This document shows, one piece after another, positions 1-64,000 of a stretch of DNA of 64,000 bases (positions are counted from its first letter, which is position 1; each line of letters begins with the position of its first letter). The stretch lies in the NCBI RefSeq assembly GCF_057098645.1, contig NZ_CM169472.1. The stretch is one strand, 5' to 3'. Both the position numbers and the translations under genes were made by a program. The notes below the pieces were generated by a model. That model did not search any database. It was not told the origin of the DNA and saw nothing but the letters and a program-made list of their open reading frames with translations.

Positions 1-283
1 TTTATACTGTTTCCCGCAGTTTGCCGACGAAGAAAGTTTGCGGCAGTGGCTGGCGCAACGGCAGATTGCTGCCGATAACCTGACGCAGCTGACCGCGTTT
101 CGGCATACCTTCAGCCATTTCCACTTAGATATTGTGCCTATGTGGCTTCCCGTGTCGTCATTCACCGGCTGCATGGATGAAGGCAATGCGCTCTGGTATA
201 ACTTAGCGCAACCGCCGTCAGTTGGCCTGGCGGCTCCCGTGGAGCGTTTGTTACAGCAGTTACGCACTGGCGCGCCGGTTTAG
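1..283 (+). CDS. mutY: Adenine DNA glycosylase MutY, C-terminal portion (5' end lies upstream of the window)
   Basis: Translation ending ...FRHTFSHFHLDIVPMWLPV...LLQQLRTGAPV matches my recollection of the MutY C-terminus; the frame is open to position 1; synteny with yggX-mltC-nupG. Confidence 0.85.
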   Translation, partial: LYCFPQFADEESLRQWLAQRQIAADNLTQLTAFRHTFSHFHLDIVPMWLPVSSFTGCMDEGNALWYNLAQPPSVGLAAPVERLLQQLRTGAPV

Positions 284-307
284 CGCGTGAGTCGATAAAG
301 AGGATGA

Positions 308-586
<279 letters not shown>

Positions 587-623
587 AAACAGTGCCGGAG
601 CACGCCTCCGGCAGCTTGCTTAA

Positions 624-1730
<1,107 letters not shown>

Positions 1731-1931
1731 TTCCATTAACCGCCCCTGACGATGCTCAGGGGCAAAAATGTTATCCACATCACAATTTCGTTTTGCAAAT
1801 TGGGAATGTTTGCAATTATTTGCCACAGGTAACAAAAAACCAGTCCGCGAAGTTGATAGAATCCCATCATCTCGCACGGTCAAATGTGCTTTTTCAAACA
1901 CTCATCCGCATCACGATGTGAGGAAATTAAC

Positions 1932-3188
1932 ATGAATCTTAAGCTGCAGCTGAAAATCCTCTCTTTTCTGCAGTTCTGTCTGTGGGGAAGTTGGCTGACG
2001 ACCCTCGGCTCCTATATGTTTGTTACCCTGAAGTTTGACGGTGCTTCTATTGGCGCAGTTTATAGTTCACTGGGTATCGCCGCGGTCTTTATGCCTGCGC
2101 TGCTGGGGATTGTGGCCGACAAATGGTTAAGTGCGAAATGGGTATATGCCATTTGCCACACCATTGGCGCTATCACGCTGTTCATGGCGGCACAGGTCAC
2201 GACGCCGGAAGCGATGTTCCTTGTGATATTGATTAACTCGTTTGCTTATATGCCAACGCTTGGGTTAATCAACACCATCTCTTACTATCGCCTGCAAAAT
2301 GCCGGGATGGATATCGTTACTGACTTCCCGCCAATCCGTATCTGGGGCACCATCGGCTTTATCATGGCAATGTGGGTGGTGAGCCTGTCTGGCTTCGAAT
2401 TAAGCCACATGCAGCTGTATATTGGCGCAGCACTTTCCGCCATTCTGGTTCTGTTTACCCTGACTCTGCCGCATATTCCGGTTGCTAAACAGCAAGCGAA
2501 TCAGAGCTGGACAACCCTGCTGGGCCTCGATGCATTCGCGCTGTTTAAAAACAAGCGTATGGCAATCTTCTTCATCTTCTCAATGCTGCTGGGCGCGGAA
2601 CTGCAGATTACCAACATGTTCGGTAATACCTTCCTGCACAGCTTCGACAAAGATCCGATGTTTGCCAGCAGCTTTATTGTGCAGCATGCGTCAATCATCA
2701 TGTCGATTTCGCAGATCTCTGAAACCCTGTTCATTCTGACCATCCCGTTCTTCTTAAGCCGCTACGGTATTAAGAACGTAATGATGATCAGTATTGTGGC
2801 GTGGATCCTGCGTTTTGCGCTGTTTGCTTACGGCGACCCGACTCCGTTCGGTACTGTACTGCTGGTACTGTCGATGATCGTTTACGGTTGCGCATTCGAC
2901 TTCTTCAACATCTCTGGTTCGGTGTTTGTCGAAAAAGAAGTTAGCCCGGCAATTCGCGCCAGTGCACAAGGGATGTTCCTGATGATGACTAACGGCTTCG
3001 GCTGTATCCTCGGCGGCATCGTGAGCGGTAAAGTTGTTGAGATGTACACCCAAAACGGCATTACCGACTGGCAGACCGTATGGTTGATTTTCGCTGGTTA
3101 CTCCGTGGTTCTGGCCTTCGCGTTCATGGCGATGTTCAAATATAAACACGTTCGTGTCCCGACAGGTACACAGACGGTTAGCCACTAA
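1932..3188 (+). CDS. nupG: Nucleoside:H+ symporter NupG
   Basis: ORF beginning MNLKLQLKILSFLQFCLWGSW..., about 418 aa multi-TM permease; the listed ORF starts 16 codons earlier but the internal ATG at 1932 fits the known N-terminus. Confidence 0.9.
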   Translation: MNLKLQLKILSFLQFCLWGSWLTTLGSYMFVTLKFDGASIGAVYSSLGIAAVFMPALLGIVADKWLSAKWVYAICHTIGAITLFMAAQVTTPEAMFLVILINSFAYMPTLGLINTISYYRLQNAGMDIVTDFPPIRIWGTIGFIMAMWVVSLSGFELSHMQLYIGAALSAILVLFTLTLPHIPVAKQQANQSWTTLLGLDAFALFKNKRMAIFFIFSMLLGAELQITNMFGNTFLHSFDKDPMFASSFIVQHASIIMSISQISETLFILTIPFFLSRYGIKNVMMISIVAWILRFALFAYGDPTPFGTVLLVLSMIVYGCAFDFFNISGSVFVEKEVSPAIRASAQGMFLMMTNGFGCILGGIVSGKVVEMYTQNGITDWQTVWLIFAGYSVVLAFAFMAMFKYKHVRVPTGTQTVSH

Positions 3189-3203
3189 TTACGCAAAGAA
3201 AAA

Positions 3204-3233
3204 CGGGTCGCCAGAAGGCGACCCGTTTTTTTT
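3204..3233. terminator. Bidirectional rho-independent terminator between convergent nupG and speC
   Basis: GC-rich inverted repeat cgggtcgcc-agaa-ggcgacccg followed by a T-run on the + strand and an A-run 5' of it. Confidence 0.55.
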
Positions 3234-3237
3234 ATTC

Positions 3238-5373
3238 TTACTTCAACACATAACCGTACAACCGTTTCATGCCATCCGCATCGGTTTCGCTATAAACACC
3301 TTGCAGCTCCGGCGAAAATCCCGGCAACAAATTCACCCCTTCTTCCAGTGCAAGGAAATAACGTTGAACCGCCCCACCCCAGACTTCCCCGGGTACCACG
3401 CAAAGCACGCCAGGTGGATAAGGCAACGCCCCTTCTGCCGCAATTCGCCCTTCGGCATCACGAATCCGCACCAACTCCACGTCACCGCGAATATAAGCGC
3501 TATGCGCATCCTGGGGGTTCATCACCACTGACGGGAAACTCTGCTGGCGGAACATCGCTTTTTGTAGGTCTTTGACGTCGAAACTGACATACAGATCGTG
3601 CATCTCCTGACACAACTGGCGCAGGGTGTAGTCGCGATAGCGCACCGGATATTTGTTATAAACGCTCGGCAACACCTCAGCCAGCGGCGAGTCATCCTCA
3701 ATATGCTGTTCAAATTGCGCCAGCATCGCCACCAGTTGTGCCAGCTTCTCTTGGCTTTCCGCCGGAGTTAATAAGAACAGAATGGAGTTGAGATCGCACT
3801 TCTCCGGCACAATGCCGTTCTCACGCAGATAGTGCGCCAGAATCGTCGCCGGAACGCCAAAGTCGCTATACTCGCCGGTTTCGGCATCGATACCTGGTGT
3901 AGTGAGTAACAGCTTGCACGGATCAACAAAATACTGATCCGCGGCATATCCTTCAAAGCCGTGCCACTTCGCCCCCGGCTCAAAACTGAAAAAACGGCGG
4001 TCGCTGGCTAACACTGATGTCGGATAATCCTGCCACAATTTGCCATCAACAACGGGCGGGATAAACGGGCGGAACAGCTTACAGCGCGCAAGAATAGCCT
4101 TGCGCGACTCAATACCCAACTCAACGCACTCAGCCCACAGCCGACGCCCACTCTCCCCTTCATGAATTTTGGCGTTAACATCCAGTGCAGCAAACAGCGG
4201 ATAGAAAGGGCTGGTAGAAGCATGGAGCATAAAGGCGTTATTCAACCGCTTATGCGGGCAAAAACGCGCCTGTCCGCGGATATGGTTATCTTTTTTATGG
4301 ATCTGCGACGTCTGTGAGAATCCCGCCTGCTGTTTGTGCACCGACTGAGTCACAAAGATCCCTGGATCGTTTTCGTTAAGTTCTAACAGCAGCGGCGAGC
4401 TATCCGCCATCATCGGGATAAACTGTTCGTAACCGACCCACGCGGAATCAAACAGAATGTAATCACACAGATGCCCAATGGTATCGATCACCTGACGGGC
4501 GTTATAGACAGTGCCGTCATAGGTTCCCAGCTGAATAATCGCCAGGCGAAACGGGCGCGGCAGGTCGGCTTTTTCTGGCGCAACGTCGCGAATTTGCTGG
4601 CGCAGATACTCTTCATTAAAACAGTGCGCATCAATACCGCCAATGAAACCAAACGGGTTGCGTGAAGCTTCCAGATAGACCGGCGTCGCCCCCGCCTGAA
4701 TCAGCGCGCCGTGATGATTCGACTTATGGTTGTTACGGTCGAAGAGCACCAGATCGCCACGCGTTAATAGCGCATTCGTCACCACTTTATTCGCTGCCGA
4801 TGTGCCGTTCAGTACAAAATAGGTTTTATCGGCATGAAAGACTTTGGCTGCGAATTTCTGCGCATCTTTCGCCGATCCTTCATGAATAAGCAGATCGCCC
4901 AATTTTACGTCAGCATTACACATATCGGCGCGAAAGACGTTCTCACCAAAGAAATCGTAAAAATGGCGTCCGGCAGGATGCTTTTTAAAAAACGCACCAT
5001 GTTGATGCCCAGGGCAAGCAAAGGTGCTGTTGCCCATCTCAACGTACTGCGTCAGCGTGTCATAAAACGGTGGCAGCAAATTCTCTTCATACTGACAGGC
5101 TGCGGATTCCAGCTCCAGCCAATGCTGCTCGTTGCCGTTGATTACCGCCGTAACGCCCGCAGGTAATTCAACAGCATGTTCGGAATACAAAAACACCGGT
5201 AGATGAAAACCGGTGCGCTTAAGCAACGTAAGAATGCCACTGCGACTATCCGCAGCGGTAATGACGACTGCCGCGACGTCCGTAAAATCAGTATCTCCCA
5301 ACGCCACCACGCGGCGATGAGTAGAAAGTCGGGATACCAGTTCACTACTGGCGGCAATATTCATTGATTTCAT
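3238..5373 (-). CDS. speC: Ornithine decarboxylase (biosynthetic), SpeC
   Basis: Long ORF; internal start MKSMNIAASSELVSRLSTHRRVVALGDTDFTD... gives 711 aa; fold-type I PLP decarboxylase features; conserved position next to nupG. Confidence 0.9.
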   Translation of the reverse strand: MKSMNIAASSELVSRLSTHRRVVALGDTDFTDVAAVVITAADSRSGILTLLKRTGFHLPVFLYSEHAVELPAGVTAVINGNEQHWLELESAACQYEENLLPPFYDTLTQYVEMGNSTFACPGHQHGAFFKKHPAGRHFYDFFGENVFRADMCNADVKLGDLLIHEGSAKDAQKFAAKVFHADKTYFVLNGTSAANKVVTNALLTRGDLVLFDRNNHKSNHHGALIQAGATPVYLEASRNPFGFIGGIDAHCFNEEYLRQQIRDVAPEKADLPRPFRLAIIQLGTYDGTVYNARQVIDTIGHLCDYILFDSAWVGYEQFIPMMADSSPLLLELNENDPGIFVTQSVHKQQAGFSQTSQIHKKDNHIRGQARFCPHKRLNNAFMLHASTSPFYPLFAALDVNAKIHEGESGRRLWAECVELGIESRKAILARCKLFRPFIPPVVDGKLWQDYPTSVLASDRRFFSFEPGAKWHGFEGYAADQYFVDPCKLLLTTPGIDAETGEYSDFGVPATILAHYLRENGIVPEKCDLNSILFLLTPAESQEKLAQLVAMLAQFEQHIEDDSPLAEVLPSVYNKYPVRYRDYTLRQLCQEMHDLYVSFDVKDLQKAMFRQQSFPSVVMNPQDAHSAYIRGDVELVRIRDAEGRIAAEGALPYPPGVLCVVPGEVWGGAVQRYFLALEEGVNLLPGFSPELQGVYSETDADGMKRLYGYVLK

Positions 5374-5771
5374 AAGCGCAAAACCCGTTTCGGGGAAGTA
5401 AGAATACCGGACAAGGTGTAAAACCCTGCCCCATGAGATATGGGTCAAACTGGTCACCAGCTCCGACCGCCAGACATCAGTAAAAGCAGAAACGCTCTGA
5501 TTTTACTGTTGTCCTGCAGTGAACGTGCGTTAACTTCACCGCATGAGCAGTAGCATAAAAAGAGAAGGGTTTCGCGCGAAACGGCGATAAGCGAGAGAAT
5601 GTAAGGAGATGGCGTGCATCGGGCAAACTCCGTACAGAGAGGAGAAAATTCGCGCAATCATGGCACCTTTCGCTAAGACGTGCAAGCCAGGACTTTGCGA
5701 CCAGACAAGCCATCAACAAGGCAAAAAGTTCATAATAAGAAAATCAAACAATACAGTTAACAGGAACTCTT

Positions 5772-6479
5772 GTGGTCATCGGCCCTTTTATCAACGCAAG
5801 TGCAGTATTACTGGGTGGCTTGCTCGGTGCACTGCTTAGCCAACGCTTACCGGAACGTATCCGCGTCTCCATGACATCAATTTTTGGTCTGGCATCGCTG
5901 GGGATTGGTATTTTACTGGTGGTGAAATGCGCCAACCTTCCAGCGATGGTTTTAGCAACCTTACTCGGAGCATTAATCGGCGAAATTTGTCTGCTGGAGA
6001 AAGGCGTCAATACAGCGGTCGCCAAAGCACAAAATCTGTTTCGTCACTCACGTAAGAAGCCAGCGCATGAATCTTTTATTCAGAATTATGTCGCGATTAT
6101 TGTCCTGTTTTGCGCCAGCGGCACCGGGATCTTCGGGGCGATGAACGAAGGGATGACCGGCGATCCGAGTATTTTAATCGCCAAGTCATTTCTTGATTTC
6201 TTTACGGCGATGATCTTCGCCTGCTCGCTGGGTATTGCGGTATCGGTGATTAGTATCCCATTACTGATCATCCAGTTAACGCTGGCGTGGGCTGCCGCGC
6301 TGATATTACCGCTGACCACACCGTCGATGATGGCAGACTTCAGCGCCGTAGGCGGTTTATTGCTGCTGGCAACCGGATTACGCATCTGTGGCATTAAAAT
6401 GTTCCCGGTGGTCAACATGCTTCCAGCACTCCTTCTGGCAATGCCGCTTTCCGCCGCCTGGACCGCCTGGTTTGCCTGA
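5772..6479 (+). CDS. yqgA: DUF554-family inner membrane protein YqgA (GTG start)
   Basis: 235 aa hydrophobic ORF MVIGPFINASAVLLGGLLGALLSQRLPERIRVSM...; conserved neighbour of pheV. Confidence 0.85.
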   Translation: MVIGPFINASAVLLGGLLGALLSQRLPERIRVSMTSIFGLASLGIGILLVVKCANLPAMVLATLLGALIGEICLLEKGVNTAVAKAQNLFRHSRKKPAHESFIQNYVAIIVLFCASGTGIFGAMNEGMTGDPSILIAKSFLDFFTAMIFACSLGIAVSVISIPLLIIQLTLAWAAALILPLTTPSMMADFSAVGGLLLLATGLRICGIKMFPVVNMLPALLLAMPLSAAWTAWFA

Positions 6480-6584
6480 CAATGCGTGCAATAGCGGCAA
6501 AGTGATGATAGATTGTGCAGTCTGCAGTAAATTGAAGAAATTTGATTGACGAGACGAGGCGAATCAGGTTTAATGCGCCCCGTT

Positions 6585-6660
6585 GCCCGGATAGCTCAGT
6601 CGGTAGAGCAGGGGATTGAAAATCCCCGTGTCCTTGGTTCGATTCCGAGTCCGGGCACCA
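6585..6660 (+). tRNA. pheV: tRNA-Phe (GAA anticodon)
   Basis: 76 nt GCCCGGATAGCTCAGTCGGTAGAGCAGGGGATTGAAAATCCCCGTGTCCTTGGTTCGATTCCGAGTCCGGGCACCA; cloverleaf with GAA anticodon in the loop; called pheV by synteny with yqgA. Confidence 0.95.
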
Positions 6661-6672
6661 AATTCATATCAA

Positions 6673-6698
6673 CGGACCTCCACGGAGGTCCGTTTTTC
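6673..6698 (+). terminator. Rho-independent terminator downstream of pheV
   Basis: Inverted repeat cggacctcc / ggaggtccg followed by TTTTT. Confidence 0.6.
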
Positions 6699-6857
6699 GT
6701 TTCAGAACGCCACAATTTAAGCGTTCTGCCTCCAAATCAATTCTACCGAACTCAACCAGATTCCCCCCACATCAACCCCATTGTGTGGGTATAATTGCGG
6801 GTATACCCCAGTTCGACAGAATTTGTACCCTCTTTAACGCATTCAGAAGGCTGAACT

Positions 6858-8120
6858 ATGGCACTGACTGACGCAAAAATCCGGGCTGCAAAGCCCACTG
6901 ACAAGGCTTATAAACTCACTGACGGGGCCGGCATGTTCCTGCTGGTTCATCCTAATGGTTCCCGTTACTGGCGTCTCCGTTATCGTATTCTGGGTAAGGA
7001 GAAAACCCTGGCACTTGGTGTGTATCCCGAAGTTTCTCTCTCCGAAGCTCGTACAAAACGGGATGAGGCCCGAAAACTGATTTCGGAGGGGGTTGACCCT
7101 TGCGAACAGAAAAGAGCTAAAAAAGTAGTCCCTGATTTACAACTCTCTTTTGAACATATTGCACGACGCTGGCATGCCAGTAATAAACAATGGGCACAAT
7201 CACACAGCGATAAAGTACTCAAAAGCCTCGAGACACACGTTTTCCCCTTTATCGGCAACCGGGATATCACAACACTCAGTACCCCGGAGCTGCTTATCCC
7301 TGTTCGTGCTGCAGAAGCTAAACAAATTTATGAAATCGCCAGTCGTCTGCAGCAAAGAATATCTGCTGTAATGCGTTATGCCGTACAGTCTGGCATCATC
7401 AGATATAACCCGGCTCTGGATATGGCTGGTGCATTGACCACGGTAAAACGCCAGCATCGCCCTGCTCTGGATCTTTCACGCCTGCCTGAACTTCTGTCGC
7501 GTATTGACGGTTATAAAGGCCAGCCTGTCACCCGACTGGCAGTTATGCTGAATTTACTGGTTTTTATTCGTTCCAGTGAACTCAGATATGCCCGCTGGTC
7601 TGAAATTGATATTGACAATGCCATGTGGACTATTCCAGCCGAACGCGAACCTCTGCCAGGCGTAAAATTTTCATACCGGGGCTCCAAGATGCGAACACCA
7701 CATCTTGTGCCACTCAGCCAACAGGCTGTAGCCATACTGGCAGAACTTCAGACATGGGCAGGTGAAAATGGTCTGATCTTTACGGGAGCACATGACCCAC
7801 GTAAACCAATCAGTGAAAACACCGTAAATAAAGCCCTGAGGGTTATGGGGTATGACACAACCCAGGATGTCTGTGGTCATGGATTCCGGGCGATGGCATG
7901 TAGTGCATTAATAGAATCAGGTTTGTGGTCCCGCGATGCTGTAGAACGCCAGATGAGCCATCAGGAGCGTAATGGTGTACGTGCTGCGTATATCCATAAA
8001 GCCGAACATCTGGAAGAACGTCGACTTATGCTACAGTGGTGGGCAGATTTTCTGGATGCGAACAGAGAACAATGTATCAGCCCGTTTGAATATGCAAAGA
8101 TTAACAATCCATTAAAATAG
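6858..8120 (+). CDS. P4-type tyrosine integrase (phage/island integrase)
   Basis: 420 aa ORF MALTDAKIRAAKPTDKAYKLTDGAGMFLLVHPNGSRYWRLRYRILGKEKTLALGVYPEVSLSEAR... typical N-terminus of P4-like integrases; sits immediately 3' of a tRNA gene. Confidence 0.9.
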   Translation: MALTDAKIRAAKPTDKAYKLTDGAGMFLLVHPNGSRYWRLRYRILGKEKTLALGVYPEVSLSEARTKRDEARKLISEGVDPCEQKRAKKVVPDLQLSFEHIARRWHASNKQWAQSHSDKVLKSLETHVFPFIGNRDITTLSTPELLIPVRAAEAKQIYEIASRLQQRISAVMRYAVQSGIIRYNPALDMAGALTTVKRQHRPALDLSRLPELLSRIDGYKGQPVTRLAVMLNLLVFIRSSELRYARWSEIDIDNAMWTIPAEREPLPGVKFSYRGSKMRTPHLVPLSQQAVAILAELQTWAGENGLIFTGAHDPRKPISENTVNKALRVMGYDTTQDVCGHGFRAMACSALIESGLWSRDAVERQMSHQERNGVRAAYIHKAEHLEERRLMLQWWADFLDANREQCISPFEYAKINNPLK

Positions 8121-8127
8121 TAATCAT

Positions 8128-8157
8128 CCCGGGCAGCCAGCCCGGGAATTATTTTCT
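8128..8157 (+). terminator. Terminator-like hairpin after the integrase gene
   Basis: cccgggcagccagcccggg perfect inverted repeat followed by a T-rich run. Confidence 0.45.
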
Positions 8158-8305
8158 GAATATTTTTCTTTGTGAGTAACTGGAAAAAGGATAGCGAAGT
8201 AAATTACTTTAATGAATTATTCCAGGGGCTCATTAAAGTTCTTTCGTAATACTTTGTAGTCAAACACGTTATGGCTGGCATCAAAAACCAGGTAATGACT
8301 CCAAC

Positions 8306-8794
8306 TTATTGATAGTGTTTTATGTTCAGATAATGCCCGATGACCTTGTCATGCAGCTCCACCGATTTTGAGAACGACAGTGACTTCCGTCCCAGCCTTG
8401 CCAGATGTTGTCTCAGATTATGTCGCTCAATGCGCTGAGTGTAACGCTTGCTGATAACGTGCAGCTTTCCCTTCAGGCGTGATTCATACAGCGGCCAGCC
8501 ATCCGTCATCTATACCACGACCTCAAAGGCCGACAGCAGGCTCAGAATACGCTCCAGTGTGGCCAGAGTGCAGACGTGCGCCACAACCGTCCTCCGTATC
8601 CTGTCATACGCGTAAAACAGCCAGCGCTGACGTGATTTAGCACCGACGTAGCCCCACTGTTCGTCCATTTCAGCGCAGACAATCACATCACTGCCCGGTT
8701 GTATGCGCGAGGTTACCGACTGCGGCCTGAGTTTTTTAAGTGACGTAAAACCGTGTTGAGGCCAACGCCCATAATGCGTGCACTGGCGCGACAT
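8306..8794 (-). pseudogene. insB: IS1 insB interrupted by an in-frame TAG
   Basis: Two in-frame ORFs (8510-8794 and 8306-8509) separated by TAG at 8510-8512; the reference has a Trp codon at this position as I recall (...VVIWMTDGW vs ...VVV*MTDGW here). Confidence 0.75.
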
Positions 8795-8988
8795 CCGACG
8801 CCATTCATGGCCATATCAATGATTTTCTGGTGCTTACCGGGCTGAAAGGCGGTGTAAGTGAACTGTAGTTGCCATGTTTTACGGCAATGAGAGCAGAGAT
8901 AGCGCTGATGTCCGGCAGTGCTTTTGCCGTTACGCACCACGCCTTCAGTAGCGGAGCAGGAAGGACATCTGATGGAAATGGAAGCCAC
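8713..8988 (-). CDS. insA: IS1 InsA
   Basis: 91 aa [47 protein letters not shown]... zinc-finger InsA. Confidence 0.9.
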
Positions 8989-9214
8989 GCAAGCACCTTA
9001 AAATCACCATCATACACTAAATCAGTAAGTTGGCAGCATTACCGAAATCCCCATCCTTTAGGGCAGTGAGGATGTCAATAATAGCAGACCACATCATGAG
9101 TCATTTTGACCGACACATGCCAGAAGCAGAGGCTCCATCCCATTTTATACCTACCCTATAACACTTAGAAAAACAACATGTTAAAAATGTCTATTGGAAA
9201 CAATTTTATTTCCA

Positions 9215-9240
9215 ATTGTAATGATAACCATTCTCATATT
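9215..9240 (+). promoter_or_regulatory. Fur box in the fecIR promoter region
   Basis: tgtaatgataaccattctcatattaat resembles the Fur consensus gataatgataatcattatc and lies about 45 bp upstream of the fecI start. Confidence 0.5.
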
Positions 9241-9279
9241 AATATGGCTACGTGATAATTAACTTTTGATGCACTCCGC

Positions 9280-9797
9280 ATGTCTGACCGCGCCACTACC
9301 ACTGCTTCCTTAACGTTCGAGTCGCTTTATGGCACACATCACGGCTGGTTGAAAAGCTGGCTGACGCGCAAACTCCAGTCTGCTTTTGATGCAGATGACA
9401 TTGCCCAGGACACTTTTTTGCGGGTAATGGTCAGCGAAACGCTCTCGACGATCCGCGATCCTCGCTCCTTCCTGTGCACTATCGCCAAACGCGTGATGGT
9501 GGACCTGTTTCGCCGAAACGCGCTGGAAAAAGCGTATCTGGAGATGCTGGCGCTTATGCCGGAGGGGGGAGCGCCTTCACCTGAGGAACGCGAAAGCCAA
9601 CTCGAGACCCTACAACTCCTCGACAGCATGCTGGACGGGCTAAACGGCAAAACACGTGAAGCGTTTCTGCTTTCGCAACTGGATGGTCTGACATACAGCG
9701 AGATTGCGCACAAACTCGGTGTTTCCATCAGCTCCGTGAAAAAATACGTGGCGAAAGCCGTCGAGCACTGCCTGCTGTTCCGTCTGGAGTATGGGTT

Positions 9798-9801
<4 letters not shown>
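9280..9801 (+). CDS. fecI: ECF sigma factor FecI
   Basis: 173 aa, sigma-70 region 2 and region 4 features; first gene of the fec locus. Confidence 0.92.
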
Positions 9802-13162
<3,361 letters not shown>

Positions 13163-13206
13163 TGTGTTAACGCCCGGCTTGCCGGGCTTTTAGCTGGAAT
13201 GTGATT

Positions 13207-14109
13207 ATGTTGGCATTTATCCGTTTTCTTTTTGCAGGCCTGCTGCTGGTGATCAGCCACGCCTTTGCCGCCACGGTTCAGGACGAACACGGCACGTTTA
13301 CACTCGAAAAAACGCCACAACGGATTGTGGTGCTGGAACTCTCGTTCGCCGATGCGCTGGCCGCCGTGGACGTCAGCCCGATCGGTATTGCCGACGATAA
13401 CGATGCAAAACGCATCCTGCCCGAAGTGCGTGCGCACCTGAAACCGTGGCAGTCCGTCGGAACGCGCGCGCAGCCGAGCCTGGAAGCCATTGCCGCTCTG
13501 AAACCAGACCTGATCATTGCCGACAGCAGTCGCCATGCGGGGGTTTACATCGCCTTGCAGCAAATCGCGCCGGTACTGCTGCTTAAGTCCCGCAACGAAA
13601 CCTACGCTGAAAATTTGCAATCTGCGGCTATCATCGGCGAAATGGTGGGTAAAAAGCGAGAGATGCAGGCACGTCTGGAACAACATAAAGAGAGGATGGC
13701 GCAGTGGGCCAGCCAGCTTCCCAAAGGGACACGCGTGGCCTTTGGCACATCACGCGAACAGCAATTCAACCTGCATACTCAGGAGACCTGGACCGGCAGC
13801 GTGCTGGCCTCTCTGGGGCTGAACGTTCCCGCTGCGATGGCGGGTGCGTCCATGCCGTCCATCGGCCTGGAGCAACTGCTGGCGGTCAATCCTGCCTGGC
13901 TGCTGGTTGCCCACTATCGCGAAGAGAGCATTGTTAAACGCTGGCAACAAGATCCGCTCTGGCAGATGTTAACCGCCGCGCAGAAGCAGCAGGTTGCTTC
14001 GGTCGACAGTAACACCTGGGCGCGGATGCGCGGTATTTTTGCTGCAGAGCGTATTGCCGCTGACACGGTAAAAATCTTCCACCATCAGCCGCTTACCGTT
14101 GTGAAATGA
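13207..14109 (+). CDS. fecB: Periplasmic ferric citrate binding protein FecB
   Basis: 300 aa from the ATG at 13207 (MLAFIRFLFAGLLLV...), signal peptide. Confidence 0.9.
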   Translation: MLAFIRFLFAGLLLVISHAFAATVQDEHGTFTLEKTPQRIVVLELSFADALAAVDVSPIGIADDNDAKRILPEVRAHLKPWQSVGTRAQPSLEAIAALKPDLIIADSSRHAGVYIALQQIAPVLLLKSRNETYAENLQSAAIIGEMVGKKREMQARLEQHKERMAQWASQLPKGTRVAFGTSREQQFNLHTQETWTGSVLASLGLNVPAAMAGASMPSIGLEQLLAVNPAWLLVAHYREESIVKRWQQDPLWQMLTAAQKQQVASVDSNTWARMRGIFAAERIAADTVKIFHHQPLTVVK

Positions 14110-15104
14110 CCGCGATAAAACACCCGGTGCTGCTGTGGGGGCTTCCCGTTGCAGCACTTATTATTATTTTCTGGCTGAGTCTGTTTTGCTACTCGGCCAT
14201 TCCTGTTTCCGGAGCAGATGCAACCCGCGCCCTGCTGCCTGGACACACGCCAACGCTACCAGAAGCGCTGGTGCAAAACCTTCGTTTGCCACGAAGCCTC
14301 GTCGCCGTTCTGATCGGCGCAAGCCTGGCGCTCGCGGGCACGCTGCTGCAAACCCTGACCCACAACCCAATGGCCTCTCCTTCACTGCTCGGCATTAACA
14401 GCGGCGCGGCGCTGGCTATGGCGCTTACCAGCGCGCTGAGTCCGACGCCGATTGCAGGCTATTCTCTGTCGTTCATCGCGGCATGCGGGGGCGGCGTGAG
14501 CTGGCTGCTGGTCATGACCGCAGGAGGCGGATTTCGTCATACCCATGACAGAAACAAACTGATCCTCGCGGGTATCGCGCTGTCGGCCTTTTGTATGGGC
14601 CTTACCCGCATCACCCTGCTGCTGGCCGAAGATCATGCTTACGGCATCTTTTACTGGCTGGCAGGCGGAGTGTCCCACGCCCGCTGGCAGGATGTCTGGC
14701 AGCTCTTGCCGGTGGTGGTCACTGCAGTCCCTGTCGTGTTGCTGCTGGCGAATCAACTGAACCTGCTCAACCTCAGCGACAGCACCGCCCATACGCTGGG
14801 AGTGAACCTGACGAGGCTACGTTTGGTCATCAATATGTTAGTGCTGCTTCTGGTTGGTGCGTGCGTTAGCGTGGCAGGTCCGGTGGCGTTTATCGGTCTG
14901 CTGGTGCCACATCTGGCGCGCTTCTGGGCAGGCTTCGATCAGCGCAACGTACTGCCAGTGAGCATGCTGCTGGGGGCCACGCTGATGCTGCTGGCAGATG
15001 TACTCGCACGCGCGCTGGCCTTCCCCGGAGATCTGCCCGCAGGCGCAGTGCTGGCGCTGATTGGCAGCCCTTGCTTTGTCTGGCTTGTGAGGAGGCGAGG
15101 ATGA
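14106..15104 (+). CDS. fecC: Ferric citrate ABC transporter permease FecC
   Basis: 332 aa FecCD-family permease, multiple TM helices. Confidence 0.9.
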   Translation: MTAIKHPVLLWGLPVAALIIIFWLSLFCYSAIPVSGADATRALLPGHTPTLPEALVQNLRLPRSLVAVLIGASLALAGTLLQTLTHNPMASPSLLGINSGAALAMALTSALSPTPIAGYSLSFIAACGGGVSWLLVMTAGGGFRHTHDRNKLILAGIALSAFCMGLTRITLLLAEDHAYGIFYWLAGGVSHARWQDVWQLLPVVVTAVPVVLLLANQLNLLNLSDSTAHTLGVNLTRLRLVINMLVLLLVGACVSVAGPVAFIGLLVPHLARFWAGFDQRNVLPVSMLLGATLMLLADVLARALAFPGDLPAGAVLALIGSPCFVWLVRRRG

Positions 15105-25973: not shown

Positions 25974-26543
25974 ATGACCTACAAATACAACCCCTTCTGG
26001 CAGCAACGTATTCGTGAGACGGTGCGGCACGCACTGGATGTTCATCCCCGCCTGACGGCATTGCGGGTTGATCTGCGTCTCCCGGATGTACCGGCAGCAA
26101 CGGACGCGGCTGTGATATCCCGCTTCATCAATGCCCTGAAAGCCCGAATCGACGCTTACCAGAAACGTAAGCATCGGGAAGGTAAACGCGTGCATTCCTC
26201 GACCCTGCATTACGCCTGGGCCCGGGAGTTCGGGGAGCTTAAAGGCAAAAAACACTATCACCTGCTGCTGCTGGTCAACCGGGATACCTGGTGTCGTGCC
26301 GGCGATTACCGCGCTCCGGGGTCACTGGCCGGAATGATTAAACAGGCCTGGTGCAGTGCCCTGGGGGTGGATGCCGGATGTTATGCCACGCTGGTGCATT
26401 TTCCGGTCAGGCCGGCGGTGTGGCTGGAACGCGATGATGAAACCGGCTTTCAGCAGGTACTGGAACGTGCTGGCTATCTGGCGAAGGAGCATACCAAAGC
26501 TCGCGGCACCGGTGAGCGCAACTTTGGCTGTAGCCGGAGTTGA
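25974..26543 (+). CDS. YagK/YfjJ-family protein (annotated in databases as inovirus Gp2-like)
   Basis: 189 aa MTYKYNPFWQQRIRETVRHALDVHPRLTALRVDLRLP...KKHYHLLLLVNRD...; family typical of CP4-like islands. Confidence 0.65.
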   Translation: MTYKYNPFWQQRIRETVRHALDVHPRLTALRVDLRLPDVPAATDAAVISRFINALKARIDAYQKRKHREGKRVHSSTLHYAWAREFGELKGKKHYHLLLLVNRDTWCRAGDYRAPGSLAGMIKQAWCSALGVDAGCYATLVHFPVRPAVWLERDDETGFQQVLERAGYLAKEHTKARGTGERNFGCSRS

Positions 26544-26795
26544 ACACGACAGACGCGCCAATACCCGGCAAACCAAAAGTATGGGTTGTTGTCTGGTGGC
26601 AACGATGTATCCACTCGCCCACTGACTGTTTTTTACGTCAGTGTTCCATTGTGTGACAACCACAATGCTGTAACAGCAACCAGCCTGCTTTACCCAAACT
26701 CCAGTCCAGATTTTAACTGAACCGCCATTCACACCTGACCACGCTGCCCGTACCGGGACGGCTGTTGCCTGCGTGTCGTCTGGCGGCTGAGGAAT

Positions 26796-27203
26796 ATGAC
26801 TATGTACGCAAAATCCTTTCTCGCACTTGATGGCAACGGGCGTCTGACGGGTGCCCGTACCGCACAGACTGCACCTTACGATCGCTACACTTGCCACCTT
26901 TGCGGCAGTGCACTCAGATACCACCCGCAATACGACACTGAGCGTCCCTGGTTTGAACACACTGACGACGGGCTGACAGCGCACGGTCAGCAGTGTCCTT
27001 ATGTCAGACCGGAACGCAGGGAGATACGCTTGATTAAGCGTCTGCAGCAATTCGTACCGGATGCCTTACCCGTGGTGCGTAAAGCCAGCTGGCACTGCAG
27101 ACAATGTCACCACGATTATTATGGGGAGCAGTACTGCACAAACTGCCAGACCGGAGGATTCAGTATTCCCCGGACAACTCGGGAGGAAATATGCGAATTC
27201 TGA
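26796..27203 (+). CDS. Double zinc-ribbon protein with CxxC...PWFEH motif (CoiA-N-terminal-like), paralog 1
   Basis: 135 aa; TCHLCGSALRYHPQYDTERPWFEHTDDG and WHCRQCHHDYYGEQYCTNCQTG; RBS gagga before the ATG. Confidence 0.6.
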   Translation: MTMYAKSFLALDGNGRLTGARTAQTAPYDRYTCHLCGSALRYHPQYDTERPWFEHTDDGLTAHGQQCPYVRPERREIRLIKRLQQFVPDALPVVRKASWHCRQCHHDYYGEQYCTNCQTGGFSIPRTTREEICEF

Positions 27204-27625
27204 ACTGTTATATGGCGAATGACAGCAAGGGGCATTTTGTTACGGCGAAAGAAGCAGCGAAGCACAACCGCCGGGACGTTTTGTGCTGTGTGTCCTGTGG
27301 ATGCCCGTTAACACTTCAGCGGGGCAATGACGGACAACAACCGTGGTTTGAACATGACCAGATGACTGTCGCTGAGAAAATCCTGCTGCGATGCACCTGG
27401 CTTGACCCGGCAGAGAAAGAGGCCCGTCGTTTGCATCTGCAGGGTATGACAGTTCTGGATTATACGGTGAAGGTGAGAAAGTGGTTTTGTGTGATGTGTG
27501 ACGAAGATTATGAAGGAGAAAAGTGCTGCCCGCGTTGTGGTACCGGGGTATACAGCAGGGCGTGGGGGCGGCAGGATGTGCCGTCGGAAGATGCCAGGGC
27601 TGATAATCCGTTACAGAGGTTGTAA
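27191..27625 (+). CDS. Double zinc-ribbon protein with CxxC...PWFEH motif, paralog 2 (overlaps paralog 1 by 13 bp)
   Basis: 144 aa from the ATG at 27191 (RBS gggagg); LCCVSCGCPLTLQRGNDGQQPWFEHDQ and WFCVMCDEDYEGEKCCPRCGTG; same motif order as paralog 1. Confidence 0.6.
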   Translation: MRILNCYMANDSKGHFVTAKEAAKHNRRDVLCCVSCGCPLTLQRGNDGQQPWFEHDQMTVAEKILLRCTWLDPAEKEARRLHLQGMTVLDYTVKVRKWFCVMCDEDYEGEKCCPRCGTGVYSRAWGRQDVPSEDARADNPLQRL

Positions 27626-29012
27626 TGGTTGCCTCTGGCGCAGTTTGCGGTGATGCCGTTCCCGGGAATGGATTGCCAGTGCGGGGACTGTGGAGCTTAA
27701 TTCCGGTGTTGGTGGCCTTTCCGTTGATTTTGAGCCAACAGCCCTCCTGTGACTGACAGGCTGCCTCGTCATTCCATACGTATCTTCAGGTGAACAGATG
27801 CATGTCTGAGCGTACTCACGCAGCCGGCCCGGCAACCGCGGTGGTACTACGCTGGCTGCGAGAAAATACAGAAAGCACCAGAATACGCTCTCCTGTTGCT
27901 GATCAATCAGGATCTCATGCACCTACCGGGATCTAGGGCTAGAACTGATGAAACCGATTCGCACCTGGCTGAGTTAATGCTACAGGCCAGGGCATCACTA
28001 CCCCCTGACGAGCACTGTACTGTGGTATGCAGTTACAGGGGGCGTGTGCAGCCACACCTGAAAGCAGTGAGTCGTTCACGGCATTCAAAAACACGTGCCT
28101 TTCGTTCGCCGTTCCTGTGATGGCCGGCATCATTTGCTAAGCCGTTACCGACGTTATTCCCTCCGGGACACGCCTCTGGTTGAGGCTTTGCCCGGAGCAA
28201 TCGAATGAAAATAAGTTAAGTCACCGAAAGGGAGGATGTAGTCAACCGGGGGAACAGTAATAAGCCGTCGTGCTTTTATCGTACAAGTGTGTTGCGTTTT
28301 GCACCGAAAATACGATAGAGGTCGTTTATGGATTCCGCAGGGAGTGCTGATTATTATTCACTGGCAGCAGACAGCGATGTGTGTGCAGGCATTCAGGGGG
28401 ATGTTGTCAGCAGAAGGGTGCGTATAGCAGATTGTTGTTATACATGGCGTATGAAGTATTACCAGTCATGCGGAGTAGTGTGGTGAGGGGCTGTATGAGA
28501 AATCGCCACCTTCTTGTCAGAGAGGGAACGCTACCATGAAAGTCAAAAGCGATAACGCAGACCGGTACGATCGGTAGGTAAAACTGTAGCGGTGTGCTGC
28601 CGCCGAGGTCAGAATAATCTGCGCGTTTTTACGCCAGCGCCACCGACGAACAGCAGGAGATTGAGGGGAATTTGGCGGCGATAAAGACGTAGAAGAGAAA
28701 AACGGGCAATTTGCCGCATGCCCACAGAATCAGTGAGATCGTTAGCGACAGCAAAATGATCGGCAGCCAGCGGCGGCCTGCAATATCGGGATGAAGGAGA
28801 TCCTACGATATCGATGCTGCACCTGATATGTACGATCAGTAAATAGAGTACGAAACAGCAAACACGACGATAATAACGCTGGCAGCGGTGCCTGTCAGGC
28901 AAACGCCCACACGCAATAAAATAAATCAACCATCGCAGGGCCGTGATCATCCGCATACACCGCTGATGACGCGTCTAAAAACGCGTCAATATGACTTCCC
29001 CGGAACATTACC

Positions 29013-30254
29013 TCATTTCAGGGTATGGAGAATTTTTAACATCGAGTTATCTATGGTCTGTTTGACTTTTTCGTAATAGATCGGTTCAGATAATGACGAA
29101 TCCCAGGTATGAATATCGTTCTTATTAAAAGGAATGCATTTCATGGCTACTGCCTTTAACTGTTTCCCTTTTTGCTCATACTCATTGATATCATTAATGG
29201 TAAATTTCAAACTCTCTTTTCTTGCTTCTGTTATTTCAGTTGGGCATACCAGCTTTATATCTCCTAAGGTAAATGTACTGACCCCGGTGATGAAAAATCT
29301 CTCGGGGATTTCTGTATAGTGCCGAGTATTCCAGATTAAGCCATTAAACATACTATGAGAATGAGTTTTATTTTCGATATAATACTGATGCGTTCTCCAG
29401 TCACTAATGCCTGAGAGACTCATTACCATATTAATGATCATATTTGGGATAGGGCGATACCACATACTGAATACAGTAATTACAACTGGTATGCATATTA
29501 AAACAACTATGAATCCAGTGAATTTATCACCATTTCTGCGCTCATTAAGATGTATGGCACCAGGCAGAATGCCAATAGTAACAATAGCTGCTGTTAAGGC
29601 AAGGAGCATTAGCATTTCAACCAAATCACTTGTCTCCTCACTAAAATCAAGTTGGGTAAGCAGAAATAACATAGGTAATATTTGAACGATCCCGGGAGTC
29701 ATAAATTGCAAGGGTAAAAAACATAACAATCCTGGTTTTCTTGGTAATTTCTCATAGTTATCAGATTTATGCCAACTAAATCTCTTTGTTTTAAATAGAT
29801 TAAAATAGGATACAAAATAACTAAAAGCAAGCATCAATACAAAACCGGTGATACTTATGGAATAACCATTCCATCCATAAAGATAGTAAATATAGTAGCC
29901 AACAATTATACTACAGCATATAAACAAGCTATTTAGATAACAAACAGTGGAAATTCGATGTGGTATGCTTGGATAATTTTTGAAATTATCTTCATGTAAT
30001 GTGTAAATGAGGATTAGAATAAAAGAGGAAATGAAAATTACTAAGCTAAACCCAGAAAACGATACTATTATAAAAACAAAAATGATACCTATGGCTGAAC
30101 TGAGGCTTACAGTATCAAAGAAAATATCTAATCTATCTATGTTTGACAGATAGAACCATATAACAGCCATTGTGCATCCAGTAATAAATGTAGATGAGGT
30201 TATTACTGAAATAATGAATTTTTTATTCAACAGCTTTATGACAGATTTATTCAT
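29013..30254 (-). CDS. AT-rich orphan gene: multi-pass membrane protein (about 8 TM) with a roughly 150 aa C-terminal soluble domain
   Basis: 413 aa ORF with strongly A/T-biased codons, unlike the surrounding DNA; hydrophobic helices through about aa 260; no recognisable catalytic motif. Confidence 0.65.
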   Translation of the reverse strand: MNKSVIKLLNKKFIISVITSSTFITGCTMAVIWFYLSNIDRLDIFFDTVSLSSAIGIIFVFIIVSFSGFSLVIFISSFILILIYTLHEDNFKNYPSIPHRISTVCYLNSLFICCSIIVGYYIYYLYGWNGYSISITGFVLMLAFSYFVSYFNLFKTKRFSWHKSDNYEKLPRKPGLLCFLPLQFMTPGIVQILPMLFLLTQLDFSEETSDLVEMLMLLALTAAIVTIGILPGAIHLNERRNGDKFTGFIVVLICIPVVITVFSMWYRPIPNMIINMVMSLSGISDWRTHQYYIENKTHSHSMFNGLIWNTRHYTEIPERFFITGVSTFTLGDIKLVCPTEITEARKESLKFTINDINEYEQKGKQLKAVAMKCIPFNKNDIHTWDSSLSEPIYYEKVKQTIDNSMLKILHTLK

Positions 30255-30884
30255 AATCCGAATTCCATACCTGATAAAATTCGTATTGTAGTGAGGACCG
30301 ATTTTTTGAGCAACTTATAACCATCGCTTAAAGCTACTTGCTACCATACATGCCGTTATCCCGAACCATAAAGCGCTTGGCAGTAACACCAACATCACAG
30401 ACAGATACTGCGGTTGCGCCAAATAAAAGAATGGCGGATAAGGTCGGCGGATTGCAACGTGATGCTGTGCTGTAGGATGACTTCTGCGGTCTCGTCCAGC
30501 GCCAGCCACTCCTGGCGGATTTTGTGTGGGGGCATGGTGTGTTCCTTTTTGTGTTGTTGGTTGCGTATAGTGCTTGTTGATGATGAAAACCGGTGTGAGA
30601 TATTTTTGCCAAAACAACTAACACTGATCAGTGTAGGTAACGAGCTTTTCAGACATAATATGGTGATGATTTACACTGGAAAAACAGGACGTAACACTGA
30701 ATAGCTCTGGAGACGATTTGCTTGAAGTGGCGTGCTATTTGTTGAAAGAAGAATTTCTGATGATACCTTATTTTAAAGGAGGCTAAAGGGAGAGGAGAGA
30801 GCCCTGTTGAAATCAACAGGACTTAATAGCTCCTCTCCGAAGGGCAAGGAGATCACCCGTGCGCCTGGTTAGGTGAAGAAGTAC

Positions 30885-32078
30885 TCAGCGTGGTTGCAGA
30901 CAGTTATCTTCTTTCCAGCCGTACAGCCACTCCATGCCGCGATAAAACTCTGCCTGCGATTTCCCTTTCCACAGCAGGTTACGAACCTGGCGTTCTACTC
31001 CCGCGGCGTGATAAACCCGTCCCATCTCACGGGTCGACCAGACAATACGCGCGGTGCGCGGAATACGTACCGACTCATACAGCGCAAAGGCTTGCGCCGC
31101 ATCACCCTCACACTGCGCCAGCGCCTTACCCAGCGTTACCGCGTCTTCCAGCGCCATACAGGCACCTTGCGCCATATATTGCGCCACTGGATGGGCTGCA
31201 TCGCCCACCAGCGTAATGCGGTTAGTGCCCCATTTCGCGACTGGTTCACGGTCGGCAGTTGACCAGCGTCGCCATGAAGTCGGTTTATCCAGCATCTGGC
31301 GCGGACGCGGGTGAATCCCCTCAAAGTAAGAGAGCACTTCCTCTTTACTGCCATCCTTCACGCCCCACTCTTCCTGCTGGCGGCTGTGGAATGTCACCAC
31401 CAGGTTATACTGCGTGCCGCCGCGCAAAGGGTAATGCACCAGGTGACAGTGCGGCCCCGCCCACAGTACCGGTGCGTTAATGCGCAAATCTTCCGGCATA
31501 TCGGCACAATCGATAACCGCACGGTAGACAACATGTCCGGTGACACGCGGCGCATCGCCCAATAAGCTCTGGCGCACCACTGACTTCACGCCGTCACAGC
31601 CAATCAGAATATCGCCGGTCCAGCTATTGCCGCGATCGTCAAACACGGTGACATCGTCTTCCGTCTCGCGAATATCCACGACGTTGGTGGAGGTGTGATA
31701 TTCCACGTCCGGATGCGTCAGTACCGCTTCCCACACCGAGGCGTGAATATCAACCCGGTGGATCACCGCGTAAGGACCGCCGAAATGGTCACGAAAGGCC
31801 TGCCCGGTTTCAATGCGCACCACTTCTTCGGCGTTCACCGCATCCATCATGGTAATGTGATCGGTAAACACCGCGCGCTGGCGGGCAACTTCGCCGACGC
31901 CGAGGCTGTCCAGCGCCGAAAACGCATTTGGCCCCAACTGGATGCCCGCGCCAATCTCACCGATCTCATGCGCCTTTTCCAGCAGCACCACTTTGATCCC
32001 CAGGCGGGCCAGTGACAATGCAGTTGCCGCACCGCCGATCCCGCCTCCCACAATTACTGCGCGTGTCACTTTCGTCAT
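30885..32078 (-). CDS. FAD-dependent aromatic monooxygenase, 3-hydroxybenzoate 6-hydroxylase-like (MhbM-like)
   Basis: 397 aa; N-terminal GGGIGG dinucleotide fold; DG and GD motifs of flavin hydroxylases; last gene of a gentisate-pathway operon. Confidence 0.8.
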   Translation of the reverse strand: MTKVTRAVIVGGGIGGAATALSLARLGIKVVLLEKAHEIGEIGAGIQLGPNAFSALDSLGVGEVARQRAVFTDHITMMDAVNAEEVVRIETGQAFRDHFGGPYAVIHRVDIHASVWEAVLTHPDVEYHTSTNVVDIRETEDDVTVFDDRGNSWTGDILIGCDGVKSVVRQSLLGDAPRVTGHVVYRAVIDCADMPEDLRINAPVLWAGPHCHLVHYPLRGGTQYNLVVTFHSRQQEEWGVKDGSKEEVLSYFEGIHPRPRQMLDKPTSWRRWSTADREPVAKWGTNRITLVGDAAHPVAQYMAQGACMALEDAVTLGKALAQCEGDAAQAFALYESVRIPRTARIVWSTREMGRVYHAAGVERQVRNLLWKGKSQAEFYRGMEWLYGWKEDNCLQPR

Positions 32079-32092
32079 TATAGTTCTCCTGG

Positions 32093-32740
32093 TCAGGCTG
32101 AAATTTTATCTTGTTGATTTTCTGGCGCTGCGGCAATGAACGCTGGCAGCTGTGTGCAGGCGTCGTACACCGCTTTGCAGCGTGGATACCCGCTCAAATC
32201 GCAGTTCATGCGTAGCGCGTTTGCCCACTGCGGGACAAGGCAGCAATCTGCCAGCGTCGGCGTCTCGCCCACACAAAATTGCCCCGACTGGTTCTGGCGC
32301 AACAGTTGTTCCACCGCGCTTAACCCTTGCTGGATCCAGTGCGCATACCAACGTTTTTTTTCTTCTTCACTGACGTTCAGTTCTTCGGTCAGGTAGCGCA
32401 GCACGCGCAAGTTATTTAATGGATGAATATCACAAGCGATGGCATAGACAATTTCCAGCACCTTGTTGCGGGCCGGTTCTTCCTGCGGCACCAGCGGAAC
32501 TTGCGGGTAGTGCCTCTCCAGCCAGTCAATAATCGCCAGCGATTGTCCGAGTGATTGGCCCTCGTCAGTCAGCAGCGTCGGCACCAGCCCGACCGGATTC
32601 ATCCGCCGATAGGCCAGTTCATTTTGCTGACCAATACGGATATTCACCCCTTCGGTCTGGTAATTAATGCCTTTCAGCGCCAGCGCAATGCGTACCCGGT
32701 ACGACGCTGAACTATTAAAAAAACTGTACAGCTTCATCAT
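32093..32740 (-). CDS. Glutathione-dependent maleylpyruvate isomerase (GST zeta-like; MhbI-like)
   Basis: 215 aa; GST N-terminal thioredoxin-like fold MKLYSFFNSSASYRVRIALALKGI... Confidence 0.8.
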   Translation of the reverse strand: MMKLYSFFNSSASYRVRIALALKGINYQTEGVNIRIGQQNELAYRRMNPVGLVPTLLTDEGQSLGQSLAIIDWLERHYPQVPLVPQEEPARNKVLEIVYAIACDIHPLNNLRVLRYLTEELNVSEEEKKRWYAHWIQQGLSAVEQLLRQNQSGQFCVGETPTLADCCLVPQWANALRMNCDLSGYPRCKAVYDACTQLPAFIAAAPENQQDKISA

Positions 32741-32745
32741 GCACC

Positions 32746-33447
32746 TCAGACAATCTTCACCGCGATAGGCGTTAAGCCCTCGACGTTGCCTGTGATCACA
32801 TCACCTTTCACTACCGGGCCAACCCCTTCCGGCGTACCGGTGAAGATCAGATCGCCCGGTTGCAGCTCAAAGAAGCCTGACAGATAGCTGATGGTTTCAT
32901 TCACCGACCAGATGAGATGGCGAATATCGCTGCGCTGATGATCTTCGCCGTTAACCTGTAACCAGATTGGCGCATTATCAATACCGCCGATATCGCGGGC
33001 TTTGTGCAGCGGCGCGATGGGCGCTGAGAGATCAAACGCTTTACCGATTTCCCACGGGCGGCCCATCTGGCGCATTTCCATTTGACGGTCACGCCGAGTC
33101 ATATCAAGACCCGTGGCATAACCCCAGACATATTCATGGGCGTGTTCCAGCGGGATATCGCTGCCTTTTTTACCAATCGCCACTACCAGTTCAATTTCGT
33201 AATGATAGTTATCGGTCTGCGCCGGATATGGCAGCGCCAGCGTTTCGCCAGCGGCGACCGGAATAACGGCATCTGCTGGTTTGCAGAAGAAGAAGGGTGG
33301 TTCACGATCCGGATCAAAGCCCATTTCGCGGGCGTGGGCGGCATAGTTACGCCCGACGCAGTAAACGCGACGCACGGGGAATTGTTTATCACTGCCAACA
33401 ACCGGTACGGTAACGGGCGCTTGTGGTTCGAATACATATTGAGTCAT
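32746..33447 (-). CDS. Fumarylpyruvate hydrolase (FAH family; MhbH-like)
   Basis: 233 aa fumarylacetoacetate-hydrolase-family protein. Confidence 0.8.
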
Positions 33448-33462
33448 TTTCTCTCTCCCAAA

Positions 33463-34491
33463 TTAATAACGCGCTTCGCGGAAAAGCCCCAGGGCTTCTT
33501 GTACCGGTCTGTCCGAAAAACTGAATAAAACGGTATCTTGCGTAGTCTGGAATGACACGCCGTGCCAGGTCGGCACCACAAAGATATCTTTTGCACTAAA
33601 GGTGAAGATTTCATTGCCGATGGTGACTTGTCCGCTACCTTCCACTACATGGTAGATAGTGCTGTCAGTGGTGCGCGCCACGCGGGAGGAGAACCCTTTC
33701 GGTAGCAGTTGCAGGAAAGCGCCCATCGACGGCATCGGATAGCCGCCGGTGACCGGGTTGACGTAGCGCATTTTGTAGCCATCCCATTCGTCGGCATCGC
33801 CCATGCGGGTTAAATCGTGCAGCACTTCGCGGCTGCGGTCATAACGATAGTTAAAGATCGGCGAGGAGTTCCCCGTCTGATGGCGCAGCGGCAACATATT
33901 GGCAGCGTAACGCGGCAGGTAATCGCCCTCTTTACGCGTTACCGGTTGTTGATCTTCCGGGTAATCTTCGGCAAAACCGCAGCCCAGAGTGTTCACTAAT
34001 GGCAGATCCAACCCATCGAGCCAGATAACCGGTTCGTCGCCAGGGTTGCCGTGATCGTGCCAGCGCCACTGCGGGGTCAGGATAAAATCGCCCTCATTCA
34101 TTGGCGTGCGTTCGCCGTCAACGGCGGTAAATGCCCCTTTGCCTTCAACAATAAAACGCAGCGCCGACTGGTTATGACGATGACTCGGTGCCACTTCGCC
34201 CGGCATGATCAGTTGCAAACCGGCATATAAAGTCGCGGTGATGGAAGACTGCCCTCGCAGCGCCGGGTTTTCCAGTACCAGCACGCGGCGCACCGCCTCT
34301 TTCGCGCCAATCAGGCTGCCGCTCTCCAGCAGCAGCGGGCGGATCTCCTGATAATTCCAGTACGCTGGCGCACAGTTAGCGTTGGGCGTTTTCGGCACCA
34401 GATGGTGCAGTGACTCCCACAGCGGGGTCAGGTTTTGCCCGGAAATATGCTGATAAAATTGTTCACGGCTATTTTGATTGTTATCAGTCAT
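33463..34491 (-). CDS. Gentisate 1,2-dioxygenase (bicupin; MhbD-like)
   Basis: 342 aa; cupin His motifs (...[14 protein letters not shown]..., ...WRWHDHGN...). Confidence 0.8.
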
Positions 34492-34502
34492 TGGGATGCT
34501 CC

Positions 34503-35861
34503 TTATTCGTTCACAACACCTGCGTGAGGCAGTGAGTCAGGGATAGAGGTCGACTGGCGAACCACGGTGATCAACAGGGTTAACATCACCGCACTGATCG
34601 CCGCAGGCACAGCGATAATGAAAAACAGGGTGTCGAAAGAGAAATTCATCGCCATCATCACGCCGCCAGACAGCGAGCCAACAATCGCGCCGCAGCGGCC
34701 CACGGCGTTTGACCAGCTCACGCCCGTGGCGCGACTTTGTGTTGGATAAAGTGTTGCGGTCAGCGCATTCAGCCCCACCTGCGATCCGCTGATGCCAATG
34801 CCGGTGCCGAAAATCGCCAGCGCCATCAGCCATAATCCATCCTGGCTTAAGCCAATCATCACGATGCATATAGCGCCTGTGGCATAGCTCAGCGCCAGTA
34901 CGCGGAAAGGATTGAACTTATCCATCAGCACGCCCAGCGCCAGCGCGCCCAACGTACCGCCAATCTGGAACGCGGCGGTAACCCAGGAGGCATGTTGCAG
35001 GTCGATGCCGCGATGGTTGAGCAGCGTTGGCATCCAGCTTGAGAGCAGGTAAATAATCAGCAAGCTCATAAAGAACACCACCCACAGCATCAACGTGATG
35101 GGTAACTGACGCCCCATAAACAGTTGACGAATGCTGCCTTTTGTAACGGAGGCTGATTCAATGAGATAAAACTGGGTATCGACATAACGCTCGCGGGTGA
35201 TGGCGCTGACGGTTTTCGCAATCACCGCCTGGGGTAGCTGGCGGCGCACTTGCCAGCGTGGCGATTCCGGCAGAACCACCAGCAGTGCAACAAACAGCAT
35301 CAGCGGTAATACGCCACCCAACACCAGGATCCCGTGCCAGCCAATCACCGGCACCAGCTGCGCGCTGACAATCCCGCCAACCGCCGAACCCAGGGTAAAG
35401 CCGCAAAACATCAGCGTCACCAGCGCGCCGCGGCGGCGGGCAGGCAGATATTCCGAGGTCATGGTGATGGTGTTCGGCATCGCGCCGCCCAGACCCAAGC
35501 CGGTGAGAAAGCGCAGGAAGACCAGAGTTTGCAGATCCGGAGAGAAAGCTGAGGCGAGGCTTAACGCGCCAAACAAAAAGACGCACAGCTCAATCACCCG
35601 CTTGCGACCAAAGCGATCGGACAACGGGCCACAAAGCAGTGCGCCTGCGGTTAACCCCAGCAGACCCGCGCCAAAAAGCGGGGCGAGATCGCCTGCGGTG
35701 AGTTGCCAGTGAGTGCGAATATCAGGGGCGATAAATCCGATAGCCGCGGTGTCAAAACCATCGAGCATTACCACCAGAAAACAGCAGATGATAACGCGCC
35801 ACTGCATCTTGCCGACCGGAGCAGCATCGATAAGTGCTTGTAGATCACGTCGTTGAGTCAT
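34503..35861 (-). CDS. MFS aromatic-acid transporter (3-hydroxybenzoate transporter MhbT-like)
   Basis: 452 aa, 12-TM MFS; first gene of the operon, divergent from a LysR regulator. Confidence 0.8.
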
Positions 35862-35987
35862 AGTAAATGCCTCAGTGCAGGTAAGGTAGATGTTTCTTTT
35901 GTTTTGTATATGTTGCGATATTGTGATTAAAGAGATGAAATGTACAATGGCATTTCGGGCAGAGAGATAACCTGGAGGTTATGGTAA

Positions 35988-36896
35988 ATGGCGAACTGGG
36001 CGCAAAAATTAAAACTACATCACCTTGAAATGCTGGTGGCGTTGGGTGAACAGGGCAATCTGACCCATGTCGCACGAATGATGAATATCACCCAACCTGC
36101 GCTTTCGAAATGGTTGTCACAACTCGAAGATGAGATTGGAATCACACTTTTTGAGCGGCACAGCAAAGGATTACGTCCGACTGAAGGCGGCAAATTGTTA
36201 TTGCAACATGCCCAACGGTTAATCAATGACATGGAGCGATCGCAACATGAACTGGCCCGTTTTAAACAAGGTGGACTGGTCGGCAGTCTGAAAATTGGCT
36301 GTTCTCCCGTCGCCACTGACTGCGTATCCCAGGCGATTTTGCATTTGCTTACGAAGATGCCAACTCTACACCTGAATATCGAAGAGAAGGTGATGACCCC
36401 ATTGCTGCAAGATCTGTTGGCAGGTTCTGTCGACGTGGTCGTTGGGCGAATTGGCGGTCGCGCCTTGCAACTGCCACTGAATTATCAGGTGCTGTACACC
36501 GAGCCAGTATGCTTTGTCGCCAGCCCTGAGCACCCACTGGCGAAATACGCCACCCTCAGTTGGAATGATCTTGCCAACTGGCGCTGGATCGTCTGGCCGA
36601 CGGGTACCCCCATTCGCATTAGTATTGATAATGCGCTGGTAGACCACGGCGTAATGCTGCCAGAAAACACGATTGAGTCGGCGTCGATGAACGTCAGTAC
36701 CAACCTGTTACAAAGCAGCGATATGATCTCTATTTTGTCATTACGCCTGGCGCAACGTTATGCCAGCCAGGGACAACTGGTGATACTCAACCTGCCAAAG
36801 ATAGAACAGAAAGGCAGCGTCGGTGTGTTCTGGCGCAATAACGAAACGCCTTCTTATGCTTTAAGTCAGTTTCTGCACTTTTTACAGCAGAATTAG
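35988..36896 (+). CDS. LysR-family transcriptional regulator (MhbR-like)
   Basis: 302 aa; N-terminal HTH (...LTHVARMMNITQPALSKWLSQLEDEIG...); divergent from the catabolic operon. Confidence 0.8.
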   Translation: MANWAQKLKLHHLEMLVALGEQGNLTHVARMMNITQPALSKWLSQLEDEIGITLFERHSKGLRPTEGGKLLLQHAQRLINDMERSQHELARFKQGGLVGSLKIGCSPVATDCVSQAILHLLTKMPTLHLNIEEKVMTPLLQDLLAGSVDVVVGRIGGRALQLPLNYQVLYTEPVCFVASPEHPLAKYATLSWNDLANWRWIVWPTGTPIRISIDNALVDHGVMLPENTIESASMNVSTNLLQSSDMISILSLRLAQRYASQGQLVILNLPKIEQKGSVGVFWRNNETPSYALSQFLHFLQQN

Positions 36897-37205
36897 TGTG
36901 CTGAACTGGGCATTCGCACGATGTTACTTCCCTGTAATTCAACGATGCGTAATTTTTCGGGGAATCGTGCACTGTGATAAGGCGTGATCTTTCATGGGGT
37001 GAAAATCCCACCAGGTGACTGTCGTTCCAGCCGGTAGCAGTCAAAGCAGTCGTGTGGGTAACAAAGCGGCTGATGTATTTGATGAAGAAGCTGTAGGTGT
37101 TTCAGTGAGTATACAGGTCATAATGTGAGTGAATCTGAGCAGGCCTCGAAAGAACCAATTGGAAGGACAACCCATTAGGAATTCCCAGAAAACAAGACAG
37201 GCATA

Positions 37206-37905
37206 GTGAGATGTGATCTAATTGATTGTGCTAGCAATTTCAAGGATATCACCACTATGCCTGCACGTTCATTATGCCAAAAATTCCTTAAAAACATACT
37301 GGCCACTTTGCATTTCTACCATCAAAAATCACTGATTGACGCAACAAATGCTGTAATAAATGGCGCTTCCCTCACGCTTAGCAGCATCGGGCGTCATTTA
37401 ACCAGACAGCATTAGTTAAAAACAAGATAAAGCGGGTGGATTGACCGTTGGGGAATTCTCAACTGAAAAATGATCTTCCCACCATTTTTCAGTTGGTTAC
37501 TCAAAAAAATACGCTGAGAATGTTCGTGTTGTTGTACGCCTTCGCCAGCAGTGGCAGGATGTTCAGGAGGAGTGTCGGCAGGCAGAGGTCGGATCAGGAG
37601 AGCGGCTGCGTAATGCCCTGCTGAATGTGGATTATACCACCAGTTTTGAACTGCCTTTTCGTCTGCTTTTAACCCGCACGTCACAGCTGATTGCTGTGCT
37701 TTGGGAAGAATGGGATATCAGCCAGAAAAATGTGGTGTTTAACGATAAACGCTTTGGTTGCGTGTATAGCCTGAAGGCCAGTCTTTCCGGCGTGCGGATA
37801 CATTCCGGTATCATCTGTCTCACCGTATTCGCCGGATGGTTGGGAATGAAATACATCATCGCCTTGGCAGCAGATTGCCCGGAAAGTGAAAGCGCTCCGT
37901 GAATG
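37206..37905 (+). pseudogene. IS4-family (IS10-like) transposase remnant, frameshifted and 3'-truncated
   Basis: Fragments ...SLTLSSIGRHLTRQH*, ...VKNKIKRVD*, ...IAVLWEEWDISQKN... in different frames resemble the IS10 transposase N-terminal region (TLTLTELGRNLPTKA..., NIKRIDRLLGN..., IVLVDWSDIREQKR as I recall it). Confidence 0.45.
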
Positions 37906-38082
37906 ACTTAAGTATGCGCTAGAGGAGGGATTACTGGTGACCGCACTGGACGGTCTGTTCTGGTCTGGTAGTCAGCGTATTGCGGAAGATATTCTGTGTC
38001 GTTACGGGGAAGTCATCTTCACAGGGATCTTCAGTCAGTTAGTATTACCGACATTCATTCACCAACTTACCGGAGATAATCG

Positions 38083-38412
38083 ATGTCAAAACCCCGATGG
38101 ACCATTGAACAGAAAAGGCAGCACGTTGCTGCCTGGCGCGCCAGTGGTCTTACACGTCAGCAATACTGTGAACTCAACGATATTCCCTTCACATCACTTC
38201 GCGAATGGCCGCAGGATGTCGCAAAAGCTGAACGCCGGGCAAATGAACCGACCGTTCTTCCCGTTCATATTGCGCCACCACTGCATGCTGATGTACCACA
38301 GCCCGTCACGAATGAGCCAGTCACGCTCTTCCTTCCCGGCGGAGTACGGATGTGCTGTCAGCCGTCACAACTTACCGATGTCTTCAGGGCGCTCAAATAT
38401 GCTCAGTCCTGA
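38083..38412 (+). CDS. IS66-family accessory protein TnpA (Orf1)
   Basis: 109 aa MSKPRWTIEQKRQHVAAWRASGLTRQQYCELNDIPFTSLREW... Confidence 0.75.
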   Translation: MSKPRWTIEQKRQHVAAWRASGLTRQQYCELNDIPFTSLREWPQDVAKAERRANEPTVLPVHIAPPLHADVPQPVTNEPVTLFLPGGVRMCCQPSQLTDVFRALKYAQS

Positions 38413-38791
38413 TAATGTCTTCATCGCGATTAAACCTGTTGACATGCGCCGGGGCATCGACACACTGACGCAGTATATACAGGATGAACTCCGGTCGACA
38501 TGGCATGAGGGAGCCGCCTTCGTCTTTGTTAACAAAGACCGTTCGCGTATCAAAGTTCTCCGGTGGGATAAACACGGGGTGTGGTTGTGTACCCGCCGTC
38601 TTCACAAAGGCAGCTTCCGCTGGCCACGTGCAAATGATGCTGCCTGGCACCTCACTCCCGACGAGTTTAACTGGCTGATTGCCGGTGTTGACTGGCAGCA
38701 GGTTAAGGGACATGGCCTGACGAAATGGGTCTGGCAAAATGAACCTGAACTGCGCCCTGAAAACACGCAAAACACACTGCTAACTCACTGA
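38399..38791 (+). CDS. IS66-family TnpB (IS66 Orf2-like)
   Basis: About 130 aa ...FIAIKPVDMRRGIDTLTQYIQDELRSTWHEGAAFVFVNKDRSRIKVLRWDKHGVWLCTRRLHKGSFRWP...; start overlaps the TnpA stop. Confidence 0.75.
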   Translation: MLSPDNVFIAIKPVDMRRGIDTLTQYIQDELRSTWHEGAAFVFVNKDRSRIKVLRWDKHGVWLCTRRLHKGSFRWPRANDAAWHLTPDEFNWLIAGVDWQQVKGHGLTKWVWQNEPELRPENTQNTLLTH

Positions 38792-38797
38792 AAAATA

Positions 38798-39830
38798 ATG
38801 AATATTCGTATCCGGAGTGGTATGCTCCCCTGTATGGATATCTCCGCTCTCAACACCACGAATGACATCGAAAAACTGCGTGCTATGGCACTTGCCATGG
38901 TACAAAAAGTCATGTCGGAGAATGCCGAAAAAGAGCGGGAATTACTGGAGAAAAGCCGGCGCATCCAGCTTCTGGAAGAAATGCTGAAACTGGTTCGTCA
39001 ACAGCGCTTCGGTAAAAAATGTGAAACGCTGGCTGGTATGCAACGCTCCCTGTTCGAAGAGGATGTTGATGTCGATATCGCCGAGCTCACCGCACATCTG
39101 GATAAACTGCTCCCGCAATCCCCTGAAGAAGACGAAAAAGCGTCCCGTTCACGCCCGATACGCAAACCCTTACCGGCTCATCTTCCACGGGTGGAAAAAA
39201 TTATCCAGCCGGACACTGACCATTGCCCTGAATGTGACGAGCCGCTGCACTATATCCGTGATGCGGTGAGTGAAAAGCTGGAGTATATTCCCGCTCACTT
39301 TGTGGTGAACTGTTATGTCCGTCCGCAATACAGTTGTCCCTGTTGCCAGAAGGTGTTCAGCGGTGAAATGCCGGCACATATCCTCCCGAAAAGTGCCGTT
39401 GAGCCATCAGTCATCGCACAGGTGATCATCAATAAATACGGTGAGCACCTGCCTCTGTATCGCCAGCAACAGGTCTTTGCCCGTTCAGATGTCGGACTGC
39501 CCGTCAGTTCGATGGCTGACATGGTTGGCGCGGCAGGGGCCGCATTATCCCCCCTCGCGGCGTTACTCCATCGCGAATTGATAAGCCGTCCGGTGGTGCA
39601 TGCAGATGAGACTACCCTGAAGATCCTGAACACGAAGAAAGGCGGTAAATCCTGCTCCGGTTATCTGTGGGCATACGTCAGTGGAGAAAGGACGGGACCG
39701 TCAGTTGTGTGCTTCGACTGCCGGACCGGACGTAGCCATGAGTATCCTGAAAACTGGCTTCAGGGCTGGGGCGGGACGCTGGTTGTCGACGGACATAAAG
39801 CTTACCGGACTCTGGCAAACAAAGTGCCGG
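38798..39830 (+). pseudogene. IS66-family transposase TnpC, N-terminal about 340 aa only (zinc finger + first two DDE motifs), 3' end replaced
   Basis: RFGKK, PLPAHLPR, CPECDEPL...CPCCQK, HLPLYRQ, VHADETT, GYLWAYV and VVDGHKAY motifs in IS66 order; similarity ends near aa 340; the conserved C-terminal GRKNW region is absent. Confidence 0.7.
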
Positions 39831-40441
39831 AGCTGGCGAATATCATCGGTCATCACGCGGGTATTGATGACAATACAGCGGCAAAAGCCATTGCCCATGC
39901 CATTCTCGGTGGTGTGACAGCAGCCCTTCAGGGCAACAGTGCGGCAGCAGGCGCAATTGGTGCGGGTACTGGTGAAGTGATCTCGTCAGCCATTGCGAAA
40001 AGCCTCTACCCGGACGTAGATCCGTCGAAACTGACAGAAGATCAGAAGCAAACCGTAAGCACGCTGGCAACGCTGTCAGCGGGTATGGCTGGCGGCATTG
40101 CCAGTGGCGATGTGGCTGGCACAGCTGCAGGGGCTGGTGTTGGGAAGAACATTGCTGAGAATAACTTGGTTGGTGGCACAGAGTCCGAGCAGAGCAAAGC
40201 TGCTCAGACGCATGGCGCAGATGTACTTTCCTGTAACGATGCTCCAGGCGGTGAAGCCTGTAAGCGAGGAGAAGCAGTCAATAAAGCGTATGCCGGAGCG
40301 TTGGCCACTGGTAGTGTAGCTCTCTTACCTGGCGGTGCTCAGGCCATGTGGGCTCTTGGCACAGGTGCAAATGCAGGAATTGGTTACATGGTAGATAGTT
40401 CAGTTGATCCTGAAAATGCAATCATTGCAGGATGGGTCTGA
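39831..40441 (+). other. Polymorphic-toxin-like fragment in frame with the truncated tnpC: Gly/Ala-rich pretoxin region with ENN motif (KNIAENN) plus about 90 aa glycine-zipper-like C-terminal piece; stop supplied by the IS629 terminal TGA
   Basis: ...SLYPDVDPSKLTEDQKQTVSTLATLSAGMAGGIASGDVAGTAAGAGVGKNIAENNLVGG... resembles CdiA pretoxin (PT-VENN) regions; the ORF ends exactly at the IS629 boundary (40439-40441). Confidence 0.45.
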
Positions 40442-40480
40442 ACCGCCCCGGGTTTCCTGGAGAGTGTTTTATCTGTGAAC

Positions 40481-41371
40481 TCAGGCTGCCAGATCATCGT
40501 TTCCGATGGAAGCATAATAAGCTTTTTCTGCTTCTGCCGGAGGAGTATGGCCCAGCCTTTCCAGCAATCGTCGATTGTTATACCAGTCCACCCACGTGAG
40601 TGTGGCCAGTTCCACTTCTGCACGGTTTTTCCAGCTCTTACGGTGTATTACCTCCGCTTTGTAAAGACCATTGATGCTCTCCGCCATCGCGTTGTCATAC
40701 GAGTCGCCTGTACTTCCTGTTGATGCCAGTAATCCGGCTTCCTTAAGCCGCTGTGTGTAGGCCAGCGATACATACTGAGAACCTTTATCACTGTGATGGA
40801 CCGTGCCGGACGGTCGACGGGCCCATAACGCCTGCTCCAGTGCATCCAGCACGAATGTCGTCTCCATGGACGATGAGACCCGCCACCCCACAATGTATCC
40901 GGCAAACACATCAATGATGAACGCCACATAGACGAAGCCCTGCCATGTGCTGACGTAAGTAAAATCAGCCACCCACAGCTGGTCAGGTCGTTCTGCCACG
41001 AACTGACGGTTTACGCGGTCGCCTGCGGCAACGGCTTTCCGGCTGATGGTCGTACGGACCTTTTTACCCCGGAGAACACCGGCAAGTCCCATAACCGCCA
41101 TGAGACGTGCCACAGTGCATCTGGCCACTCTGATACCTTCCCGTAACAACTGACGCCAGACTTTACGCACACCGTATACCTTGTGATTTTCATCGTATAC
41201 GCGCTGTATCTCTTTCTTCAGCCAGTCATCGCGCTGCGCACGGGCACTGCGTTTATCCGGATGATGTCGCTGTTGCTGACAGTGGTAATACGTTGACGGG
41301 GCAATATGCAGTTCGCTGCATAGCGGTCCGACCCCGTACTGCTCACGCAGCTTATCCAGCAGTGGCATCAT
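40481..41371 (-). CDS. IS629 OrfB
   Basis: Identical 296 aa translation to 18174-19064. Confidence 0.9.
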
Positions 41372-41694
41372 TTTTTCCAGAGGCGGTCGAACTCCGCCTT
41401 CGCAAAATAAGCGGAAGCCTGGCGAAGGATATCGTTACTGCGGCGCAGTTCACGATTTTCACGCTCCAGCTCTTTCAGACGCTGACGTTCAGCGGTGGTG
41501 AGCCCTCCATCACCGCCCCCGGTATCCCGCTCATGCTGGCGAACCCAGACACGCAGAGTCTCCGGCGTACAGCCAATCTTTGGAGCAATGGAACAAATTG
41601 TCGCCCATTGTGAGTCATATTCGCCCTGACTTTCCAGAACCATACGGACTGCCCGTTGACGGACTTCAGGGGAAAAACGAGTATTTTTAGTCAT
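41368..41694 (-). CDS. IS629 OrfA
   Basis: Identical 108 aa translation to 17851-18177. Confidence 0.9.
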
Positions 41695-41745
41695 CCTGTT
41701 TACCTCTTTCTCAGGAAGTTTAGTCTCCAGGATTCCCGGGGCGGT

Positions 41746-42156
41746 TCAATCAGTGTTTACTTCCCTGGCCTCGCTACCATTGGTATAGCTACTACAGTCT
41801 TCATCACTGCCACGCTCATTCTCACAGACATGTTTCTCGACCTTTCCAAGATATCTGACGCCTTTTCGCGGAATGGTTTTAATTAGAGAACTCGACAAAC
41901 CAGCGATGTCTAATGCCTTTCTAAGCATGTAAATCTGCCCATAATAACTGCTGTCGCTTACCGAACCTTTCTGCTCCCGCCAAACCTCATTGATAATATG
42001 TTGCTTATCGGATTCTCCCTGTAGTAAAAGGAGTAAAAATCGATAGCCGTTTTCAGACAGATTAATTACATTGCCTGTACTGGTGGTGATACGTCGAGAC
42101 GCTGGGTAAAACTTAACTCCCTGCCCTAAAGAAAAATAAAAACGGTCATCGCTCAT
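41746..42156 (-). pseudogene. ToxR/CadC-like winged-helix (OmpR/PhoB-type) transcriptional regulator, N-terminal 136 aa; 3' end truncated by IS629
   Basis: ...NGYRFLLLLLQGESDKQHIINEVWREQKGSVSDSSYYGQIYMLRKALD...IKTIPRKGVRYLG... winged-helix pattern; the stop codon is the IS629 terminal TGA. Confidence 0.55.
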
Positions 42157-43500
42157 AAGTACCGAACCCTGTTTTCTTCTTCACATGACTACTCATTACA
42201 ACTTTGTATGAAGTAAGATGCAAAATCATATTGTTTACATTAAGTTAAGCAATTATACCGTTTAAACAAAGACAATACGTCTCTTTATTTCTCATAAAAC
42301 CCCAATCCCTTACAGGGCTTATTGAAAATTTAAAAATCACAAATTTCTCAATACTAAAAATGAGATCACATAAGAAATCAAAAAACCTTCTCATCTATTT
42401 TAAGTTTTCCCAACGTAAAATAAGAGCTTTTATTAATAACTGAACCACTTTACTGTTCTATTTGTTCAGGTATTGTATTACGGTGTGCTGAGATCCATAG
42501 GTGCATCCCTGTATCCCGCGATGAGACTAAAATAGTCGTGATTTAAGCTCGTATCAGATTCTTAGTGAATACCACATTTGTTATAATTAAGTGAAAAGAT
42601 ACATTGCTGATTTACATTTTTTGGTTTACAAAATGTCATCACTTACAGAGTTATCGCTGACATATACCTTTAATCTCTTAATCCTTTCGTGTTATTGCAA
42701 TACAACCATCCATAAAGCAGGCTATTTTTAGCAGGAAATACTCAGGTGTCAACATTCGAACCCCAACCCTGAAATATTCATATAAATTAATGATTTTTTC
42801 ATTTATTCACACCTAATCAAAGTATTCAAATTCAGATGATTTTTCTGCTCAACAGACACAAACAGGCAATAATACTCTCCAAAGCGAACAATATTTGGCA
42901 TTACGATTTAATGCTTCATAATCACCAAATCATTTAACTATAAATTTTCTTATTTTTAACGAAATGGTTGGTGTTTTTTTGGAATTAAAAACATACATAA
43001 TATTAACATCTACCGACATTTCACTTTCCGAAAGACGAATGATTTCGAATCCTCATCTACGTTCTCCCATCCCAAATATCTTTATTAATAGGCAGTACGA
43101 ACACTGTTATAGCAAGATTACCTTATTAACCTAATGGAATCCTTTATGTAACAAGTGAAAATAAATTCCTTAAAATTGATTCTCAGCAAATCTTAAAAGT
43201 TCTCATTATTCTGCAAAATCAGCTTTGCGAATAATCTTATGTTTTTGGGAATTTTGATCTGCTCATTGCTCTCGTGAAAAATACAAACAAGAGAAAAAAC
43301 GCCATTCGTCATGAAAAGAACAGACGTAGCAATGTAATAACATACTAAAATTGATCTCATGAAAGTGGGTGCTTTATAACCAGCACAGAAGCTCAGACGT
43401 ATAAATATTAAACAATTTGCATTGTAAAACGGAGACTATGTATTAAGAAGCCAATCGTAAAAACGGTTCCCTGGCGAGATAAACGACAAACAAATGGAAA

Positions 43501-43527
43501 GCCGGATGATATTTACCTTCATCCGGC
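43501..43527 (-). terminator. Hairpin downstream of glcA (terminator candidate)
   Basis: gccggatga...tcatccggc inverted repeat immediately 3' of the glcA stop; weak T-tract. Confidence 0.35.
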
Positions 43528-43536
43528 ATTATTGAC

Positions 43537-45219
43537 TTACGAAACTAACATCCCGGTAAACACATACGCCTGCAACAGCGTGATAATGCCGATAACGCTG
43601 GCAAAAATCAGACTGTGCTTCACGGTGTAGCGGAACAGTTCAGATTCTCGGCCCACCATGCCCGTCGCGGCGCAGGCCACGGCGATAGATTGCGGGGAGA
43701 TCATCTTGCCAGTTACGCCGCCGCTGGTATTTGCTGCCACCAGCAGAGTGTCAGAGACGTTGATTTGCTGCGCCGTGGTCGATTGCAGTGAACCAAACAG
43801 GGCGTTTGAAGAAGTGTCCGAGCCGGTAAGGAATACCCCCAGCCAGCCGAGGAACGGTGAGAAGAACGGGAACATCACGCCTGTACCTGCCAGTACCAGC
43901 GCCAGCGTGGTGGACATGCCGGAATAGTTGGTGACGAAGGCGAACGCCAGCACCATGCCAATCGACAATATCGGCCACTTCAGACTAATTAGCGTTTCGG
44001 CAAAGACGCCAATCCCTTTCTTGATGCCCACGCCGAGGATGAAGATAGAGATAATCGCCGCAATAAAAATAGCGGTGCCGCCAGCCGAGAGGGGGTCGAA
44101 TTTAAACACCGCATCCATTGGCGTTGGTTGGGCGACAATGGGTGCCGCTTTCAACACTTGTTGATGCAAATGAGGGATCTGGAAATTAATCACCAGTGAA
44201 TAAAACACGCCGCCCGGAGCAAATAACGCTTTAAACGGCTTCATGGTCCAGATGGTGACCAGCACCGTTAAGATTAAAAACGGTGACCACGCTCGAATGA
44301 TTTGCCCCAGACTATATTCTGAAGGCACTGGACCGCCAGAAGATGGCTTATTTACCACCATCGCACCTGCGGATTGTCCCATGCTGATTGCCGTTTCGGT
44401 ATTTTTCGGCCGCCAGACTTTAAGGAATAAAGCGAGTGAGACGATACTCACCAGCGCCGAAGTAATATCCGGCAGTTCCGGACCAATATAGTTAGAGGTA
44501 AAGAACTGAGTGACAGCGAAGCTTCCCCCTGCAGCCAGCGCCGCTGGCCACGTCTCTTTCACCCCTTTCCAGCCGTCCATCATTGCTACCAGCCAGAACG
44601 GCACAAGAACCGACAGGAACGGTAACTGACGTCCTGCCATAGCACCAATGTGGAACGGATCGATTCCCGTTACCTGACCGGCGACCAGAATCGGCACGCC
44701 CAACGCACCAAACGCCACCGGCGCAGTATTGGCAATCAGACACAGCCCCGCCGCGTATAACGGTTTGAAGCCCAGGCCCACCAGCAGCGCACCAGTAATC
44801 GCCACCGGGGCACCAAAGCCAGCCGCCCCTTCCAGCAGCGCGCCAAAGGAGAAACCAATCAGTAACACCTGCAAACGCTGATCGTCAGTGATGGAGATAA
44901 CCGAGCTGCGGATAATATCGAACTGCCCGCTGGCAACGGTTAATTTATAGAGGAACACCGCCGCGACAATAATCCACGCTATTGGCCATAATCCATAAAT
45001 AAAGCCATAGCCCGCAGCAGAAAATGCCATATCAATCGGCATTTTAAAGACGAATATCGCAATCAGGAGAGATAATATAAGGGTTATTGCTCCGGCAACA
45101 TGTCCTTTCAGACGTAATACCGCGAGTGCAACGAAGAAGAATATTATCGGGATCAGGGCGACCAGAGCGGATAGCCCCAGTCCTCCCATCGGCATATACA
45201 TTTGGGTCCAGGTAACCAT
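43537..45219 (-). CDS. glcA: Glycolate/lactate permease GlcA
   Basis: 560 aa LctP-family permease; position downstream of glcB. Confidence 0.9.
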
Positions 45220-45574
45220 ATTGTTCAGTCTCTTATTATCTTTATATGCTTGATATACTTAAGGTTGTAATAAGCAAAAGAGGACTGAACTGTAAAATAT
45301 AGGCGTTATACTTTACAGCAACAGTACGCCGCTAACGCAATTGCTACCTCTGGCATAACAAGTATATCGGGTAAGGGTTTCTGTTCCGCACACGCAGGCG
45401 CAGAGTATCGTTAAGATATCCATATTGTTGTTTTAGGCCCGCTAGTAATGCGCTACGGGTATTTAATATTGTTAAACCCTGATAATCGCTCCGGTTATTT
45501 CCGGGATAAATGTACTACCGCAGTTACTATCATAGCCCCGACAATAAAACTTGCCGGGGCTTTTTTTGACGCTA

Positions 45575-64000: not shown

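Follow-up and report, generated by a model that had tools for sequence, protein, structure and literature searches.

The two overlapping genes analysed here, designated gene A and gene B, encode full-length members, as judged by sequence, of a catalogued enterobacterial family that combines a DUF7828 and a Zn_ribbon_11 domain. They are part of the conserved backbone of the tRNA-integrated, tyrosine-integrase islands of Enterobacterales. The proteins are probably island housekeeping factors rather than a toxin or defence pair, and we tentatively propose, with somewhat less than even confidence, that they bind nucleic acid as accessory proteins when the island is excised, replicated or mobilised. 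In length, ligands and HMM matches the family is the same as A and B, and nothing sets the two apart from it. Identical RefSeq entries and the definitions of both Pfam domains were already available; this study places A and B in a conserved module together with AlpA and a nickase-like protein, indicates that their split is old, suggests a fold link to CoiA_N and adds a conserved block upstream of gene A. The window, i.e. the whole stretch of E. coli DNA that was analysed, comprises 64,000 nt of contig NZ_CM169472.1 (assembly GCF_057098645.1), and all positions refer to it unless another locus is named. The genes are arranged as follows.

26802-27203, plus strand: gene A (ORF1), 133 aa, with DUF7828 and Zn_ribbon_11 domains (ORF list, Pfam, PGAP)
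27191-27625, plus strand: gene B (ORF2), 144 aa, with the same two domains as gene A (translation, Pfam)
27182-27203, plus strand: A/B coupling region, with GGAGG at 27182-27186, the ATG of gene B at 27191 and the TGA of gene A at 27201-27203

A preliminary description of this DNA had reported two tandem, translationally coupled reading frames of 135 and 144 aa with a 13 bp overlap. Both reading frames exist and the overlap (27191-27203) is exact, but the first protein is likely to be 133 aa long. The first in-frame ATG of ORF1 is at 26796, from which the frame spans 26796-27203 and 135 aa. We take the second ATG, at 26802, as the likely start of gene A because PGAP chose it in an identical copy, because MYAKSF is the N-terminus of all gene A orthologues, and because GAGGA at 26789-26793 is better spaced for this ATG than for that at 26796. 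The gene A product is RefSeq WP_000271016.1, a ‘putative zinc ribbon protein’ (PGAP, identical copy), and that of gene B is WP_001221627.1, a ‘zinc-ribbon domain-containing protein’. The GGAGG lies inside gene A and ends 4 nt before the ATG of gene B. The loci of Hafnia, Superficieibacter and Yokenella and that of the Klebsiella plasmid share the overlap of 13 nt; elsewhere it measures 10 nt in Serratia, 4 nt in an E. coli variant (L004) and 1 nt in a metagenomic locus (L014); an overlap of start and stop is thus kept across genera, five in all. Since the ribosome-binding site and the start of gene B lie inside the end of gene A, a single message would yield both proteins, with coupled translation fixing their proportion. 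A scan for promoters and terminators returned as many sites as expected by chance, and a repeat search found only the shared PWFEH codons, nothing meaningful.

The proteins are indeed tandem paralogs, as had been claimed: A and B are 33% identical (BLASTP, E 1e-15) and carry the same two Pfam domains. DUF7828 (PF25165) was matched by A at 6.1e-31 over model positions 1-87 of 87 and by B at 3.1e-30 over positions 2-85, while the C-terminal match to Zn_ribbon_11 (PF11682, formerly DUF3279) had E-values of 3.4e-9 and 1.2e-18, respectively. The motifs read earlier were found in both proteins. They are C31-x2-C34 followed by P49-WFEH53 in A, C33-x2-C36 followed by P51-WFEH55 in B, and W-x-C-x2-C-x2-DY-x-GE-x2-C-x2-C-x-TG at the C-terminus of each. 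Ligand conservation was scored on an alignment of 35 diverse relatives, 34 of which match Zn_ribbon_11. In B numbering, C33, C36, F53, H55, W98 and C100 are invariant, and C68, C103, G109, C113, C116 and G119 are conserved in at least 90% of the sequences. The predicted N-terminal site is C2HC, composed of the CxxC, the His of FEH and a later conserved Cys (C65 in A, C68 in B), and the predicted C-terminal site is a C4 zinc ribbon. From these ligands we infer that both proteins bind zinc. The earlier term ‘double zinc-ribbon’ is only half right, because there are two zinc sites with conserved ligands but the first is C2HC and not a ribbon. An AF2 model of B computed on the 35-sequence alignment was confident (mean pLDDT 86.9, pTM 0.58) and has a β-rich N-terminal domain with short helices, one long helix and the C-terminal ribbon. 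A Foldseek search of AFDB50 returned matches only to family members.

In a phylogenetic tree, A-type proteins form one clade on a long branch, and B-type proteins together with single-gene relatives are more diverse; the A tree and the B tree are roughly congruent. These results indicate that the duplication is old and that both copies were retained, which argues for distinct roles of A and B. In the role proposed here, the two proteins would probably act as a hetero-oligomer. When A and B were joined by a 30-residue Gly-Ser linker and modelled with 10 paired sequences, the model was poor (pLDDT 62.5, pTM 0.47). Four apparent A-B fusions (P0002, P0003, P0216 and P0217) proved to be products of deletion or frameshift and hence are no evidence of interaction between A and B. 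We also observed that B proteins in E. coli are mosaics (L003 832-1233 and L004 6001-6420 compared with window positions 27191-27625). In some copies the N-terminal half comes from one allele and the C-terminal half from a second that is only 55-60% identical, which points to recombination between island copies inside gene B.

The preliminary description had also likened the N-terminus to the start of CoiA-type competence proteins and noted that the nuclease body is lacking. Sub-threshold matches to Pfam CoiA_N (PF25164) were obtained with 8 of the 35 aligned members, the best at 1.3e-3, which suggests a remote relationship between the N-terminal domain and the N-terminal finger of CoiA. The CoiA protein is a PD-(D/E)XK structure-specific endonuclease that resolves transformation D-loops; it binds ssDNA better than dsDNA, cuts at ss-ds junctions, has a ‘putative C2H2-type zinc finger’ at its N-terminus and is restricted to Bacillota (10.1101/2024.02.06.579203). 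No PD-(D/E)XK nuclease domain (PF06054) was found in A or B, nor in the matches listed among 398 relatives, so members of the A/B family are not CoiA proteins. A and B also lack the CoiA C-terminal region and carry an extra C4 ribbon. CoiA belongs to competence regulons, whereas A and B reside in Enterobacterales islands; and the enzyme associated with the zinc domain is a PD-(D/E)XK nuclease in the same chain in CoiA, whereas the enzyme adjoining A and B is HUH-like.

The family is narrow in its taxonomic range and common within it. An exhaustive phmmer search of 1.84 billion representative proteins gave only 173 matches, and a profile search of 5.8 billion clusters gave 398 family members; both domains are present in all of the members listed from the latter search. 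Most are 127-145 aa long, and deletions or frameshifts account for the few longer, fused ones that were inspected. Wherever a source was named, it belonged to the Enterobacterales (Escherichia, Salmonella, Klebsiella, Citrobacter, Enterobacter, Yersinia, Serratia, Edwardsiella and Lelliottia). A scan of a genome collection with a narrower alignment recovered six loci only. At least part of the A/B pair was found in 3821 of 5426 complete E. coli genomes (∼70%), and at least 80% of the pair was covered at one place in 2982 of them; when the upstream YagK-like gene was included in the query stretch, coverage of at least 80% was seen in 2703 genomes. A genome has the pair at a median of 2 places and a maximum of 7, nearly all chromosomal. 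No tblastn match to the family was obtained in 50,697 phage genomes, which rules out a phage origin, and with matches in only 28 of 72,556 plasmids ‘plasmid gene’ is ruled out as a general description. Members in UniProt/AFDB (e.g. B7MMF4 and A0A403JX91) are often named ‘DNA-directed RNA polymerase, beta subunit/140 kD subunit’, a name that none of the Pfam, fold and context results supports; ‘Competence protein’ is the name of one member.

Could the genes be decaying remnants without a present function? Many truncated or fused copies occur in E. coli, the K-12 islands have no A or B, and the island surrounding the pair is full of insertion sequences. However, pairwise dN/dS values among copies from E. 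coli, Hafnia, Superficieibacter, Yokenella and Serratia, between which synonymous sites are near saturation, were 0.06-0.28 for gene A and 0.09-0.30 for gene B, indicating that both genes are real and under selection. Conservation extends to all zinc ligands, gene order and overlap are kept across genera, and more than half of the complete E. coli genomes have at least 80% of the pair at one place, as given above. The dN/dS values and the conservation across genera contradict random or decayed reading frames, and we regard this explanation as extremely improbable.

The island itself, and the neighbours of the pair, are defined by the following features.

6585-6660, plus strand: tRNA-Phe gene at the integration end of the island (ARAGORN)
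6858-8120, plus strand: tyrosine integrase gene, also at the integration end (ORF list)
21408-21584, minus strand: AlpA-family helix-turn-helix gene (tblastn with the Hafnia and Klebsiella AlpA proteins; near-identical E. coli annotation)
25974-26543, plus strand: gene for a YagK/YfjJ-family (‘inovirus Gp2 family’) protein of 189 aa (Pfam YagK_YfjJ_C, 5e-46)
26715-26790, plus strand: conserved non-coding block directly upstream of gene A (alignments)

The earlier placement of A and B in an island is borne out by the adjoining tRNA-Phe and tyrosine integrase genes. In the equivalent region of O145:H28 strain RM13516 the island is flanked by speC and yqgA, and the integration site is therefore pheV. 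The island in the window carries fecIRABCDE, insertion sequences and a 3-hydroxybenzoate/gentisate operon. A conserved linkage with YagK/YfjJ had been put forward for a neighbourhood survey, and it was seen in every locus read: a YagK/YfjJ-type gene lies just upstream of the zinc genes on the same strand in about 20 loci from several genera. These comprise loci of E. coli (O145, UTI89 and two other E. coli assemblies), of Hafnia, Superficieibacter, Yokenella, Serratia oryzae and Ewingella, of a Klebsiella IncF/HI1B plasmid, and eight metagenomic or draft-genome loci with distant relatives. Among these distant relatives, single zinc genes occur at L016, L019, L020 and L022, and one gene of the metagenomic locus L014 encodes a full unit with an additional DUF7828 domain fused to it. 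A further small reading frame of 67 aa (25569-25772, minus strand) encodes a CxxC...CxxC zinc ribbon with a hydrophobic, probably membrane-spanning tail. Its RefSeq equivalent is a 66-aa hypothetical protein; the frame is kept between an Hha-like gene and YagK in the E. coli islands L001, L002, L004 and L013, and L004 has extra partial copies of it.

A motif of HYH and hydrophobic residues, together with a Y-[LM]-[AST]-K motif, is typical of HUH rolling-circle initiators and relaxases. The YagK-type protein of the window has an HUH-like HYHLLLL and a Tyr motif, YLAKE, and both the HYH and the Y-[LM]-[AST]-K motifs are conserved in 11 of 13 aligned YagK-type proteins. A weak match to Pfam REP_ORF2-G2P (2.8e-5) was also obtained. 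By these motifs, the YagK/YfjJ protein resembles a small nickase of the HUH type or an initiator of replication.

The position of the AlpA gene varies. At most non-E. coli loci it either separates YagK from gene A or immediately precedes YagK, and at the E. coli loci it is on the opposite strand a few kb off. In the window it is parted from the A/B pair by an IS21-family element with istA/istB-like reading frames (22175-24593), which sits in the backbone between the AlpA-like gene and YagK; the same interval in the annotated O145 strains RM9872 and RM13516 has no such element. The fullest module, found in Hafnia and on the Klebsiella plasmid, has the order Gp2a(YagK) - AlpA - A - B - Gp2b - DUF2913; in Yokenella and Superficieibacter the same order was seen up to Gp2b. 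Two copies of Gp2b, the second Gp2-like gene, which follows B directly in Hafnia, Yokenella, Superficieibacter and the Klebsiella plasmid, lie as follows.

L009, 8426-9061: Gp2b, second Gp2-like gene
L012, 7493-8059: Gp2b, second Gp2-like gene

In Hafnia and Klebsiella the HYH and Y-x-x-K motifs of Gp2b are both lost, and it looks like an inactive paralogue of YagK. Often two Gp2-like genes occur with two zinc genes, or one with one. In the window, the ∼1.4 kb after gene B (27626-29012) contain no reading frame of at least 120 aa and no annotation in identical O145 genomes, and tblastn of this interval with the Gp2b and DUF2913 proteins gave no match. Farther downstream, 37537-37794, a DNA-binding-protein pseudogene in RefSeq, is 66% identical to a protein encoded a few genes past the zinc pair in Hafnia. 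With this fragment, the membrane-protein gene and the mhb/gentisate operon (29013-36896) appear as cargo in an interrupted backbone.

Downstream of the zinc genes the content is variable: ars, Kiwa, type I restriction and conflict-system domains at other loci, and mhb/gentisate genes here. With constant content upstream and variable content downstream, the zinc genes mark the border between backbone and cargo. Islands and satellites that combine an AlpA/Vis-type excision module with a P4-type integrase, such as CP4-57 with alpA-yfjI-yfjJ, have the same backbone (an integrase at a tRNA gene, AlpA, YfjI, and YagK/YfjJ at the cargo border). Unlike the island in the window, however, K-12 CP4-57, CP4-6 and CP4-44 have no zinc-gene copy in the stretches examined, and K-12 YagK and YfjJ are only 36-38% identical to the YagK-type protein of the window. 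The border in K-12 CP4-57 falls right after yfjJ, the position that the zinc pair takes in other islands, and yfjJ there directly abuts the AbpAB anti-phage genes (L023 5548-10154). We found no study of the zinc-protein family in the literature, and the absence of zinc genes from the three K-12 island stretches may explain why none was found.

The preliminary description had guessed at a sensor/effector or toxin-antitoxin-like pair, and we extended this idea to a conflict module in general, anti-defence factors included. Two small overlapping genes within a mobile island would suit such a module, and so would the adjoining cargo, which is often defensive (KwaA and a type I restriction enzyme at L014, conflict-system domains at L016), as well as AbpAB at the same position in K-12. 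However, the toxin and antitoxin of a type II system differ from each other and are obligately paired, whereas A and B are paralogues of identical architecture and the same fold, and zinc genes also occur singly or, at L014, fused. Pfam detects no toxin, nuclease or other effector domain in either protein. Toxin and antitoxin families gave no match in Pfam, NCBIfam or PADLOC; A and B had no NCBIfam or significant PHROG match at all, and PADLOC-DB v2 had none at E<=0.1 for A, B or YagK. The family is absent from the phage genomes searched, and the pair sits in the constant backbone and not in the variable cargo, its constant neighbours being the nickase-like protein and AlpA rather than defence genes. 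We consider a conflict module improbable. The preliminary reading stands for the missing nuclease, the island and the YagK linkage, and probably for the CoiA-like N-terminal domain, but not for the proposed function.

The best-conserved stretch of the whole region is not a gene. The block at 26715-26790 is conserved above the genes downstream of it: a 30-nt window at 26740-26769 has a mean identity of 85% to five other genera, compared with 32-80% inside A and B. Its core, CTGCCCGTACCGGGACGGCTG at 26744-26764, is flanked by the inverted hexamers CCGCCA and TGGCGG and recurs with at most one mismatch in 12 other loci, among them that of the Klebsiella plasmid and one on a metagenomic contig. 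The block is non-coding, with an in-frame TGA at 26736-26738 and no canonical start between it and 26796. It accompanies the A/B pair within E. coli, where in the best copy of most genomes the block is 95-99% identical and the A/B genes are mostly 90-95% identical. Rfam has no match for it. The block may bind a protein, serve as a nick site or act as a leader.

The block bears on the main rival to the accessory-protein reading, in which A and B are transcriptional or translational regulators of island genes that act with or downstream of AlpA and perhaps control themselves through the block. Many transcription factors and RNA-binding proteins contain zinc ribbons. AlpA is just upstream or close by at most non-E. 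coli loci, the 75-nt non-coding block before gene A is conserved above coding DNA, and the near-neutral charge of A and B (pI about 6-8.5) suits binding to a protein or to a specific site. On the other hand, Pfam finds no helix-turn-helix or other known regulator domain in A or B. An RNA structure in the block is unsupported, as its fold is not significant (z -1.47) and only 2 of 22 pairs covary; a scan found no promoter-like site in it, and the single-gene relatives have no such block upstream. A regulatory role is possible, but we consider it rather unlikely.

Several observations support nucleic-acid-binding accessory proteins instead: the two conserved metal sites, purifying selection, the kept overlap, the old A-type clade and the rough congruence of the two trees, the synteny with YagK and AlpA, the often equal numbers of Gp2-like and zinc genes, the HUH-like motifs of YagK and its REP_ORF2-G2P match, the uniform domain composition and Enterobacterales range of the family members listed, and the preference of CoiA for ssDNA. 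As accessory factors, A and B would bind nucleic acid, probably DNA. Their likely partner would be the neighbouring HUH-like YagK/YfjJ protein, with which they may be in contact, and the setting would be island excision driven by the AlpA regulator. A and B might then recognise or hold single-stranded or junction DNA while the excised island replicates or mobilises. CoiA offers a possible parallel, in that the same kind of zinc domain is tied to a nuclease in one chain. Other observations count against this role. Proteins that bind DNA strongly and non-specifically are not typically so close to neutral in charge. YagK and YfjJ persist in the K-12 islands, which have no zinc genes, and consequently YagK-type proteins are not strictly dependent on the zinc genes. 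The numbers of zinc genes and Gp2-like genes are unequal in the window and at L014 and L018, and the assignment of YagK as HUH-like comes from its motifs, which the second Gp2-like gene of Hafnia and Klebsiella has lost.

A more specific form of the accessory-protein reading, which we consider unlikely, makes A and B the subunits that recognise DNA in a split nickase. Together with YagK they would nick a specific site, perhaps the block at 26715-26790, and so start rolling-circle replication or mobilisation after AlpA-driven excision. A zinc module also accompanies the HUH nickase in IS91 and Helitron transposases, where it is thought to aid DNA recognition; there it is part of the same polypeptide as the nickase, whereas A and B are separate proteins. 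If the split nickase were true, many pathogenicity and fitness islands regarded as ‘cryptic’ in E. coli and its relatives would be able to replicate themselves or be mobilised, and they would use a previously undescribed machinery of zinc fingers plus Rep.

Islands with the A/B backbone deliver virulence, iron-uptake, catabolic and defence cargo, represented here by the fec and 3-hydroxybenzoate/gentisate genes, and their excision, persistence and movement are still poorly understood. An obvious candidate for the machinery involved is the combination of AlpA, a nickase-like protein and two zinc proteins, conserved in Escherichia as well as in Hafnia, Serratia and Ewingella. The practical gain is modest and consists of a testable gene set and a candidate cis element.

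What the first reader, a model, noticed from the sequence alone, without database searches (positions are those of the whole stretch)
28950..30880. AT-rich single-gene insertion encoding a 413 aa polytopic membrane protein with a C-terminal soluble domain
The gene at 29013-30254 has markedly lower GC and different codon usage from everything around it, implying separate horizontal origin. It encodes about 8 TM helices plus a roughly 150 aa soluble domain and is flanked by non-coding DNA containing possible remnants of a disrupted gene (short ORF MPPHKIRQEWLALDETAEV... at about 30400-30540, minus strand). Solitary membrane proteins in island hotspots are frequent abortive-infection or immunity effectors.
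Basis: partly seen in the sequence, partly recalled or inferred. Interest (0 to 1): 0.6.

Follow-up and report, generated by a model that had tools for sequence, protein, structure and literature searches.

The report
Orphan mobile-element inner-membrane protein gene
A real, AT-rich, self-contained gene left behind by a decayed conjugative element encodes an inner-membrane protein of an uncharacterised family that usually sits among anti-phage defence genes, so it is a good but untested candidate for a new envelope-level defence or exclusion factor.

Summary
A 413-aa ORF lies at 29013-30254 on the minus strand, with GC 0.33 against 0.52-0.59 for its neighbours. The window is the E. coli pheV-tRNA island. 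The protein is predicted to have 7 TM helices (not 8), N-terminus in, and a ~135-145 aa periplasmic C-terminal domain with an invariant Cys pair.

The upstream "remnants" are two ICE gene relics: the last 40 codons of a DUF4400/DtrJ-like gene and the first 37 codons of another ICE gene. Homologues at 81-86% identity sit intact in the traD-DUF4400 | RAQPRD slot of Salmonella-type ICEs. That slot is the published defence hotspot "GI-Hotspot 8". Other members lie beside type I R-M/McrBC, a retron, TIR clusters and PtuAB. A 26%-identical paralogue sits next to RepFIB on about 1,190 IncF plasmids.

Purifying selection is clear (dN/dS 0.23-0.33; C-domain ~0.1). Function is inferred, not shown. My best guess, at about 0.4, is a single-protein block to phage or MGE entry acting at the envelope.

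The parts
29013..30254 (-). CDS of 413 aa plus stop. It is a stand-alone inner-membrane protein of an unnamed family (RefSeq WP_001336100.1, called there at 385 aa).
   Evidence: The ORF is listed. There are 53 homologue clusters, nearly all 413 aa and aligning from Met1. dN/dS against the Salmonella and E. coli copies is 0.23-0.33. No Pfam, NCBIfam, PADLOC or PHROG match.
29454..30254 (-). Codons 1-267: membrane domain with 7 predicted TM helices (about 13-39, 52-86, 97-126, 130-154, 174-199, 210-239, 244-265), N-terminus cytoplasmic.
   Evidence: Hydropathy and AF2 helices. Net loop charge over 135 family members alternates +1.6, -1.0, 0.0, -0.2, +2.7, -1.4, +1.2. Family-wide conserved residues are W33, Y35, L36, S77 and P231. 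dN/dS is 0.35-0.59.
29013..29453 (-). Codons 268-413: an interface helix followed by an alpha/beta globular domain, predicted periplasmic, with an invariant Cys337/Cys373 pair (likely disulfide).
30285..30313 (-). Promoter-like TTGCTC-N17-TACAAT, 30 nt upstream of the ATG. It lies inside the 73-bp leader conserved in all three close copies.
   Evidence: Read from the sequence and the three-way comparison of upstream regions. It falls below the threshold of the consensus scan, so this is inference only.
28968..28987 (-). Hairpin GACGCGT-TTTTAG-ACGCGTC, 26 nt after the stop codon, with no T-run. It is conserved in the E. coli L024 copy.
   Evidence: Read from the sequence. It lies within the +71 bp shared with L024/L025. 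Function is not tested.
28942..30327 (-). The smallest cassette shared at 94% identity with an unrelated E. coli locus (next to the aryl-polyene cluster). It spans -73 to +71 around the CDS.
   Evidence: blastn borders and the alignment of flanks.
30318..30437 (-). Relic: the last 40 codons of a DUF4400/DtrJ-like ICE gene, ending KRWL-stop. It marks descent from the traD-DUF4400 | RAQPRD slot of an ICE.
   Evidence: tblastn gives 75% identity to the C-terminus of the Salmonella ICE protein. DNA homology to that ICE runs from 30428 to 29012.
30395..30535 (-). Relic ORF (RefSeq WP_001134749.1, 46 aa). Its first 37 codons match the 296-aa ICE protein WP_032214551.1. Homology stops at about 30426-30431.
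   Evidence: The DNA match 30431-30746 is 90% identical to the E. coli QA-1986 630 ICE.

Best explanation
The gene is a self-contained cargo cassette (leader, gene and hairpin) that originated in the variable traD-DUF4400 | RAQPRD slot of an ICEclc/PAGI-2/SPI-7-type integrative conjugative element. It survived when that element decayed inside the E. coli pheV island.

Its product is predicted to insert into the inner membrane with seven helices. It is predicted to display a compact, disulfide-stabilised alpha/beta domain of no known fold in the periplasm.

I propose that it acts alone, at the envelope, as an anti-MGE exclusion or defence factor. The strongly conserved periplasmic domain would engage an incoming DNA-delivery apparatus (phage tail-tip or ejection proteins, or a conjugative channel), or an envelope component that the apparatus needs. 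The genome would then fail to cross the inner membrane.

Shown or computed here: the ORF, its composition, purifying selection, cassette borders, ICE ancestry, predicted topology, lack of any known family or fold, and the neighbourhoods. Inferred: the disulfide, the defence role, and the entry-block mechanism.
For: 1. The gene is real and selected. dN/dS is 0.23-0.33 overall and 0.07-0.11 in the periplasmic domain. The family has 108 representative clusters with conserved length and motifs.

2. It is a stand-alone mobile cassette. No neighbour is conserved across 15 or more contexts. Adjacent genes in two loci are not paralogues. Homology to other loci stops at -73/-174 and at +71/the stop codon. 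In 15 of the 17 loci measured (including three copies of the IncF paralogue) the gene has GC 0.29-0.39, against flanks of 0.44-0.63.

3. Defence context.
- Homologues at 86% and 81% identity are the occupant of the traD-DUF4400 | RAQPRD slot in ICEs. They are alone in one variant and with a ParE toxin-antitoxin pair in another. The window copy still carries the DUF4400 3' end.
- That interval is the published 'GI-Hotspot 8', filled with CBASS, R-M, Mza, IetAS, Gabija and others. No AMR, virulence or antibacterial modules were found there, and the hotspot was also seen in Salmonella, Serratia and Klebsiella (PMC12629846).
- The same slot in an E. coli ICE holds a DRT-associated DUF1848 gene.
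- Other members lie divergently beside hsdMSR plus mcrBC in three Serratia species.
- Others lie beside a type I-A retron and SIR2/HerA fragments, a TIR/ThsB cluster, PDC-M15B and PtuA/PtuB-like genes at a prophage end.
- One lies 3 kb from a type I R-M at an ICE end. One lies 5-8 kb from SymE/HNH/Mrr.

4. The architecture points to the envelope. The pattern is N-in, 7 TM, C-domain out. Cytoplasmic loops are at most about 20 aa. The outside domain has exactly two Cys.

5. It is not a known transporter or enzyme.
Against: - There is no experiment. The case rests on guilt by association, and MGE cargo hot spots also collect non-defence genes.
- In this window no intact known defence gene lies within 10 kb. 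The neighbours are IS elements, the mhb operon and Zn-ribbon genes.
- There is no PADLOC hit for the protein or for 10 diverse relatives.
- The query found no match in 50,697 phage genomes. Only two proviral-edge loci turned up in IMG/VR. That is unlike classical prophage superinfection-exclusion genes.
- The part facing the outside is the most conserved, not the most variable. That is unusual for a protein in an arms race with diverse invaders.
- Several contexts (E. coli P0046, Samsonia, L040, the IncFIB replicon region) show no defence neighbours.
- Topology and the disulfide are predictions. Model coordinates could not be inspected.
Confidence: 0.4

Rival explanations
1. It is an abortive-infection-type effector. 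The protein senses envelope damage or a periplasmic phage product through its C-domain. It then opens or disorders the inner membrane through its 7-TM bundle, killing or arresting the infected cell.
For: The defence-island and hotspot contexts are the same as for the main explanation. The TM bundle is large, has few conserved polar residues and evolves under relaxed constraint (dN/dS 0.35-0.59). It is a single gene with its own leader.
Against: No cytoplasmic domain is available to sense replication or late gene products. There is no similarity to known membrane Abi or effector proteins in PADLOC. Nothing in the loci examined indicates toxicity control: no antitoxin-like partner is conserved.
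Confidence: 0.15
2. It is a conjugation-related exclusion or mating function that serves the element. An inner-membrane protein in the recipient would block redundant entry of related ICEs or plasmids (entry exclusion), or would otherwise modulate mating.
For: The gene is found inside or at the end of ICE transfer modules, on the same strand as T4SS genes. A paralogue lies on about 1,190 IncF plasmids, mostly conjugative. The query found no match in phage genomes. Known Eex proteins such as F TraS are inner-membrane proteins encoded in transfer regions.
Against: It is not a core ICE gene. The same slot holds other cargo in a related ICE, and the position differs between ICEs. Many members lie in chromosomal sites with no conjugation genes. 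F-type plasmids already have TraS and TraT, and the IncF paralogue lies at the RepFIB replicon, not in tra. There is no homology to TraS (hhalign probability 0.15%).
Confidence: 0.15
3. It is an orphan immunity protein against an envelope-targeting toxin (T6SS, CDI/Rhs effector or bacteriocin). The periplasmic domain would neutralise the toxin.
For: The periplasmic location of the conserved domain suits neutralisation of periplasm-acting effectors. The distribution is island-borne and patchy. A VgrG-DcrB-Rhs/PAAR-AHH locus lies within 8 kb in Xenorhabdus.
Against: No toxin gene is consistently adjacent in any of the 15 or more contexts. At about 400 aa with 7 TM helices, it is far larger than the immunity proteins I know of (from my own knowledge, not tested here). 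In Xenorhabdus the Rhs locus is separated from it by the ICE T4SS genes.
Confidence: 0.1
4. It is an envelope-modifying enzyme, for example a GtrC-like/GT-C glycosyltransferase or another lipid-linked-substrate enzyme. It would alter LPS, ECA or peptidoglycan and so change phage receptors.
For: It is an AT-rich, MGE-borne polytopic protein with periplasmic parts, like serotype-converting GtrC proteins. The first periplasmic loop has a conserved acidic motif, DRLD, in the close subfamily. D285 at the membrane-periplasm interface is 86% conserved.
Confidence: 0.07
5. It is a functionless relic carried along with the decayed ICE fragment and the mhb operon.
For: It is flanked by two truncated ICE genes and IS-rich DNA. 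One orthologue, in Mixta, is frameshifted. One E. coli copy has an IS5 inserted within the matched 2.5-kb region.
Against: The reading frame is intact in 89 of the 91 E. coli genomes that carry it, at 99% identity or more in 87. dN/dS is well below 1, and about 0.1 in the C-domain. The family is conserved down to about 16-20% identity with invariant motifs.
Confidence: 0.05

Closest known systems
IncFIB-replicon-adjacent hypothetical protein of IncF plasmids (WP_001072358.1 / WP_001403369.1 / WP_097498104.1, 389 aa)
   Same: Same family. It shares 26% identity over 396 aligned columns (about residues 11-391 of the query; E 2e-36). It has the same 7-TM plus C-domain layout and the GISD, W, L-CP and C motifs. 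It is AT-rich (GC 0.33) and is a solitary gene.
   Different: It is plasmid-borne, fixed beside repB (RepFIB) and a tyrosine recombinase on about 1,190 plasmids. It is equally uncharacterised, being annotated 'hypothetical' everywhere, and no paper cites the accessions.
Cargo of 'GI-Hotspot 8' (traD ... RAQPRD interval) of PAGI-2/PAGI-3/LESGI-3-type ICEs (PMC12629846)
   Same: Homologues at 81-86% identity occupy exactly this interval in enterobacterial ICEs. The window copy retains the DUF4400 3' end that borders it. The hotspot is reported to hold defence systems almost exclusively.
   Different: The known occupants are cytoplasmic nucleic-acid or nucleotide-based systems (CBASS III, R-M, Mza, IetAS, Gabija). 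This one is a single polytopic membrane protein with no PADLOC model.
Phage superinfection-exclusion membrane proteins (P22 SieA and SieB; from my own knowledge also T4 Imm and HK97 gp15)
   Same: They are single small cassettes on mobile elements. They are inner-membrane proteins that act without partners to stop incoming DNA. They are typically AT-rich 'morons' with their own promoter.
   Different: There is no homology (hhalign probability 0.7% to SieA and 0.2% to SieB). This protein is two to five times larger, with 7 TM helices and a folded periplasmic domain. The query found no match in 50,697 phage genomes. It is carried by ICEs, plasmids and islands instead.
Conjugative entry-exclusion proteins (F TraS; from my own knowledge SXT/R391 Eex)
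   Same: They are inner-membrane proteins encoded within transfer regions of conjugative elements.
   Different: There is no homology to TraS. This gene is not a core gene of its ICE family, its position varies, and it is often found away from any T4SS.
GtrC-type serotype-converting polytopic proteins (P22 GtrC)
   Same: They are AT-rich, MGE-encoded polytopic inner-membrane proteins with periplasmic portions and extreme sequence diversity.
   Different: There are no gtrAB partners, no profile similarity and no GT-C fold match.

Membership tests
Unnamed 7-TM plus periplasmic Cys-pair family (this protein, its Enterobacterales relatives and the IncF paralogue) | Full-length homology with conserved length (about 375-424 aa) and the motifs W33/Y35/L36, S77, P231, G282-x-x-D285, F303, W308, L335-x-C337-P338, C373 | tested here: met
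   phmmer found 108 representatives, 64 of them at E<=1e-10. Alignments of 38 and 135 members were examined. The pairwise E-value to the IncF paralogue is 2e-36. Foldseek gives full-length TM-scores of 0.6-0.94 to AFDB members.
Known anti-phage defence systems (PADLOC-DB v2.0.0) | Match to a PADLOC protein model | tested here: not met
   There were 0 families at E<=1 for the query and 0 at E<=0.01 for 10 diverse relatives.
Known anti-phage defence systems | Measured protection against phage | not testable with these tools
   This needs plaque or EOP assays with the cloned cassette.
Cargo of ICE GI-Hotspot 8 (traD ... RAQPRD) | Located between the traD/DUF4400 genes and the RAQPRD-family gene of an ICEclc/PAGI-2-type ICE | tested here: met
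   This is met for homologues L023 (86% identity) and L038/L039 (81% identity). In the window only the DUF4400 3' end survives, and the RAQPRD side is lost. The hotspot definition comes from PMC12629846.
Phage superinfection-exclusion proteins (P22 SieA/SieB type) | Sequence or profile homology to SieA or SieB | tested here: not met
   hhalign probability is 0.7% for SieA and 0.2% for SieB. There is no PHROG match.
Phage superinfection-exclusion proteins | Encoded by a (pro)phage genome | tested here: not met
   tblastn found no match in 50,697 phage records. Two IMG/VR loci were found, both at the outer edge of predicted proviruses.
Conjugative entry-exclusion proteins (TraS/Eex type) | Homology to a known Eex protein, and a fixed core position in the transfer operon | tested here: not met
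   hhalign against F TraS gives probability 0.15%. The slot is variable and holds other cargo in a related ICE. Many members are far from any T4SS.
GT-C / GtrC-like glycosyltransferases | GT-C fold or GtrC homology, and gtrA/gtrB partner genes | tested here: not met
Characterised transporter or enzyme families (Pfam-A, NCBIfam) | Significant profile match | tested here: not met
   The best Pfam i-Evalue is 0.23 (YtzH) and the best NCBIfam E-value is 0.093, at 12 bits against a 125-bit cut-off. Precomputed Pfam is '-' for all 53 homologue clusters. The C-domain profile has no Pfam match and no PDB sequence match.
Bacterial lipoproteins | Conserved lipobox Cys after an N-terminal signal peptide | tested here: not met
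   ITG|C27 resembles a lipobox in the E. coli and Salmonella members. Cys27 is Leu or Phe in Serratia and other members, and it is not among the conserved columns.

The most novel reading that the evidence does not exclude
This family would be a new class of single-protein, envelope-embedded immunity against incoming mobile DNA. It combines 7 TM helices with a periplasmic disulfide-bonded domain of no known fold. It is absent from Pfam, PADLOC and PHROGs. It would act by a periplasmic recognition or blocking mechanism unlike the cytoplasmic nucleic-acid-based systems that fill the same ICE hotspot. It is already spread on about 1,190 IncF plasmids and on ICEs of enteric pathogens.
Probability: 0.3. 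Interest if true: 0.75.

Novelty: new variant of a known kind. Interest (0 to 1): 0.55.

Why it matters
If the family does block phage or MGE entry, it would add an envelope-level, single-gene mechanism to the list of defence systems. It would also assign a function to a conserved but unannotated backbone gene found on roughly 1.6% of all sequenced plasmids, mostly clinical IncF plasmids of E. coli. That bears on phage therapy and on plasmid ecology.

It is also a clean worked example of how ICE defence-hotspot cargo outlives its element inside tRNA islands. Even if the defence idea fails, the family is a well-delimited orphan. It has a confident structural model and no known fold relative for its periplasmic domain.

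Tried and rejected
- **Family libraries.** Pfam, NCBIfam, PADLOC and PHROGs were searched with the protein. PADLOC and PHROGs were also searched with 10 distant relatives. Nothing matched.
- **Other architectures for the C-domain.** A profile search returned only fragments of the same family.
- **A conserved partner gene.** None was found. The upstream genes in the Pantoea and Photorhabdus loci are unrelated to the target.
- **Lipoprotein signal peptide.** The Cys is not conserved.
- **Named membrane proteins.** hhalign against GtrC, SieA, SieB and TraS gave probabilities below 1%.
- **RNA families.** Rfam found none in 26-32 kb.
- **Promoter and terminator scan.** It gave no more sites than the shuffles.
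- **Literature.** No paper mentions WP_001336100, WP_001072358, WP_001403369 or WP_097498104.
- **Species-representative genome scan.** It returned only 6 loci, too few for a statistical defence score.
- **Not possible here.** Model coordinates are not exposed, so the Cys-Cys distance could not be measured.
Full report
**1. The observation**

The window holds a 413-aa ORF at 29013..30254 on the minus strand. Its GC is 0.329 and GC3 0.324. The adjacent genes (3-hydroxybenzoate 6-monooxygenase, maiA, the FAH-family hydrolase, gtdA, the Gp2-family gene and the Zn-ribbon genes) have GC 0.52-0.59 and GC3 0.56-0.65. Sliding 1242-bp windows over the 64 kb have mean GC 0.516 (sd 0.050). The trough is confined to about 29000-30330.

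RefSeq annotates the gene as 'hypothetical protein' WP_001336100.1 but starts it 28 codons late, at 385 aa. The longer start is supported by 38 homologues of the same length that align from Met1.

**2. Where the window comes from**

The window is the pheV-tRNA genomic island of E. coli. tRNA-Phe lies at 6585-6660. The island is 99.9% identical to O145:H28 strains such as RM12761.

The gene order is: pheV, P4-type integrase, the fec operon, YfjI/AlpA/Gp2-family/Zn-ribbon genes, the target, the mhb (gentisate) operon, LysR, IS elements, glcA. PMC11537424 describes this island type as having the fec cluster as its only core.

The gene is present in 91 of 5,426 complete E. coli genomes. It is always chromosomal, and 87 copies are at least 99% identical. 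The same target-plus-mhb block also sits in a cadC-proximal island in other strains.

**3. The protein**

Hydropathy and the AlphaFold2 model (38-sequence alignment, mean pLDDT 80.8, pTM 0.71) give seven long hydrophobic helices. An interface helix and an alpha/beta domain follow.

I measured net loop charge over 135 full-length family members. It alternates +1.6 (N-terminus), -1.0, 0.0, -0.2, +2.7, -1.4, +1.2. By the positive-inside rule this puts the N-terminus in the cytoplasm and the C-terminal domain (residues about 268-413) in the periplasm.

That domain has exactly two cysteines in 129 of 135 members. Cys337 and Cys373 are essentially invariant down to about 16% identity. I read this as a structural disulfide.

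Other family-wide conserved residues are W33, Y35, L36, S77, P231, G282, D285, F303, W308, L335 and P338. There is no obvious catalytic constellation.

A lipobox-like ITG|C27 is present in the E. coli and Salmonella members, but the Cys is not conserved.

**4. No known family or fold**

- Pfam: best i-Evalue 0.23.
- NCBIfam: 12 bits against a 125-bit cut-off.
- PADLOC and PHROGs: nothing for the query and nothing for ten diverse relatives.
- A profile of the C-domain matches no PDB sequence and no Pfam family.
- Foldseek against AFDB50 finds 98 matches at E<=1e-3. All 50 matches listed are effectively uncharacterised: 44 are named 'Uncharacterized protein', two carry DUF names, one is 'Membrane protein, putative', and two Pseudomonas syringae entries carry enzyme or efflux-pump names that rest on 14% identity. 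Full-length matches extend from Enterobacterales to Pseudomonas, Stutzerimonas and Chromohalobacter at 12-17% identity.
- Direct profile tests against P22 SieA, P22 SieB, P22 GtrC and F TraS give hhalign probabilities below 1%.

**5. The family**

The word-indexed search found 53 clusters, all in Enterobacterales and all 'hypothetical'. Exhaustive phmmer over 1.84 billion representatives found 108, of which 64 are at E<=1e-10. These are full-length proteins of 375-424 aa down to about 20% identity. The named ones are from Pantoea, Xenorhabdus, Serratia, Erwinia/Winslowiella and Cronobacter.

Only 6 loci were recovered from one-genome-per-species representatives of 100,044 species. One of them is a mis-binned E. 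coli contig labelled Collinsella.

The gene is AT-rich in 15 of the 17 loci measured: GC 0.29-0.39 against flanks of 0.44-0.63. The exceptions are Pantoea (0.49) and E. hormaechei (0.44).

Selection is purifying. dN/dS among the window, Salmonella and E. coli-L024 copies is 0.23-0.33. It is 0.07-0.11 in the periplasmic domain and 0.35-0.59 in the membrane part.

**6. A widespread plasmid branch**

tblastn against PLSDB found 1,270 plasmids with a paralogue of about 24-26% identity covering 92% of the query. Pairwise BLASTP gives E 2e-36, with the same motifs.

The paralogue is a 389-aa 'hypothetical protein' (WP_001072358.1, WP_001403369.1, WP_097498104.1). It lies beside the RepFIB initiator and a tyrosine recombinase in about 1,190 IncF plasmids, mostly from E. 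coli and mostly conjugative. Plasmid F itself lacks it. No paper in the library cites these accessions.

**7. What the flanks are**

In E. coli QA-1986 630 that protein sits among ICE genes: HTH, ParB, DUF2857, STY4528-family, PFL_4669-family, DUF3158 and topoisomerase III.

Immediately downstream of it, 30318-30437 (minus) encodes the last 40 codons plus stop of a DUF4400/DtrJ-like ICE protein, at 75% identity.

DNA homology to a Salmonella enterica ICE runs from 30428 to the stop codon of the target, at 89% identity. Homology to an unrelated E. coli locus beside the aryl-polyene cluster runs only from -73 to +71 around the CDS, at 94% identity.

All three copies share a 73-bp leader with a promoter-like TTGCTC-N17-TACAAT (30313-30285). 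This is my reading; the site is below the scanner's threshold. A hairpin at 28968-28987 follows the stop codon in two of the copies.

So the unit that moves is leader plus gene, with or without the hairpin. The window copy descends from an ICE that has since lost everything else.

**8. The ICE slot is a known defence hotspot**

In the Salmonella ICE the 86%-identical homologue is the sole occupant of the interval between traD-DUF4400 and the RAQPRD-family gene. It lies on the same strand as the T4SS genes. An 81%-identical homologue occupies the same interval, together with a ParE toxin-antitoxin pair, in two other assemblies.

In the related E. coli QA-1986 630 ICE the interval instead holds a DUF1848 gene, which matches PADLOC's DRT-associated DUF1848 model, plus a second gene.

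PMC12629846 defines exactly this traD...RAQPRD interval as 'GI-Hotspot 8' of the PAGI-2/PAGI-3/LESGI-3 islands. CBASS type III dominates it, alongside R-M, Mza, IetAS, Gabija, Lamassu and others. The authors found no anti-defence, AMR, virulence or antibacterial modules there, but many uncharacterised proteins. They also saw the hotspot in Salmonella, Serratia and Klebsiella.

**9. Other neighbourhoods**

With known or candidate defence genes nearby:
- Serratia fonticola, S. liquefaciens and S. silvae: divergently adjacent to hsdM-hsdS-hsdR, with McrBC alongside in the S. fonticola and S. liquefaciens loci.
- Photorhabdus: between SIR2/HerA fragments and a complete type I-A retron (RT, PtuA-like ATPase, HNH), next to integrases and, notably, another fec operon.
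- Pantoea: next to a ThsB/TIR cluster.
- Xenorhabdus: directly after traG_N at the end of an ICE transfer module, 3 kb from a type I R-M.
- Siccibacter: between a PADLOC candidate gene (PDC-M15B) and the tail end of a prophage.
- An IMG/VR provirus edge: near PtuA/PtuB-like genes.
- Enterobacter: 5-8 kb from SymE, HNH and Mrr genes.
- The Salmonella ICE also carries DRT2.

Without obvious defence genes:
- This window.
- The E. coli P0046 paralogue.
- The E. coli aryl-polyene-cluster locus (L024/L025), which is IS-rich.
- Samsonia.
- L040.
- A Cronobacter plasmid, which carries only RES and VapBC toxin-antitoxin genes.
- The IncF replicon region.
These are covered.

No neighbour is conserved across contexts. 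Adjacent same-strand genes in two loci are unrelated to the target. The query found no match in 50,697 phage genomes.

**10. Interpretation**

The computed facts are these. The gene is genuine, selected and horizontally mobile, and it stands alone. It encodes a polytopic inner-membrane protein with a conserved periplasmic domain. It has no relationship to any characterised family or solved fold. It is carried preferentially in cargo slots of ICEs, plasmids, islands and prophage edges that are otherwise filled with anti-phage and anti-MGE systems.

From this I infer a defence or exclusion function. The protein has essentially nothing in the cytoplasm, and its most constrained part faces the periplasm. 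I therefore favour action at the envelope: interference with genome delivery by phages or conjugative machines.

Confidence is about 0.4. The evidence is associative. This window itself has no intact defence neighbours. And a highly conserved outward-facing domain is not what one expects of an arms-race receptor.

The rivals are:
- an Abi-like membrane effector (0.15);
- a conjugation-related exclusion function serving the element (0.15);
- orphan immunity to an envelope toxin (0.10);
- an envelope-modifying enzyme (0.07);
- a functionless relic (0.05, contradicted by dN/dS and by conservation).

**11. Verdict**

Horizontal origin, disrupted flanking genes and the absence of any transporter or enzyme match all hold. 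'Abi or immunity effector' remains a hypothesis, now with specific contextual support.

The family is uncharacterised and unnamed. As a kind of thing (a solitary MGE-borne membrane 'moron' in a defence hotspot) it is familiar. As a protein family and fold it is new. The interest lies in a cheap, decisive experiment and in the breadth of the IncF paralogue.

Noticed in passing
window 17795-19106 and 40439-41750: Two 100% identical, inverted 1,312-bp IS3-family copies bracket a 21.3-kb segment. The segment carries YfjI/AlpA, IS21, the Gp2-family and Zn-ribbon genes, the target, the mhb operon, LysR and IS66. It could be a composite transposon or a substrate for inversion.
   Followed up: partly
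window 29013-30254 (RefSeq WP_001336100.1): RefSeq starts the gene 28 codons late (385 aa), which removes most of TM1. Homologues of 413 aa align from Met1.
   Followed up: yes
PLSDB plasmids, e.g. L034:2679-3848 (NZ_CP086482.1): A 26%-identical, 389-aa paralogue is a conserved, unannotated gene next to the RepFIB initiator and a tyrosine recombinase on about 1,190 IncF plasmids. It is absent from plasmid F itself.
   Followed up: partly
window 41746-43536: This is a second low-GC patch. It holds a truncated winged-HTH regulator ORF (41746-42156, minus) and about 1.3 kb of AT-rich non-coding DNA before glcA. In strain RM12761 the regulator precedes a tad/Flp pilus cluster that is missing here.
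   Followed up: partly
L026 (JAIJJM010000061.1, 'MAG: Collinsella sp.'): A 9-kb contig assigned to an actinobacterial MAG is 99.6% identical to this E. coli island over 3 kb. It is almost certainly mis-binned.
   Followed up: no
L042 (E. coli MLI104K2, NZ_CP116925.1): The same block (mhb operon, relic ORF, target) sits in a different island next to cadCBA. There it is joined at window position 28425 to CbtA/DUF5983/DUF957/DUF4942 relics, so the block has moved between Phe-tRNA-type islands.
   Followed up: partly
L014 (Photorhabdus australis) 176-6220 and 6523-13810: The Photorhabdus homologue lies in an island that, like the E. coli pheV island, carries a fecABCDE operon. Fragmented SIR2/HerA genes and a complete type I-A retron follow it.
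   Followed up: partly
L037 (E. coli QA-1986 630 ICE) 9927-11656: The traD-DUF4400 | RAQPRD slot of this ICE holds a DUF1848 gene that matches PADLOC's DRT-associated DUF1848 model, plus a 265-aa gene, with no RT nearby. This may be an unrecognised defence pair.
   Followed up: no
window 28609-28956 (-): A 115-aa ORF is annotated as a hypothetical protein in some genomes (WP_001326345.1). It lies in the 1.4-kb gene-poor stretch to the left of the target. Its sequence looks non-genic and it was not examined further.
   Followed up: no

Follow-up and report, generated by a model that had tools for sequence, protein, structure and literature searches.

What occupies positions 27626-29012 of the window (the whole 64,000-nt stretch of Escherichia coli DNA analyzed here): a gene that has escaped notice, or the debris of a junction between two parts of a genomic island? 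The stretch lies ~21 kb inside a tRNA-Phe pathogenicity island, whose tRNA-Phe gene (6585-6660) is followed by an integrase ORF. To its left are a YagK/YfjJ (inovirus Gp2-like) gene and two genes with DUF7828 and Zn_ribbon_11 domains, and to its right are a 33% GC gene for a 413-aa protein and then the 3-hydroxybenzoate/gentisate operon. The region 27400-29200 shows 99.8% identity to O145:H28, O103:H2, and a few other genomes, and the complete stretch is carried by 63 to 66 of 5,426 complete E. coli genomes. RefSeq places no annotation under 27626-29012 in the near-identical genomes.

A sequence-only reading had described the stretch as GC-rich and devoid of a long open frame. At 52.1%, its GC content is close to that of the window as a whole (51.6%) and below that of the zinc-ribbon genes (53.7%), so the first description did not hold; a contrast exists only with the AT-rich gene at 29013-30254 (32.9% GC). 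The second was borne out: none of the six frames stays free of stops for more than 121 codons, while shuffles of the same sequence average 117 (SD, 28) for their longest such run, and 39% of them equal or beat the stretch. The short ORFs quoted in that reading do exist: the plus-strand ORF 27790-27936, which contains MSERTHAAGPATAVVLRWLRENTES, and a hydrophobic 41-aa ORF on the minus strand at 28629-28754.

As summarized in Table 1, we resolved the stretch into six pieces, which together make up ordinary genomic debris. It is the seam that joins a conserved module (YfjJ/Gp2, the two DUF7828 zinc-ribbon genes, and UCP030791) to a cargo block made up of the AT-rich membrane-protein gene and the 3-hydroxybenzoate/gentisate operon. 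We consider it highly probable (about 87%) that 27626-29012 is a nonfunctional junction zone in a composite, IS-riddled island at the tRNA-Phe gene.

Table 1. Features of the stretch 27626-29012 (window coordinates)
Positions	Strand	Feature	Basis
27626-27799		Conserved intergenic spacer, 3' of the second DUF7828/Zn_ribbon_11 gene	Homology and colinearity
27800-28140	+	UCP030791 (PF27752) pseudogene, 5'-truncated	Nucleotide identity, tblastn, synteny
28141-28424		284 bp without detectable relative, apart from ~25 bp of pseudogene 3' flank at the start	Searches
28161-28197	+	Hairpin CUCCGGG...CCCGGAG, stable, terminator-like, no U tract	Folding
28425-28502	+	Relic of a lost island gene: upstream region, ATG (28495), and first codons	Nucleotide match to locus L024
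28503-28898	-	Aromatic amino-acid (Trp/Tyr) permease, internal fragment, aa 63-197 of 386	Nucleotide identity, tblastn, Pfam
28886-29011	+	Solo right end of an IS66-family element: terminal inverted repeat and ~100 subterminal nt	Nucleotide identity, terminus

The spacer and the UCP030791 remnant

Using megablast, we found that the first ~172 nt of the stretch are widespread (94-96% identity in ~2,000 E. coli genomes), with the match ending near 27797, beyond which those genomes diverge from the window. The spacer is colinear with the one at 917 to ~1078 of locus L018, which carries an intact version of the module, and the ATG ORF at 27625-27756 sits within it and is not the start of a UCP030791 gene.

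To the right of the spacer, a relaxed search with 27960-28170 yielded a 79%-identical copy in strain GF60, where an intact 172-aa gene has this sequence as its 3' end. The remnant, over codons ~61-173, is 78% identical at the nucleotide level to the intact gene at L018 1310-1672 and 76% identical to the GF60 gene, and tblastn of family members against it gave E values down to 7e-25. Its frame-corrected translation showed 56% identity to the intact protein P0005 over aa 27-172 (E 2e-47). Nucleotide homology to the UCP030791 gene starts at ~27809, corresponding to ~residue 61, and runs to the end of the gene; the portion of the P0005 alignment ahead of that residue lies in the spacer and probably reflects chance. 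A full-length pseudogene spanning 27625-28140 from the ATG at 27625 was also considered and rejected, since 27626-27784 aligns with the L018 spacer and not with the 5' part of the gene; the weak resemblance of residues 26-54 in that frame is probably coincidental as well.

When the window was compared with the intact locus, identity was 82.7% through the zinc-ribbon genes and the spacer, after which ~250-270 bp are missing in the window: the spacer has lost its final ~70 bp, and the gene its start codon along with ~60 codons. In the remaining part, the reading frame shifts twice, by +1 near 27892 and by -1 near 28039, ahead of the native TAA (28138-28140) common to the intact gene; MSERTHAAGPATAVVLRWLRENTES is the in-frame part that precedes the first frameshift. 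Members of the family (165 hits, 166-182 aa) occur in E. coli, E. albertii, E. marmotae, and Salmonella. Similarity to these UCP030791/PF27752 members was evident in the remnant, but an intact ORF of ~166-182 aa with the N-terminus MQITEAL..IRRF.QQAVDHWP was absent. With its start and ~60 codons deleted and two frameshifts, the remnant was therefore filed as a UCP030791 pseudogene. The label PF27752 = UCP030791 was taken from precomputed annotations of homologues, for which some sources give "inovirus Gp2 family protein," and a paper naming UCP030791 was not found in the literature searched. The intact GF60 protein itself had no match in the Pfam set scanned, which contains no PF27752 model.

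The position of the remnant agrees with this assignment. In the intact module (NTOD01000051.1, encoding P0005; GF60, WP_073268951.1), the UCP030791 gene lies directly 3' of two zinc-ribbon genes, and the remnant follows its two zinc-ribbon genes just as in L018 to L021. Both versions also have the motifs VVLRWLRE, LLLI(S/N)QDL, HCTVVC.YR, and PVMAGII in common. Contigs with P0005 show the order zinc-ribbon, zinc-ribbon, UCP030791, 200-aa protein, 733-aa helicase, and Rpn; unlike these, the window is without the 200-aa and helicase genes 3' of the UCP030791 position.

Could the remnant still work as a shortened gene, for example, from an internal start at GTG 27790? The 48-aa ORF at 27790-27936 does retain the family motif VVLRWLRE; however, the +1 shift near 27892 takes it out of the frame used by the family, and it terminates 15 codons later. 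Its product would be missing both the conserved N-terminal ~60 and the C-terminal ~80 residues of the 166- to 182-aa family, and the upstream spacer, the expected site of a promoter-proximal region, is partly deleted. We therefore regard a shortened working gene as very improbable and retain the pseudogene assignment.

A further candidate overlapping the remnant, a conserved noncoding element or small ORF at 27974-28156, had come from a comparison with locus L002, to which this segment shows ~65% identity, nearly gapless and with conservation equal in all frames. It was rejected, since the intermediate GF60 gene reveals the segment to be the 3' end of the UCP030791 gene.

Regarding the intact module itself (L018 96-5700; also L019 to L021), its 200-aa protein has no Pfam hit, its 733-aa helicase gives weak ankyrin and faint UvrD_C hits, and its Rpn protein is of the Transposase_31 type. 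The arrangement looks like a candidate conflict or defense cassette.

The 284-bp segment and the breakpoint at 28425

The segment at 28141-28424 is present only in ~67 to 70 E. coli genomes, at an identity of at least 96%, and no relative of it was detected in plasmids, phages, Rfam, six-frame Pfam, or species-representative genomes (k-mer scan). Neither the 200-aa nor the helicase gene of the intact module was found in 28141-28502. The same region was considered as an ilvB/ilvN relic (28143-28502), an idea prompted by an ilvN paralogue pseudogene beside a UCP030791 relic in L002, and this was unsupported: the match to IlvN reached no better than E 0.034, and IlvB had no match.

The ilvN paralogue pseudogene (L002 5730-6001; also in L012, L013, and L017) is 90% identical at the nucleotide level to K-12 ilvN and adjoins the UCP030791 relic and a DeoR-rbsK-fucP block. 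This arrangement, or at least its ilvN-side part, occurs in 1,190 genomes (at least 80% of a 651-nt query) in several chromosomal contexts.

The sequence-only reading had allowed that the stretch might hide a small protein or RNA, and no homologue accounts for the 284-bp segment. A gene for a small RNA or micro-protein found only in this variant of the island, perhaps including the hairpin, would fit some of the data. The hairpin lies ~20 nt 3' of the pseudogene stop, an 80-nt fold containing it reaches -26.7 kcal/mol (z -2.74; 2 of 200 shuffles fold as well), and short ORFs of 46-52 aa are present. However, the best Rfam hits were eukaryotic miRNA/lncRNA models with E values of 0.45 to 2.6, far below gathering scores, and 28141-28502 as a whole folds no better than shuffles on either strand (z, -1.2 and -1.0). 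Promoter- and terminator-like sites in 27400-29200 occur at or below the shuffle frequency, with no promoter-like site within 28141-28424. In addition, disruption is tolerated: positions 28131 and 28335 are occupied by IS66-family insertions in other strains, and 20 genomes with the same right-hand block have an alternative junction at 28425 and are wholly without the segment. Because all copies of the stretch 27626-29012 are at least 96% identical, conservation cannot separate function from recent common descent. The suggestion of a hidden small protein or RNA gained no support from Rfam, the promoter and terminator counts, or folding. We judge it very unlikely that the segment, with or without the hairpin, is an island-specific small RNA or micro-protein gene; we favor the reading as leftover flank. 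The hairpin is a terminator-like structure of putative function.

On the right, the segment gives way to a relic of a different gene. Positions 28425-28502 show 75% identity over ~80 nt to L024 4001-4083 (strain LH50-c), a match that is weak but specific, and the matched sequence lies just upstream of, and includes the start of, an island gene for a 149-aa hypothetical protein. That protein gave a subthreshold match to CaiF_GrlA (E 0.0067).

The block to the right of 28425 occurs in roughly 90 genomes, and this position is a lineage breakpoint, left of which 20 complete genomes and one metagenomic contig carry other sequence. Joined exactly at 28425 in these is a truncated cbtA followed by DUF5983, DUF957, and DUF4942, next to yghD. 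In the same 20 genomes (L023 4527-7900; L022 1-1073), the island ends beside yghD and the gsp genes, and the permease fragment, the AT-rich gene, and the gentisate operon are unchanged. The metagenomic contig, L022 (JAIJJM010000061.1), was deposited as part of a "Collinsella sp." MAG; its 99% identity to the E. coli island over window positions 28425-37810 points to a binning error.

The cbtA block bears on the claim that the stretch holds pseudogene remnants of CP4-like island genes, for which antirestriction, RadC-like, and toxin-antitoxin families had been named. Since the block abuts 28425 in 20 genomes, such genes have been neighbors of the right-hand block, and this is the point in favor of deriving the stretch from genes of the classical CP4 end module (antirestriction, RadC, CbtA/CbeA). 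However, the window left of 28425 is unrelated to the cbtA block, and a six-frame Pfam scan of 27600-29100 with E values up to 1 matched none of these genes, the only hit being Trp_Tyr_perm. An end-module origin is accordingly the least credible of the alternatives that we weighed, and the named families dropped out. What stood of the claim is the UCP030791 pseudogene, which is typical of this island type; over half of the stretch is other debris, namely, the permease fragment, the IS66-family end, and the 284 bp at 28141-28424.

The permease fragment and the IS66-family end

The minus strand of 28503-28898 showed 86% nucleotide identity to the gene for WP_041165489.1 on plasmid pKP187 of Klebsiella variicola and to ~20 other Klebsiella plasmid genes. 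In tblastn, the permease matched the window with 66% identity (E 1e-43), and the Pfam profile Trp_Tyr_perm (PF03222) scored 34.3 bits against a cutoff of 22, although the match spans only positions 82-206 of the 393 in the profile. The fragment retains the transmembrane stretch LSLT.SLILWA.GKLP, and the hydrophobic minus-strand peptide noticed in the sequence-only reading corresponds to two transmembrane segments of the fragment. Unlike the Klebsiella gene, the window copy is no complete transporter ORF: it covers roughly one-third of the gene, is truncated on both sides, and is interrupted by three in-frame stops and by compensating frameshifts, with a frame-shifted middle. Neither the rest of the gene nor its pKP187 neighbors (alpha-glucosidase, aminotransferase, and MFS genes) were found in the flanks, and a k-mer scan of species-representative genomes matched the permease only in the apparently misbinned E. 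coli contig.

The right margin of the stretch, 28886-29011, is 75-81% identical to sequences that follow IS66-family tnpC genes in over 800 genomes of E. coli. All copies share one sharp terminus (...ATTAC), past which they diverge. For comparison, we used a complete element on plasmid pCFSAN004181P (L005 1339-4111), which splits an IS110-family gene and has the left repeat GTAATGTTCCGGGG..., the right repeat (reverse complement) GTAATATTCCGGCG..., and the 8-bp target duplication TCTTCAGG. Terminal inverted repeats of the IS66 family begin with 5'-GTAA. In the window, the minus strand at 29011 reads GTAATGTTCCGGGG, 14 nt identical to the left repeat of the plasmid element; in both, the terminal repeat begins GTAAT.TTCCGG, with 79-81% identity over the last ~110-126 nt and the same end base. 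While the complete element has tnpA, tnpB, tnpC, and a ~360-nt 3' region, the repeat motif occurs only once in the window, with nothing tnpC-like to its left. Lacking tnpA, tnpB, tnpC, and the left end, the IS66-family end of the window is therefore immobile. The match of CGTATCTTCAGG at 27778-27789 to the target duplication of the IS element in L005 was dismissed as a coincidence, because the window is colinear there with the native spacer of L002 and L018.

Origin of the seam and its surroundings

The pieces suggest how the seam may have formed. The UCP030791 gene is dead: a deletion of ~250-270 bp took away its 5' part, and the two frameshifts came afterwards. In the right third, a 396-bp permease piece is fused to the final 126 bp of an IS66-family element, the 78-bp upstream-region relic of another island gene adjoins the permease piece, and 28141-28424 would be leftover flank. 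Successive IS66-family insertions, deletions, and recombination could have assembled these parts, in an order that we infer. Probably none of the pieces is now expressed as a functional product.

For annotation, the stretch matters in that ~65 complete E. coli genomes (O145:H28, O103:H2, and others) are blank or carry spurious "hypothetical proteins" here, and UCP030791 pseudogene, permease gene fragment, and IS66-family end would be better labels. It marks the seam of an island module with gentisate-pathway cargo, a site repeatedly hit by IS66-family elements, and no open biological question hinges on it.

Several observations were made in the vicinity of the seam. A single base separates the IS66-family tip at 29011 from the stop codon (TGA, 29013-29015) of the minus-strand AT-rich gene 29013-30254, and the C-terminus of the encoded protein may therefore have been reshaped by the IS66-family insertion. 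This 413-aa protein belongs to no Pfam family, and PGAP calls it as 385 aa.

In O145 strain RM9872 (L015 16014-17552), the same block, consisting of the module, the stretch 27626-29012, the gentisate operon, and nleB/nleE/espL2, ends at an integrase and a tRNA-Phe gene, beside dicD and dsbD; in the window, by contrast, tRNA-Phe and the integrase lie ~21 kb to the left of the stretch. Two long overlapping ORFs at window positions 22175-24593, left of an Hha-like gene, are what we take to be istA/istB of the IS21 type; RM9872 carries an IS3-family element at this place (L001 2033-3210), and the window strain therefore differs from the best database match.

Other IS66-family sequences were also noted. 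In O157:H7 and related genomes (L004 3815-4111; L006), the last ~150 nt of the right end occur in tandem, with two successive terminal repeats. At window positions 37937-40441, IS66-family tnpA/tnpB frames are followed by a 547-aa ORF with a tnpC-like start, which continues into Gly/Ala-rich sequence unlike transposase and is probably a chimera produced by rearrangement.

Follow-up and report, generated by a model that had tools for sequence, protein, structure and literature searches.

We consider it highly probable that the window, a stretch of 64 kb of DNA, carries an intact mhbR/mhbTDHIM unit for the use of 3-hydroxybenzoate and gentisate as carbon sources, and that this unit derives from the native locus of Escherichia, from which a 6.1-kb block would have become a module of the integrative islands found at tRNA-Phe genes (pheV/pheU). 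The cluster itself is known and already annotated, as a predicted intact operon breaking down 3-hydroxybenzoate via gentisate; the sole mildly new point is that we see here a displaced Escherichia copy on a tRNA-Phe island, with nothing at the usual site in the single related strain that was examined.

Six intact open reading frames lie exactly at 30885-36896, with mhbT, mhbD, mhbH, mhbI and mhbM on the minus strand, spaced by only 5-15 bp and presumably co-transcribed, and the LysR-type gene mhbR divergent from them. All six frames are open and of full length against their profiles. Further, a 6.4-kb stretch matches E. coli O145:H28 genomes with 100% identity; RefSeq annotates the genes there and flags none of the six (0/6) as a pseudogene. 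The first-pass annotation had named these genes, their T-D-H-I-M order with a divergent LysR regulator and the likeness of the arrangement to Klebsiella and Salmonella, and on each point it was borne out: the identities are upheld by curated family matches and by orthologues in the K. oxytoca complex, and of the 49 Enterobacterales species-representative loci retrieved, about 45 show the R-T-D-H-I-M order common to both genera.

In the proposed pathway, 3-hydroxybenzoate would be brought into the cell by MhbT (452 aa, 34503-35861, minus strand), the product of the first operon gene and a putative aromatic acid:H+ symporter of the MFS/AAHS type, which matches Pfam MFS_1 with 189 bits and is identical to a protein named '3-hydroxybenzoate transporter MhbT' in RefSeq. 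MhbM (397 aa, 30885-32078, minus strand), encoded by the last gene, would then use FAD, NAD(P)H and O2 to add a hydroxyl at C6, yielding gentisate. It is a predicted 3-hydroxybenzoate 6-hydroxylase, the class A flavoprotein of mhbRTDHIM-type clusters, with the FAD motif GGGIGG and with Arg169, a residue kept in 67 of 67 aligned homologues and one that we take to be essential in the enzyme of Klebsiella strain M5a1. The ring of gentisate would next be opened to maleylpyruvate by MhbD (also GtdA; 342 aa, 33463-34491, minus strand), a predicted Fe2+-dependent bicupin gentisate 1,2-dioxygenase which scores 603 bits against TIGR02272 (cut-off 442) and aligns over 342 aa, at about 97% identity, with PDB 2d40, the structure of the E. 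coli O157:H7 enzyme. Its His104, His106 and His145, retained in 80/80 homologues, would form the three-histidine iron site of such a cluster's dioxygenase; they are reportedly the iron ligands in the work of Adams et al. 2006. The O157:H7 dioxygenase was characterised in that study according to its citation in PMC4585797, and a bovine-rumen proteomics study lists GtdA with the proteins it identified from O157 (PMC9135228).

Maleylpyruvate would be converted to fumarylpyruvate with glutathione by MhbI (minus strand, 32093-32737 with the RefSeq start; the mechanical reading frame starts at 32740 and has 215 aa), the probable zeta-class GST maleylpyruvate isomerase of an mhbRTDHIM-type cluster, which scores 309 bits against the maiA/zeta-GST isomerase model TIGR01262 (cut-off 171) and matches PDB 2v6k/2jl4, entries named 'maleylpyruvate isomerase' (E 1.9e-48). 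The final step, to fumarate and pyruvate, is assigned to MhbH (233 aa, 32746-33447, minus strand), a putative fumarylpyruvate hydrolase of the FAH family supported by Pfam FAA_hydrolase (185.7 bits) and by the structures 6j5y (E 1e-112) and 4maq, a 'putative fumarylpyruvate hydrolase' (E 4e-72); its best NCBIfam equivalog, a YcgM-type FAH, scores below cut-off. The candidate substrates of MhbH, MhbT and MhbR are drawn solely from orthology and position.

MhbR (302 aa, 35988-36896, plus strand) has the HTH_1 and LysR_substrate domains of Pfam, and its nearest NCBIfam model, PcaQ, likewise falls below cut-off. The 126-bp region between mhbT and mhbR (35862-35987) aligns, with invariant blocks, in 22 sequences from 14 named genera and one unclassified enterobacterium. 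It contains a palindrome, ATAACCTGGAGGTTAT (35967-35982), of the form ATAACC-N4-GGTTAT, the half-sites of which are invariant in 22/22 aligned sequences; the looser pattern ATAAC-N6-GTTAT has a single match in 64 kb against 0.02 expected by chance. The half-sites equal those of the PcaQ box, ATAAC-N5-GTTAT (PMC3572157). This conservation and uniqueness suggest that the palindrome is likely the MhbR binding site, so that a LysR-type regulator and its candidate site would stand together in the divergent promoter region, as in mhbRTDHIM-type clusters. Promoter and terminator scans gave no signal above chance level, and the promoter positions were therefore read from the conserved alignment: mhbR has a promoter-like sequence, TTGTGA-16-TACAAT, at 35921-35948, and the assignment of an mhbT promoter is likewise tentative. 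With that assignment, transcription of mhbT would start about 60-65 bp downstream of the palindrome, which would also fall within the mhbR leader; there it overlaps GGAGG, the Shine-Dalgarno sequence of mhbR. MhbR bound there would act as an activator, switching the operon on in the presence of inducer and repressing mhbR itself.

An intact cluster might nevertheless be inert cargo, its frames open by chance or silenced only recently, unexpressed from the island and conferring no growth trait. In keeping with this, its neighbours are pseudogenes and IS debris, truncated or deleted copies occur elsewhere, and just 90 of 5426 complete genomes have the island-type junction. Against it, all key residues are retained in the six open frames, and comparison with the native alleles of E. 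coli, E. albertii and Citrobacter gives a dN/dS of 0.03-0.10 for each gene; purifying selection acts on all six. The control region, its palindrome intact, is 99% identical to that of the native O157 copy, and the island copies of TK3046 and Z217-2, which differ from the window by 1-2%, keep all six genes intact. We therefore regard inert cargo as unlikely.

Less likely still is a different substrate range (salicylate, other substituted hydroxybenzoates, or gentisate only), with 3-hydroxybenzoate not being physiological in E. coli. The thought arises from EHEC metabolic models that list a 'salicylate hydroxylase', which may correspond to MhbM, next to gentisate dioxygenase among EHEC-specific reactions (PMC3229490). 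The solved structures closest to MhbM (the 4bjy/4bjz set, E 2.5e-78) are deposited as 'probable salicylate monooxygenase', and MhbT scores below the cut-offs of PcaK and TIGR00895, its best NCBIfam models. These points are outweighed by the behaviour of MhbM against curated models, since it reaches 757.5 bits on the 3-hydroxybenzoate 6-monooxygenase equivalog NF006021 (cut-off 459) as opposed to 139 bits on the salicylate 1-monooxygenase model (cut-off 446), by its 91% identity to the K. oxytoca complex orthologue and by the retention of Arg169.

The arrangement dusC / mhb / yohJ-yohK-cdd recurs in E. coli O157:H7, other E. coli, E. albertii and Salmonella, and further in Citrobacter, the K. 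oxytoca complex, Raoultella, Kluyvera and others; the interval between dusC and yohJ thus appears to be the conserved position of the cluster across Enterobacteriaceae, and we propose that it is ancestral. Both K-12 and RM13516, a related strain and the only O145:H28 genome examined, have no cluster there. The window copy is ectopic, lying away from dusC-yohJ within a tRNA-linked, integrase-bearing island at pheV. The anchor of this island consists of a tRNA-Phe gene (6585-6660, plus strand, found by ARAGORN) and a tyrosine integrase gene (6858-8120, plus strand), the latter annotated from the 99.9% identical pheV locus of RM13516, in which the order is yqgA, tRNA-Phe, integrase; backbone DNA (the glc operon) returns after about 41.7 kb. 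An ectopic copy combined with an empty conserved position in a related lineage is the pattern that marks horizontally acquired island cargo.

The extent of the transposed block is given by its homology to the native O157:H7 copy: in blastn, 30832-36948 of the window aligns with the native locus (L002, 8001-14118) at 96.8% identity, and the homology ends 53 bp past mhbM and 52 bp past mhbR. The left edge abuts AT-rich DNA with minus-strand reading frames of 385 aa (29013-30170) and 46 aa (30395-30535), which accompany the block in island copies. Both are annotated as 'hypothetical' in three island loci (L001, L003, L004), and L087 annotates the 385-aa frame only; neither gave a Pfam or PADLOC match. 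On the right, 45 bp beyond the block, a group II intron fragment (36993-37128, plus strand) matches the full length of the domain 1-4 model RF02003 of Rfam (69.9 bits, gathering score 49, E 7e-15), with no match to D5-D6 nearby. It is followed on the plus strand at 37257-39792 by an ISEc60 (IS4-like) pseudogene, a DNA-binding pseudogene and remnants of IS66 (tnpA, tnpB and a truncated tnpC), positions that were taken from the RefSeq annotation of a 99.9% identical stretch (L001) and mapped by an offset of about 10698; Pfam recognises TnpB_IS66, and DDE_Tnp_IS66 at profile positions 2-143 of 284 only. The AT-rich flank and the IS remnants noted earlier are thus real. A search for repeats revealed none, direct or inverted, that bracket the 6.1-kb block; lacking terminal repeats or matching IS copies directly at its bounds, the block was rejected as a composite transposon or other IS-bounded unit. 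Its edges are the AT-rich reading frame to the left and, to the right, the intron fragment and IS debris. The block would now travel with tRNA-Phe islands in O145:H28, O103:H2 and other E. coli.

The earlier suggestion that the cluster was acquired as a block, drawn in part from its raised GC content, is supported but needs correction on the GC argument and on the source; the aromatic-acid growth trait proposed with it would presumably follow. The ectopic position, the empty usual site and the homology limits support acquisition as a block. The GC content is indeed above that of the neighbours, at 0.551 for the block (0.50-0.59 for single genes) against 0.33-0.37 on the left (29000-30499) and 0.43 on the right (37000-37499), the window as a whole being 0.516. 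In E. coli, E. albertii, Citrobacter and K. oxytoca, however, the cluster at its native site also stands 3-5 points above its flanks. The raised GC is a property of the cluster itself, seen in four genera, and no sign of foreign origin, so that composition as a pointer to a foreign donor was rejected. Compared with the window, the block is 98.3-100% identical in island copies, 95.6% in the native locus of GPEC657, 94.7% in the plasmid copy, 90.0% in E. albertii, 81-82% in Citrobacter, about 80.6% in Salmonella and 78.6% in K. oxytoca, and in the tree the island copies form a clade inside the E. coli alleles. Because the island copy groups with native E. coli alleles (95-97%) and not with those of Citrobacter or K. 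oxytoca, the source appears to have been an Escherichia allele and not one of Klebsiella or Salmonella; a donor outside the recipient genus was rejected, other genera reaching at most 82%. Recent import from Klebsiella, Salmonella or Citrobacter, to which the raised GC and the identical gene order in those genera might have pointed, is the least credible of the alternatives and is already contradicted by these identities, the nesting in the tree and the GC excess at native loci.

The native O157:H7 cluster has the same six genes (97.1% over 6.0 kb, a mosaic of 93% to 99% along the block) and is embedded in backbone DNA, without mobility genes close by, whereas the window copy is on the pheV island. 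In O145:H28, copies occur on a pheU-side island carrying efa1/nleB/nleE/espL2 as well as on the pheV island. Island copies in O145:H28, O103:H2 and other E. coli share the AT-rich DNA on the left and, to the right, the remains of ISEc60 and IS66, whereas the tRNA-Phe site and adjoining modules vary among strains; the exact arrangement of the window was found in no complete genome of the collection, the best single place covering 86%. Copies on E. coli IncF-type plasmids (e.g. p1RM9088) have the same six genes at 94.6-94.7% identity; bounded by IS1A on the right and an astA-bearing element on the left, retaining no native flank and with the last ~55 bp of mhbR replaced to give a 308-aa product, they represent an independent capture. 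Decayed copies were also seen: NCTC9100 has a remnant limited to the first 371 bp of the query, and a contig binned as a Collinsella MAG has a deletion that starts at the 3' end of mhbD and extends into mhbI. Retention of the cluster is thus not universal.

For the comparison with Klebsiella we used genomes of related species and not the sequences of M5a1 itself, a strain presumably placed now in the K. oxytoca complex. Proteins of that complex are 83-84% (R), 86-87% (T), 89-90% (D), 91% (H), 84% (I) and 91% (M) identical to those of the window, and the palindrome is likewise present in their control region; their cluster, with 78.6% nucleotide identity, is at the native dusC-yohJ site, whereas that of the window is on the island. 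The mhbRTDHIM cluster described in Klebsiella pneumoniae M5a1 agrees in its six genes and in their order, with mhbM after mhbI and with a divergent MhbR that is a LysR-type activator (PMC3572157), and the title of Robson et al. 1996, in the references of that paper, speaks of Klebsiella DNA giving E. coli K-12 growth on 3-hydroxybenzoate. More distantly, gtdR/gtdA of Cupriavidus necator H16 and nagIKL of Ralstonia sp. U2 share the chemistry of a dioxygenase, a glutathione-dependent isomerase (NagL, PDB 2v6k, being the match to MhbI) and a fumarylpyruvate hydrolase. H16 also has a LysR regulator (PMC11603403), the inducer being maleylpyruvate according to the title of that paper. The gene order in these two differs from that of mhb, and the sequences are distant, betaproteobacterial dioxygenases being 57-60% identical.

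The mhb cluster (30885-36896) consists of five minus-strand genes spaced 5-15 bp apart and a divergent LysR gene, with the six open reading frames lying exactly where the first-pass annotation had placed them. At equivalog level, mhbM (30885-32078, minus strand) matched the 3-hydroxybenzoate 6-monooxygenase (757 bits vs. a cut-off of 459), mhbI (32093-32740, minus strand; RefSeq start at 32737) the maiA-type isomerase (309 bits vs. 171) and mhbD (33463-34491, minus strand) the gentisate 1,2-dioxygenase (603 bits vs. a cut-off of 442). Assignment was at family level only for mhbH (32746-33447, minus strand; FAA_hydrolase), mhbT (34503-35861, minus strand; MFS_1) and mhbR (35988-36896, plus strand; HTH_1 plus LysR_substrate), for which the nearest NCBIfam equivalogs of hydrolase, transporter and regulator (YcgM-type, PcaK and PcaQ, respectively) scored under cut-off. 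On the question of frameshifts, raised by the same annotation, all six frames are open and full length, and the RefSeq copies of the 100% identical sequence carry no pseudogene flags. Further, MhbM retains its FAD motif and Arg169 and MhbD retains His104, His106 and His145, residues conserved in all aligned homologues, and dN/dS for each gene was 0.03-0.10 (Nei-Gojobori; window vs. native E. coli, E. albertii and Citrobacter alleles). The title of Robson et al. 1996, as listed in PMC3572157, describes growth of E. coli K-12 on 3-hydroxybenzoate conferred by Klebsiella DNA, and suggests that the cluster may be sufficient in E. coli.

This unit is an ordinary, known catabolic operon, whose genes, pathway and E. 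coli dioxygenase were all known before. Many E. coli O145:H28 chromosomes contain the segment 30700-37100 at 100% identity, and their RefSeq records name mhbT, gtdA, maiA, an FAH-family protein, a 3-hydroxybenzoate 6-monooxygenase and a LysR regulator; of 5426 complete E. coli genomes, 614 have the cluster. MhbD is ~97% identical to the E. coli O157:H7 enzyme of PDB entry 2d40, which according to the citing paper PMC4585797 was characterised by Adams et al. 2006. Gentisate dioxygenase is also among the EHEC-specific reactions of EHEC metabolic models (PMC3229490), and GtdA was among the O157 proteins identified by bovine-rumen proteomics (PMC9135228). The RefSeq annotation, the 2d40 enzyme, the EHEC models and the rumen detection thus together establish the operon as already known; a literature search on gentisate together with O145 or with pheV returned nothing relevant.

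The window spans a pheV locus whose mosaic differs from that of O145:H28 strain RM13514. A tRNA-Phe gene (6585-6660) follows yqgA and is itself followed by an integrase gene (6858-8120); the complete ferric-citrate uptake operon fecIRABCDE (9280-16825) then lies between the integrase and a first IS3-family copy (17797-19106). An island module of ~21 kb containing mhb (19104-40439) extends from there to a second, inverted IS3-family copy (40439-41750), and backbone DNA with the glc operon begins at ~41749. An identification with the RM13514 locus beside cadC, indicated by a 6.4-kb match of 100% identity, was ruled out by a tRNA scan and flank searches. With part of the RM13514 island, which adjoins cadC and also has Ag43, a truncated efa1/lifA, nleE, nleB and espL2, the module shares 99.9% identity, and with part of the Z217-2 pheV island 99.3%; O103:H2 genomes carry it as well. 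The exact arrangement of the window was found in no complete genome of the collection, the best single place covering 86%. The pheV island of O145 strain RM8988-C1 has both IS3 copies, ~0.7 kb apart, and the module lies in another island at ~5.09-5.12 Mb. This layout, together with the inverted IS3 pair around the module, suggests that the module moved between two tRNA-Phe islands by IS-mediated exchange. An IS21-type element (22053-24693), with an istA-like ORF at 22175-23821 and an istB-like ORF at 23595-24593, is missing in RM13514 and RM13516, whose modules otherwise match at 99.9% identity.

Elsewhere, mhb lies between dusC and yohJ-yohK-cdd: in E. coli O157:H7 EC4115, GPEC657 and Z1322HEC0005, in the Escherichia genome E69, in Salmonella, and in every Citrobacter, K. 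oxytoca-complex, Raoultella, Kluyvera, Pseudocitrobacter, Pluralibacter, Shimwellia and Entomohabitans locus long enough to show the setting. In E. albertii yohJ-yohK-cdd is visible beside mhb, the contig ending before the dusC side. No mobility genes were found near the native site, which is backbone DNA, and the simplest reading is that dusC-yohJ would be the ancestral position of mhb in Enterobacteriaceae. The site is empty in K-12, with 123 unrelated bp vs. 6185 bp in O157:H7, and likewise in O145:H28 RM13516, where dusC and yohJ are adjacent, 237 bp apart; each O145 genome has one mhb copy only. A blastn comparison (word size 7) of the 123-bp filler with the mhb block ends found no similarity that could mark a deletion scar. 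The first 18 bp of this filler (4427-4549 of the K-12 comparison locus, L005) also border the filled site of GPEC657 (2940-3012 of its locus, L088). The filled native site exists in two left-end variants, that of O157 having an extra repeat-like, GC-rich stretch.

Over the 6012-bp block, identity to the window was 98.3-100% for other island copies, 97.1-97.2% for O157-type native alleles, 95.6% for the native allele of GPEC657, 94.7% for an IncF plasmid copy, 91.3% for E69, 90.0% for E. albertii, 81-82% for Citrobacter, 80-81% for Trabulsiella and Serratia, and 78.6% for K. oxytoca. E69 is labelled E. coli, was taken as a separate species representative and may belong to a cryptic clade. In a neighbour-joining tree, the island clade falls inside the native E. 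coli alleles, beside the O157 type. A Klebsiella or Salmonella donor was rejected on both identity and tree, and the donor of the island copy was Escherichia. In 500-bp windows, identity varies from 93 to 99% in a mosaic manner, a pattern suggestive of recombination. The plasmid copies differ in being bounded by IS elements, in having the last ~55 bp of mhbR replaced and in keeping no native flank; they represent a capture separate from that of the island copies. One 4.9-Mb E. coli record with an mhb match (NZ_CP134663.1) is filed as a plasmid and looks chromosomal.

The first-pass annotation had proposed acquisition as a block, citing a GC content above that of the neighbours and AT-rich surroundings. 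The compositional description is accurate: the block has 55.1% GC vs. 51.6% for the window, the left flank (29000-30499) 33-37% and the stretch just to the right 43%. At native sites, too, mhb exceeds its flanks by 3-5 points (E. coli O157, 0.549 vs. 0.50-0.52; E. albertii, 0.538 vs. 0.497; C. portucalensis, 0.555 vs. 0.51-0.52; K. oxytoca, 0.591 vs. 0.545-0.561). The contrast is therefore explained by an intrinsically GC-rich cluster set among very AT-rich island neighbours and, since the excess is present at native sites, is no sign of a foreign donor. Block acquisition itself stands, its best evidence being the ectopic position and the empty native site in K-12 and RM13516 rather than GC, and the case is a warning that raised GC does not prove foreign origin.

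Homology between the island and native O157 copies is limited to 30832-36948, stopping 53 bp past the mhbM stop codon and 52 bp past that of mhbR; on the right, its limit falls no more than 3 bp from the corresponding edge of the insertion that O157 has relative to K-12. A search for repeats or IS ends bounding this 6.1-kb block found none. On its left side, within DNA of 33-37% GC, a 385-aa ORF (29013-30170, minus strand) is present in all fetched island copies and a 46-aa ORF (30395-30535, minus strand) is annotated in three of four; neither these nor a 115-aa ORF of the left flank had a Pfam or PADLOC match. The island-type left junction occurs in 90 of 5426 complete genomes. A strong hairpin at 30790-30845 (minus-strand RNA; z = -3.05 and -35.8 kcal/mol for a 101-nt stretch) lies directly after the mhbM stop, where block sequence pairs with island sequence across the left junction; it is the strongest fold among the tails examined and, lacking a U-tract, is an uncertain candidate for a terminator. 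No clear terminator emerged from the other three tails, which fold no better than shuffles, or from a terminator scan, which remained at chance level.

On the right side, all fetched island copies have ISEc60/IS66 debris in common. A full-length match to the Rfam D1-D4-4 group II intron model (36993-37128, plus strand; 69.9 bits, E 7e-15) starts 45 bp to the right of the block and is also found in the island copies with this flank; neither a D5-D6 match nor a reverse-transcriptase ORF follows, so the intron appears truncated. Farther on, a chimeric 547-aa open frame (38798-40441, plus strand) joins an N-terminal part of IS66 TnpC, comprising the zinc finger and a DDE domain that stops at position 143 of the 284-position profile, in frame to DUF637 and a PT-VENN motif. 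This pre-toxin end is an orphan cdiA C-terminal fragment cut by IS3 at 40439.

Three settings of the operon are thus found in E. coli, namely the ancestral backbone site, tRNA-Phe islands (90 of 5426 complete genomes) and conjugative plasmids, and the added value is modest and evolutionary: one operon in three settings. In RM13516, the O145:H28 genome examined, the native copy is lost and the island copy takes its place, and in some O145:H28 strains mhb shares one island with efa1, nleB, nleE and espL2. It is possible, though we hold the full scenario to be rather improbable, that an ancestral locus lost from dusC-yohJ in most E. coli was recaptured within Escherichia into the pheV/pheU island pool and is now spreading beside virulence modules, giving cattle- and plant-associated STEC that have no native copy a selectable use of plant-derived 3-hydroxybenzoate and gentisate, with O157:H7 (native) and O145/O103 (island) converging by two routes. 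If so, non-O157 STEC lineages with no native copy would regain a niche trait through the island, and should that trait help them to survive in the rumen or on plants, it would count as a metabolic fitness factor tied to virulence islands in non-O157 STEC.

A dioxygenase scan of one genome per species yielded 80 loci, onto which the six window proteins were mapped. The order R(-) T D H I M(+) was present in ~45 of 49 Enterobacterales species-representative loci, including E. albertii, Citrobacter, Trabulsiella, the K. oxytoca complex, Raoultella, Kluyvera, Pseudocitrobacter, Pluralibacter, Serratia, Cedecea and Shimwellia, whereas betaproteobacterial loci have other arrangements. A contig binned as a Collinsella MAG (JAIJJM010000061.1) encodes MhbR, MhbT and MhbM with 99-100% protein identity to the window, has lost mhbH altogether, together with the 3' end of mhbD and the greater part of mhbI, and is almost certainly mis-binned E. 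coli DNA. Salmonella Infantis has an order identical to that of the window; its 499-kb 'plasmid' record (NZ_CP148876.1) contains dusC, cdd, sanA and mdtQ and looks chromosomal. Proteins of K. oxytoca, K. michiganensis and K. grimontii are 83-84% (R), 86-87% (T), 89-90% (D), 91% (H), 84% (I) and 91% (M) identical to those of the window. We take strain M5a1 to belong to the K. oxytoca complex. In M5a1, mhbI is followed by mhbM and MhbR is a LysR-type activator (PMC3572157), and this strain, with the K. oxytoca-complex and Salmonella Infantis loci, bears out the gene order that the first-pass annotation gave for Klebsiella and Salmonella.

The 126-bp mhbT-mhbR spacer was aligned in 22 sequences from 14 named genera and one unclassified enterobacterium. 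It contains a palindrome, ATAACC-TCCA-GGTTAT (35967-35982), whose half-sites are invariant in all 22 and which overlaps the GGAGG ribosome-binding site of mhbR; ATAAC-N6-GTTAT has this single match in the 64-kb window, with 0.02 expected by chance. The promoter scan itself was at chance level, and the assignments for mhbR and mhbT are ones that we infer: upstream of the palindrome lies a promoter-like TTGTGA-16-TACAAT (35921-35948) whose -10 hexamer is within an invariant block, and a weak TTGTAC-18-CAAnnT would serve mhbT, putting the palindrome centre near -63, where LysR-type regulators usually have their recognition site. The curated model nearest to MhbR is PcaQ, for which a box ATAAC-N5-GTTAT is quoted in PMC3572157. 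Because the palindrome has invariant half-sites, is unique in the window, equals the PcaQ box in its half-sites and lies before a regulator whose nearest model is PcaQ, we read it as the putative MhbR recognition site.

Follow-up and report, generated by a model that had tools for sequence, protein, structure and literature searches.

Orphan cdiA-CT/cdiI modules, as described for EC93 and EC869 (o1-o11; Poole et al. 2011, PMC3150448), are known to be disrupted by IS elements and normally lack translation start signals, and the o10 toxin of EC869 has a two-helix immunity protein (PMC7858069). In O145:H28 and other EHEC, IS629 predominates among the IS elements and is tied to deletions (PMC3893438, PMC9943667). 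Pieces of both kinds are found in the 64-kb window, i.e. the whole stretch of DNA analyzed here, within an E. coli genomic island, in an ordinary accumulation of defunct mobile-element fragments and disrupted cargo genes. The gene order of the island is tRNA-Phe, integrase, fec operon, gentisate cluster, LysR and then the scar region, in which a group II intron remnant, an IS4-family remnant, an ECs1377-family fragment, an IS66-family part, a cdiA fragment and IS629 follow each other from left to right (36967-41748). We take this region, with a probability of about 0.88, to be scar tissue without function, close to the right-hand end of an island integrated at pheV and produced by the insertions and deletions proposed below.

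A sequence-only reading had described the interval as nested IS decay, with an IS4-like remnant, the 5' part of an IS66-family element and IS629 abutting, and each truncating the previous one. As an overall description nested IS decay is fair, and domain scans, tblastn and IS629 identity place all three families in that order. No two of them abut, however, as the ECs1377-family fragment (37536-37996) and the cdiA fragment (39833-40438) intervene and make up about one third of the 3.2-kb interval (461 and 606 bp, respectively). The features are as follows.

36967-37174, plus strand: group II intron remnant, part of the 5' RNA domains (Rfam RF02003, DNA homology)
37175-37535, plus strand, both boundaries approximate to about 5-25 bp: 5' remnant of an IS4-family element (ISEc60-like according to PGAP), left end and first ~85-100 transposase codons (tblastn, left-end DNA alignment)
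37536-37996, plus strand: internal, frameshifted 461-bp fragment of an ECs1377-family "DNA-binding protein" gene (NF052300, DNA homology)
37996-39832, plus strand: left 1,837 bp of an ISEc49-like IS66-family element (NF047593, NF033819, NF033517, Pfam, DNA identity)
38083-38412, plus strand: tnpA (NF047593)
38399-38791, plus strand: tnpB (NF033819, PF05717)
38798 onwards, plus strand: tnpC, codons 1-345 of 533 (NF033517; Pfam LZ_Tnp_IS66, zf-IS66 and DDE_Tnp_IS66)
38798-40441, plus strand: chimeric ORF of 547 aa, TnpC residues 1-345 followed by CdiA pre-toxin/CT (ORF list, domain scan)
39826-39832, plus strand: 7-bp microhomology GCCGGAG at the tnpC::cdiA junction (three-way alignment of the window, an ISEc49-like copy and cdiA of strain R6)
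39833-40438, plus strand: orphan cdiA 3' fragment of 606 bp with the end of DUF637, the PT-VENN pre-toxin domain and the first 91 of 220 toxin (CT) residues (Pfam, DNA identity)
40439-41748, minus strand: complete IS629 (IS3 family), 1,310 bp (100% identity to annotated IS629)
40481-41371, minus strand: IS629 orfB (NF033516, rve)
41297-41413: ALIL frameshift (-1) pseudoknot in IS629 (RF01497, 120 bits)
41368-41694, minus strand: IS629 orfA (NF033516)
41749-42156, minus strand: truncated gene for a winged-helix regulator (ToxR/CadC-like), 5' 408 nt with 136 of 201 codons (Pfam Trans_reg_C)

Pieces and joins left of the cdiA fragment

The IS4-family remnant starts about 30 bp to the left of position 37206, where its start had been placed. 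Pfam and NCBIfam scans of the ORFs in this region found no transposase domain, and direct tblastn was needed to see the homology. With the intact IS4-family transposase of strain ZJ3920 as query, residues 1-48 align at 63% identity on 37257-37400, and the alignment resumes from residue 52 in another frame with an internal stop (E 9e-22); the IS4-like fragments are thus backed by a transposase alignment. The DNA alignment adds the left-end motif AGGAATTCCCAG, common to the remnant and the intact element. Homology ends before ~37535, without a DDE domain or right end, and PGAP annotates the counterparts in relatives as pseudogenes. The piece is what is left of a family member and not a functional element.

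Directly to its left lies a probable group II intron remnant (36967-37174) that the earlier reading overlooked. Model RF02003 (group-II-D1D4-4) matches 36993-37128 with 69.9 bits against a gathering score of 49, which covers a sub-region of D1-D4 only, and it is the sole RNA family found between 36700 and 38100 at E <= 1, with no D5/D6 model. Plasmids of Pantoea, Xenorhabdus and Buttiauxella share 75% DNA identity with 36967-37174, and the homologous piece in the Xenorhabdus plasmid is situated ~220 bp upstream of ltrA. No reverse-transcriptase/maturase ORF was found between 36897 and 37175.

The ECs1377-family fragment, between the IS4 and IS66 pieces, corresponds to nt 63-525 of a 624-nt homolog. 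It matches NF052300 with an E-value of 2e-23 (profile positions 37-92 of 190), and its DNA is 84-91% identical to intact paralogs; identity to L009:6816-7278 is 87%. Where it meets the IS4 remnant, interior stands against interior, which is a deletion junction, placed only within ~25 bp because the IS4 remnant is degenerate. At its other side, the end of homology at 37996 coincides with the left end of the IS66-family element.

In the latter, tnpA, tnpB and the start of tnpC are present in the family's usual order (38083-39832), and its recognition as an IS66 5' part is thereby confirmed. The DNA is 97.8-98.1% identical to the ISEc49-like copies of UTME-7 and CFT073. As these two have 2,714-2,717 bp in common, the complete element would be ~2.71 kb; its ends were set from the shared limits of the two independent copies, and the name was taken from PGAP. 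A repeat search, a 3-mismatch pattern search and an end-to-end local alignment gave no convincing pair of terminal inverted repeats. The DDE_Tnp_IS66 match is incomplete (profile positions 2-143 of 284), and the copy in the window is immobile because the right ~880 bp are missing, a loss that also leaves no second flank to compare for the 8-bp target-site duplication of the family.

The element had been thought to run up to IS629, but ends at 39832 instead. A reading of 39833-40438 as the 3' half of the IS66 tnpC was rejected, since this stretch contains PT-VENN and DUF637 domains and is 96-99% identical to cdiA. Codon 345 of 533 in tnpC joins the interior of cdiA in frame at GCCGGAG, and the breakpoints agree with the other DNA comparisons. 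This join, inside both genes, is likewise a deletion junction.

True IS-end junctions are found at two joins only, namely where the IS66 left end cuts the ECs1377-family gene and where IS629 cuts cdiA; the IS4 left end also cuts the intron remnant. The claim that each element truncates the previous one holds for IS629, which cuts its left neighbor at a terminus, and fails for the other two of the three joins, as the IS4 and IS66 pieces were truncated by interior-to-interior deletions and not by the next IS. That three IS elements inserted successively into each other, each truncating its predecessor, so that the interval is all IS sequence, is consequently very unlikely: the order of the families and the IS629 terminus agree with it, yet 461 bp of ECs1377-family and 606 bp of cdiA sequence separate the elements, the truncation points of IS4 and IS66 are not at any IS terminus, and an insertion keeps both halves of its target, yet neither IS4 nor IS66 is followed by its other half. 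The idea that the insertions explain the fragmentary cargo survives in part. An IS has cut the ECs1377-family gene, cdiA and the winged-helix regulator on at least one side each, but two of the cuts are IS-independent deletions, and the largest loss is a deletion beside IS629, not an insertion. Transposition is impossible for anything in 36967-40438, because every element lacks a complete transposase and one end, and so is intoxication, since what remains of the toxin is incomplete and lacks a secretion domain.

The cdiA fragment and the chimeric ORF

The cdiA fragment, an orphan piece of a contact-dependent toxin that the earlier reading had taken for transposase, lies between the IS66-family part and IS629. 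It carries the tail of PF04830 and PF04829 (E 1.5e-12), with the motif IAENN at 40151-40165, and its DNA is 96-99% identical to annotated cdiA genes; the full-length version occurs in relatives. Its upstream neighbor is the IS66-family part and not a cdiI gene; it is not downstream of a cdiBAI cluster. The 64-kb window has no cdiB, no full-length cdiA and no ORF longer than 774 aa. The stop codon of the chimeric ORF is a TGA of the IS629 terminus. Uninterrupted, the chimera measures 664 or 676 aa in relatives and is found in many genomes and on ~350 contigs. In relatives without this IS629, the cdiA fragment within the 664-aa ORF is followed by a 72-aa hydrophobic ORF, whose start overlaps the stop of the fusion ORF, an o11 fragment, and CdiI-o11 (the PGAP name; Pfam CdiI, E 1.5e-51). 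A complete CT with a cognate cdiI is absent from the window, the 72-aa ORF and the CdiI-o11 of relatives both missing.

The CT is probably of the EC869 o10 type, judging from its position upstream of o11 and the features described in PMC7858069. The o10 toxin is membrane-depolarizing and paired with a two-helix immunity protein, a description that the glycine-rich CT and the small membrane ORF in relatives fit.

The fusion could also be a selected, expressed (exapted) gene, in which the IS66 operon gives the orphan membrane toxin a promoter and start codon, and which together with the 72-aa immunity protein would form an addiction/immunity cassette stabilizing the island, or an expressed reservoir for toxin swapping; IS629 would then have inactivated the fusion in the window's clone. 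If true, the intact 664/676-aa ORF, annotated everywhere as "IS66 family transposase", would be an intracellular toxin/immunity pair. We consider this highly doubtful. The fusion is indeed in frame and its 664/676-aa ORF uninterrupted on the ~350 contigs, a small hydrophobic ORF with overlapping stop and start follows as for the o10 two-helix immunity protein (PMC7858069), and a borrowed start would supply what orphans normally lack (PMC3150448). In-frame joining is, however, expected by chance in one case out of three, the fused protein lacks any secretion domain, and the frame has been broken independently in several lineages (by IS629 at 39760, 39792 and 40438, and by an IS630 remnant at 40202). 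Moreover, the copies of the fusion are ~100% identical and therefore give no evidence for purifying selection as opposed to recency. RefSeq names WP_000354992.1 and its cluster (~350 contigs) "IS66 family transposase", a label that conceals a chimera of transposase and toxin.

The IS629 junction and its distribution among genomes

IS629 itself was correctly recognized, being 1,310 bp long and 100% identical to the annotated element, and the boundary at 40438 was exact. The termini carry the repeats TGAACCGCCCCGGG(A/T)(A/T)(A/T)CCTGGAGA, and the flanks are GTC|IS|ATC, i.e. without a target-site duplication; the simple insertion in strain DLI.6n has a 3-bp duplication at 39758-39760. As the element in the window lacks the duplication and joins the cdiA fragment to a truncated regulator gene, its position is a deletion or rearrangement breakpoint. 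The missing 3 bp indicate rearrangement after insertion and not that the element falls outside IS629. The regulator's C-terminal membrane anchor is lost at this junction, and the truncated gene adjoins glcA. In O145:H28 RM12761 an intact 201-aa regulator gene is found beside the Flp pilus cluster and glcA.

A second, 100% identical and inverted IS629 copy is situated at 17797-19106. The flanks CAT, TTT, GTC and ATC and their complements, checked for a simple insertion, a composite transposon and an inversion, show no pairing. In the inversion model, homologous inversion between 17797-19106 and 40439-41748 would have flipped the 21.3-kb segment with nothing deleted. Besides the identity and orientation of the two copies, the L001/L002-type strains agree with it, as their fec operon is oppositely oriented and found on the side of cdiA, with the sequence beside the first IS629 (17156-17796) downstream of the cdi orphans, and O145:H28 is documented to have large inversions with mobile elements at their borders (PMC3893438). 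Nevertheless, no combination of the four flanks pairs as reverse-complement target duplications; RM12761 and Z1323HEC0399 keep the LysR-to-cdiA orientation relative to tRNA-Phe without this IS629 pair; and inversion alone leaves the missing toxin 3' end, immunity gene and regulator 3' end unexplained. This makes it an unlikely origin, and we prefer a loss of DNA next to IS629. The intact element and its inverted twin can still act as substrates in later rearrangements.

In the complete genomes that match best, O103:H2, O145, ML35 and an echidna isolate among them, all of the sequence left of IS629 agrees with the window at 100% identity. The block of intron, IS4 and ECs1377-family pieces was found in 85-91 out of 5,426 genomes and the tnpC::cdiA junction in 24. 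No single match among the 5,426 complete genomes spans the cdiA fragment, IS629 and the regulator gene, and the nearest hits carry IS629 elsewhere. The exact truncated 547-aa protein is present on 12 draft contigs, one of which is 100% identical to 35798-40564 of the window; assemblies with the 547/535-aa product include GCA_032290885.1 and GCA_032490095.1. On these distributions, everything left of IS629 is an inherited scar and the IS629 junction alone is clone-specific, so that the junction at 40438/40439 is a marker of the clone.

Other strains have IS junctions at five other positions of the homologous stretch:

37250: IS629 junction, RM12761
39760: IS629 junction with a 3-bp target duplication, DLI.6n
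39792: IS629 junction, RM9872
40202: junction of an IS630 remnant, Z1323HEC0399
further downstream, in the o11 module: IS629 junction, MS 196-1 and others

At the population level the five positions bear out the proposed local insertion hotspot; tolerance of insertions in dead DNA accounts for this pattern as well as target preference does. Relatives vary in what lies between the cdiA fragment and the regulator gene: L001/L002 have the fec side there, L005/L012 have nleBE, and RM12761 has the Flp cluster.

Proposed history and comparison with known systems

The analysis established the identities and limits of the pieces, the junction types, the missing target duplication and the genome distribution. 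From these we infer the order of the older events and the mechanism of the IS629-linked loss. An IS4-family element would have entered the group II intron remnant, and an ISEc49-like IS66-family element an ECs1377-family cargo gene. Two IS-independent deletions would then have followed: one brought the interior of IS4 up against the 5' region of the ECs1377-family gene, and the other fused tnpC at codon 345 with the pre-toxin region of an orphan cdiA-CT module, in frame and at the 7-bp microhomology. No genome was found with the intermediate forms, i.e. an intact ISEc49 in the ECs1377-family gene at the site, or cdiA continuing upstream. The composite was presumably inherited by or transferred to many lineages unchanged. 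In the window's clone, IS629 may have entered the cdiA-CT fragment 91 codons past the VENN motif, and an associated deletion or rearrangement may have removed the remainder of the toxin, the small membrane immunity gene and all up to regulator codon 136. By comparison with relatives, the loss probably also took the o11 toxin/immunity module and the Flp pilus cluster. It could have come about through deletion adjacent to the element, through IS629-IS629 recombination, or through a deletion promoted by IEE.

The biology is ordinary and already known, and touches no open question. It adds one more case of pheV/pheU islands being eroded in connection with IS629 in O145-like E. coli, and one more of orphan cdiA-CT modules being disrupted by IS elements, both already described. 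On the corrected map of the island end, cargo debris, with an orphan CDI toxin fragment in it, accounts for one third of what had been taken for IS sequence.

Each piece can be set against its closest described system. The intron remnant resembles the ltrA-containing group II intron on the plasmid of Xenorhabdus sp. TH1, with a full-length match to the D1-D4 sub-model and 75% DNA identity upstream of ltrA, but only ~208 bp are left, without a reverse transcriptase or a D5/D6 match. With the intact IS4-family relative in ZJ3920 (between tyrT and narI) the window shares the left-end motif, and over about the first 48 residues the transposases are 63% identical; what is left is ~360 bp of ~1.3 kb, with a frameshift and a stop and without DDE domain and right end, and the DNA identity to the nearest intact IS4-family element found is only 68%. 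The IS66-family part has the tnpA-tnpB-tnpC order of the ISEc49-like elements of CFT073 and UTME-7 and 98% DNA identity over the left 1,837 bp, and its TnpA has the same accession as that of CFT073. Compared to the complete element it lacks the right ~880 bp, and with them the latter half of the DDE domain, 188 codons at the end of tnpC and the right end. IS629 equals that of enterohemorrhagic E. coli in length (1,310 bp), 100% identity, orfA/orfB with the ALIL pseudoknot, and terminal repeats, and differs from an ordinary copy in lacking the 3-bp duplication and in linking two non-adjacent sequences.

Lastly, the cdiA fragment is like the orphan cdiA-CT/cdiI modules of EC93 and EC869 in being an IS-disrupted cdiA 3' fragment which retains sequence upstream of VENN and has no TPS/N-terminal region, and in relatives it is found immediately upstream of an o11-type fragment and CdiI-o11. 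The copy in the window departs from these modules in having no cdiB, full-length cdiA or cdiI, with only 91 of 220 CT residues left, and in its in-frame fusion to the IS66 tnpC, from which it therefore borrows its start codon.

Composition of the region

A genomic island integrated at pheV makes up the window; its E. coli host is a close relative of O145:H28 strains, one of which, RM12761, is collinear with the window at 99.6-100% identity over positions 1-17552, 21141-22053, 24693-37250 and 41749-52501. Seven pieces lie side by side in and around 37206-40438, with a winged-helix regulator gene and glcA to the right of that interval.

Features of the island and of the remnant region
6585-6660, tRNA-Phe
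6858-8120, integrase
9280-16825, fecIRABCDE
30885-35861, gentisate/3-hydroxybenzoate cluster
35988-36896, LysR regulator gene
36967-37174, group II intron 5' RNA-domain remnant (Rfam RF02003), flanked by the LysR gene and the left end of the IS4-like piece
~37175-37535, IS4-family 5' remnant
37536-37996, ECs1377-family gene fragment (NCBIfam NF052300, E 2e-23)
37996-39832, IS66-family element, left part
38083-38412, tnpA, intact
38399-38791, tnpB, intact
38798 (start), tnpC, stopping at codon 345 of 533
39833-40438, cdiA 3' fragment: DUF637 tail, PT-VENN and 91 toxin residues
40439-41748, minus strand, IS629, 1,310 bp, 100% identity to annotated IS629 OrfA/OrfB elements
41749-42156, truncated ToxR/CadC-like winged-helix regulator gene, first 136 of 201 codons, beside glcA

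The sequence-only reading had seen here three IS families abutting within 3.2 kb, each cutting short the one before. This is confirmed in part: the families and the nested IS decay hold, but the elements do not abut, as the ECs1377 and cdiA fragments intervene, nor does each one truncate its predecessor. The IS4-like remnant gave no match in the HMM libraries; it is nevertheless real, and a transposase alignment, whose absence would have counted against the reading, does exist: residues 1-48 of an intact IS4-family transposase (strain ZJ3920) align to 37257-37400 at 63% identity (tblastn, E 9e-22), the alignment going on in another frame and crossing an internal stop. The left-end motif AGGAAT(T/C)CCCAG is common to the remnant and the intact IS4-family element, and PGAP labels the remnant in relatives as an 'IS4-like element ISEc60 family transposase' pseudogene. 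The ECs1377 fragment, with 84-91% DNA identity to intact paralogues, aligns with nt 63-525 of a homologue 624 nt long and is therefore cut at both ends. The IS66-family element is 98% identical over exactly 1,837 bp to copies in CFT073 (ISEc49 family according to PGAP) and UTME-7, which have 2,714-2,717 bp in common with each other; thus, ~68% of it is present, and TnpC ends in the middle of its DDE domain (profile positions 2-143 of 284).

Four features had been missed, namely the ECs1377-family fragment, an orphan CDI toxin fragment, the role of IS629 as a breakpoint and the group II intron remnant. The last matches RF02003 (group-II-D1D4-4) end to end at 36993-37128, scoring 69.9 bits where the gathering score is 49. 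Its nearest relatives, at 75% identity over 36967-37174, are found on plasmids of Pantoea, Xenorhabdus and Buttiauxella, the Xenorhabdus homologue being situated ~220 bp upstream of ltrA, which encodes a group II intron reverse transcriptase. Related genomes carry PGAP annotation for most of the region, and every component and process in it is already known; mildly new is that the intron remnant carries no annotation in any of the 91 E. coli genomes that harbor it.

The tnpC::cdiA junction

The tnpC reading frame runs on into the DUF637 tail, the PT-VENN pre-toxin domain (E 1.5e-12; motif IAENN at 40151-40165) and the 91 toxin residues; from 39823/39826 onward, DNA identity to annotated cdiA genes is 96-99%. 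In a three-way alignment, cdiA homology starts at 39826 and IS66 homology stops at 39832, with GCCGGAG common to both. Such a join is typical of a microhomology-mediated deletion, not of an IS terminus.

The stretch 36000-40438 is 100% identical in 2015C-3163, ML35, several O103:H2 strains and others, all without IS629 at 40438, i.e. the comparison with strains lacking an insertion that had been proposed as a check. There, the chimeric ORF encodes 664 aa, or 676 when counted from the native start of tnpC, and its stop overlaps the start of a hydrophobic ORF of 72 aa, a hypothetical protein in the annotation and probably its immunity gene; both lie within L001:8835-11044 in 2015C-3163 and also occur in relatives. 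The uninterrupted chimera is named 'IS66 family transposase' in databases (WP_000354992.1, on about 350 contigs of the protein collection). Also mildly new, then, is a microhomology fusion that gave an orphan toxin an ORF with a start codon, mislabelled as a transposase. A functional fusion is improbable, because the copies are too alike to show selection and several lineages broke it independently.

Out of 5,426 complete genomes, 85-91 carry the intron, IS4 and ECs1377 block and 24 the tnpC::cdiA junction. The old junctions are all common to relatives and the sequence is nearly invariant; they are therefore older than the spread of the island segment.

IS629 as a breakpoint

The IS629 at 40439-41748 has both ORFs intact and an ALIL frameshift pseudoknot (120 bits). 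Both ORFs that it cuts terminate on the TGA of its terminus TGAACC, and the regulator has lost its C-terminal membrane anchor. RM12761 (L004:4341-9408) retains an intact regulator gene and, ahead of it, a Flp/Tad type IVb pilus cluster that the window lacks. No single match spanning the cdiA fragment, IS629 and the regulator gene was found among the 5,426 complete genomes, and in the nearest of these IS629 sits elsewhere. Twelve draft contigs, all breaking inside IS629, encode exactly the truncated protein, and one of them matches window 35798-40564 at 100% identity.

Simple insertion of IS629 duplicates 3 bp of the target, as seen in DLI.6n. The flanks here, GTC and ATC, show none, and the two sides are not neighbors in any relative compared. 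A second copy, 100% identical and inverted, cuts a YfjI-family gene at 17797-19106 and likewise lacks a duplication (CAT and TTT); between the two lie 21.3 kb including the gentisate catabolic cluster. The four flanks do not pair in any of the ways that a single inversion or composite transposition of the 23.9-kb unit would predict. Because of the missing duplication, the non-neighboring sides and the unpaired flanks, an IS629-associated deletion is favored, which would have made the junction, possibly after further events. Missing are the rest of the toxin, its immunity gene and one third of the regulator gene at its 3' end. Depending on the ancestor, the o11 module is missing too, along with the nleBE region in one case and the Flp pilus cluster in the other.

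Elsewhere in the island, 17553-21140 (3.6 kb: fec-side sequence, the second IS629 and the YfjI fragment) is absent in RM12761 (L010), where 17552 is joined straight to 21141 with no IS at the join, i.e. another independent deletion. An IS21-family element at 22054-24692 (IstA 22175-23821, IstB 23595-24593), absent from the same site in RM12761 and Z1323HEC0399, is a strain- or clone-specific insertion.

Recurrent insertion and known CDI systems

IS junctions in other lineages (window positions)
37250, IS629, RM12761
39760, IS629, DLI.6n, clean 3-bp duplication
39792, IS629, RM9872
40202, IS630 remnant, Z1323HEC0399
Further downstream, in the o11 module, IS629, MS 196-1 and others

Given these independent junctions, recurrent IS arrival is real at the population level, and the insertion hotspot previously proposed is to that extent borne out, the interpretation as a whole being partly supported; target preference or tolerance of insertions in dead DNA may lie behind it. 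For EHEC, in which IS629 predominates among the IS elements, deletions associated with it are well documented (PMC3893438, PMC9943667).

An IS66-family 3' remnant or ISEc49-like copy is found just downstream of a cdiA-cdiI pair in strain R6 (L009:9851-13806) and UTME-7 (L008), which suggests a recurrent association of this element with CDI loci.

In strains without this IS629, the 72-aa ORF is followed by a frameshifted endonuclease-toxin fragment, CdiI-o11, IS3-family debris and a reversed fec operon. This gene order is that of the orphan cdiA-CT/cdiI arrays defined by Poole et al. (PMC3150448), in whose account IS elements often disrupt such modules. By position and described features, i.e. 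a location directly upstream of the o11 module, a glycine-rich CT and a small membrane ORF after it, the cdiA-CT fragment appears to agree with EC869 o10, a membrane-depolarising toxin with a two-helix immunity protein (PMC7858069).

Follow-up and report, generated by a model that had tools for sequence, protein, structure and literature searches.

An IS66-family tnpC gene joined in frame to a CdiA toxin fragment and closed by an IS629 terminus, probably a decayed chimeric pseudogene of an Escherichia coli genomic island

The window analysed here (the whole 64,000-nucleotide stretch of Escherichia coli DNA) includes an open reading frame of 547 amino acids with an ATG start (38798..40441, plus strand). 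Its 5' part belongs to a truncated copy of the IS66-family element ISEc49 (37991..39832, plus strand), consisting of the left end, tnpA, tnpB and the first 345 codons of tnpC; from 37991 or 37996, depending on the copy compared, to 39832, the window is 98% identical at the nucleotide level to the ISEc49 copies of two E. coli plasmids. Both genes upstream of tnpC are intact: tnpA (38083..38412, plus strand, 109 aa) encodes a protein identical to WP_000042910.1 of the intact ISEc49 (NCBIfam IS66 TnpA, E=1.8e-13), and tnpB (38399..38791, plus strand, 130 aa) corresponds in position to the RefSeq tnpB WP_000950651.1 of a genome bearing the same fusion. The intact ISEc49 copy of NZ_CP065614.1 carries tnpA, tnpB and a tnpC of 533 amino acids, which begins at the same ATG as the 38798-40441 frame. 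The right 0.9 kb or so of ISEc49 (the rest of tnpC and the right terminus) had no match anywhere in the 64-kb window; of the two termini and target duplication that define an IS66 element, the left end is present from about 37991 and the right terminus is missing. Terminal inverted repeats were sought in the reference copy of ISEc49, and no convincing pair was found. A promoter scan upstream of tnpA gave one weak sigma-70-like site (38018-38045), not above the expectation from shuffled sequences. Transcription of the frame is nevertheless plausible, because tnpA, tnpB and the left end of the element are intact, and the sequence suggests that the 547-aa frame may well be transcribed and translated.

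The order of the parts within the frame was established from the list of open reading frames, Pfam and blastp: residues 1-345 of TnpC, a CdiA pre-toxin region with the N-terminus of a toxin, and a stop codon supplied by IS629. Pfam detected LZ_Tnp_IS66 (aa 59-133, E=1.6e-12), zf-IS66 (aa 141-183, E=3.4e-11), DDE_Tnp_IS66 (aa 199-341, covering only positions 2-143 of the 284 in the model), the end of DUF637 (aa 345-389) and PT-VENN (PF04829, aa 409-457, E=1.5e-12); the NCBIfam model of the IS66 transposase, NF033517, was likewise matched only over positions 3-221 of its 387. The transposase half keeps the leucine-zipper and zinc-finger regions (putatively DNA-binding) and the HADETT and VVDGHKAY stretches (the latter at aa 329-336). 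Where the intact ISEc49 TnpC runs on as ...PEITLAGCWAHARRGF..., the chimeric frame runs on as ...PELANIIGHH..., and tnpC codons 346-533 are absent from it, including everything from the CWAHARR motif onward; the part of the DDE_Tnp_IS66 catalytic domain that follows the second Asp is thereby missing, with the CWAH motif and an acidic residue downstream of it that we take to belong to the catalytic region. The last residue derived from TnpC is E345 (nucleotide 39832), and residues specific to CdiA begin at L346. The first-pass annotation, made from the sequence of the window, had recognised an IS66 TnpC N-terminal half ending near residue 340, followed by a polymorphic-toxin-like segment and closed by the terminus of IS629, and all three parts of that description were borne out: the first is ISEc49 TnpC through residue 345, the second is the C-terminus of a CdiA protein (DUF637 and PT-VENN, 93.6% amino acid identity), and the frame closes on a TGA (40439-40441) contributed by the first three bases of a 1310-bp IS629. 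Alignment of an intact TnpC along the whole frame, including its Gly/Ala-rich part, had been named in advance as the observation that would speak against a fusion. In blastp, the intact 533-aa ISEc49 TnpC aligned with residues 1-346 of the frame (its own residues 1-346, 96.5% identity) and nowhere beyond, leaving the Gly/Ala-rich part unmatched.

The alignment against intact tnpC and cdiA that the same annotation had proposed as a way to map the breakpoint placed the junction at 39826-39832. In the three-way alignment, identity to ISEc49 extends through ...AAAGTGCCGGAG (39832) and identity to cdiA starts from GCCGGAGCTGGCG (39826), the two parental sequences thus sharing a 7-bp microhomology (GCCGGAG, 39826..39832, plus strand), or 10 bp with one mismatch if the overlap is extended in the 5' direction. 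The join is in frame (...ANKVPE|LANIIGHH...), and a tryptic peptide spanning it would be VPELANIIGHHAGIDDNTAAK. The junction falls within tnpC, away from the termini of the insertion sequence, and is therefore not a transposition junction. A join at a 7-bp microhomology has the form that an illegitimate deletion or an end-joining event would leave, and, among the possible kinds of illegitimate recombination, the microhomology suggests a deletion. One join in three would fall in frame by chance, and the open frame is therefore no evidence of selection.

The segment derived from cdiA (39833..40438, plus strand) begins in the final stretch of the conserved CdiA body, passes through the pre-toxin domain and breaks off about 90 residues into the variable toxin: it contains the DUF637 tail (39830-39964, plus strand), the PT-VENN domain (40022-40168, plus strand) and, read directly from the sequence, a VENN-type motif, here IAENN (aa 452-456, 40151-40165, plus strand), followed by the toxin region, which contains a cysteine pair (C479/C488). 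From nucleotide 39826 onward, this DNA matches the 3' part of two full-length cdiA genes, those of strains H22 and Rb-3, at 98-99% identity, and residues 344-547 of the frame are 93.6% identical in blastp to the C-terminus of H22 CdiA. The TPS secretion domain, FHA repeats, cdiB and the 5' region of cdiA were found neither in the frame nor in its neighbourhood, where tnpC stands upstream instead. A complete toxin and its cognate cdiI are also absent from the window, the toxin stopping about 90 residues past the motif, where IS629 begins. Toxins of the Rhs/YD-repeat type carry RHS/YD repeats and a core that ends in PxxxxDPxGL ahead of the toxin. A comparison with CdiA or Rhs C-terminal regions had been suggested for this segment; the CdiA type was found and the Rhs type was discarded, since Pfam gave DUF637 and PT-VENN and no RHS domain. 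An IS66 fragment that lies downstream of cdiI in Rb-3 was considered as the reciprocal product of the fusion and rejected, as it belongs to a different member of the IS66 family.

The distribution of the fusion was analysed with a 201-bp probe centred on the junction, compared with 5,426 complete E. coli genomes. The probe was found at 99-100% identity in 25 of them, plus one partial match that still spans the junction; among the bearers are ML35, strains of serotype O103:H2 and isolates from animals and the environment (2015C-3163 is another strain with the uninterrupted allele), and the RefSeq label at the locus in complete genomes is always "tnpC: IS66 family transposase". In the uninterrupted allele, to which the window is 100% identical up to 40438, the open reading frame encodes 664 amino acids (676 from an upstream ATG), with a toxin of 220 residues; the 664-aa protein is present on about 350 public contigs, within a cluster of 428 sequences, and is always named IS66 transposase. 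Directly after it, with a 4-bp overlap, there is an open reading frame of 72 amino acids (MINVLFALF at its start) with two hydrophobic segments, whose product was found on at least 1000 contigs, and then a frameshifted o11-type toxin fragment followed by cdiI-o11. The small two-segment membrane protein is probably the cognate immunity protein of the uninterrupted toxin. A divergent allele was detected in the metagenome contig P0048, with the same junction, a tnpC part split into two open reading frames, a different toxin tip, a different membrane ORF of 81 amino acids and a UPEC536-type orphan downstream, and it shows a later exchange of cassettes downstream of the junction.

The uninterrupted toxin region aligns from end to end with the C-terminus of the full-length H22 CdiA (WP_019842636.1), at 83% identity, and after the motif it had no match in Pfam, NCBIfam or PDB-sequence searches. 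The AlphaFold2 model of the uninterrupted toxin, built on a 42-sequence alignment, had a mean pLDDT of 43, too poor for use. CdiA-CT o10 of EC869, a SecY-dependent ionophore, was suspected from the adjacency of o11 and from the two-segment membrane immunity candidate, and was ruled out: the published cdiI-o10 primers encode MKLINPLKINK and the downstream frame begins with MINVLFALF, and these primers had no match in the window or in any locus compared. No match was found to group 5 (TMC005) of Halvorsen et al. 2024 (PMC11630599), by primer sequences or by the accessions of its S1 Table, and none of the ionophore groups described there shared an accession or a primer match with the toxin. Considering its Gly/Ala-rich, helical composition and its small membrane partner, our best guess is that the toxin would act on membranes in an ionophore-like manner.

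The frame ends at a 1310-bp element of the IS3 family (40439..41748, minus strand; termini TGAACCGCCCCGGG; NCBIfam IS3 transposase, E=4e-94, on an identical copy), with orfA (41368-41694, minus strand, 108 aa) and orfB (40481-41371, minus strand, 296 aa), both taken from the list of open reading frames. We assume it to be IS629 from the RefSeq labels (IS629/IS1203 family) and, in part, from general knowledge. There is no target-site duplication at this copy (flanks ...GGGTC | ATCAG..., that is, GTC against ATC). To its right lies a 3'-truncated gene for a winged-helix (wHTH) regulator beside glcA (41749..42156, minus strand, about the first 135 of 201 codons): from exactly 41749 the DNA is 100% identical to that of O145:H28 RM12761, starting 198 bp inside the 3' end of the regulator gene, whose full length is 606 bp (201 codons), and the match extends into glcA and glcB. 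Other strains continue past 40438 with 3.8 kb that hold the toxin tip, the 72-aa gene, the o11 fragment, cdiI-o11 and the remnants of a restriction enzyme and of an IS; none of this is present anywhere in the window, and neither is the Flp/Tad pilus cluster located upstream of the regulator gene in related strains. In O145:H28, an IS629 stands directly after a LysR gene in place of the whole ISEc49-CDI region, an independent outcome of IS629-associated loss at the same locus.

A second IS629, 100% identical to the first and inverted with respect to it, is located at 17797..19106 (plus strand), some 21 kb away, also without target duplication, and closes off at the far end a 21.3-kb segment (19107-40438) that runs in the opposite direction in most strains. 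Its left flank is DNA found beyond the CDI remnant, next to fecE, in other strains, and on the right it is flanked by a yfjI gene that has lost its first 200 bp; pairing the flanks of the two copies as an inversion model predicts did not reveal a target duplication either way. In MS 196-1, SY033, Res13-Lact-PEA14-20 and Z1323HEC0422 (where it is split), the CDI remnant is enclosed by fec and the yfjI...mhb block and points the other way, indicating that segment 19107-40438 of the window is inverted, with losses at both ends. In EHEC-type strains, IS629 is known to inactivate genes, to delete adjacent DNA and to bring about rearrangements (PMC9943667; PMC3271280), and, in the account that PMC9943667 gives of Kusumoto 2011, excision of the element promoted by IEE leaves behind deletions whose ends are joined at microhomologies. 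This literature would fit both of the rearrangement steps proposed below.

We consider it highly probable that the 547-aa frame is a decayed chimeric pseudogene that arose in two steps, within a genomic island of E. coli associated with tRNA-Phe (pheV). The starting point would have been an ISEc49 upstream of an orphan cdiA-CT/cdiI array, that is, of the leftover 3' toxin cassettes of a CDI locus. In an older step, now common to many strains, an illegitimate deletion would have fused codon 345 of tnpC with the pre-toxin region of cdiA at GCCGGAG, producing, by chance in frame, the 664/676-aa ORF followed by the 72-aa membrane protein and the o11 orphan module. In a younger, lineage-specific step, a rearrangement mediated by IS629 would have set the end of that element after residue 90 or so of the toxin, providing the TGA and removing about 130 C-terminal residues of the toxin, the 72-aa gene, the o11 module and adjacent DNA; the remnant would in this way have come to abut the truncated regulator gene beside glcA, with the 21.3-kb segment between the two IS629 copies inverted compared to other strains. 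The order of the steps follows from the distribution: many genomes carry the tnpC/cdiA junction and lack this IS629, so that the fusion is older than the IS629 event, and the proposal of the first-pass annotation that at least two successive rearrangements are recorded here is supported. It had left open whether IS629 arrived by insertion or by recombination; recombination or deletion agrees with the data, and insertion does not, given the missing target duplication, the foreign right flank and the loss of the rest of the toxin.

Transposases with half a DDE catalytic domain are inactive, and the TnpC part, which keeps only the first half of that domain, should thus not work as a transposase. 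The CdiA part would not act in CDI, lacking the secretion domain, the filament, CdiB and the toxin tip. Should the intact tnpA-tnpB-tnpC signals drive translation of the 547-aa frame, its product is most likely inert and harmless. The anatomy, the breakpoints and the distribution are direct observations; the order of events, the deletion mechanism and the lack of activity are our interpretation.

The alternative that survives best, although we regard it as improbable, is that the fusion is a selected functional gene, in which the IS66 operon gives a silent orphan toxin a promoter and a start codon and the TnpC'-CdiA-CT protein forms, with the 72-aa immunity protein, an addiction pair that stabilises the island, the window being a null derivative, free to lose the immunity gene once the toxin tip had gone. 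Orphan cdiA-CT fragments normally lack initiation signals and are active once supplied with them (PMC3150448), tnpA and tnpB are intact upstream of the fusion, the 664-aa frame with its overlapping 72-aa frame is widespread (about 25 complete genomes and about 350 contigs), and the window has lost the immunity gene along with the toxin tip. The conservation of the uninterrupted allele is nevertheless no argument in favour, as copies that are 100% identical, or nearly so, across diverse strains show neither selection nor neutrality, and their persistence does not need selection. Moreover, the frame was disrupted by insertion sequences in at least 5 of about 26 complete genomes, the lineage of the window being counted among them (an IS3-type element in DLI.6n, IS421 and ISEc23 in SCPM-O-B-7615, IS630 in Z1323HEC0422); together with the split tnpC part of the P0048 allele, these hits argue against selection for the full-length fusion, and the toxin had no hit in Pfam, NCBIfam or PDB-sequence searches. 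The more specific proposal, in which expression signals from the tnpC graft would turn the TnpC'-toxin and the 72-aa protein into an intracellular addiction pair retaining the pheV/pheU island, with the allele of the window as its disarmed derivative, is slightly less probable still.

We give considerably less weight to the possibility that the frame is an assembly chimera produced by collapsed repeats. Regions rich in insertion sequences are prone to misassembly, and the two IS629 junctions of the window are present in no complete RefSeq E. coli genome. The tnpC/cdiA junction lies, on the other hand, in unique sequence and recurs in about 25 independently finished genomes, and the exact truncated protein, with an identical cdiA'|IS629 junction read through, was found on about 12 independent draft contigs from several assemblies (GCA_024357405.1 is one assembly with this allele), indicating that the truncated allele is real and marks a lineage. 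This independent support covers the cdiA'|IS629 junction; the right-hand IS629|wHTH' junction is known from the window alone. The least probable explanation is that IS629, which commonly inserts into genes, simply inserted into the fused frame, whose 100% identity to the uninterrupted allele up to 40438 it would account for: the remainder of the frame should then follow the element directly, and what was found instead is GTC against ATC at the flanks, O145:H28 DNA with the truncated regulator gene by glcA from 41749, and no trace of the following 3.8 kb in the window, so that simple insertion is ruled out here unless the window was misassembled across the IS629 repeat.

The main practical consequence concerns annotation. 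RefSeq WP_000354992.1 and hundreds of copies are named "IS66 family transposase", and their C-terminal half is actually a CdiA pre-toxin region and toxin; consequently, this locus introduces small errors into both the transposase counts and the toxin inventories of E. coli. It also records the erosion of an orphan CDI array by insertion sequences, with a microhomology deletion followed by repeated independent hits of IS629, IS630, IS421 and ISEc23 in separate lineages. It is an ordinary IS-scarred orphan CDI remnant of an already known kind, useful as a worked example and as a warning for annotation; the understanding of CDI, IS66 or IS3 biology is unchanged by it, and its wider use is limited to the misannotation in databases and to the small chance that the uninterrupted allele is an expressed toxin/immunity pair.

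Compared to ISEc49, the copy in the window is alike from the left end to tnpC codon 345 (98% nucleotide identity, tnpA and tnpB intact) and differs in lacking tnpC codons 346-533 and the right terminus. [quoted passage not shown] 2011, PMC3150448). As in orphans of the EC869 type, there is a 3' cdiA fragment with some pre-toxin sequence, a VENN-type motif and a toxin, and in the uninterrupted allele this is followed by a small immunity-like gene, directly upstream of an o11 module. Unlike in those orphans, the cdiA fragment is grafted in frame onto tnpC, neither cdiB nor a full-length cdiA is nearby, and the copy in the window has a truncated toxin and has lost both the immunity gene and the o11 module. 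The uninterrupted toxin resembles the CDI ionophores (PMC11630599) in its Gly/Ala-rich composition, its predicted helical structure, the lack of an enzyme domain and the small two-segment membrane partner, whereas the window, in contrast to the H22 CdiA-CT and to those ionophores, keeps only the first 90 or so residues of the toxin. Finally, the arrangement resembles the deletions and inversions driven by IS629 in EHEC-type strains, both in the IS629 ends that lack target duplications and join non-adjacent DNA and in the identical inverted copies that bracket an inverted segment, and nothing distinctive separates the window from these rearrangements.

The intact chimera, that is, the allele not ended by IS629 (7035-9029 of the locus L001), corresponds to RefSeq WP_000354992.1 and is present on approximately 350 public contigs. 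It is labelled everywhere as 'IS66 family transposase', its C-terminal 320 residues being CdiA pre-toxin and toxin, and the 72-aa ORF located 3' of it is labelled as 'hypothetical protein'.

A metagenome contig (L016, ENA ERZ808041 NODE_886; 217-2417) harbours a divergent allele that shares the TnpC/CdiA junction of the window but differs in its toxin tip, after which come a membrane ORF of 81 aa and a UPEC536-type (Ntox28/CdiI_3) orphan; its tnpC portion is broken into two ORFs. The same junction combined with a different toxin tip and different downstream ORFs implies that toxin cassettes were exchanged later than the TnpC/CdiA fusion. Another variant, the public protein P0088, has apparently lost about 285 bp across the junction (window-equivalent ~39728-40017), bounded by CCGGACGTAG, which occurs at window 39728 and again at 40008; the chimera locus would then have undergone microhomology deletion a second time.

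The two IS629 copies of the window (17797-19106 and 40439-41748) are 100% identical and inverted relative to each other, and neither shows a target duplication. The 21.3-kb segment between them (yfjI', mhb operon, LysR, ISEc49'::cdiA') is reversed in orientation compared to MS 196-1, SY033, Res13 and Z1323HEC0422. At the first copy, the yfjI-family gene is 5'-truncated (19107-20391, first 200 bp missing), and the read-through of the IS629 orfB end, joined in frame to yfjI', generates a 489-aa ORF (18922-20391), which is a further chimeric ORF made by an IS. In Z1323HEC0422, the island is in two separate parts (L014 and L015): the cdiI-o11-IS629-Tad-wHTH-glcA part is retained at pheV, and the ISEc49'::cdiA' part, which an IS630 truncates at window-equivalent 40202, is found 1.3 Mb from there, adjoining nleE/nleB/espL2.

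Other mobile elements of the window include an IS21-family element (22054-24692; istA of 548 aa plus the istB helper ATPase), which is an insertion when compared with O145:H28 RM12761 and MS 196-1; roughly 6 bp of target occur twice, at both match ends around it. The interval from the LysR gene to the left end of ISEc49 (37251-37990) contains what remains of an ISEc60 (IS4-like) transposase and an ECs1377-family/DNA-binding gene; in O145:H28, IS629 is located exactly at window-equivalent 37250, replacing everything as far as the Tad cluster.

In strain Rb-3, a complete cdiA/cdiI pair is followed immediately by a C-terminal fragment of another, different IS66-family transposase (2986-3306 of its cdiA locus, L008), so that elements of the IS66 family are found repeatedly beside CDI loci.

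Follow-up and report, generated by a model that had tools for sequence, protein, structure and literature searches.

The alpha-helical CDI ionophores (Halvorsen 2024, PLoS Genet, PMC11630599) are built from an N-terminal entry domain, which hijacks an inner-membrane protein, and a C-terminal five-helix domain. A glycine zipper in helix alpha4 is the only motif found to be universal to these toxins, their CdiI immunity proteins are two-helix hairpins of 72-100 aa, and the family has no database designation (PMC11630599). In case of the intact group 6 toxin, CdiA delivers the toxin tip (CT) to the periplasm of a neighbouring cell and cleavage takes place after VENN. The 54-residue entry domain then hijacks the di/tripeptide permeases DtpA/DtpB, the five-helix glycine-zipper ionophore domain enters the inner membrane and collapses the membrane potential, and a 72-aa two-helix CdiI neutralises the toxin (PMC11630599). 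Depolarisation of target cells and the requirement for DtpA or DtpB have been shown for CT-M15 and CT-O91:H8. Exact N-terminal processing is required by the group 6 toxins, one extra N-terminal residue being enough to abolish the activity, and receptor-dependent toxicity has been reported from the cytosolic side (PMC11630599). The second closely related system is the orphan cdiA-CT/cdiI module (Poole 2011, PLoS Genet, PMC3150448), which is a cdiA 3' fragment lacking promoter and start, accompanied by its cdiI and located downstream of cdiBAI. Disruption of such orphan modules by IS elements and transposons was already noted in 2011 (PMC3150448).

In our study, a stretch of 64,000 nucleotides (the window) has been analysed around a short segment which a sequence-only reading had described as an orphan toxin-like fragment. 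This segment is very probably what is left of an orphan cdiA-CT/cdiI module of the group 6 ionophore type, truncated at both ends and without function, lying in a tRNA-Phe-associated island. The segment is real and was correctly placed by that reading. Its end was given exactly, its start (39831) was at most 5 nt from the true start of the cdiA sequence (39826-39832), and it is in the same frame as the ORF 38798..40441(+). This ORF has 547 aa and encodes the peptide which had been quoted. The point missed earlier is that the fragment is not free-standing and forms the 3' part of a tnpC chimera, the parts of which are as follows.

38083-38412, + strand: ISEc49 tnpA (gene calls in the identical loci L010/L011; RefSeq collinear loci)
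38399-38791, + strand: ISEc49 tnpB (gene calls in the same two loci, with a Pfam match to TnpB_IS66; RefSeq collinear loci)
38798..39825, + strand: 5' part of ISEc49 tnpC, codons 1-343, cut in the middle of the DDE domain (Pfam)
39826..39832, + strand: fusion junction, a 7-bp microhomology GCCGGAG common to ISEc49 tnpC and cdiA (four-way DNA alignment)
39833..40153, + strand: cdiA pretoxin region, comprising the DUF637 end and most of PT-VENN (Pfam; nucleotide identity)
40154..40327, + strand: CdiA-CT residues 1-58, comprising AENN (40154-40165) and the group 6 entry domain (tblastn coordinates; H22 identity)
40328..40438, + strand: CdiA-CT residues 59-95, comprising the predicted ionophore helix alpha1 and the larger part of alpha2 (comparison with the intact 224-residue CT)

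The front of the chimeric ORF corresponds to codons 1-343 of the tnpC gene of ISEc49, an IS66-family element, in frame with the cdiA part. Pfam places LZ_Tnp_IS66, zf-IS66 and DDE_Tnp_IS66 on residues 59-341, and the DDE_Tnp_IS66 match covers model positions 2-143 of 284 only. The accessory genes tnpA and tnpB (38083..38791, +) were found directly 5' of the chimera and share 98% nucleotide identity with the intact ISEc49 of CFT073. The ATG start of the chimera comes directly after tnpB, inside the IS66 operon, from which the 547-aa protein may be translated; a promoter and terminator scan gave counts close to those expected from shuffled sequence. In RefSeq, the chimeric ORF goes under the name "IS66 family transposase". 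A mechanical ORF of 284 aa (37937-38791, +) lies across the ISEc49 genes tnpA and tnpB in a different frame and is almost certainly no gene.

The fusion junction was located by a four-way alignment of the window with ISEc49 from CFT073 and with cdiA from H22 and from Z142-6. The window diverges from intact ISEc49 after 39832, and 39826-40438 is cdiA-derived. The 5' fusion thus reads as an illegitimate-recombination junction within tnpC, where no IS end is present. Positions 39826-40164 show 96% DNA identity to annotated full-length cdiA genes, and positions 39826-40377 about 97% nucleotide identity to many cdiA genes, that of E. coli H22 among them. At the protein level, the last 44 positions of DUF637 are matched by residues 345-389 of the chimeric ORF (Pfam, E=2e-4) and PT-VENN (PF04829) by residues 409-457 (i-E=1.5e-12), with the AENN motif at 40154-40165 closing the PT-VENN domain. 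These matches lie far beyond chance. A PT-VENN domain ending in (V/A)ENN and upstream continuity with conserved CdiA (DUF637) are the marks of a CdiA-CT, and both were found here. Hence, the earlier suggestion of a pretoxin region of PT-VENN type was borne out by the profile search, with CdiA as its origin.

The toxin tip can be assigned by its sequence to the group 6 / type 10 alpha-helical CDI ionophores, using the published table, the primer sequences and the pairwise comparison with H22. In this comparison, the entry domain (residues 1-58) was identical at 58/58 positions to the CT of E. coli H22 CdiA WP_019842636.1, whereas residues 59-95 were 68% identical and residues 96-224, taken from the intact allele, 63% identical. 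The published S1 Appendix lists WP_019842636.1 (H22) and WP_088459632.1 (Z142-6) in its group 6 block, together with the strains PSU-1135, NS-NP014, TMP022059 and VREC0506 (PMC11630599). Primer CH6273, named 'M15-L58', encodes ATGSVALL as the end of the CT-M15 entry domain (PMC11630599), and the window matches this peptide and its L58 boundary. Moreover, the published O91:H8 cdiI primer (PMC11630599) encodes MKCQSL, which is the start of the CdiI ORF following Z142-6 cdiA. The Z142-6 locus was also considered as EC93-type and this was rejected, since the published primers show it to be of the O91:H8 (group 6) type.

In NCBIfam, no match was found for the intact CT, the stump or CdiI, which agrees with the remark on the missing database designation in PMC11630599. 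Pfam, too, had no match to the intact 224-residue CT even at E<=10, and the PDB sequence-profile search with the CT gave a chance match only (E=0.65). Homologues of the tip were found in 187 proteins at E<=1e-3 in 90%-identity clusters and in 563 clusters at the 50%-identity level. Those carrying a name are mostly VENN, adhesin or hemagglutinin proteins, and they come from many Enterobacterales and beyond. In the distant homologues, conservation is seen C-terminal to residue about 59 and the N-terminal parts vary, which fits the modular entry-plus-toxin design. The EC93 group 1 signatures PEGQDP and PAVGTVA are absent from all 295 retrieved proteins, so that the link to EC93 comes solely from the published PSI-BLAST classification.

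After AENN, 91 residues of the toxin tip are left in the window and CT residues 96-224 are gone. The entry domain is complete, ending in ...ATGSVALL58 (residues 51-58), and both Cys27, which is invariant, and Cys36, which is nearly invariant, have been kept. Of the five predicted ionophore helices, only about the first 1.5 are retained (residues 59-95). The AF2 run on a shallow alignment had a mean pLDDT of 40 and was found to be unusable; the run on a diverse 45-sequence alignment had a mean pLDDT of 55 (57-79 over residues 21-100) and was used for secondary structure only. For the intact CT, this second run predicted entry-domain helices at residues 10-24 and 34-51 and, at moderate to low confidence, ionophore helices at residues 60-81, 86-98, 103-121, 126-158 and 195-222. 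According to this model, the IS629 break might fall inside the second of the five ionophore helices.

The pattern GxxxGxxxG was found only at residues 134-146 of the intact CT, past the break, and the retained 95 residues show merely small-xxx-small patterns, e.g. ALGTGANAG. The small-residue run GALATGSVALLPGGAQAMWALGTGANAGIGYMV corresponds to the end of the entry domain and helix alpha1. The window copy, which ends at residue 95, is thus devoid of the five-helix ionophore domain and of the helix-alpha4 glycine zipper. The glycine-zipper-like domain proposed by the sequence-only reading needs correction, as the real zipper lies beyond the break and residues 1-58 form the entry domain. Its idea of a membrane-active tip was right as to the family, which is that of the alpha-helical CDI ionophores, but the roughly 90 residues seen here are not the pore domain.

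The complete form of the locus is present in about 20 complete genomes besides those of E. coli ML35, M15 and DLI.6n; in all of these, the tnpC'::cdiA fusion encodes a 664-aa protein and the tip from AENN on has 224 residues (loci L001/L003/L007). A 72-aa cdiI (WP_000611256.1) lies directly 3' of the intact CT, in an ATGA overlap with the CT stop codon (L001 7000-7218; L003 10126-10344; L007, which is ML35, 14342-14560). This CdiI has two hydrophobic stretches, with Kyte-Doolittle 15-residue averages of about 2.0 (8-28) and about 1.0-1.2 (58-63), and it is 32% identical to H22 CdiI, as described for within-group pairs in PMC11630599. The database entry WP_000611256.1 is labelled just 'hypothetical protein' despite its presence on at least 1000 contigs. 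Further 3' in the relatives, a frameshifted EC869-o11-type DNase CT and CdiI-o11 are followed by a restriction-endonuclease remnant and a degenerate IS3-family element, and the far end carries a small ORF, fecEDCBARI, an integrase and tRNA-Phe. The contig counts were at least 350 for the intact fusion, at least 1000 for the 72-aa cdiI ORF and 8 drafts for the truncated allele.

In the 64-kb window, no CT residues 96-224, 72-aa CdiI, H22 CdiI, CT-o11 or CdiI-o11 were found by blastn and tblastn. The window also contains no cdiB, no full-length CdiA with a TPS domain and no cdiBAI locus, and tblastn of 1299 CdiA residues against it gave a match at 39827-40438 only. The earlier remark that the expected immunity gene is missing was thus upheld, as IS629 adjoins the stump and tblastn gives no cdiI match in the 64-kb window. 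Extrapolated from these 64 kb, cdiI would be lost from the whole genome.

Everything from tRNA-Phe to the toxin stump belongs to a genomic island associated with this tRNA gene. Its main features and the two IS629 copies are as follows; strands are given for the IS629 copies only.

6585-6660: tRNA-Phe(GAA)
6858-8120: tyrosine-integrase-sized ORF
9280-16825: fecIRABCDE ferric-citrate operon
17797..19106, + strand: IS629 copy a, 100% identical to copy b and inverted (alignment)
19107..40438: inverted 21.3-kb segment with the toxin stump at one end (blastn blocks against ML35)
30885-35861: mhb/gentisate cluster
35988-36896: LysR regulator
40439..41748, - strand: IS629 copy b, 1310 bp, with orfA 41368-41694 and orfB 40481-41371 (sequence, ORFs)

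Position 40438 closes the last toxin codon, and the first 3 bases of the IS629 terminal repeat TGAACCGCCCCGGG serve as the TGA stop codon (40439-40441). The fragment is therefore cut off by IS629, as had been read from the letters, with its stop codon supplied by the IS629 end at 40439. The equivalents of copy b are annotated in RefSeq as 'IS3-like element IS629 family transposase'. Exactly this 547-aa protein is encoded on 8 draft-assembly contigs which are independent of one another, and each of them stops in the IS629 repeat; hence the CT/IS629 junction is genuine and no assembly artefact. The exact junction was found in 0 of 5,426 complete RefSeq E. coli genomes, and it is lineage-restricted. 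An apparent full-length match in strain M15 was rejected, as it consisted of two joined pieces with IS629 further downstream.

The left flank of copy a corresponds to the sequence 3' of the orphan cdi array in the relatives (IS3' remnant, small ORF, fecE), and its right flank is a truncated YfjI-family gene. In the blastn comparison, ML35 (L007) 1-11125 corresponds to window 6672-17797 in direct orientation and ML35 14947-33406 to window 40438-19104 in inverted orientation, and the 3,821 bp at ML35 11126-14946 are absent from the window. This loss takes CT codons 96-224, cdiI and the CT-o11/cdiI-o11 orphan module. When the inversion is undone, the stump lies one IS629 away from sequence which is 3.8 kb further on in ML35, and this argues that cdiI was deleted and not moved. 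The toxin 3' end, cdiI and the o11 module have thus most probably been deleted rather than moved, and the inversion came about separately, when the two IS629 copies recombined with each other. No target-site duplications were found at either copy, in the direct or in the inversion-swapped configuration, so that the order of insertion, deletion and inversion is one which we infer. Their absence at identical inverted copies also points to several IS629-mediated deletion/inversion events. The sequence-only reading had supposed that an IS629 rearrangement displaced the immunity gene; a 21.3-kb inversion is indeed present, but cdiI looks deleted with the 3,821-bp interval.

Other changes were observed around the two copies. 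IS629 copy a has removed about 200 nt from the 5' end of the YfjI-family gene at 19107-20391, and the mechanical ORF 18922-20391 begins inside this copy. At about 22054-24692, the window has a 2.6-kb insertion relative to ML35, which is an IS21-family element with a transposase ORF at 22175-23821 (NCBIfam transpos_IS21, E=1e-84); its second ORF, 23595-24593, is probably istB. Beyond copy b, a winged-helix (HilA/YgeH-like) regulator (41746-42156, -) is truncated by IS629 to 136 aa against 201 aa in O145:H28 RM12761, and the Flp/tad pilus genes which precede the regulator in RM12761 are missing from the window. The regulator region 41749-43400 next to glcA is present in 37 of 5,426 complete E. 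coli genomes, mostly O145:H28. In O145:H28 RM12581 (L008 3494-3550), an IS629 breakpoint lies inside tnpC (window-equivalent 39794), and in RM12761 (L006 1069-1071) it lies just after the LysR gene (window-equivalent 37250); both remove the toxin stump entirely. Given these differing O145:H28 breakpoints, the island locus is a recurrent target of IS629.

A history in three steps can be proposed for the locus. Recombination at the 7-bp microhomology would have joined the middle of ISEc49 tnpC to about the last 330 codons of cdiA, by which the secretion and receptor-binding parts would have been lost and the 664-aa TnpC'-CdiA-CT chimera, still common in E. coli, would have been formed. Further, IS629 would have inserted after CT codon 95 in the lineage of the window, and an IS629-associated deletion of 3.8 kb would have removed CT codons 96-224, cdiI, CT-o11/cdiI-o11 and the neighbouring remnants. 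Finally, recombination between the identical inverted IS629 copies would have flipped the 21.3-kb segment ending in the stump. Both this order of events and the loss of function of the stump are drawn from the arrangement of the DNA.

Concerning function, the stump is not exportable because the TPS domain and CdiB are absent. It should also be unable to form a pore, as three and a half of the five ionophore helices would be gone. A chimera which is neither exported nor pore-forming needs no immunity gene, and as the pore-forming part was lost together with cdiI, the loss of cdiI would be harmless to the cell itself. The intact chimera is probably inert in the cytosol as well, because one extra N-terminal residue abolishes the group 6 activity according to the literature.

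Other explanations of the segment have been weighed against this reading. It is unlikely that the toxin 3' part and cdiI were moved by IS629 elsewhere in the genome, to a place beside a further IS629 copy. Such a displacement would be compatible with the IS629-mediated inversion at the same junction, with the lack of target-site duplications at both copies and with the 20-40 IS629 copies held by each of the EHEC-type related genomes, our view covering 64 kb of the genome. However, with the inversion undone a single IS629 stands in place of the 3,821 bp of ML35, which is the signature of a simple deletion, and the flanks of the second IS629 copy do not contain the missing DNA. The sequence-only reading had itself named the case which would go against it, that of a small-residue-rich low-complexity sequence unrelated to polymorphic toxins. 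The high Gly/Ala content and the part after AENN, which has no Pfam or NCBIfam match, would suit such a sequence, yet the PT-VENN match at E=1.5e-12, the 96-97% DNA identity to full-length cdiA and the 187 homologues at E<=1e-3 (563 representative clusters), nearly all of them VENN/adhesin/hemagglutinin where named, leave it practically no chance of being true.

A gain of function by TnpC'-CdiA', for instance as a cytoplasmic decoy against group 6 ionophores or as a regulator of IS66 transposition, is exceedingly improbable. The intact ORF with its ATG directly after tnpB in the IS66 operon, the complete entry domain and the receptor-dependent toxicity reported from the cytosolic side (PMC11630599) may be taken in its favour, whereas a single additional N-terminal residue already inactivates the entry domains of group 6, the allele is rare (8 contigs, the intact fusion being on at least 350), and the breakpoint is a plain IS629 end with no sign of selection. 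A related proposal concerns the intact 664-aa chimera, which is 100% identical across unrelated E. coli lineages (at least 350 contigs). It is very unlikely that this chimera and cdiI form an addiction-like, island-stabilising pair driven by the IS promoter, or that its entry domain serves as an intracellular DtpA/DtpB decoy; if either were true, the IS629 truncation would have released the lineage from that function or reshaped it. The reading as a non-functional orphan remnant is hence retained for the window.

Taken as such a remnant, the stump is degraded genomic debris of an already known kind, its toxin family having been published in 2024 (PMC11630599) and the orphans in 2011 (PMC3150448), and it matters little beyond annotation. 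For annotation, the label "IS66 family transposase" hides a CdiA ionophore stump here, and elsewhere the same label hides a complete toxin with an unannotated immunity gene in hundreds of E. coli genomes. As the 72-aa CdiI and CdiI-o11 have been lost, the strain should be susceptible to neighbours which use the corresponding toxins. The locus also illustrates cleanly the erosion of orphan toxin arrays by IS66 and IS629 in a tRNA-Phe island.

In comparison with the IS629 events of EHEC-type E. coli, the window locus shows nothing unusual, as in both cases identical inverted copies bound an inversion, genes are truncated and target-site duplications are absent. The EC93 CdiA-CT (group 1, AcrB-dependent) belongs to the same published class, which dissipates the membrane potential and has an entry domain, a five-helix domain and a small membrane CdiI. 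Its entry domain and receptor are different, and the reported identity between groups is about 20-39%.

Like the orphan modules EC869 o1-o11 and EC93 o1 (Poole 2011, PLoS Genet, PMC3150448), the window contains a cdiA 3' fragment with pre-VENN sequence, and as in the EC869 orphans the next module in tandem in the relatives is an EC869-type DNase pair, CT-o11/CdiI-o11. Typical orphans have no translation initiation signals (PMC3150448), whereas the window fragment has gained a start codon via tnpC. Unlike the EC869 and EC93 orphans, it has no cdiBAI within the 64-kb window and its cdiI has been lost. The module before o11 also differs from EC869 o10, being a group 6 ionophore, and the cdiI here begins with MINVLFA, in contrast to the MKLINPL encoded by the cdiI-o10 primer.

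The closest resemblance in the tip is to the group 6 ionophores CT-M15, CT-PSU-1135 and CT-O91:H8 (Halvorsen 2024, PLoS Genet, PMC11630599). The entry domain is 100% identical to the H22/PSU-1135 type, with the same L58 end as CT-M15 and the same Cys pair, and the ionophore domain is homologous. A GYGxGK glycine zipper is found in the intact relatives of the window allele, and the CdiI of these relatives has 72 aa, two hydrophobic helices and ~32% identity to H22 CdiI. In contrast to the group 6 toxins, the window keeps residues 1-95 of 224, without alpha3-alpha5, the zipper and cdiI, and its stump is attached to a transposase fragment and not to a CdiA of roughly 3000 residues. The intact ionophore domain of the window allele is moreover a distinct variant, which over residues 96-224 shares 63% identity with H22 and 50% with the O91:H8 type.

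Follow-up and report, generated by a model that had tools for sequence, protein, structure and literature searches.

The locus described here lies in a 64-kb stretch of E. coli DNA that we analyzed as a whole (contig NZ_CM169472.1, hereafter the window). On the minus strand, a short gene coding for a winged-helix DNA-binding domain runs into one end of an IS629 element. Upstream of the gene, an AT-rich region separates it from glcA, and, on the other side of the IS629 element, the DNA is unrelated to the locus (Table 1).

Table 1. Features of the truncated regulator locus and of its surroundings in the window.
Feature	Coordinates	Strand	Remarks
Unrelated DNA on the other side of IS629 (IS66, ISEc60, and CdiA-CT 'VENN' debris)	37251..40438		3.2 kb
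IS629 (IS3 family)	40439..41748	-	1310 bp; orfA 41368-41694 and orfB 40481-41371, both on the minus strand
TGA stop codon (TCA on the plus strand)	41746..41748	-	Made of the three bases that open the terminal inverted repeat of IS629, TGAACCGCCCCGGGAATCC...
Truncated pypB-like gene	41746..42156	-	ATG start, 136 native codons (41749-42156), then the TGA stop
AT-rich non-coding region upstream of the regulator gene, up to the glcA stop	42157..43536		27-39% GC
glcA (glycolate permease)	43537..45219	-	Conserved chromosomal flank fixing the position of the locus

The truncated gene and its junction with IS629

The original prediction described a 136-aa open reading frame (ORF) carrying a DNA-binding domain of the ToxR/CadC type, and, on this point, the ORF itself and the Pfam, family-profile, and structure matches all agree. 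The product consists of a complete ToxR-type winged-helix domain (about residues 6 to 110) followed by 26 residues of linker, and it lacks the C-terminal 65 residues of the intact protein, transmembrane (TM) anchor included. The Pfam domain Trans_reg_C matches residues 29-99 with an E-value of 2.4e-5 and a score of 24.8 bits, i.e., just under the gathering cut-off of 26.2 bits. No hydrophobic segment was detected in the 136-aa product (its best 19-residue Kyte-Doolittle mean is 0.78), which is thus devoid of the single C-terminal TM helix found in PypB-type regulators. Comparison with the intact gene indicates that this helix is an ancestral feature, lost in the window copy.

The limits of the truncation could be defined to the nucleotide. 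Using megablast against 5426 complete E. coli genomes, we observed that the homology between the window and the intact gene of RM12761 begins exactly at position 41749 and is of 100% onward, and that the window product coincides at every position (136/136) with the first 136 residues of the E. coli ortholog (201 aa). Hence, the stop codon comes from IS629 and the product does not contain a single foreign residue. Where the window ORF has its TGA, the intact gene has GCA (Ala137), and the 195 nt missing from its 3' end begin with GCACATATTTC…, coding AHISGNDNS…. That IS629 truncates the gene and that the end of the element donates the stop had both been put forward from the start, and both statements are confirmed. 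Indeed, the homology to the intact ortholog stops at the IS boundary, and the TGA sits inside the terminal inverted repeat. The same observations bear on the opposite reading, in which 136 aa would be the natural full length of the protein and the IS would simply lie beside it. Apart from the existence of an intact ORF, nothing further speaks for it. Against it, the orthologs are 201 aa long in E. coli and mostly 175-215 aa among the relatives listed from elsewhere, the intact-gene homology is cut at the IS boundary in a mid-codon series, and the stop belongs to the inverted repeat of the IS. We consider this reading as refuted, with virtually no chance of being correct.

The element has the attributes of IS629, i.e., a length of about 1310 bp, inverted-repeat termini that both read TGAACCGCCCCGGG, and two overlapping transposase ORFs, and it matches at 99.2% the copies annotated as 'IS3-like element IS629 family'. 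No target-site duplication was found around it, the left flank being GTC and the right flank ATC, and this absence, combined with the unrelated left flank, argues for a rearrangement after the insertion. The DNA on the left (37251-40438) stands where related genomes have the last 195 nt (3') of the regulator gene and the flp-tad genes and, in other E. coli genomes, it is part of a distinct island. The window and RM12761 are collinear over the fec and gentisate regions, but 4.6 kb of RM12761 are missing from the window, namely the regulator 3' 195 nt, flp, tadV, rcpC, rcpA, one small gene, and tadZ in truncated form. The IS629 copy of the window is 100% identical to the RM12761 copy bordering the tad remnant, but inverted.

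The arrangement of this region points to a deletion or an inversion, both of which would be compatible with the 64 kb seen. We propose that IS629 would have inserted after codon 136 of the regulator gene, and that an IS-mediated deletion, or a recombination between IS629 copies, would then have joined the gene to unrelated DNA. By this way, the membrane anchor and, within the window, the whole presumptive target operon would have been removed. If an inversion between IS629 copies took place, the 3' gene fragment and a tad remnant could be located elsewhere in the chromosome. A second IS629 copy is present at positions 17797-19106 (1310 bp), 100% identical both to the copy adjoining the regulator gene and to the one at the tad remnant of RM12761, and it represents a plausible recombination partner for the former.

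To the left of this element, a 547-aa ORF of the plus strand (38798-40441) fuses the N-terminal part of an IS66-family TnpC to a CdiA-like C-terminal region, in which a pre-toxin motif of the VENN type, …GKNIAENNLVGG…, was identified. This ORF ends with a TGA (40439-40441) provided by the second terminus of IS629, and truncated genes thus receive in-frame stops from both ends of the element. Disruption by IS629 is commonplace, and the present case resembles the disruptions and deletions of EHEC by its 1310-bp IS3-family element with TGAACCGCCCCGGG termini, its multiple identical copies, and its reshuffled flanks; nothing is unusual except the in-frame stop supplied at both IS ends.

A junction located at a repeated element could also result from the assembly, the gene and IS629 being brought together in a chimera. 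The window contains at least two IS629 copies, the flanks of the copy in question are unrelated to each other, and the same junction was found in none of the 5426 complete RefSeq E. coli genomes, the allele being found in draft assemblies only. On the other hand, the exact 136-aa product is present on about 24-30 contigs (NCBI, ENA, and Logan), with about 24 independent draft assemblies, and the five contigs inspected (from NCBI, SRR, ERR, and DRR data sets) all end inside IS629 and display a base-identical gene-IS629 junction. The recurrence of the same junction in about 24 independent drafts designates a lineage allele and not an artefact, and a chimera is therefore very unlikely. It is the right-hand junction that the independent contigs confirm, the connection to the left flank through the IS (1310 bp) being seen in the window alone. 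The truncated allele is fixed in one lineage.

The intact ortholog and the PypB family

A search for the full-length ortholog in related genomes, as the original prediction advised, was successful. In E. coli O145:H28 RM12761, the intact gene (606 nt) encodes a protein of 201 aa (WP_001278643 as annotated there), which we modeled with AlphaFold2 from a 27-sequence alignment. In this model, the winged-helix domain (residues 6-110) has a pLDDT above 90 and is followed by a disordered stretch (about residues 111-162) inside an acidic linker, which contains 14 Asp/Glu versus 5 Lys/Arg over residues 111-168. The C-terminal helix (about residues 169-199) also has a pLDDT above 90, with a Kyte-Doolittle mean of 2.72, and the tail after the TM helix consists of four residues only (NQDK). 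The 65 residues lost in the window correspond to the distal linker, a conserved juxtamembrane motif (EWYxSxxW), the single TM helix, and the four-residue tail. The top Foldseek matches were ToxR (8b4d, 33% identity, TM-score of 0.79) and then the DNA-binding domain of E. coli CadC (5ju7), and the family profile, when searched against the PDB, retrieved the V. cholerae ToxR DNA-binding domain as sole match (E-value of 2e-11).

The relatives of this protein comprise 60 close ones and about 196 detected by profile, with about 120 across Enterobacterales, and Trans_reg_C matches 21 of 27 family members. All 58 full-length relatives possess a strongly hydrophobic C-terminal helix followed by 0-10 residues, and a folded periplasmic or extracytoplasmic sensor domain after the TM helix is absent in these 58 proteins. 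The membrane helix (columns of residues 171-197) is more conserved than the linker and displays the motif …AVCWLTTL…. Across 27 diverse members, C184, W185, and L189 of the helix are invariant.

The comparison with ToxR of V. cholerae and CadC of E. coli gives a contrasted picture. A ToxR-type winged helix, an N-in bitopic topology, and a flexible linker ahead of the TM segment are found on both sides. However, ToxR and CadC have folded periplasmic sensor domains, whereas the proteins of the PypB family end 0-10 residues past the TM helix and are much shorter overall (about 200 aa). The name 'ToxR/CadC-like regulator', used in the original prediction, suits the DNA-binding domain and the bitopic topology, as judged from the model, but does not suit the class with a periplasmic sensor domain. 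Since such a domain was tested for and is absent, the intact protein is to be placed, on its sequence, outside the sensor-bearing ToxR/CadC class. The claim that the truncation had removed a sensor half is likewise not sustained: the intact 201-aa protein has no periplasmic domain and extends four residues past its helix. The original prediction was to be abandoned if full-length orthologs turned out to be about 136 aa long, with neither TM nor periplasmic domain; they are not of this length and a TM helix is present, and only the lack of a periplasmic domain was observed.

In Y. enterocolitica, a tad-linked protein of 199 aa, which we take to be PypB (from its gene position, Table 1 of a review, and what is reported of pypB), is homologous to the intact E. 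coli ortholog over its full length, with 41% identity over 200 columns and an E-value of 1e-47, and the family profile retrieves it with an E-value of 4.5e-60. The two proteins are of nearly the same size (199 versus 201 aa), and the intact E. coli ortholog presents the same succession of winged helix, linker, and C-terminal TM. As with PypB, the gene is the first one ahead of flp-tadV-rcpCA-tadZABC in intact E. coli loci. Unlike PypB, the window copy ends after residue 136, without TM and without operon. PypB is reportedly a ToxR-like transmembrane activator of the tad operon of Y. enterocolitica, which specifies a type IVb/IVc pilus (Schilling et al. 2010, J Bacteriol 192:3809), and pypB is said to head this operon and to be co-transcribed with the tad genes. 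In Y. enterocolitica, PypB also affects hreP, and extra targets are therefore possible. Table 1 of the review (PMC10269533) gives PypB as a transmembrane transcription regulator that, in Y. enterocolitica and Y. ruckeri, controls the expression of the Flp type IVb pilin.

By sequence and synteny, the window copy can be assigned to the PypB family, and it is because it is a truncated remnant that it is found without TM anchor and without tad linkage. We thus describe a hitherto undescribed E. coli ortholog of the PypB family, here in the form of a pseudogene. Other ToxR-like regulators of E. coli, i.e., GrvA, YqeI, and the HilA-like YgeH, were considered as candidates, the sole NCBIfam match being YgeH with 22.9 bits for a cut-off of 800. 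They were set aside and the tad-linked family was consequently preferred.

The Tad/Flp pilus island and its probable decay in E. coli

The regulator gene is directly upstream of, and co-oriented with, flp-tadV-rcpCA-tadZABC in the eight species out of eight that we checked (E. coli, Pectobacterium, Y. ruckeri, Y. enterocolitica, Hafnia, Serratia rubidaea, Mixta, and Erwinia). The shared order is regulator, flp, A24 peptidase, CpaB/RcpC, secretin, TadZ, TadA, and TadB/C. The 2010 PypB paper reportedly presented the PypB-tad linkage as confined to Yersinia and, if so, the linkage in eight species renders this statement outdated. Indeed, both the family and its association with tad genes reach Escherichia, Pectobacterium, Hafnia, Serratia, Mixta, and Erwinia, the linkage being general in Enterobacterales and not Yersinia-specific. 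By analogy with PypB, the intact E. coli protein is most likely a membrane-tethered activator of the downstream flp-tad operon. The full-length protein would activate flp-tad transcription from the membrane, as PypB reportedly does in Y. enterocolitica. In four taxa (E. coli, Pectobacterium, Y. ruckeri, and Y. enterocolitica), neither a ToxR-box (TNAAA-N5-TNAAA) nor a shared motif was detected between the regulator gene and flp or in the 400 bp upstream of the regulator gene, these regions being simply AT-rich.

Another type of regulator is encoded next to a tad cluster in Enterobacterales. In P. atrosepticum SCRI1043, ECA0785/ECA0786, located beside flp/tad, influence the transcription of flp/tad positively (Nykyri et al. 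2013, PMC3767616). They share this position with the PypB-type genes but consist of a REC-OmpR response regulator and a histidine kinase, and not of a membrane-anchored single protein, and they constitute an unrelated solution. This Pectobacterium tad regulator was considered as a possible identity for our gene and rejected, being a classical two-component system and a different protein. In Pectobacterium CP024780 (8001-16588), we observed a tad cluster headed by a membrane-anchored PypB-type regulator. With ECA0785/6 in SCRI1043 and a PypB-type regulator in CP024780, the genus possesses two distinct regulatory solutions for Tad pili.

In E. coli, the Tad/Flp island is rare, any part of it being carried by 36-42 of the 5426 complete genomes (about 0.7%). 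A complete Tad/Flp type IVc island is present in PapRG-06-5 (locus 7333-19030), flanked by glcA and, toward pheV, by a fimbrial/T6SS region. It encodes, in this order, the regulator, flp, the A24 prepilin peptidase, CpaB/RcpC, the secretin, a small protein, TadZ, TadA/CpaF, TadB, TadC, a TPR protein, TadE, TadF, and TadG. PapRG-06-5 was verified to carry the entire cluster, and, in several other isolates that are not EHEC, the portion examined (through tadZ) is covered. Our literature search on the E. coli or O145 tad locus returned nothing relevant.

The region between the regulator gene and glcA (42157-43536) is about 1.4 kb long, which is unusual for E. coli intergenic DNA, and contains no ORF above 56 aa. 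A search of Rfam with a permissive E-value over positions 41700-43600 gave zero matches. Any match to this region was obtained in 42 of the 5426 complete E. coli genomes, and the upstream stretch, up to about 43225-43428, is present only in genomes with the tad island. The homologous upstream regions are also long and fairly AT-rich, with 24-27% GC over 400 bp in Yersinia and 39% GC in Pectobacterium. In the window, this region is best read as the boundary of the island together with the promoter region of the regulator, and presumably holds the regulator's own promoter; from its composition only, it is also likely bound by H-NS. It had been suggested that the truncation may alter the expression of whatever this AT-rich upstream DNA controls. 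This suggestion is not retained, since the gene heads a co-oriented tad operon in eight species and the intact loci thus place the likely target, i.e., the flp-tad operon, downstream. In the 64-kb window, neither flp nor any tad gene gave a match, and the truncated gene is therefore not followed by such an operon.

Among the complete genomes carrying the locus (n = 36), the full regulator gene is present in 32 and other truncations are found in 4. In CUWW06 (19026-20408), an IS1 lies after nt 456 of the regulator gene, and a 159-nt piece of its 3' end is retained between two copies of IS1. The breakpoint at nt 456 is common to CUWW06, XJ34, and XJ6-3, and, in GDSC2227PM, about 130 nt of the regulator gene are left. 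The cases of CUWW06, XJ34, and XJ6-3 represent a recurrent IS inactivation of the locus. Moreover, elements of the IS3 family, IS629 included, already interrupt the tad operon in O145 EHEC relatives, which fits a progressive decay of the locus. In the window, this decay has gone one step further, in a locus that had probably lost its function before.

Fate of the truncated product

Taken together, the ORF, which corresponds to the 5' two-thirds of the gene, is most likely an inert, IS629-truncated remnant of a PypB-type Tad-pilus regulator, and the event is a common form of decay, driven by insertion sequences, of an accessory adhesin locus in an E. coli background rich in IS629. If expressed from its native AT-rich promoter, the remnant would give at most a soluble, untethered DNA-binding domain, whose cognate operon is missing from the vicinity. 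Such a soluble 136-aa product is possible, the native start, the upstream region, and the complete DNA-binding domain (aa 6-110) being kept, and, from there, one could imagine that the truncation makes a functional soluble regulator, constitutive or dominant-negative on other promoters. It is known, for CadC, that an overproduced cytoplasmic fragment can activate cadBA constitutively, and the allele is unchanged in about 24 assemblies, two points in favor of a functional product. However, a neutral pseudogene is expected to persist in a clone anyway, the window lacks the presumptive target operon, which was already broken in O145 relatives, and few parts of the family are as conserved as the TM helix, which is hence arguably needed. 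According to the title of Crawford et al. 2003 (in PMC10269533), activation by ToxR requires that its winged-helix domain be tethered to the membrane. We hold a functional soluble regulator to be improbable. An altered expression is also less likely than the plain loss of the whole, already decaying locus, because the tad operon is absent from the window.

An inert remnant matters little alone, as one more IS629 pseudogenisation in an IS-rich E. coli lineage. Its annotation is nonetheless to be corrected, from a sensor-deleted ToxR to a remnant of a Tad-pilus regulator. As a by-product, the analysis revealed, beside glcA, a rare Tad/Flp island of E. coli headed by a PypB-type regulator.

The conserved membrane anchor of the PypB family, devoid of any further domain and bearing an invariant Cys-Trp, constitutes an unexplained and testable feature. 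Since the helix, the sole element facing away from the cytoplasm, is nearly invariant and no periplasmic domain follows it, a sensing inside the membrane could apply: the helix itself might sense something there, e.g., the Flp prepilin load or a component of the Tad machine, and the family would then be more than a plain anchored activator. We regard this as a speculative and improbable proposal. If it were true, it would amount to a feedback on pilin level, analogous to PilS-PilA, and the allele cut by IS629 would be a natural 'sensor-less' soluble variant, which might keep an orphan regulatory activity.

Follow-up and report, generated by a model that had tools for sequence, protein, structure and literature searches.

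The window analyzed here is a 64,000-nucleotide (64-kb) stretch of E. coli DNA. It contains glcA, the core gene for the glycolate permease, and next to it an AT-rich interval, the remaining part of a regulator gene, and an insertion element. The features of the locus, listed by position in the window, are:

40481-41694, minus strand: IS3-family element with orfA (108 aa) and orfB (296 aa), containing HTH_Tnp_1 and rve domains
41746-42156, minus strand: 5′ 136 codons of the gene for a ToxR-like (PypB-type) membrane-anchored winged-helix regulator, truncated by insertion
42157-43536, no strand assigned: AT-rich interval without ORFs, from glcA to the regulator gene, 32% GC
42157-42385, minus strand: proximal part of the interval, delimited by similarity to related loci and presumed to hold the promoter/operator and 5′ leader of the gene for the PypB-like regulator
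42252-42257, minus strand: perfect TATAAT hexamer that lacks a good −35 element, read from the sequence
42280-42293, minus strand: conserved purine-rich block GAGAAATAAAGAGA, approximately 125-137 bp upstream of the ATG codon, identified in a six-locus alignment
42386-43497, no strand assigned: distal AT-rich "orphan" spacer, 32.6% GC, for which neither a homologue nor a coding or RNA signal was detected
43498-43530, minus strand: intrinsic-terminator hairpin of glcA, GCCGGATGA-N9-TCATCCGGC, identified as an inverted repeat and in the alignment with K-12 and ECNB21-M121
43537-45219, minus strand: glcA, given as context, from the annotation of the identical sequence in RM12761

The limits of the interval are exact. 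The regulator ORF starts at position 42156 and the minus-strand glcA ends at 43537, which leaves 1380 bases with a longest ORF of 56 aa. The preliminary description of an ORF-free, AT-rich region of about 1.4 kb between glcA and a truncated ToxR-like regulator is accurate in its coordinates, and the region lies directly upstream of the regulator gene, as had been claimed. The truncation is also real: the full-length regulator has 201 aa, of which 136 codons remain in the window, cut by the IS3-family element. Residues 29-99 of the regulator resemble an OmpR/PhoB-type winged helix weakly (Trans_reg_C, E 5e-5), with a score of 23.7 bits that falls below the Pfam cut-off of 26.2 bits. The C-terminus of the full-length protein forms a hydrophobic anchor. 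Judged against the intact or longer loci of other strains, the element at 40481-41694 replaces the rest of the regulator gene and the whole Tad operon, and no pilus gene is left at this site.

Composition and coding content of the interval

The GC content of the interval is 32.2%, compared to 51.6% for the 64-kb window, and the corresponding A+T contents are 67.8% and 48.4%. The 1-kb stretch with the lowest GC content in the whole window starts at position 42211, within the interval. The many A/T tracts that had been described are present, with 34 tracts of at least four bases, and TpA steps are twice as frequent as in the window. The absence of ORFs of 60 aa or more, which had been presented as a characteristic of the interval, is a real but ordinary observation. 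Such ORFs are also absent from 53% of 1000 composition-matched shuffles, in which the longest ORF averages 61 aa. The lack of ORFs is therefore no more than expected by chance from the composition. The genuine anomalies of the interval are its composition and its length of 1.38 kb.

The short repeats mentioned in the preliminary description were not substantiated. Tandem Repeats Finder detects no tandem repeats in the interval at its lowest threshold. Dispersed and inverted matches are confined to short pairs of copies with identities of 74-92%, and the two-copy matches of 18-27 nt with 74-83% identity are at chance level. The one exception among the inverted matches is a 12-nt stem at 43498-43530, which belongs to the terminator hairpin.

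No coding signal was detected in the interval. Six-frame translation identifies no Pfam family even at E ≤ 10, and a search of 5.8 billion protein clusters with the concatenated six-frame translation is likewise empty at E ≤ 10. A tblastx comparison of the interval with 55 related loci gives no match at E ≤ 0.1, and the sole match at E ≤ 1 is 32 aa long with an E-value of 0.87. The period-3 power of the interval is 0.3-3.1 times the spectral mean, whereas that of glcA is 8-35 times the mean. The three longest mini-ORFs (55, 56, and 49 aa) are all disrupted, by a stop codon or a 1-bp indel, in natural variants with an intact pilus locus, and no genes are called in the interval by independent annotations. 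Neither of the two marks of a pseudogene, residual protein similarity (frameshifts included) and codon periodicity, was found. A remnant of an integrase, like that of the related locus L010/L011, was considered and rejected, as tblastx gave no match; any other decayed gene was rejected on the empty six-frame Pfam and protein-cluster searches. The interval is non-coding.

The glcA flank and the Tad island

In the alignment of the glcA flanks of the window and K-12, identity spans the 3′ end of glcA and the terminator hairpin, which reads AAGCCGGATGATATT-ACC-TCATCCGGC at 43498-43530, and then collapses. The position of this break indicates that a variable segment begins directly past the glcA terminator, and that the remaining approximately 1340 bp of the interval are alternative cargo. 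In K-12, the genes yghJ(sslE)-pppA-yghG-yghFED are located between glcA and pheV. The preliminary description had proposed that the interval could be the decayed remnant of a deleted locus, to be checked by alignment with an intact sslE/type II secretion locus. It is extremely improbable that a deletion in that locus left the interval behind as a residue of its genes or its regulatory region. The interval does lie in the chromosomal slot that contains sslE in K-12, and its AT-richness is comparable. However, the similarity to K-12 is lost immediately past the glcA terminator, which indicates that the interval is not a remnant of sslE. A sensitive blastn search against the 16-kb K-12 locus recovers only 44 bp at the hairpin and nothing beyond it, and tblastx against the whole K-12 locus from yghD to glcA gives no match. 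Furthermore, the sequence of the interval travels with a Tad island.

Of 5426 complete E. coli genomes, 42 carry at least part of the interval and 36 carry its full length. It occurs in one copy per genome, always in the chromosome, with an identity of 97.4-100% and a length of 1380-1392 bp. No match was found in plasmids or phages. A mobile element, repeat, or MITE was rejected as an identity of the interval because of the single copy per genome, the lack of plasmid and phage matches, and the absence of internal repeats. The preliminary description had set its readings against the case of an untranscribed intergenic region of identical length in other strains; the alignment part of this case holds nearly, with 1380-1392 bp in 36 other genomes. 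None of the E. coli records that carry the interval has an annotated feature under it.

In every genome with the interval, glcA is followed by the interval, the winged-helix gene, and then the genes for Flp pilin, prepilin peptidase, CpaB, and secretin. The gene order regulator-flp-tadV-cpaB-rcpA is intact in some strains. Strain PapRG-06-5 has a complete Tad locus that extends as far as tadG, with a TcfC-type usher cluster and a type VI secretion locus after it. The Tad locus of O145:H28 strains is truncated past the secretin-proximal genes by an IS3-family element. In other strains, IS1 or IS3 insertions spare just the glcA-proximal 109 or 312 bp of the interval. The exact IS junctions of the locus in the window occur in none of the complete genomes.

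The window differs from PapRG-06-5 in 5 of 1380 positions of the interval, 3 of 411 positions of the regulator fragment, and 43 of 1683 positions of the adjacent glcA, which corresponds to divergences of 0.36% for the interval and 2.6% for glcA. In strain GDSC2227PM, the differences from the window cluster in 43242-43489, which is consistent with a recombination joint. The GC content of the Tad operon is 42.6%, compared to 54.4% for the glc operon. The rarity of the interval and its low divergence beside glcA point to both an association with foreign genes and horizontal acquisition. By its gene context and distribution, the interval is identified as the non-coding upstream DNA of a rare, horizontally acquired Flp/Tad pilus island, carried by less than 1% of E. 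coli genomes. A literature search yielded no report of a Tad locus beside glcA in E. coli.

Regulator family, proximal region, and distal spacer

Homologues of the regulator are distributed across Enterobacterales, including Intestinirhabdus, Enterobacter soli, Mixta, Hafnia, Serratia, Budvicia, and many Yersinia. The identity is 41% to the homologue from Y. ruckeri and 38-40% to other Yersinia proteins. The database of 5.8 billion protein clusters contains no homologue with an identity of 64-95%, which suggests that the lineage from which E. coli acquired the island has not been sampled. In 30 of 30 fetched related loci, the regulator gene is followed by tad genes on the same strand. PMC10269533 lists PypB of Y. 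enterocolitica and Y. ruckeri among transmembrane transcription regulators, with the expression of Flp type IVb pilin as its target. The pypB-tad loci of Yersinia share with the locus of the interval a homologous regulator with an N-terminal winged helix and a C-terminal membrane anchor, the position of this regulator directly upstream of flp-tadV-cpaB-rcpA, and long (0.5-1.7 kb) AT-rich gaps upstream of it. In contrast, the upstream DNA of the Yersinia loci cannot be aligned with the E. coli interval. PypB reportedly activates the tad operon, as attributed to Schilling and colleagues in 2010. The position of the interval, directly before a PypB-family gene that precedes flp/tad genes, fits that of a PypB-type control region.

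The gaps upstream of the regulator in its relatives, measured between ORFs of at least 100 aa, are approximately 0.3-1.7 kb and all long, and they exceed 1 kb in Budvicia, Leminorella, Pragia, Y. aldovae, and Y. pekkanenii. In these relatives, the GC content is 23-40% for the 400 bp that precede the regulator, compared to 37-52% for the loci. Cross-genus similarity among the upstream regions is limited to roughly the proximal 540 bp. The presence of long AT-rich upstream gaps in all relatives suggests that a long AT-rich leader is a trait of the regulator family, and that its distal part is free to turn over.

Only the proximal 150-230 bp of the interval align with related loci, and only with the closest ones. 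The blastn alignments obtained with relaxed scoring have an identity of 61-64% and a length of 330 bp for E. soli and 247 bp for L010. They begin in the first codons of the regulator gene and extend approximately 150-230 bp upstream. The most conserved non-coding columns of the six-locus alignment (about 272-290) correspond to the GAGAAATAAAGAGA block, which is a candidate regulator-binding or −35-proximal element. In the six aligned sequences, a T-rich run comes after the block, and then −10-like hexamers and a Shine-Dalgarno sequence. The TATAAT hexamer at 42252-42257 is a candidate −10 element that would give a leader of approximately 90 nt. It is not reported by the two-hexamer promoter scan, and a −10 hexamer without a good −35 element may reflect the pattern typical of activator-dependent promoters.

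Beyond position 42385 or so, no alignment of the interval to any sequence was obtained by blastn or tblastx, the glcA terminator aside. The conservation of the distal 1.1 kb within the species is uninformative about constraint, because the E. coli copies are 97.4-100% identical. The distal part might be the residue of an upstream gene that has decayed completely, although this origin is doubtful. The leading candidate is the divergent LuxR/GerE-type regulator of the closest loci outside E. coli. I. alba, E. soli, and the metagenomic contigs L009 and L012 encode a divergent GerE/LuxR-type HTH protein of 179-201 aa, and its gene lies upstream of the regulator at a distance of 380-470 bp. The E. 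coli spacer could thus be what remained after the loss and erasure of this gene. In E. coli, a 46-aa ORF on the right strand has its GTG start 435 bp upstream of the regulator, and its N-terminal part has a weak tblastn match to the E. soli protein (12/35 identities, with an E-value of 0.09 that refers to a search space of 1.7 kb). Successive stop-free stretches in frames +3, +2, and +1 extend over 42591-43134.

However, a profile HMM of the four LuxR/GerE-type proteins gives 0.9 bits for the interval, compared to 0.6 ± 1.5 bits for shuffles. A frameshift-tolerant alignment of the profile to DNA scores 30.0 on the plus strand and 35.8 on the minus strand, with a null distribution of 29.6 ± 3.6. 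The same method recovers the gene of a relative with 50% of its bases replaced and eight indels in 15 of 15 trials, and in 10 of 15 trials at 60% replacement. The results of tblastn, the profile HMM, and the frameshift-tolerant alignment are all at the level of shuffled sequences, and the LuxR/GerE gene was rejected as a candidate. The interval also lacks 3-base periodicity and has no counterpart among the 5.8 billion protein clusters. Moreover, the close relative L010/L011 is likewise without a LuxR-type gene and has an integrase 630 bp upstream instead.

The preliminary description had also raised the possibility that the interval hosts small RNAs or micro-ORFs. It is improbable that the interval encodes unannotated small RNAs or very small proteins, whether restricted to the island or contained in a long regulatory leader transcript of the regulator gene. 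Spurious promoters are frequent in AT-rich foreign DNA. The 120-nt window at 42260-42379 on the minus strand has a folding z-score of −3.5 in the scan, and of −2.8 when a stretch of 161 nt is refolded. The 46-aa ORF at 42591-42731 is invariant in the five variants compared. Nevertheless, folding z-scores average −0.33 across 68 windows of 120 nt, both strands included. The stable fold at 42260-42379 is not conserved: RNAalifold finds zero consensus pairs in the six-locus alignment, and the test of RNA conservation has low power because the E. coli copies are nearly identical.

A search of Rfam at E ≤ 10 gives five matches with E-values of 1.2 or higher, all far below the gathering scores. They are noise matches to eukaryotic snoRNA and miRNA models and to a Listeria antisense RNA, and known RNA families were rejected on this result. 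The best terminator-like hairpin of a lenient scan has an energy of −9.1 kcal/mol, compared to −8.8 ± 2.7 kcal/mol for the best hairpin per shuffle, and a consensus scan identifies no intrinsic terminators inside the interval. Small proteins are opposed by the interruption of the 55-, 56-, and 49-aa ORFs in strains with an intact pilus locus, and no six-frame segment resembles any predicted protein. The interval has no family match, no promoter combined with a terminator, and no conserved structure, by which a small-RNA gene could be recognized.

Silencing and function of the interval

The yghJ/glcA intergenic region of K-12, which is 484 bp long and has a GC content of 30%, is listed in Table 1 of PMC3661553 as a "promoter island" with H-NS bound in every ChIP study compared. 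H-NS/StpA also repress the sslE promoter (PMC5012682). The interval and the K-12 region share the slot immediately past the glcA terminator, a similar GC content (32% and 30%), and their orientation, each preceding the gene that opens a foreign surface or secretion locus. In contrast, the two have no sequence similarity, and the interval is approximately three times longer (1380 vs 484 bp). Promoter-like sites are not over-represented in the interval, unlike in the K-12 promoter island. Furthermore, the binding of H-NS is a ChIP result for the K-12 region and a prediction for the interval.

The two-hexamer promoter scan identifies four sites in the interval, compared to 6.8 ± 2.8 expected, and the number of −10-like hexamers is 20, compared to 28.4 ± 5.2 expected. 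Since promoter-like sites are, if anything, below expectation, the label of a promoter island is not earned by these proxies. The site density over at least 300 bp that characterizes promoter islands in the definition of the Ozoline group is not reached in the proxy scans, which differ from PlatProm, the algorithm that defines such islands. The high-affinity motif of H-NS, TCGATAAATT, is not enriched in the interval. The helical-phase power of AA/TT in the 10-11.5-bp band, examined as a sign of curvature or phased A-tracts, is 1.88, compared to 1.30 ± 0.30 in dinucleotide shuffles. This signal is marginal, as 4.4% of the shuffles reach 1.88. The interval shares with H-NS-silenced DNA a high A+T content over hundreds of bases.

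Long AT-rich regulatory DNA of acquired islands is bound by H-NS upstream of virF, ler, bgl, and proU. The interval resembles these regions in its A+T content far above the host average, its horizontal acquisition, and its position upstream of an island-encoded regulator of a surface structure. It differs from the virF, ler, bgl, and proU regions, which have mapped H-NS sites and counter-silencers, and its operon is deleted in this strain. By its composition and the analogy with the K-12 site, the interval is probably coated by H-NS. No paper on H-NS control of tad operons was found in the literature. Among the three readings offered in the preliminary description, that of a large, putatively silenced regulatory region is the best supported, but the conservation with related loci is confined to the proximal 150-230 bp.

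We consider it fairly probable, at about 65%, that the interval is the leader of the acquired Flp/Tad island, composed of a promoter/operator and a spacer, and silenced by H-NS. The non-coding nature of the interval and its membership in the island are much firmer parts of this explanation than the role of H-NS. The interval would consist of approximately 40 bp of core DNA with the glcA terminator, an AT-rich spacer of approximately 1.1 kb without homologues, and the proximal 150-230 bp with a control function. The proximal part would carry the promoter/operator and leader of the PypB-type regulator, the first gene of the regulator-flp-tadV-cpaB-rcpA series, in an island that, in a small minority of E. 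coli, takes the slot beside glcA where sslE and the type II secretion genes are normally found. An A+T content of 68% over 1.3 kb in a host with 51% GC may result in coating by H-NS/StpA, which would silence the regulator and pilus genes until the proximal promoter receives a counter-signal. The AT-rich stretch may also buffer the island from read-through of the co-oriented glc operon. The binding of H-NS, the position of the promoter, and the insulating role are predicted properties of the interval.

It is conceivable, but unlikely, that the orphan 1.1-kb spacer functions in cis as an element specific to the island, one that determines whether the regulator and the Tad pilus are on or off. 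Such an element might take the form of an extended platform for H-NS nucleation or insulation, or of the template of a long non-coding leader. If this is true, long AT-rich leaders would be a selected trait of the regulator family across Enterobacterales and not neutral filler.

In the strain studied here, the IS3-family element has left 136 codons of the regulator gene, which suggests that the interval, as the leader of the acquired island, is now a vestigial control region with nothing to control. With the regulator truncated and the operon gone, the question of silencing is moot in this strain. The significance of the interval is small, as the locus that it controlled has been deleted by insertion sequences. 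Annotators can take the 1.4-kb gap as truly non-coding, and not as a missed gene. The interval adds one example of a long AT-rich region, probably coated by H-NS, that fronts an acquired locus for a surface structure. The glcA flank holds one of two mutually exclusive islands, either sslE with the type II secretion system or the Tad pilus with the usher cluster and type VI secretion system. Both islands begin right past the glcA terminator, each with its own AT-rich leader, and the glcA flank is a convenient natural test bed for studying the xenogeneic silencing of alternative cargo.

The Tad island between glcA and pheV in E. coli

In E. coli strain PapRG-06-5 (L016 1-20000), the slot between glcA and pheV holds the following, in order: a complete Flp/Tad pilus locus, a TcfC-type usher cluster, and a type VI secretion locus. 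The Tad island occupies the slot instead of sslE and the type II secretion system in this strain and in 35 other genomes, which together constitute approximately 0.7% of complete E. coli genomes. We found no paper in the literature on a Flp/Tad pilus locus positioned at the glcA-pheV slot of E. coli.

The AT-rich spacer separating glcA from the truncated PypB-like regulator gene was compared with that of strain GDSC2227PM. The glcA-proximal 250 bp of the spacer (43242-43489) are about 10% divergent from the window, and GDSC2227PM has a 9-bp insertion at window position 43242. The other 1085 bp differ at just seven positions. This distribution of differences has the appearance of a recombination joint within the spacer.

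Genes surrounding the spacer

Features on both sides of the spacer, in window coordinates:
28609-30617: second AT-rich block, with three minus-strand ORFs of 115, 413, and 100 amino acids
38798-40441, plus strand: chimeric ORF of 547 amino acids
about 48177-49400: equivalent of glcF (L001 15021-16242; L074 13021-14242)

The glycolate oxidase operon adjoining the spacer may be non-functional in the O145:H28/O145 lineage, because glcF is annotated as frameshifted in these strains (L001 and L074). The N-terminal portion of the 547-residue ORF is an IS66 transposase, with leucine zipper, zinc finger, and DDE domain up to profile position 143 of 284, joined to a CdiA fragment composed of DUF637 and a PT-VENN pre-toxin domain. 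This organization suggests a contact-dependent inhibition toxin gene interrupted by an IS66 insertion.

In the second AT-rich block of the window, the GC content over 1 kb is below 0.38; a gentisate/3-hydroxybenzoate (mhb) gene cluster lies directly to its right. The three ORFs of the block have no matches in Pfam.

Tad loci of non-E. coli relatives

Features of the related loci:
L005 7025-7603; L007 7013-7618; L009 851-1420; L012 687-1226: divergent gene for a 179-201-residue protein
L010 2850-4145; L011 1723-3018: P4-type tyrosine integrase, lying 630 bp from the regulator on its upstream side

In the closest relatives outside E. coli, the divergent gene is found upstream of the PypB-like gene, at a distance of 380-470 bp; E. 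coli lacks it. The only domain of its product is a C-terminal GerE/LuxR helix-turn-helix, and no match to a receiver domain was found in the four proteins. The protein could be an uncharacterised co-regulator of the relatives' Tad loci.

The Tad island of one metagenomic relative (L010/L011) adjoins mutS. This position, together with the P4-type integrase upstream of its regulator, suggests that Tad loci of this family move as an integrative island.
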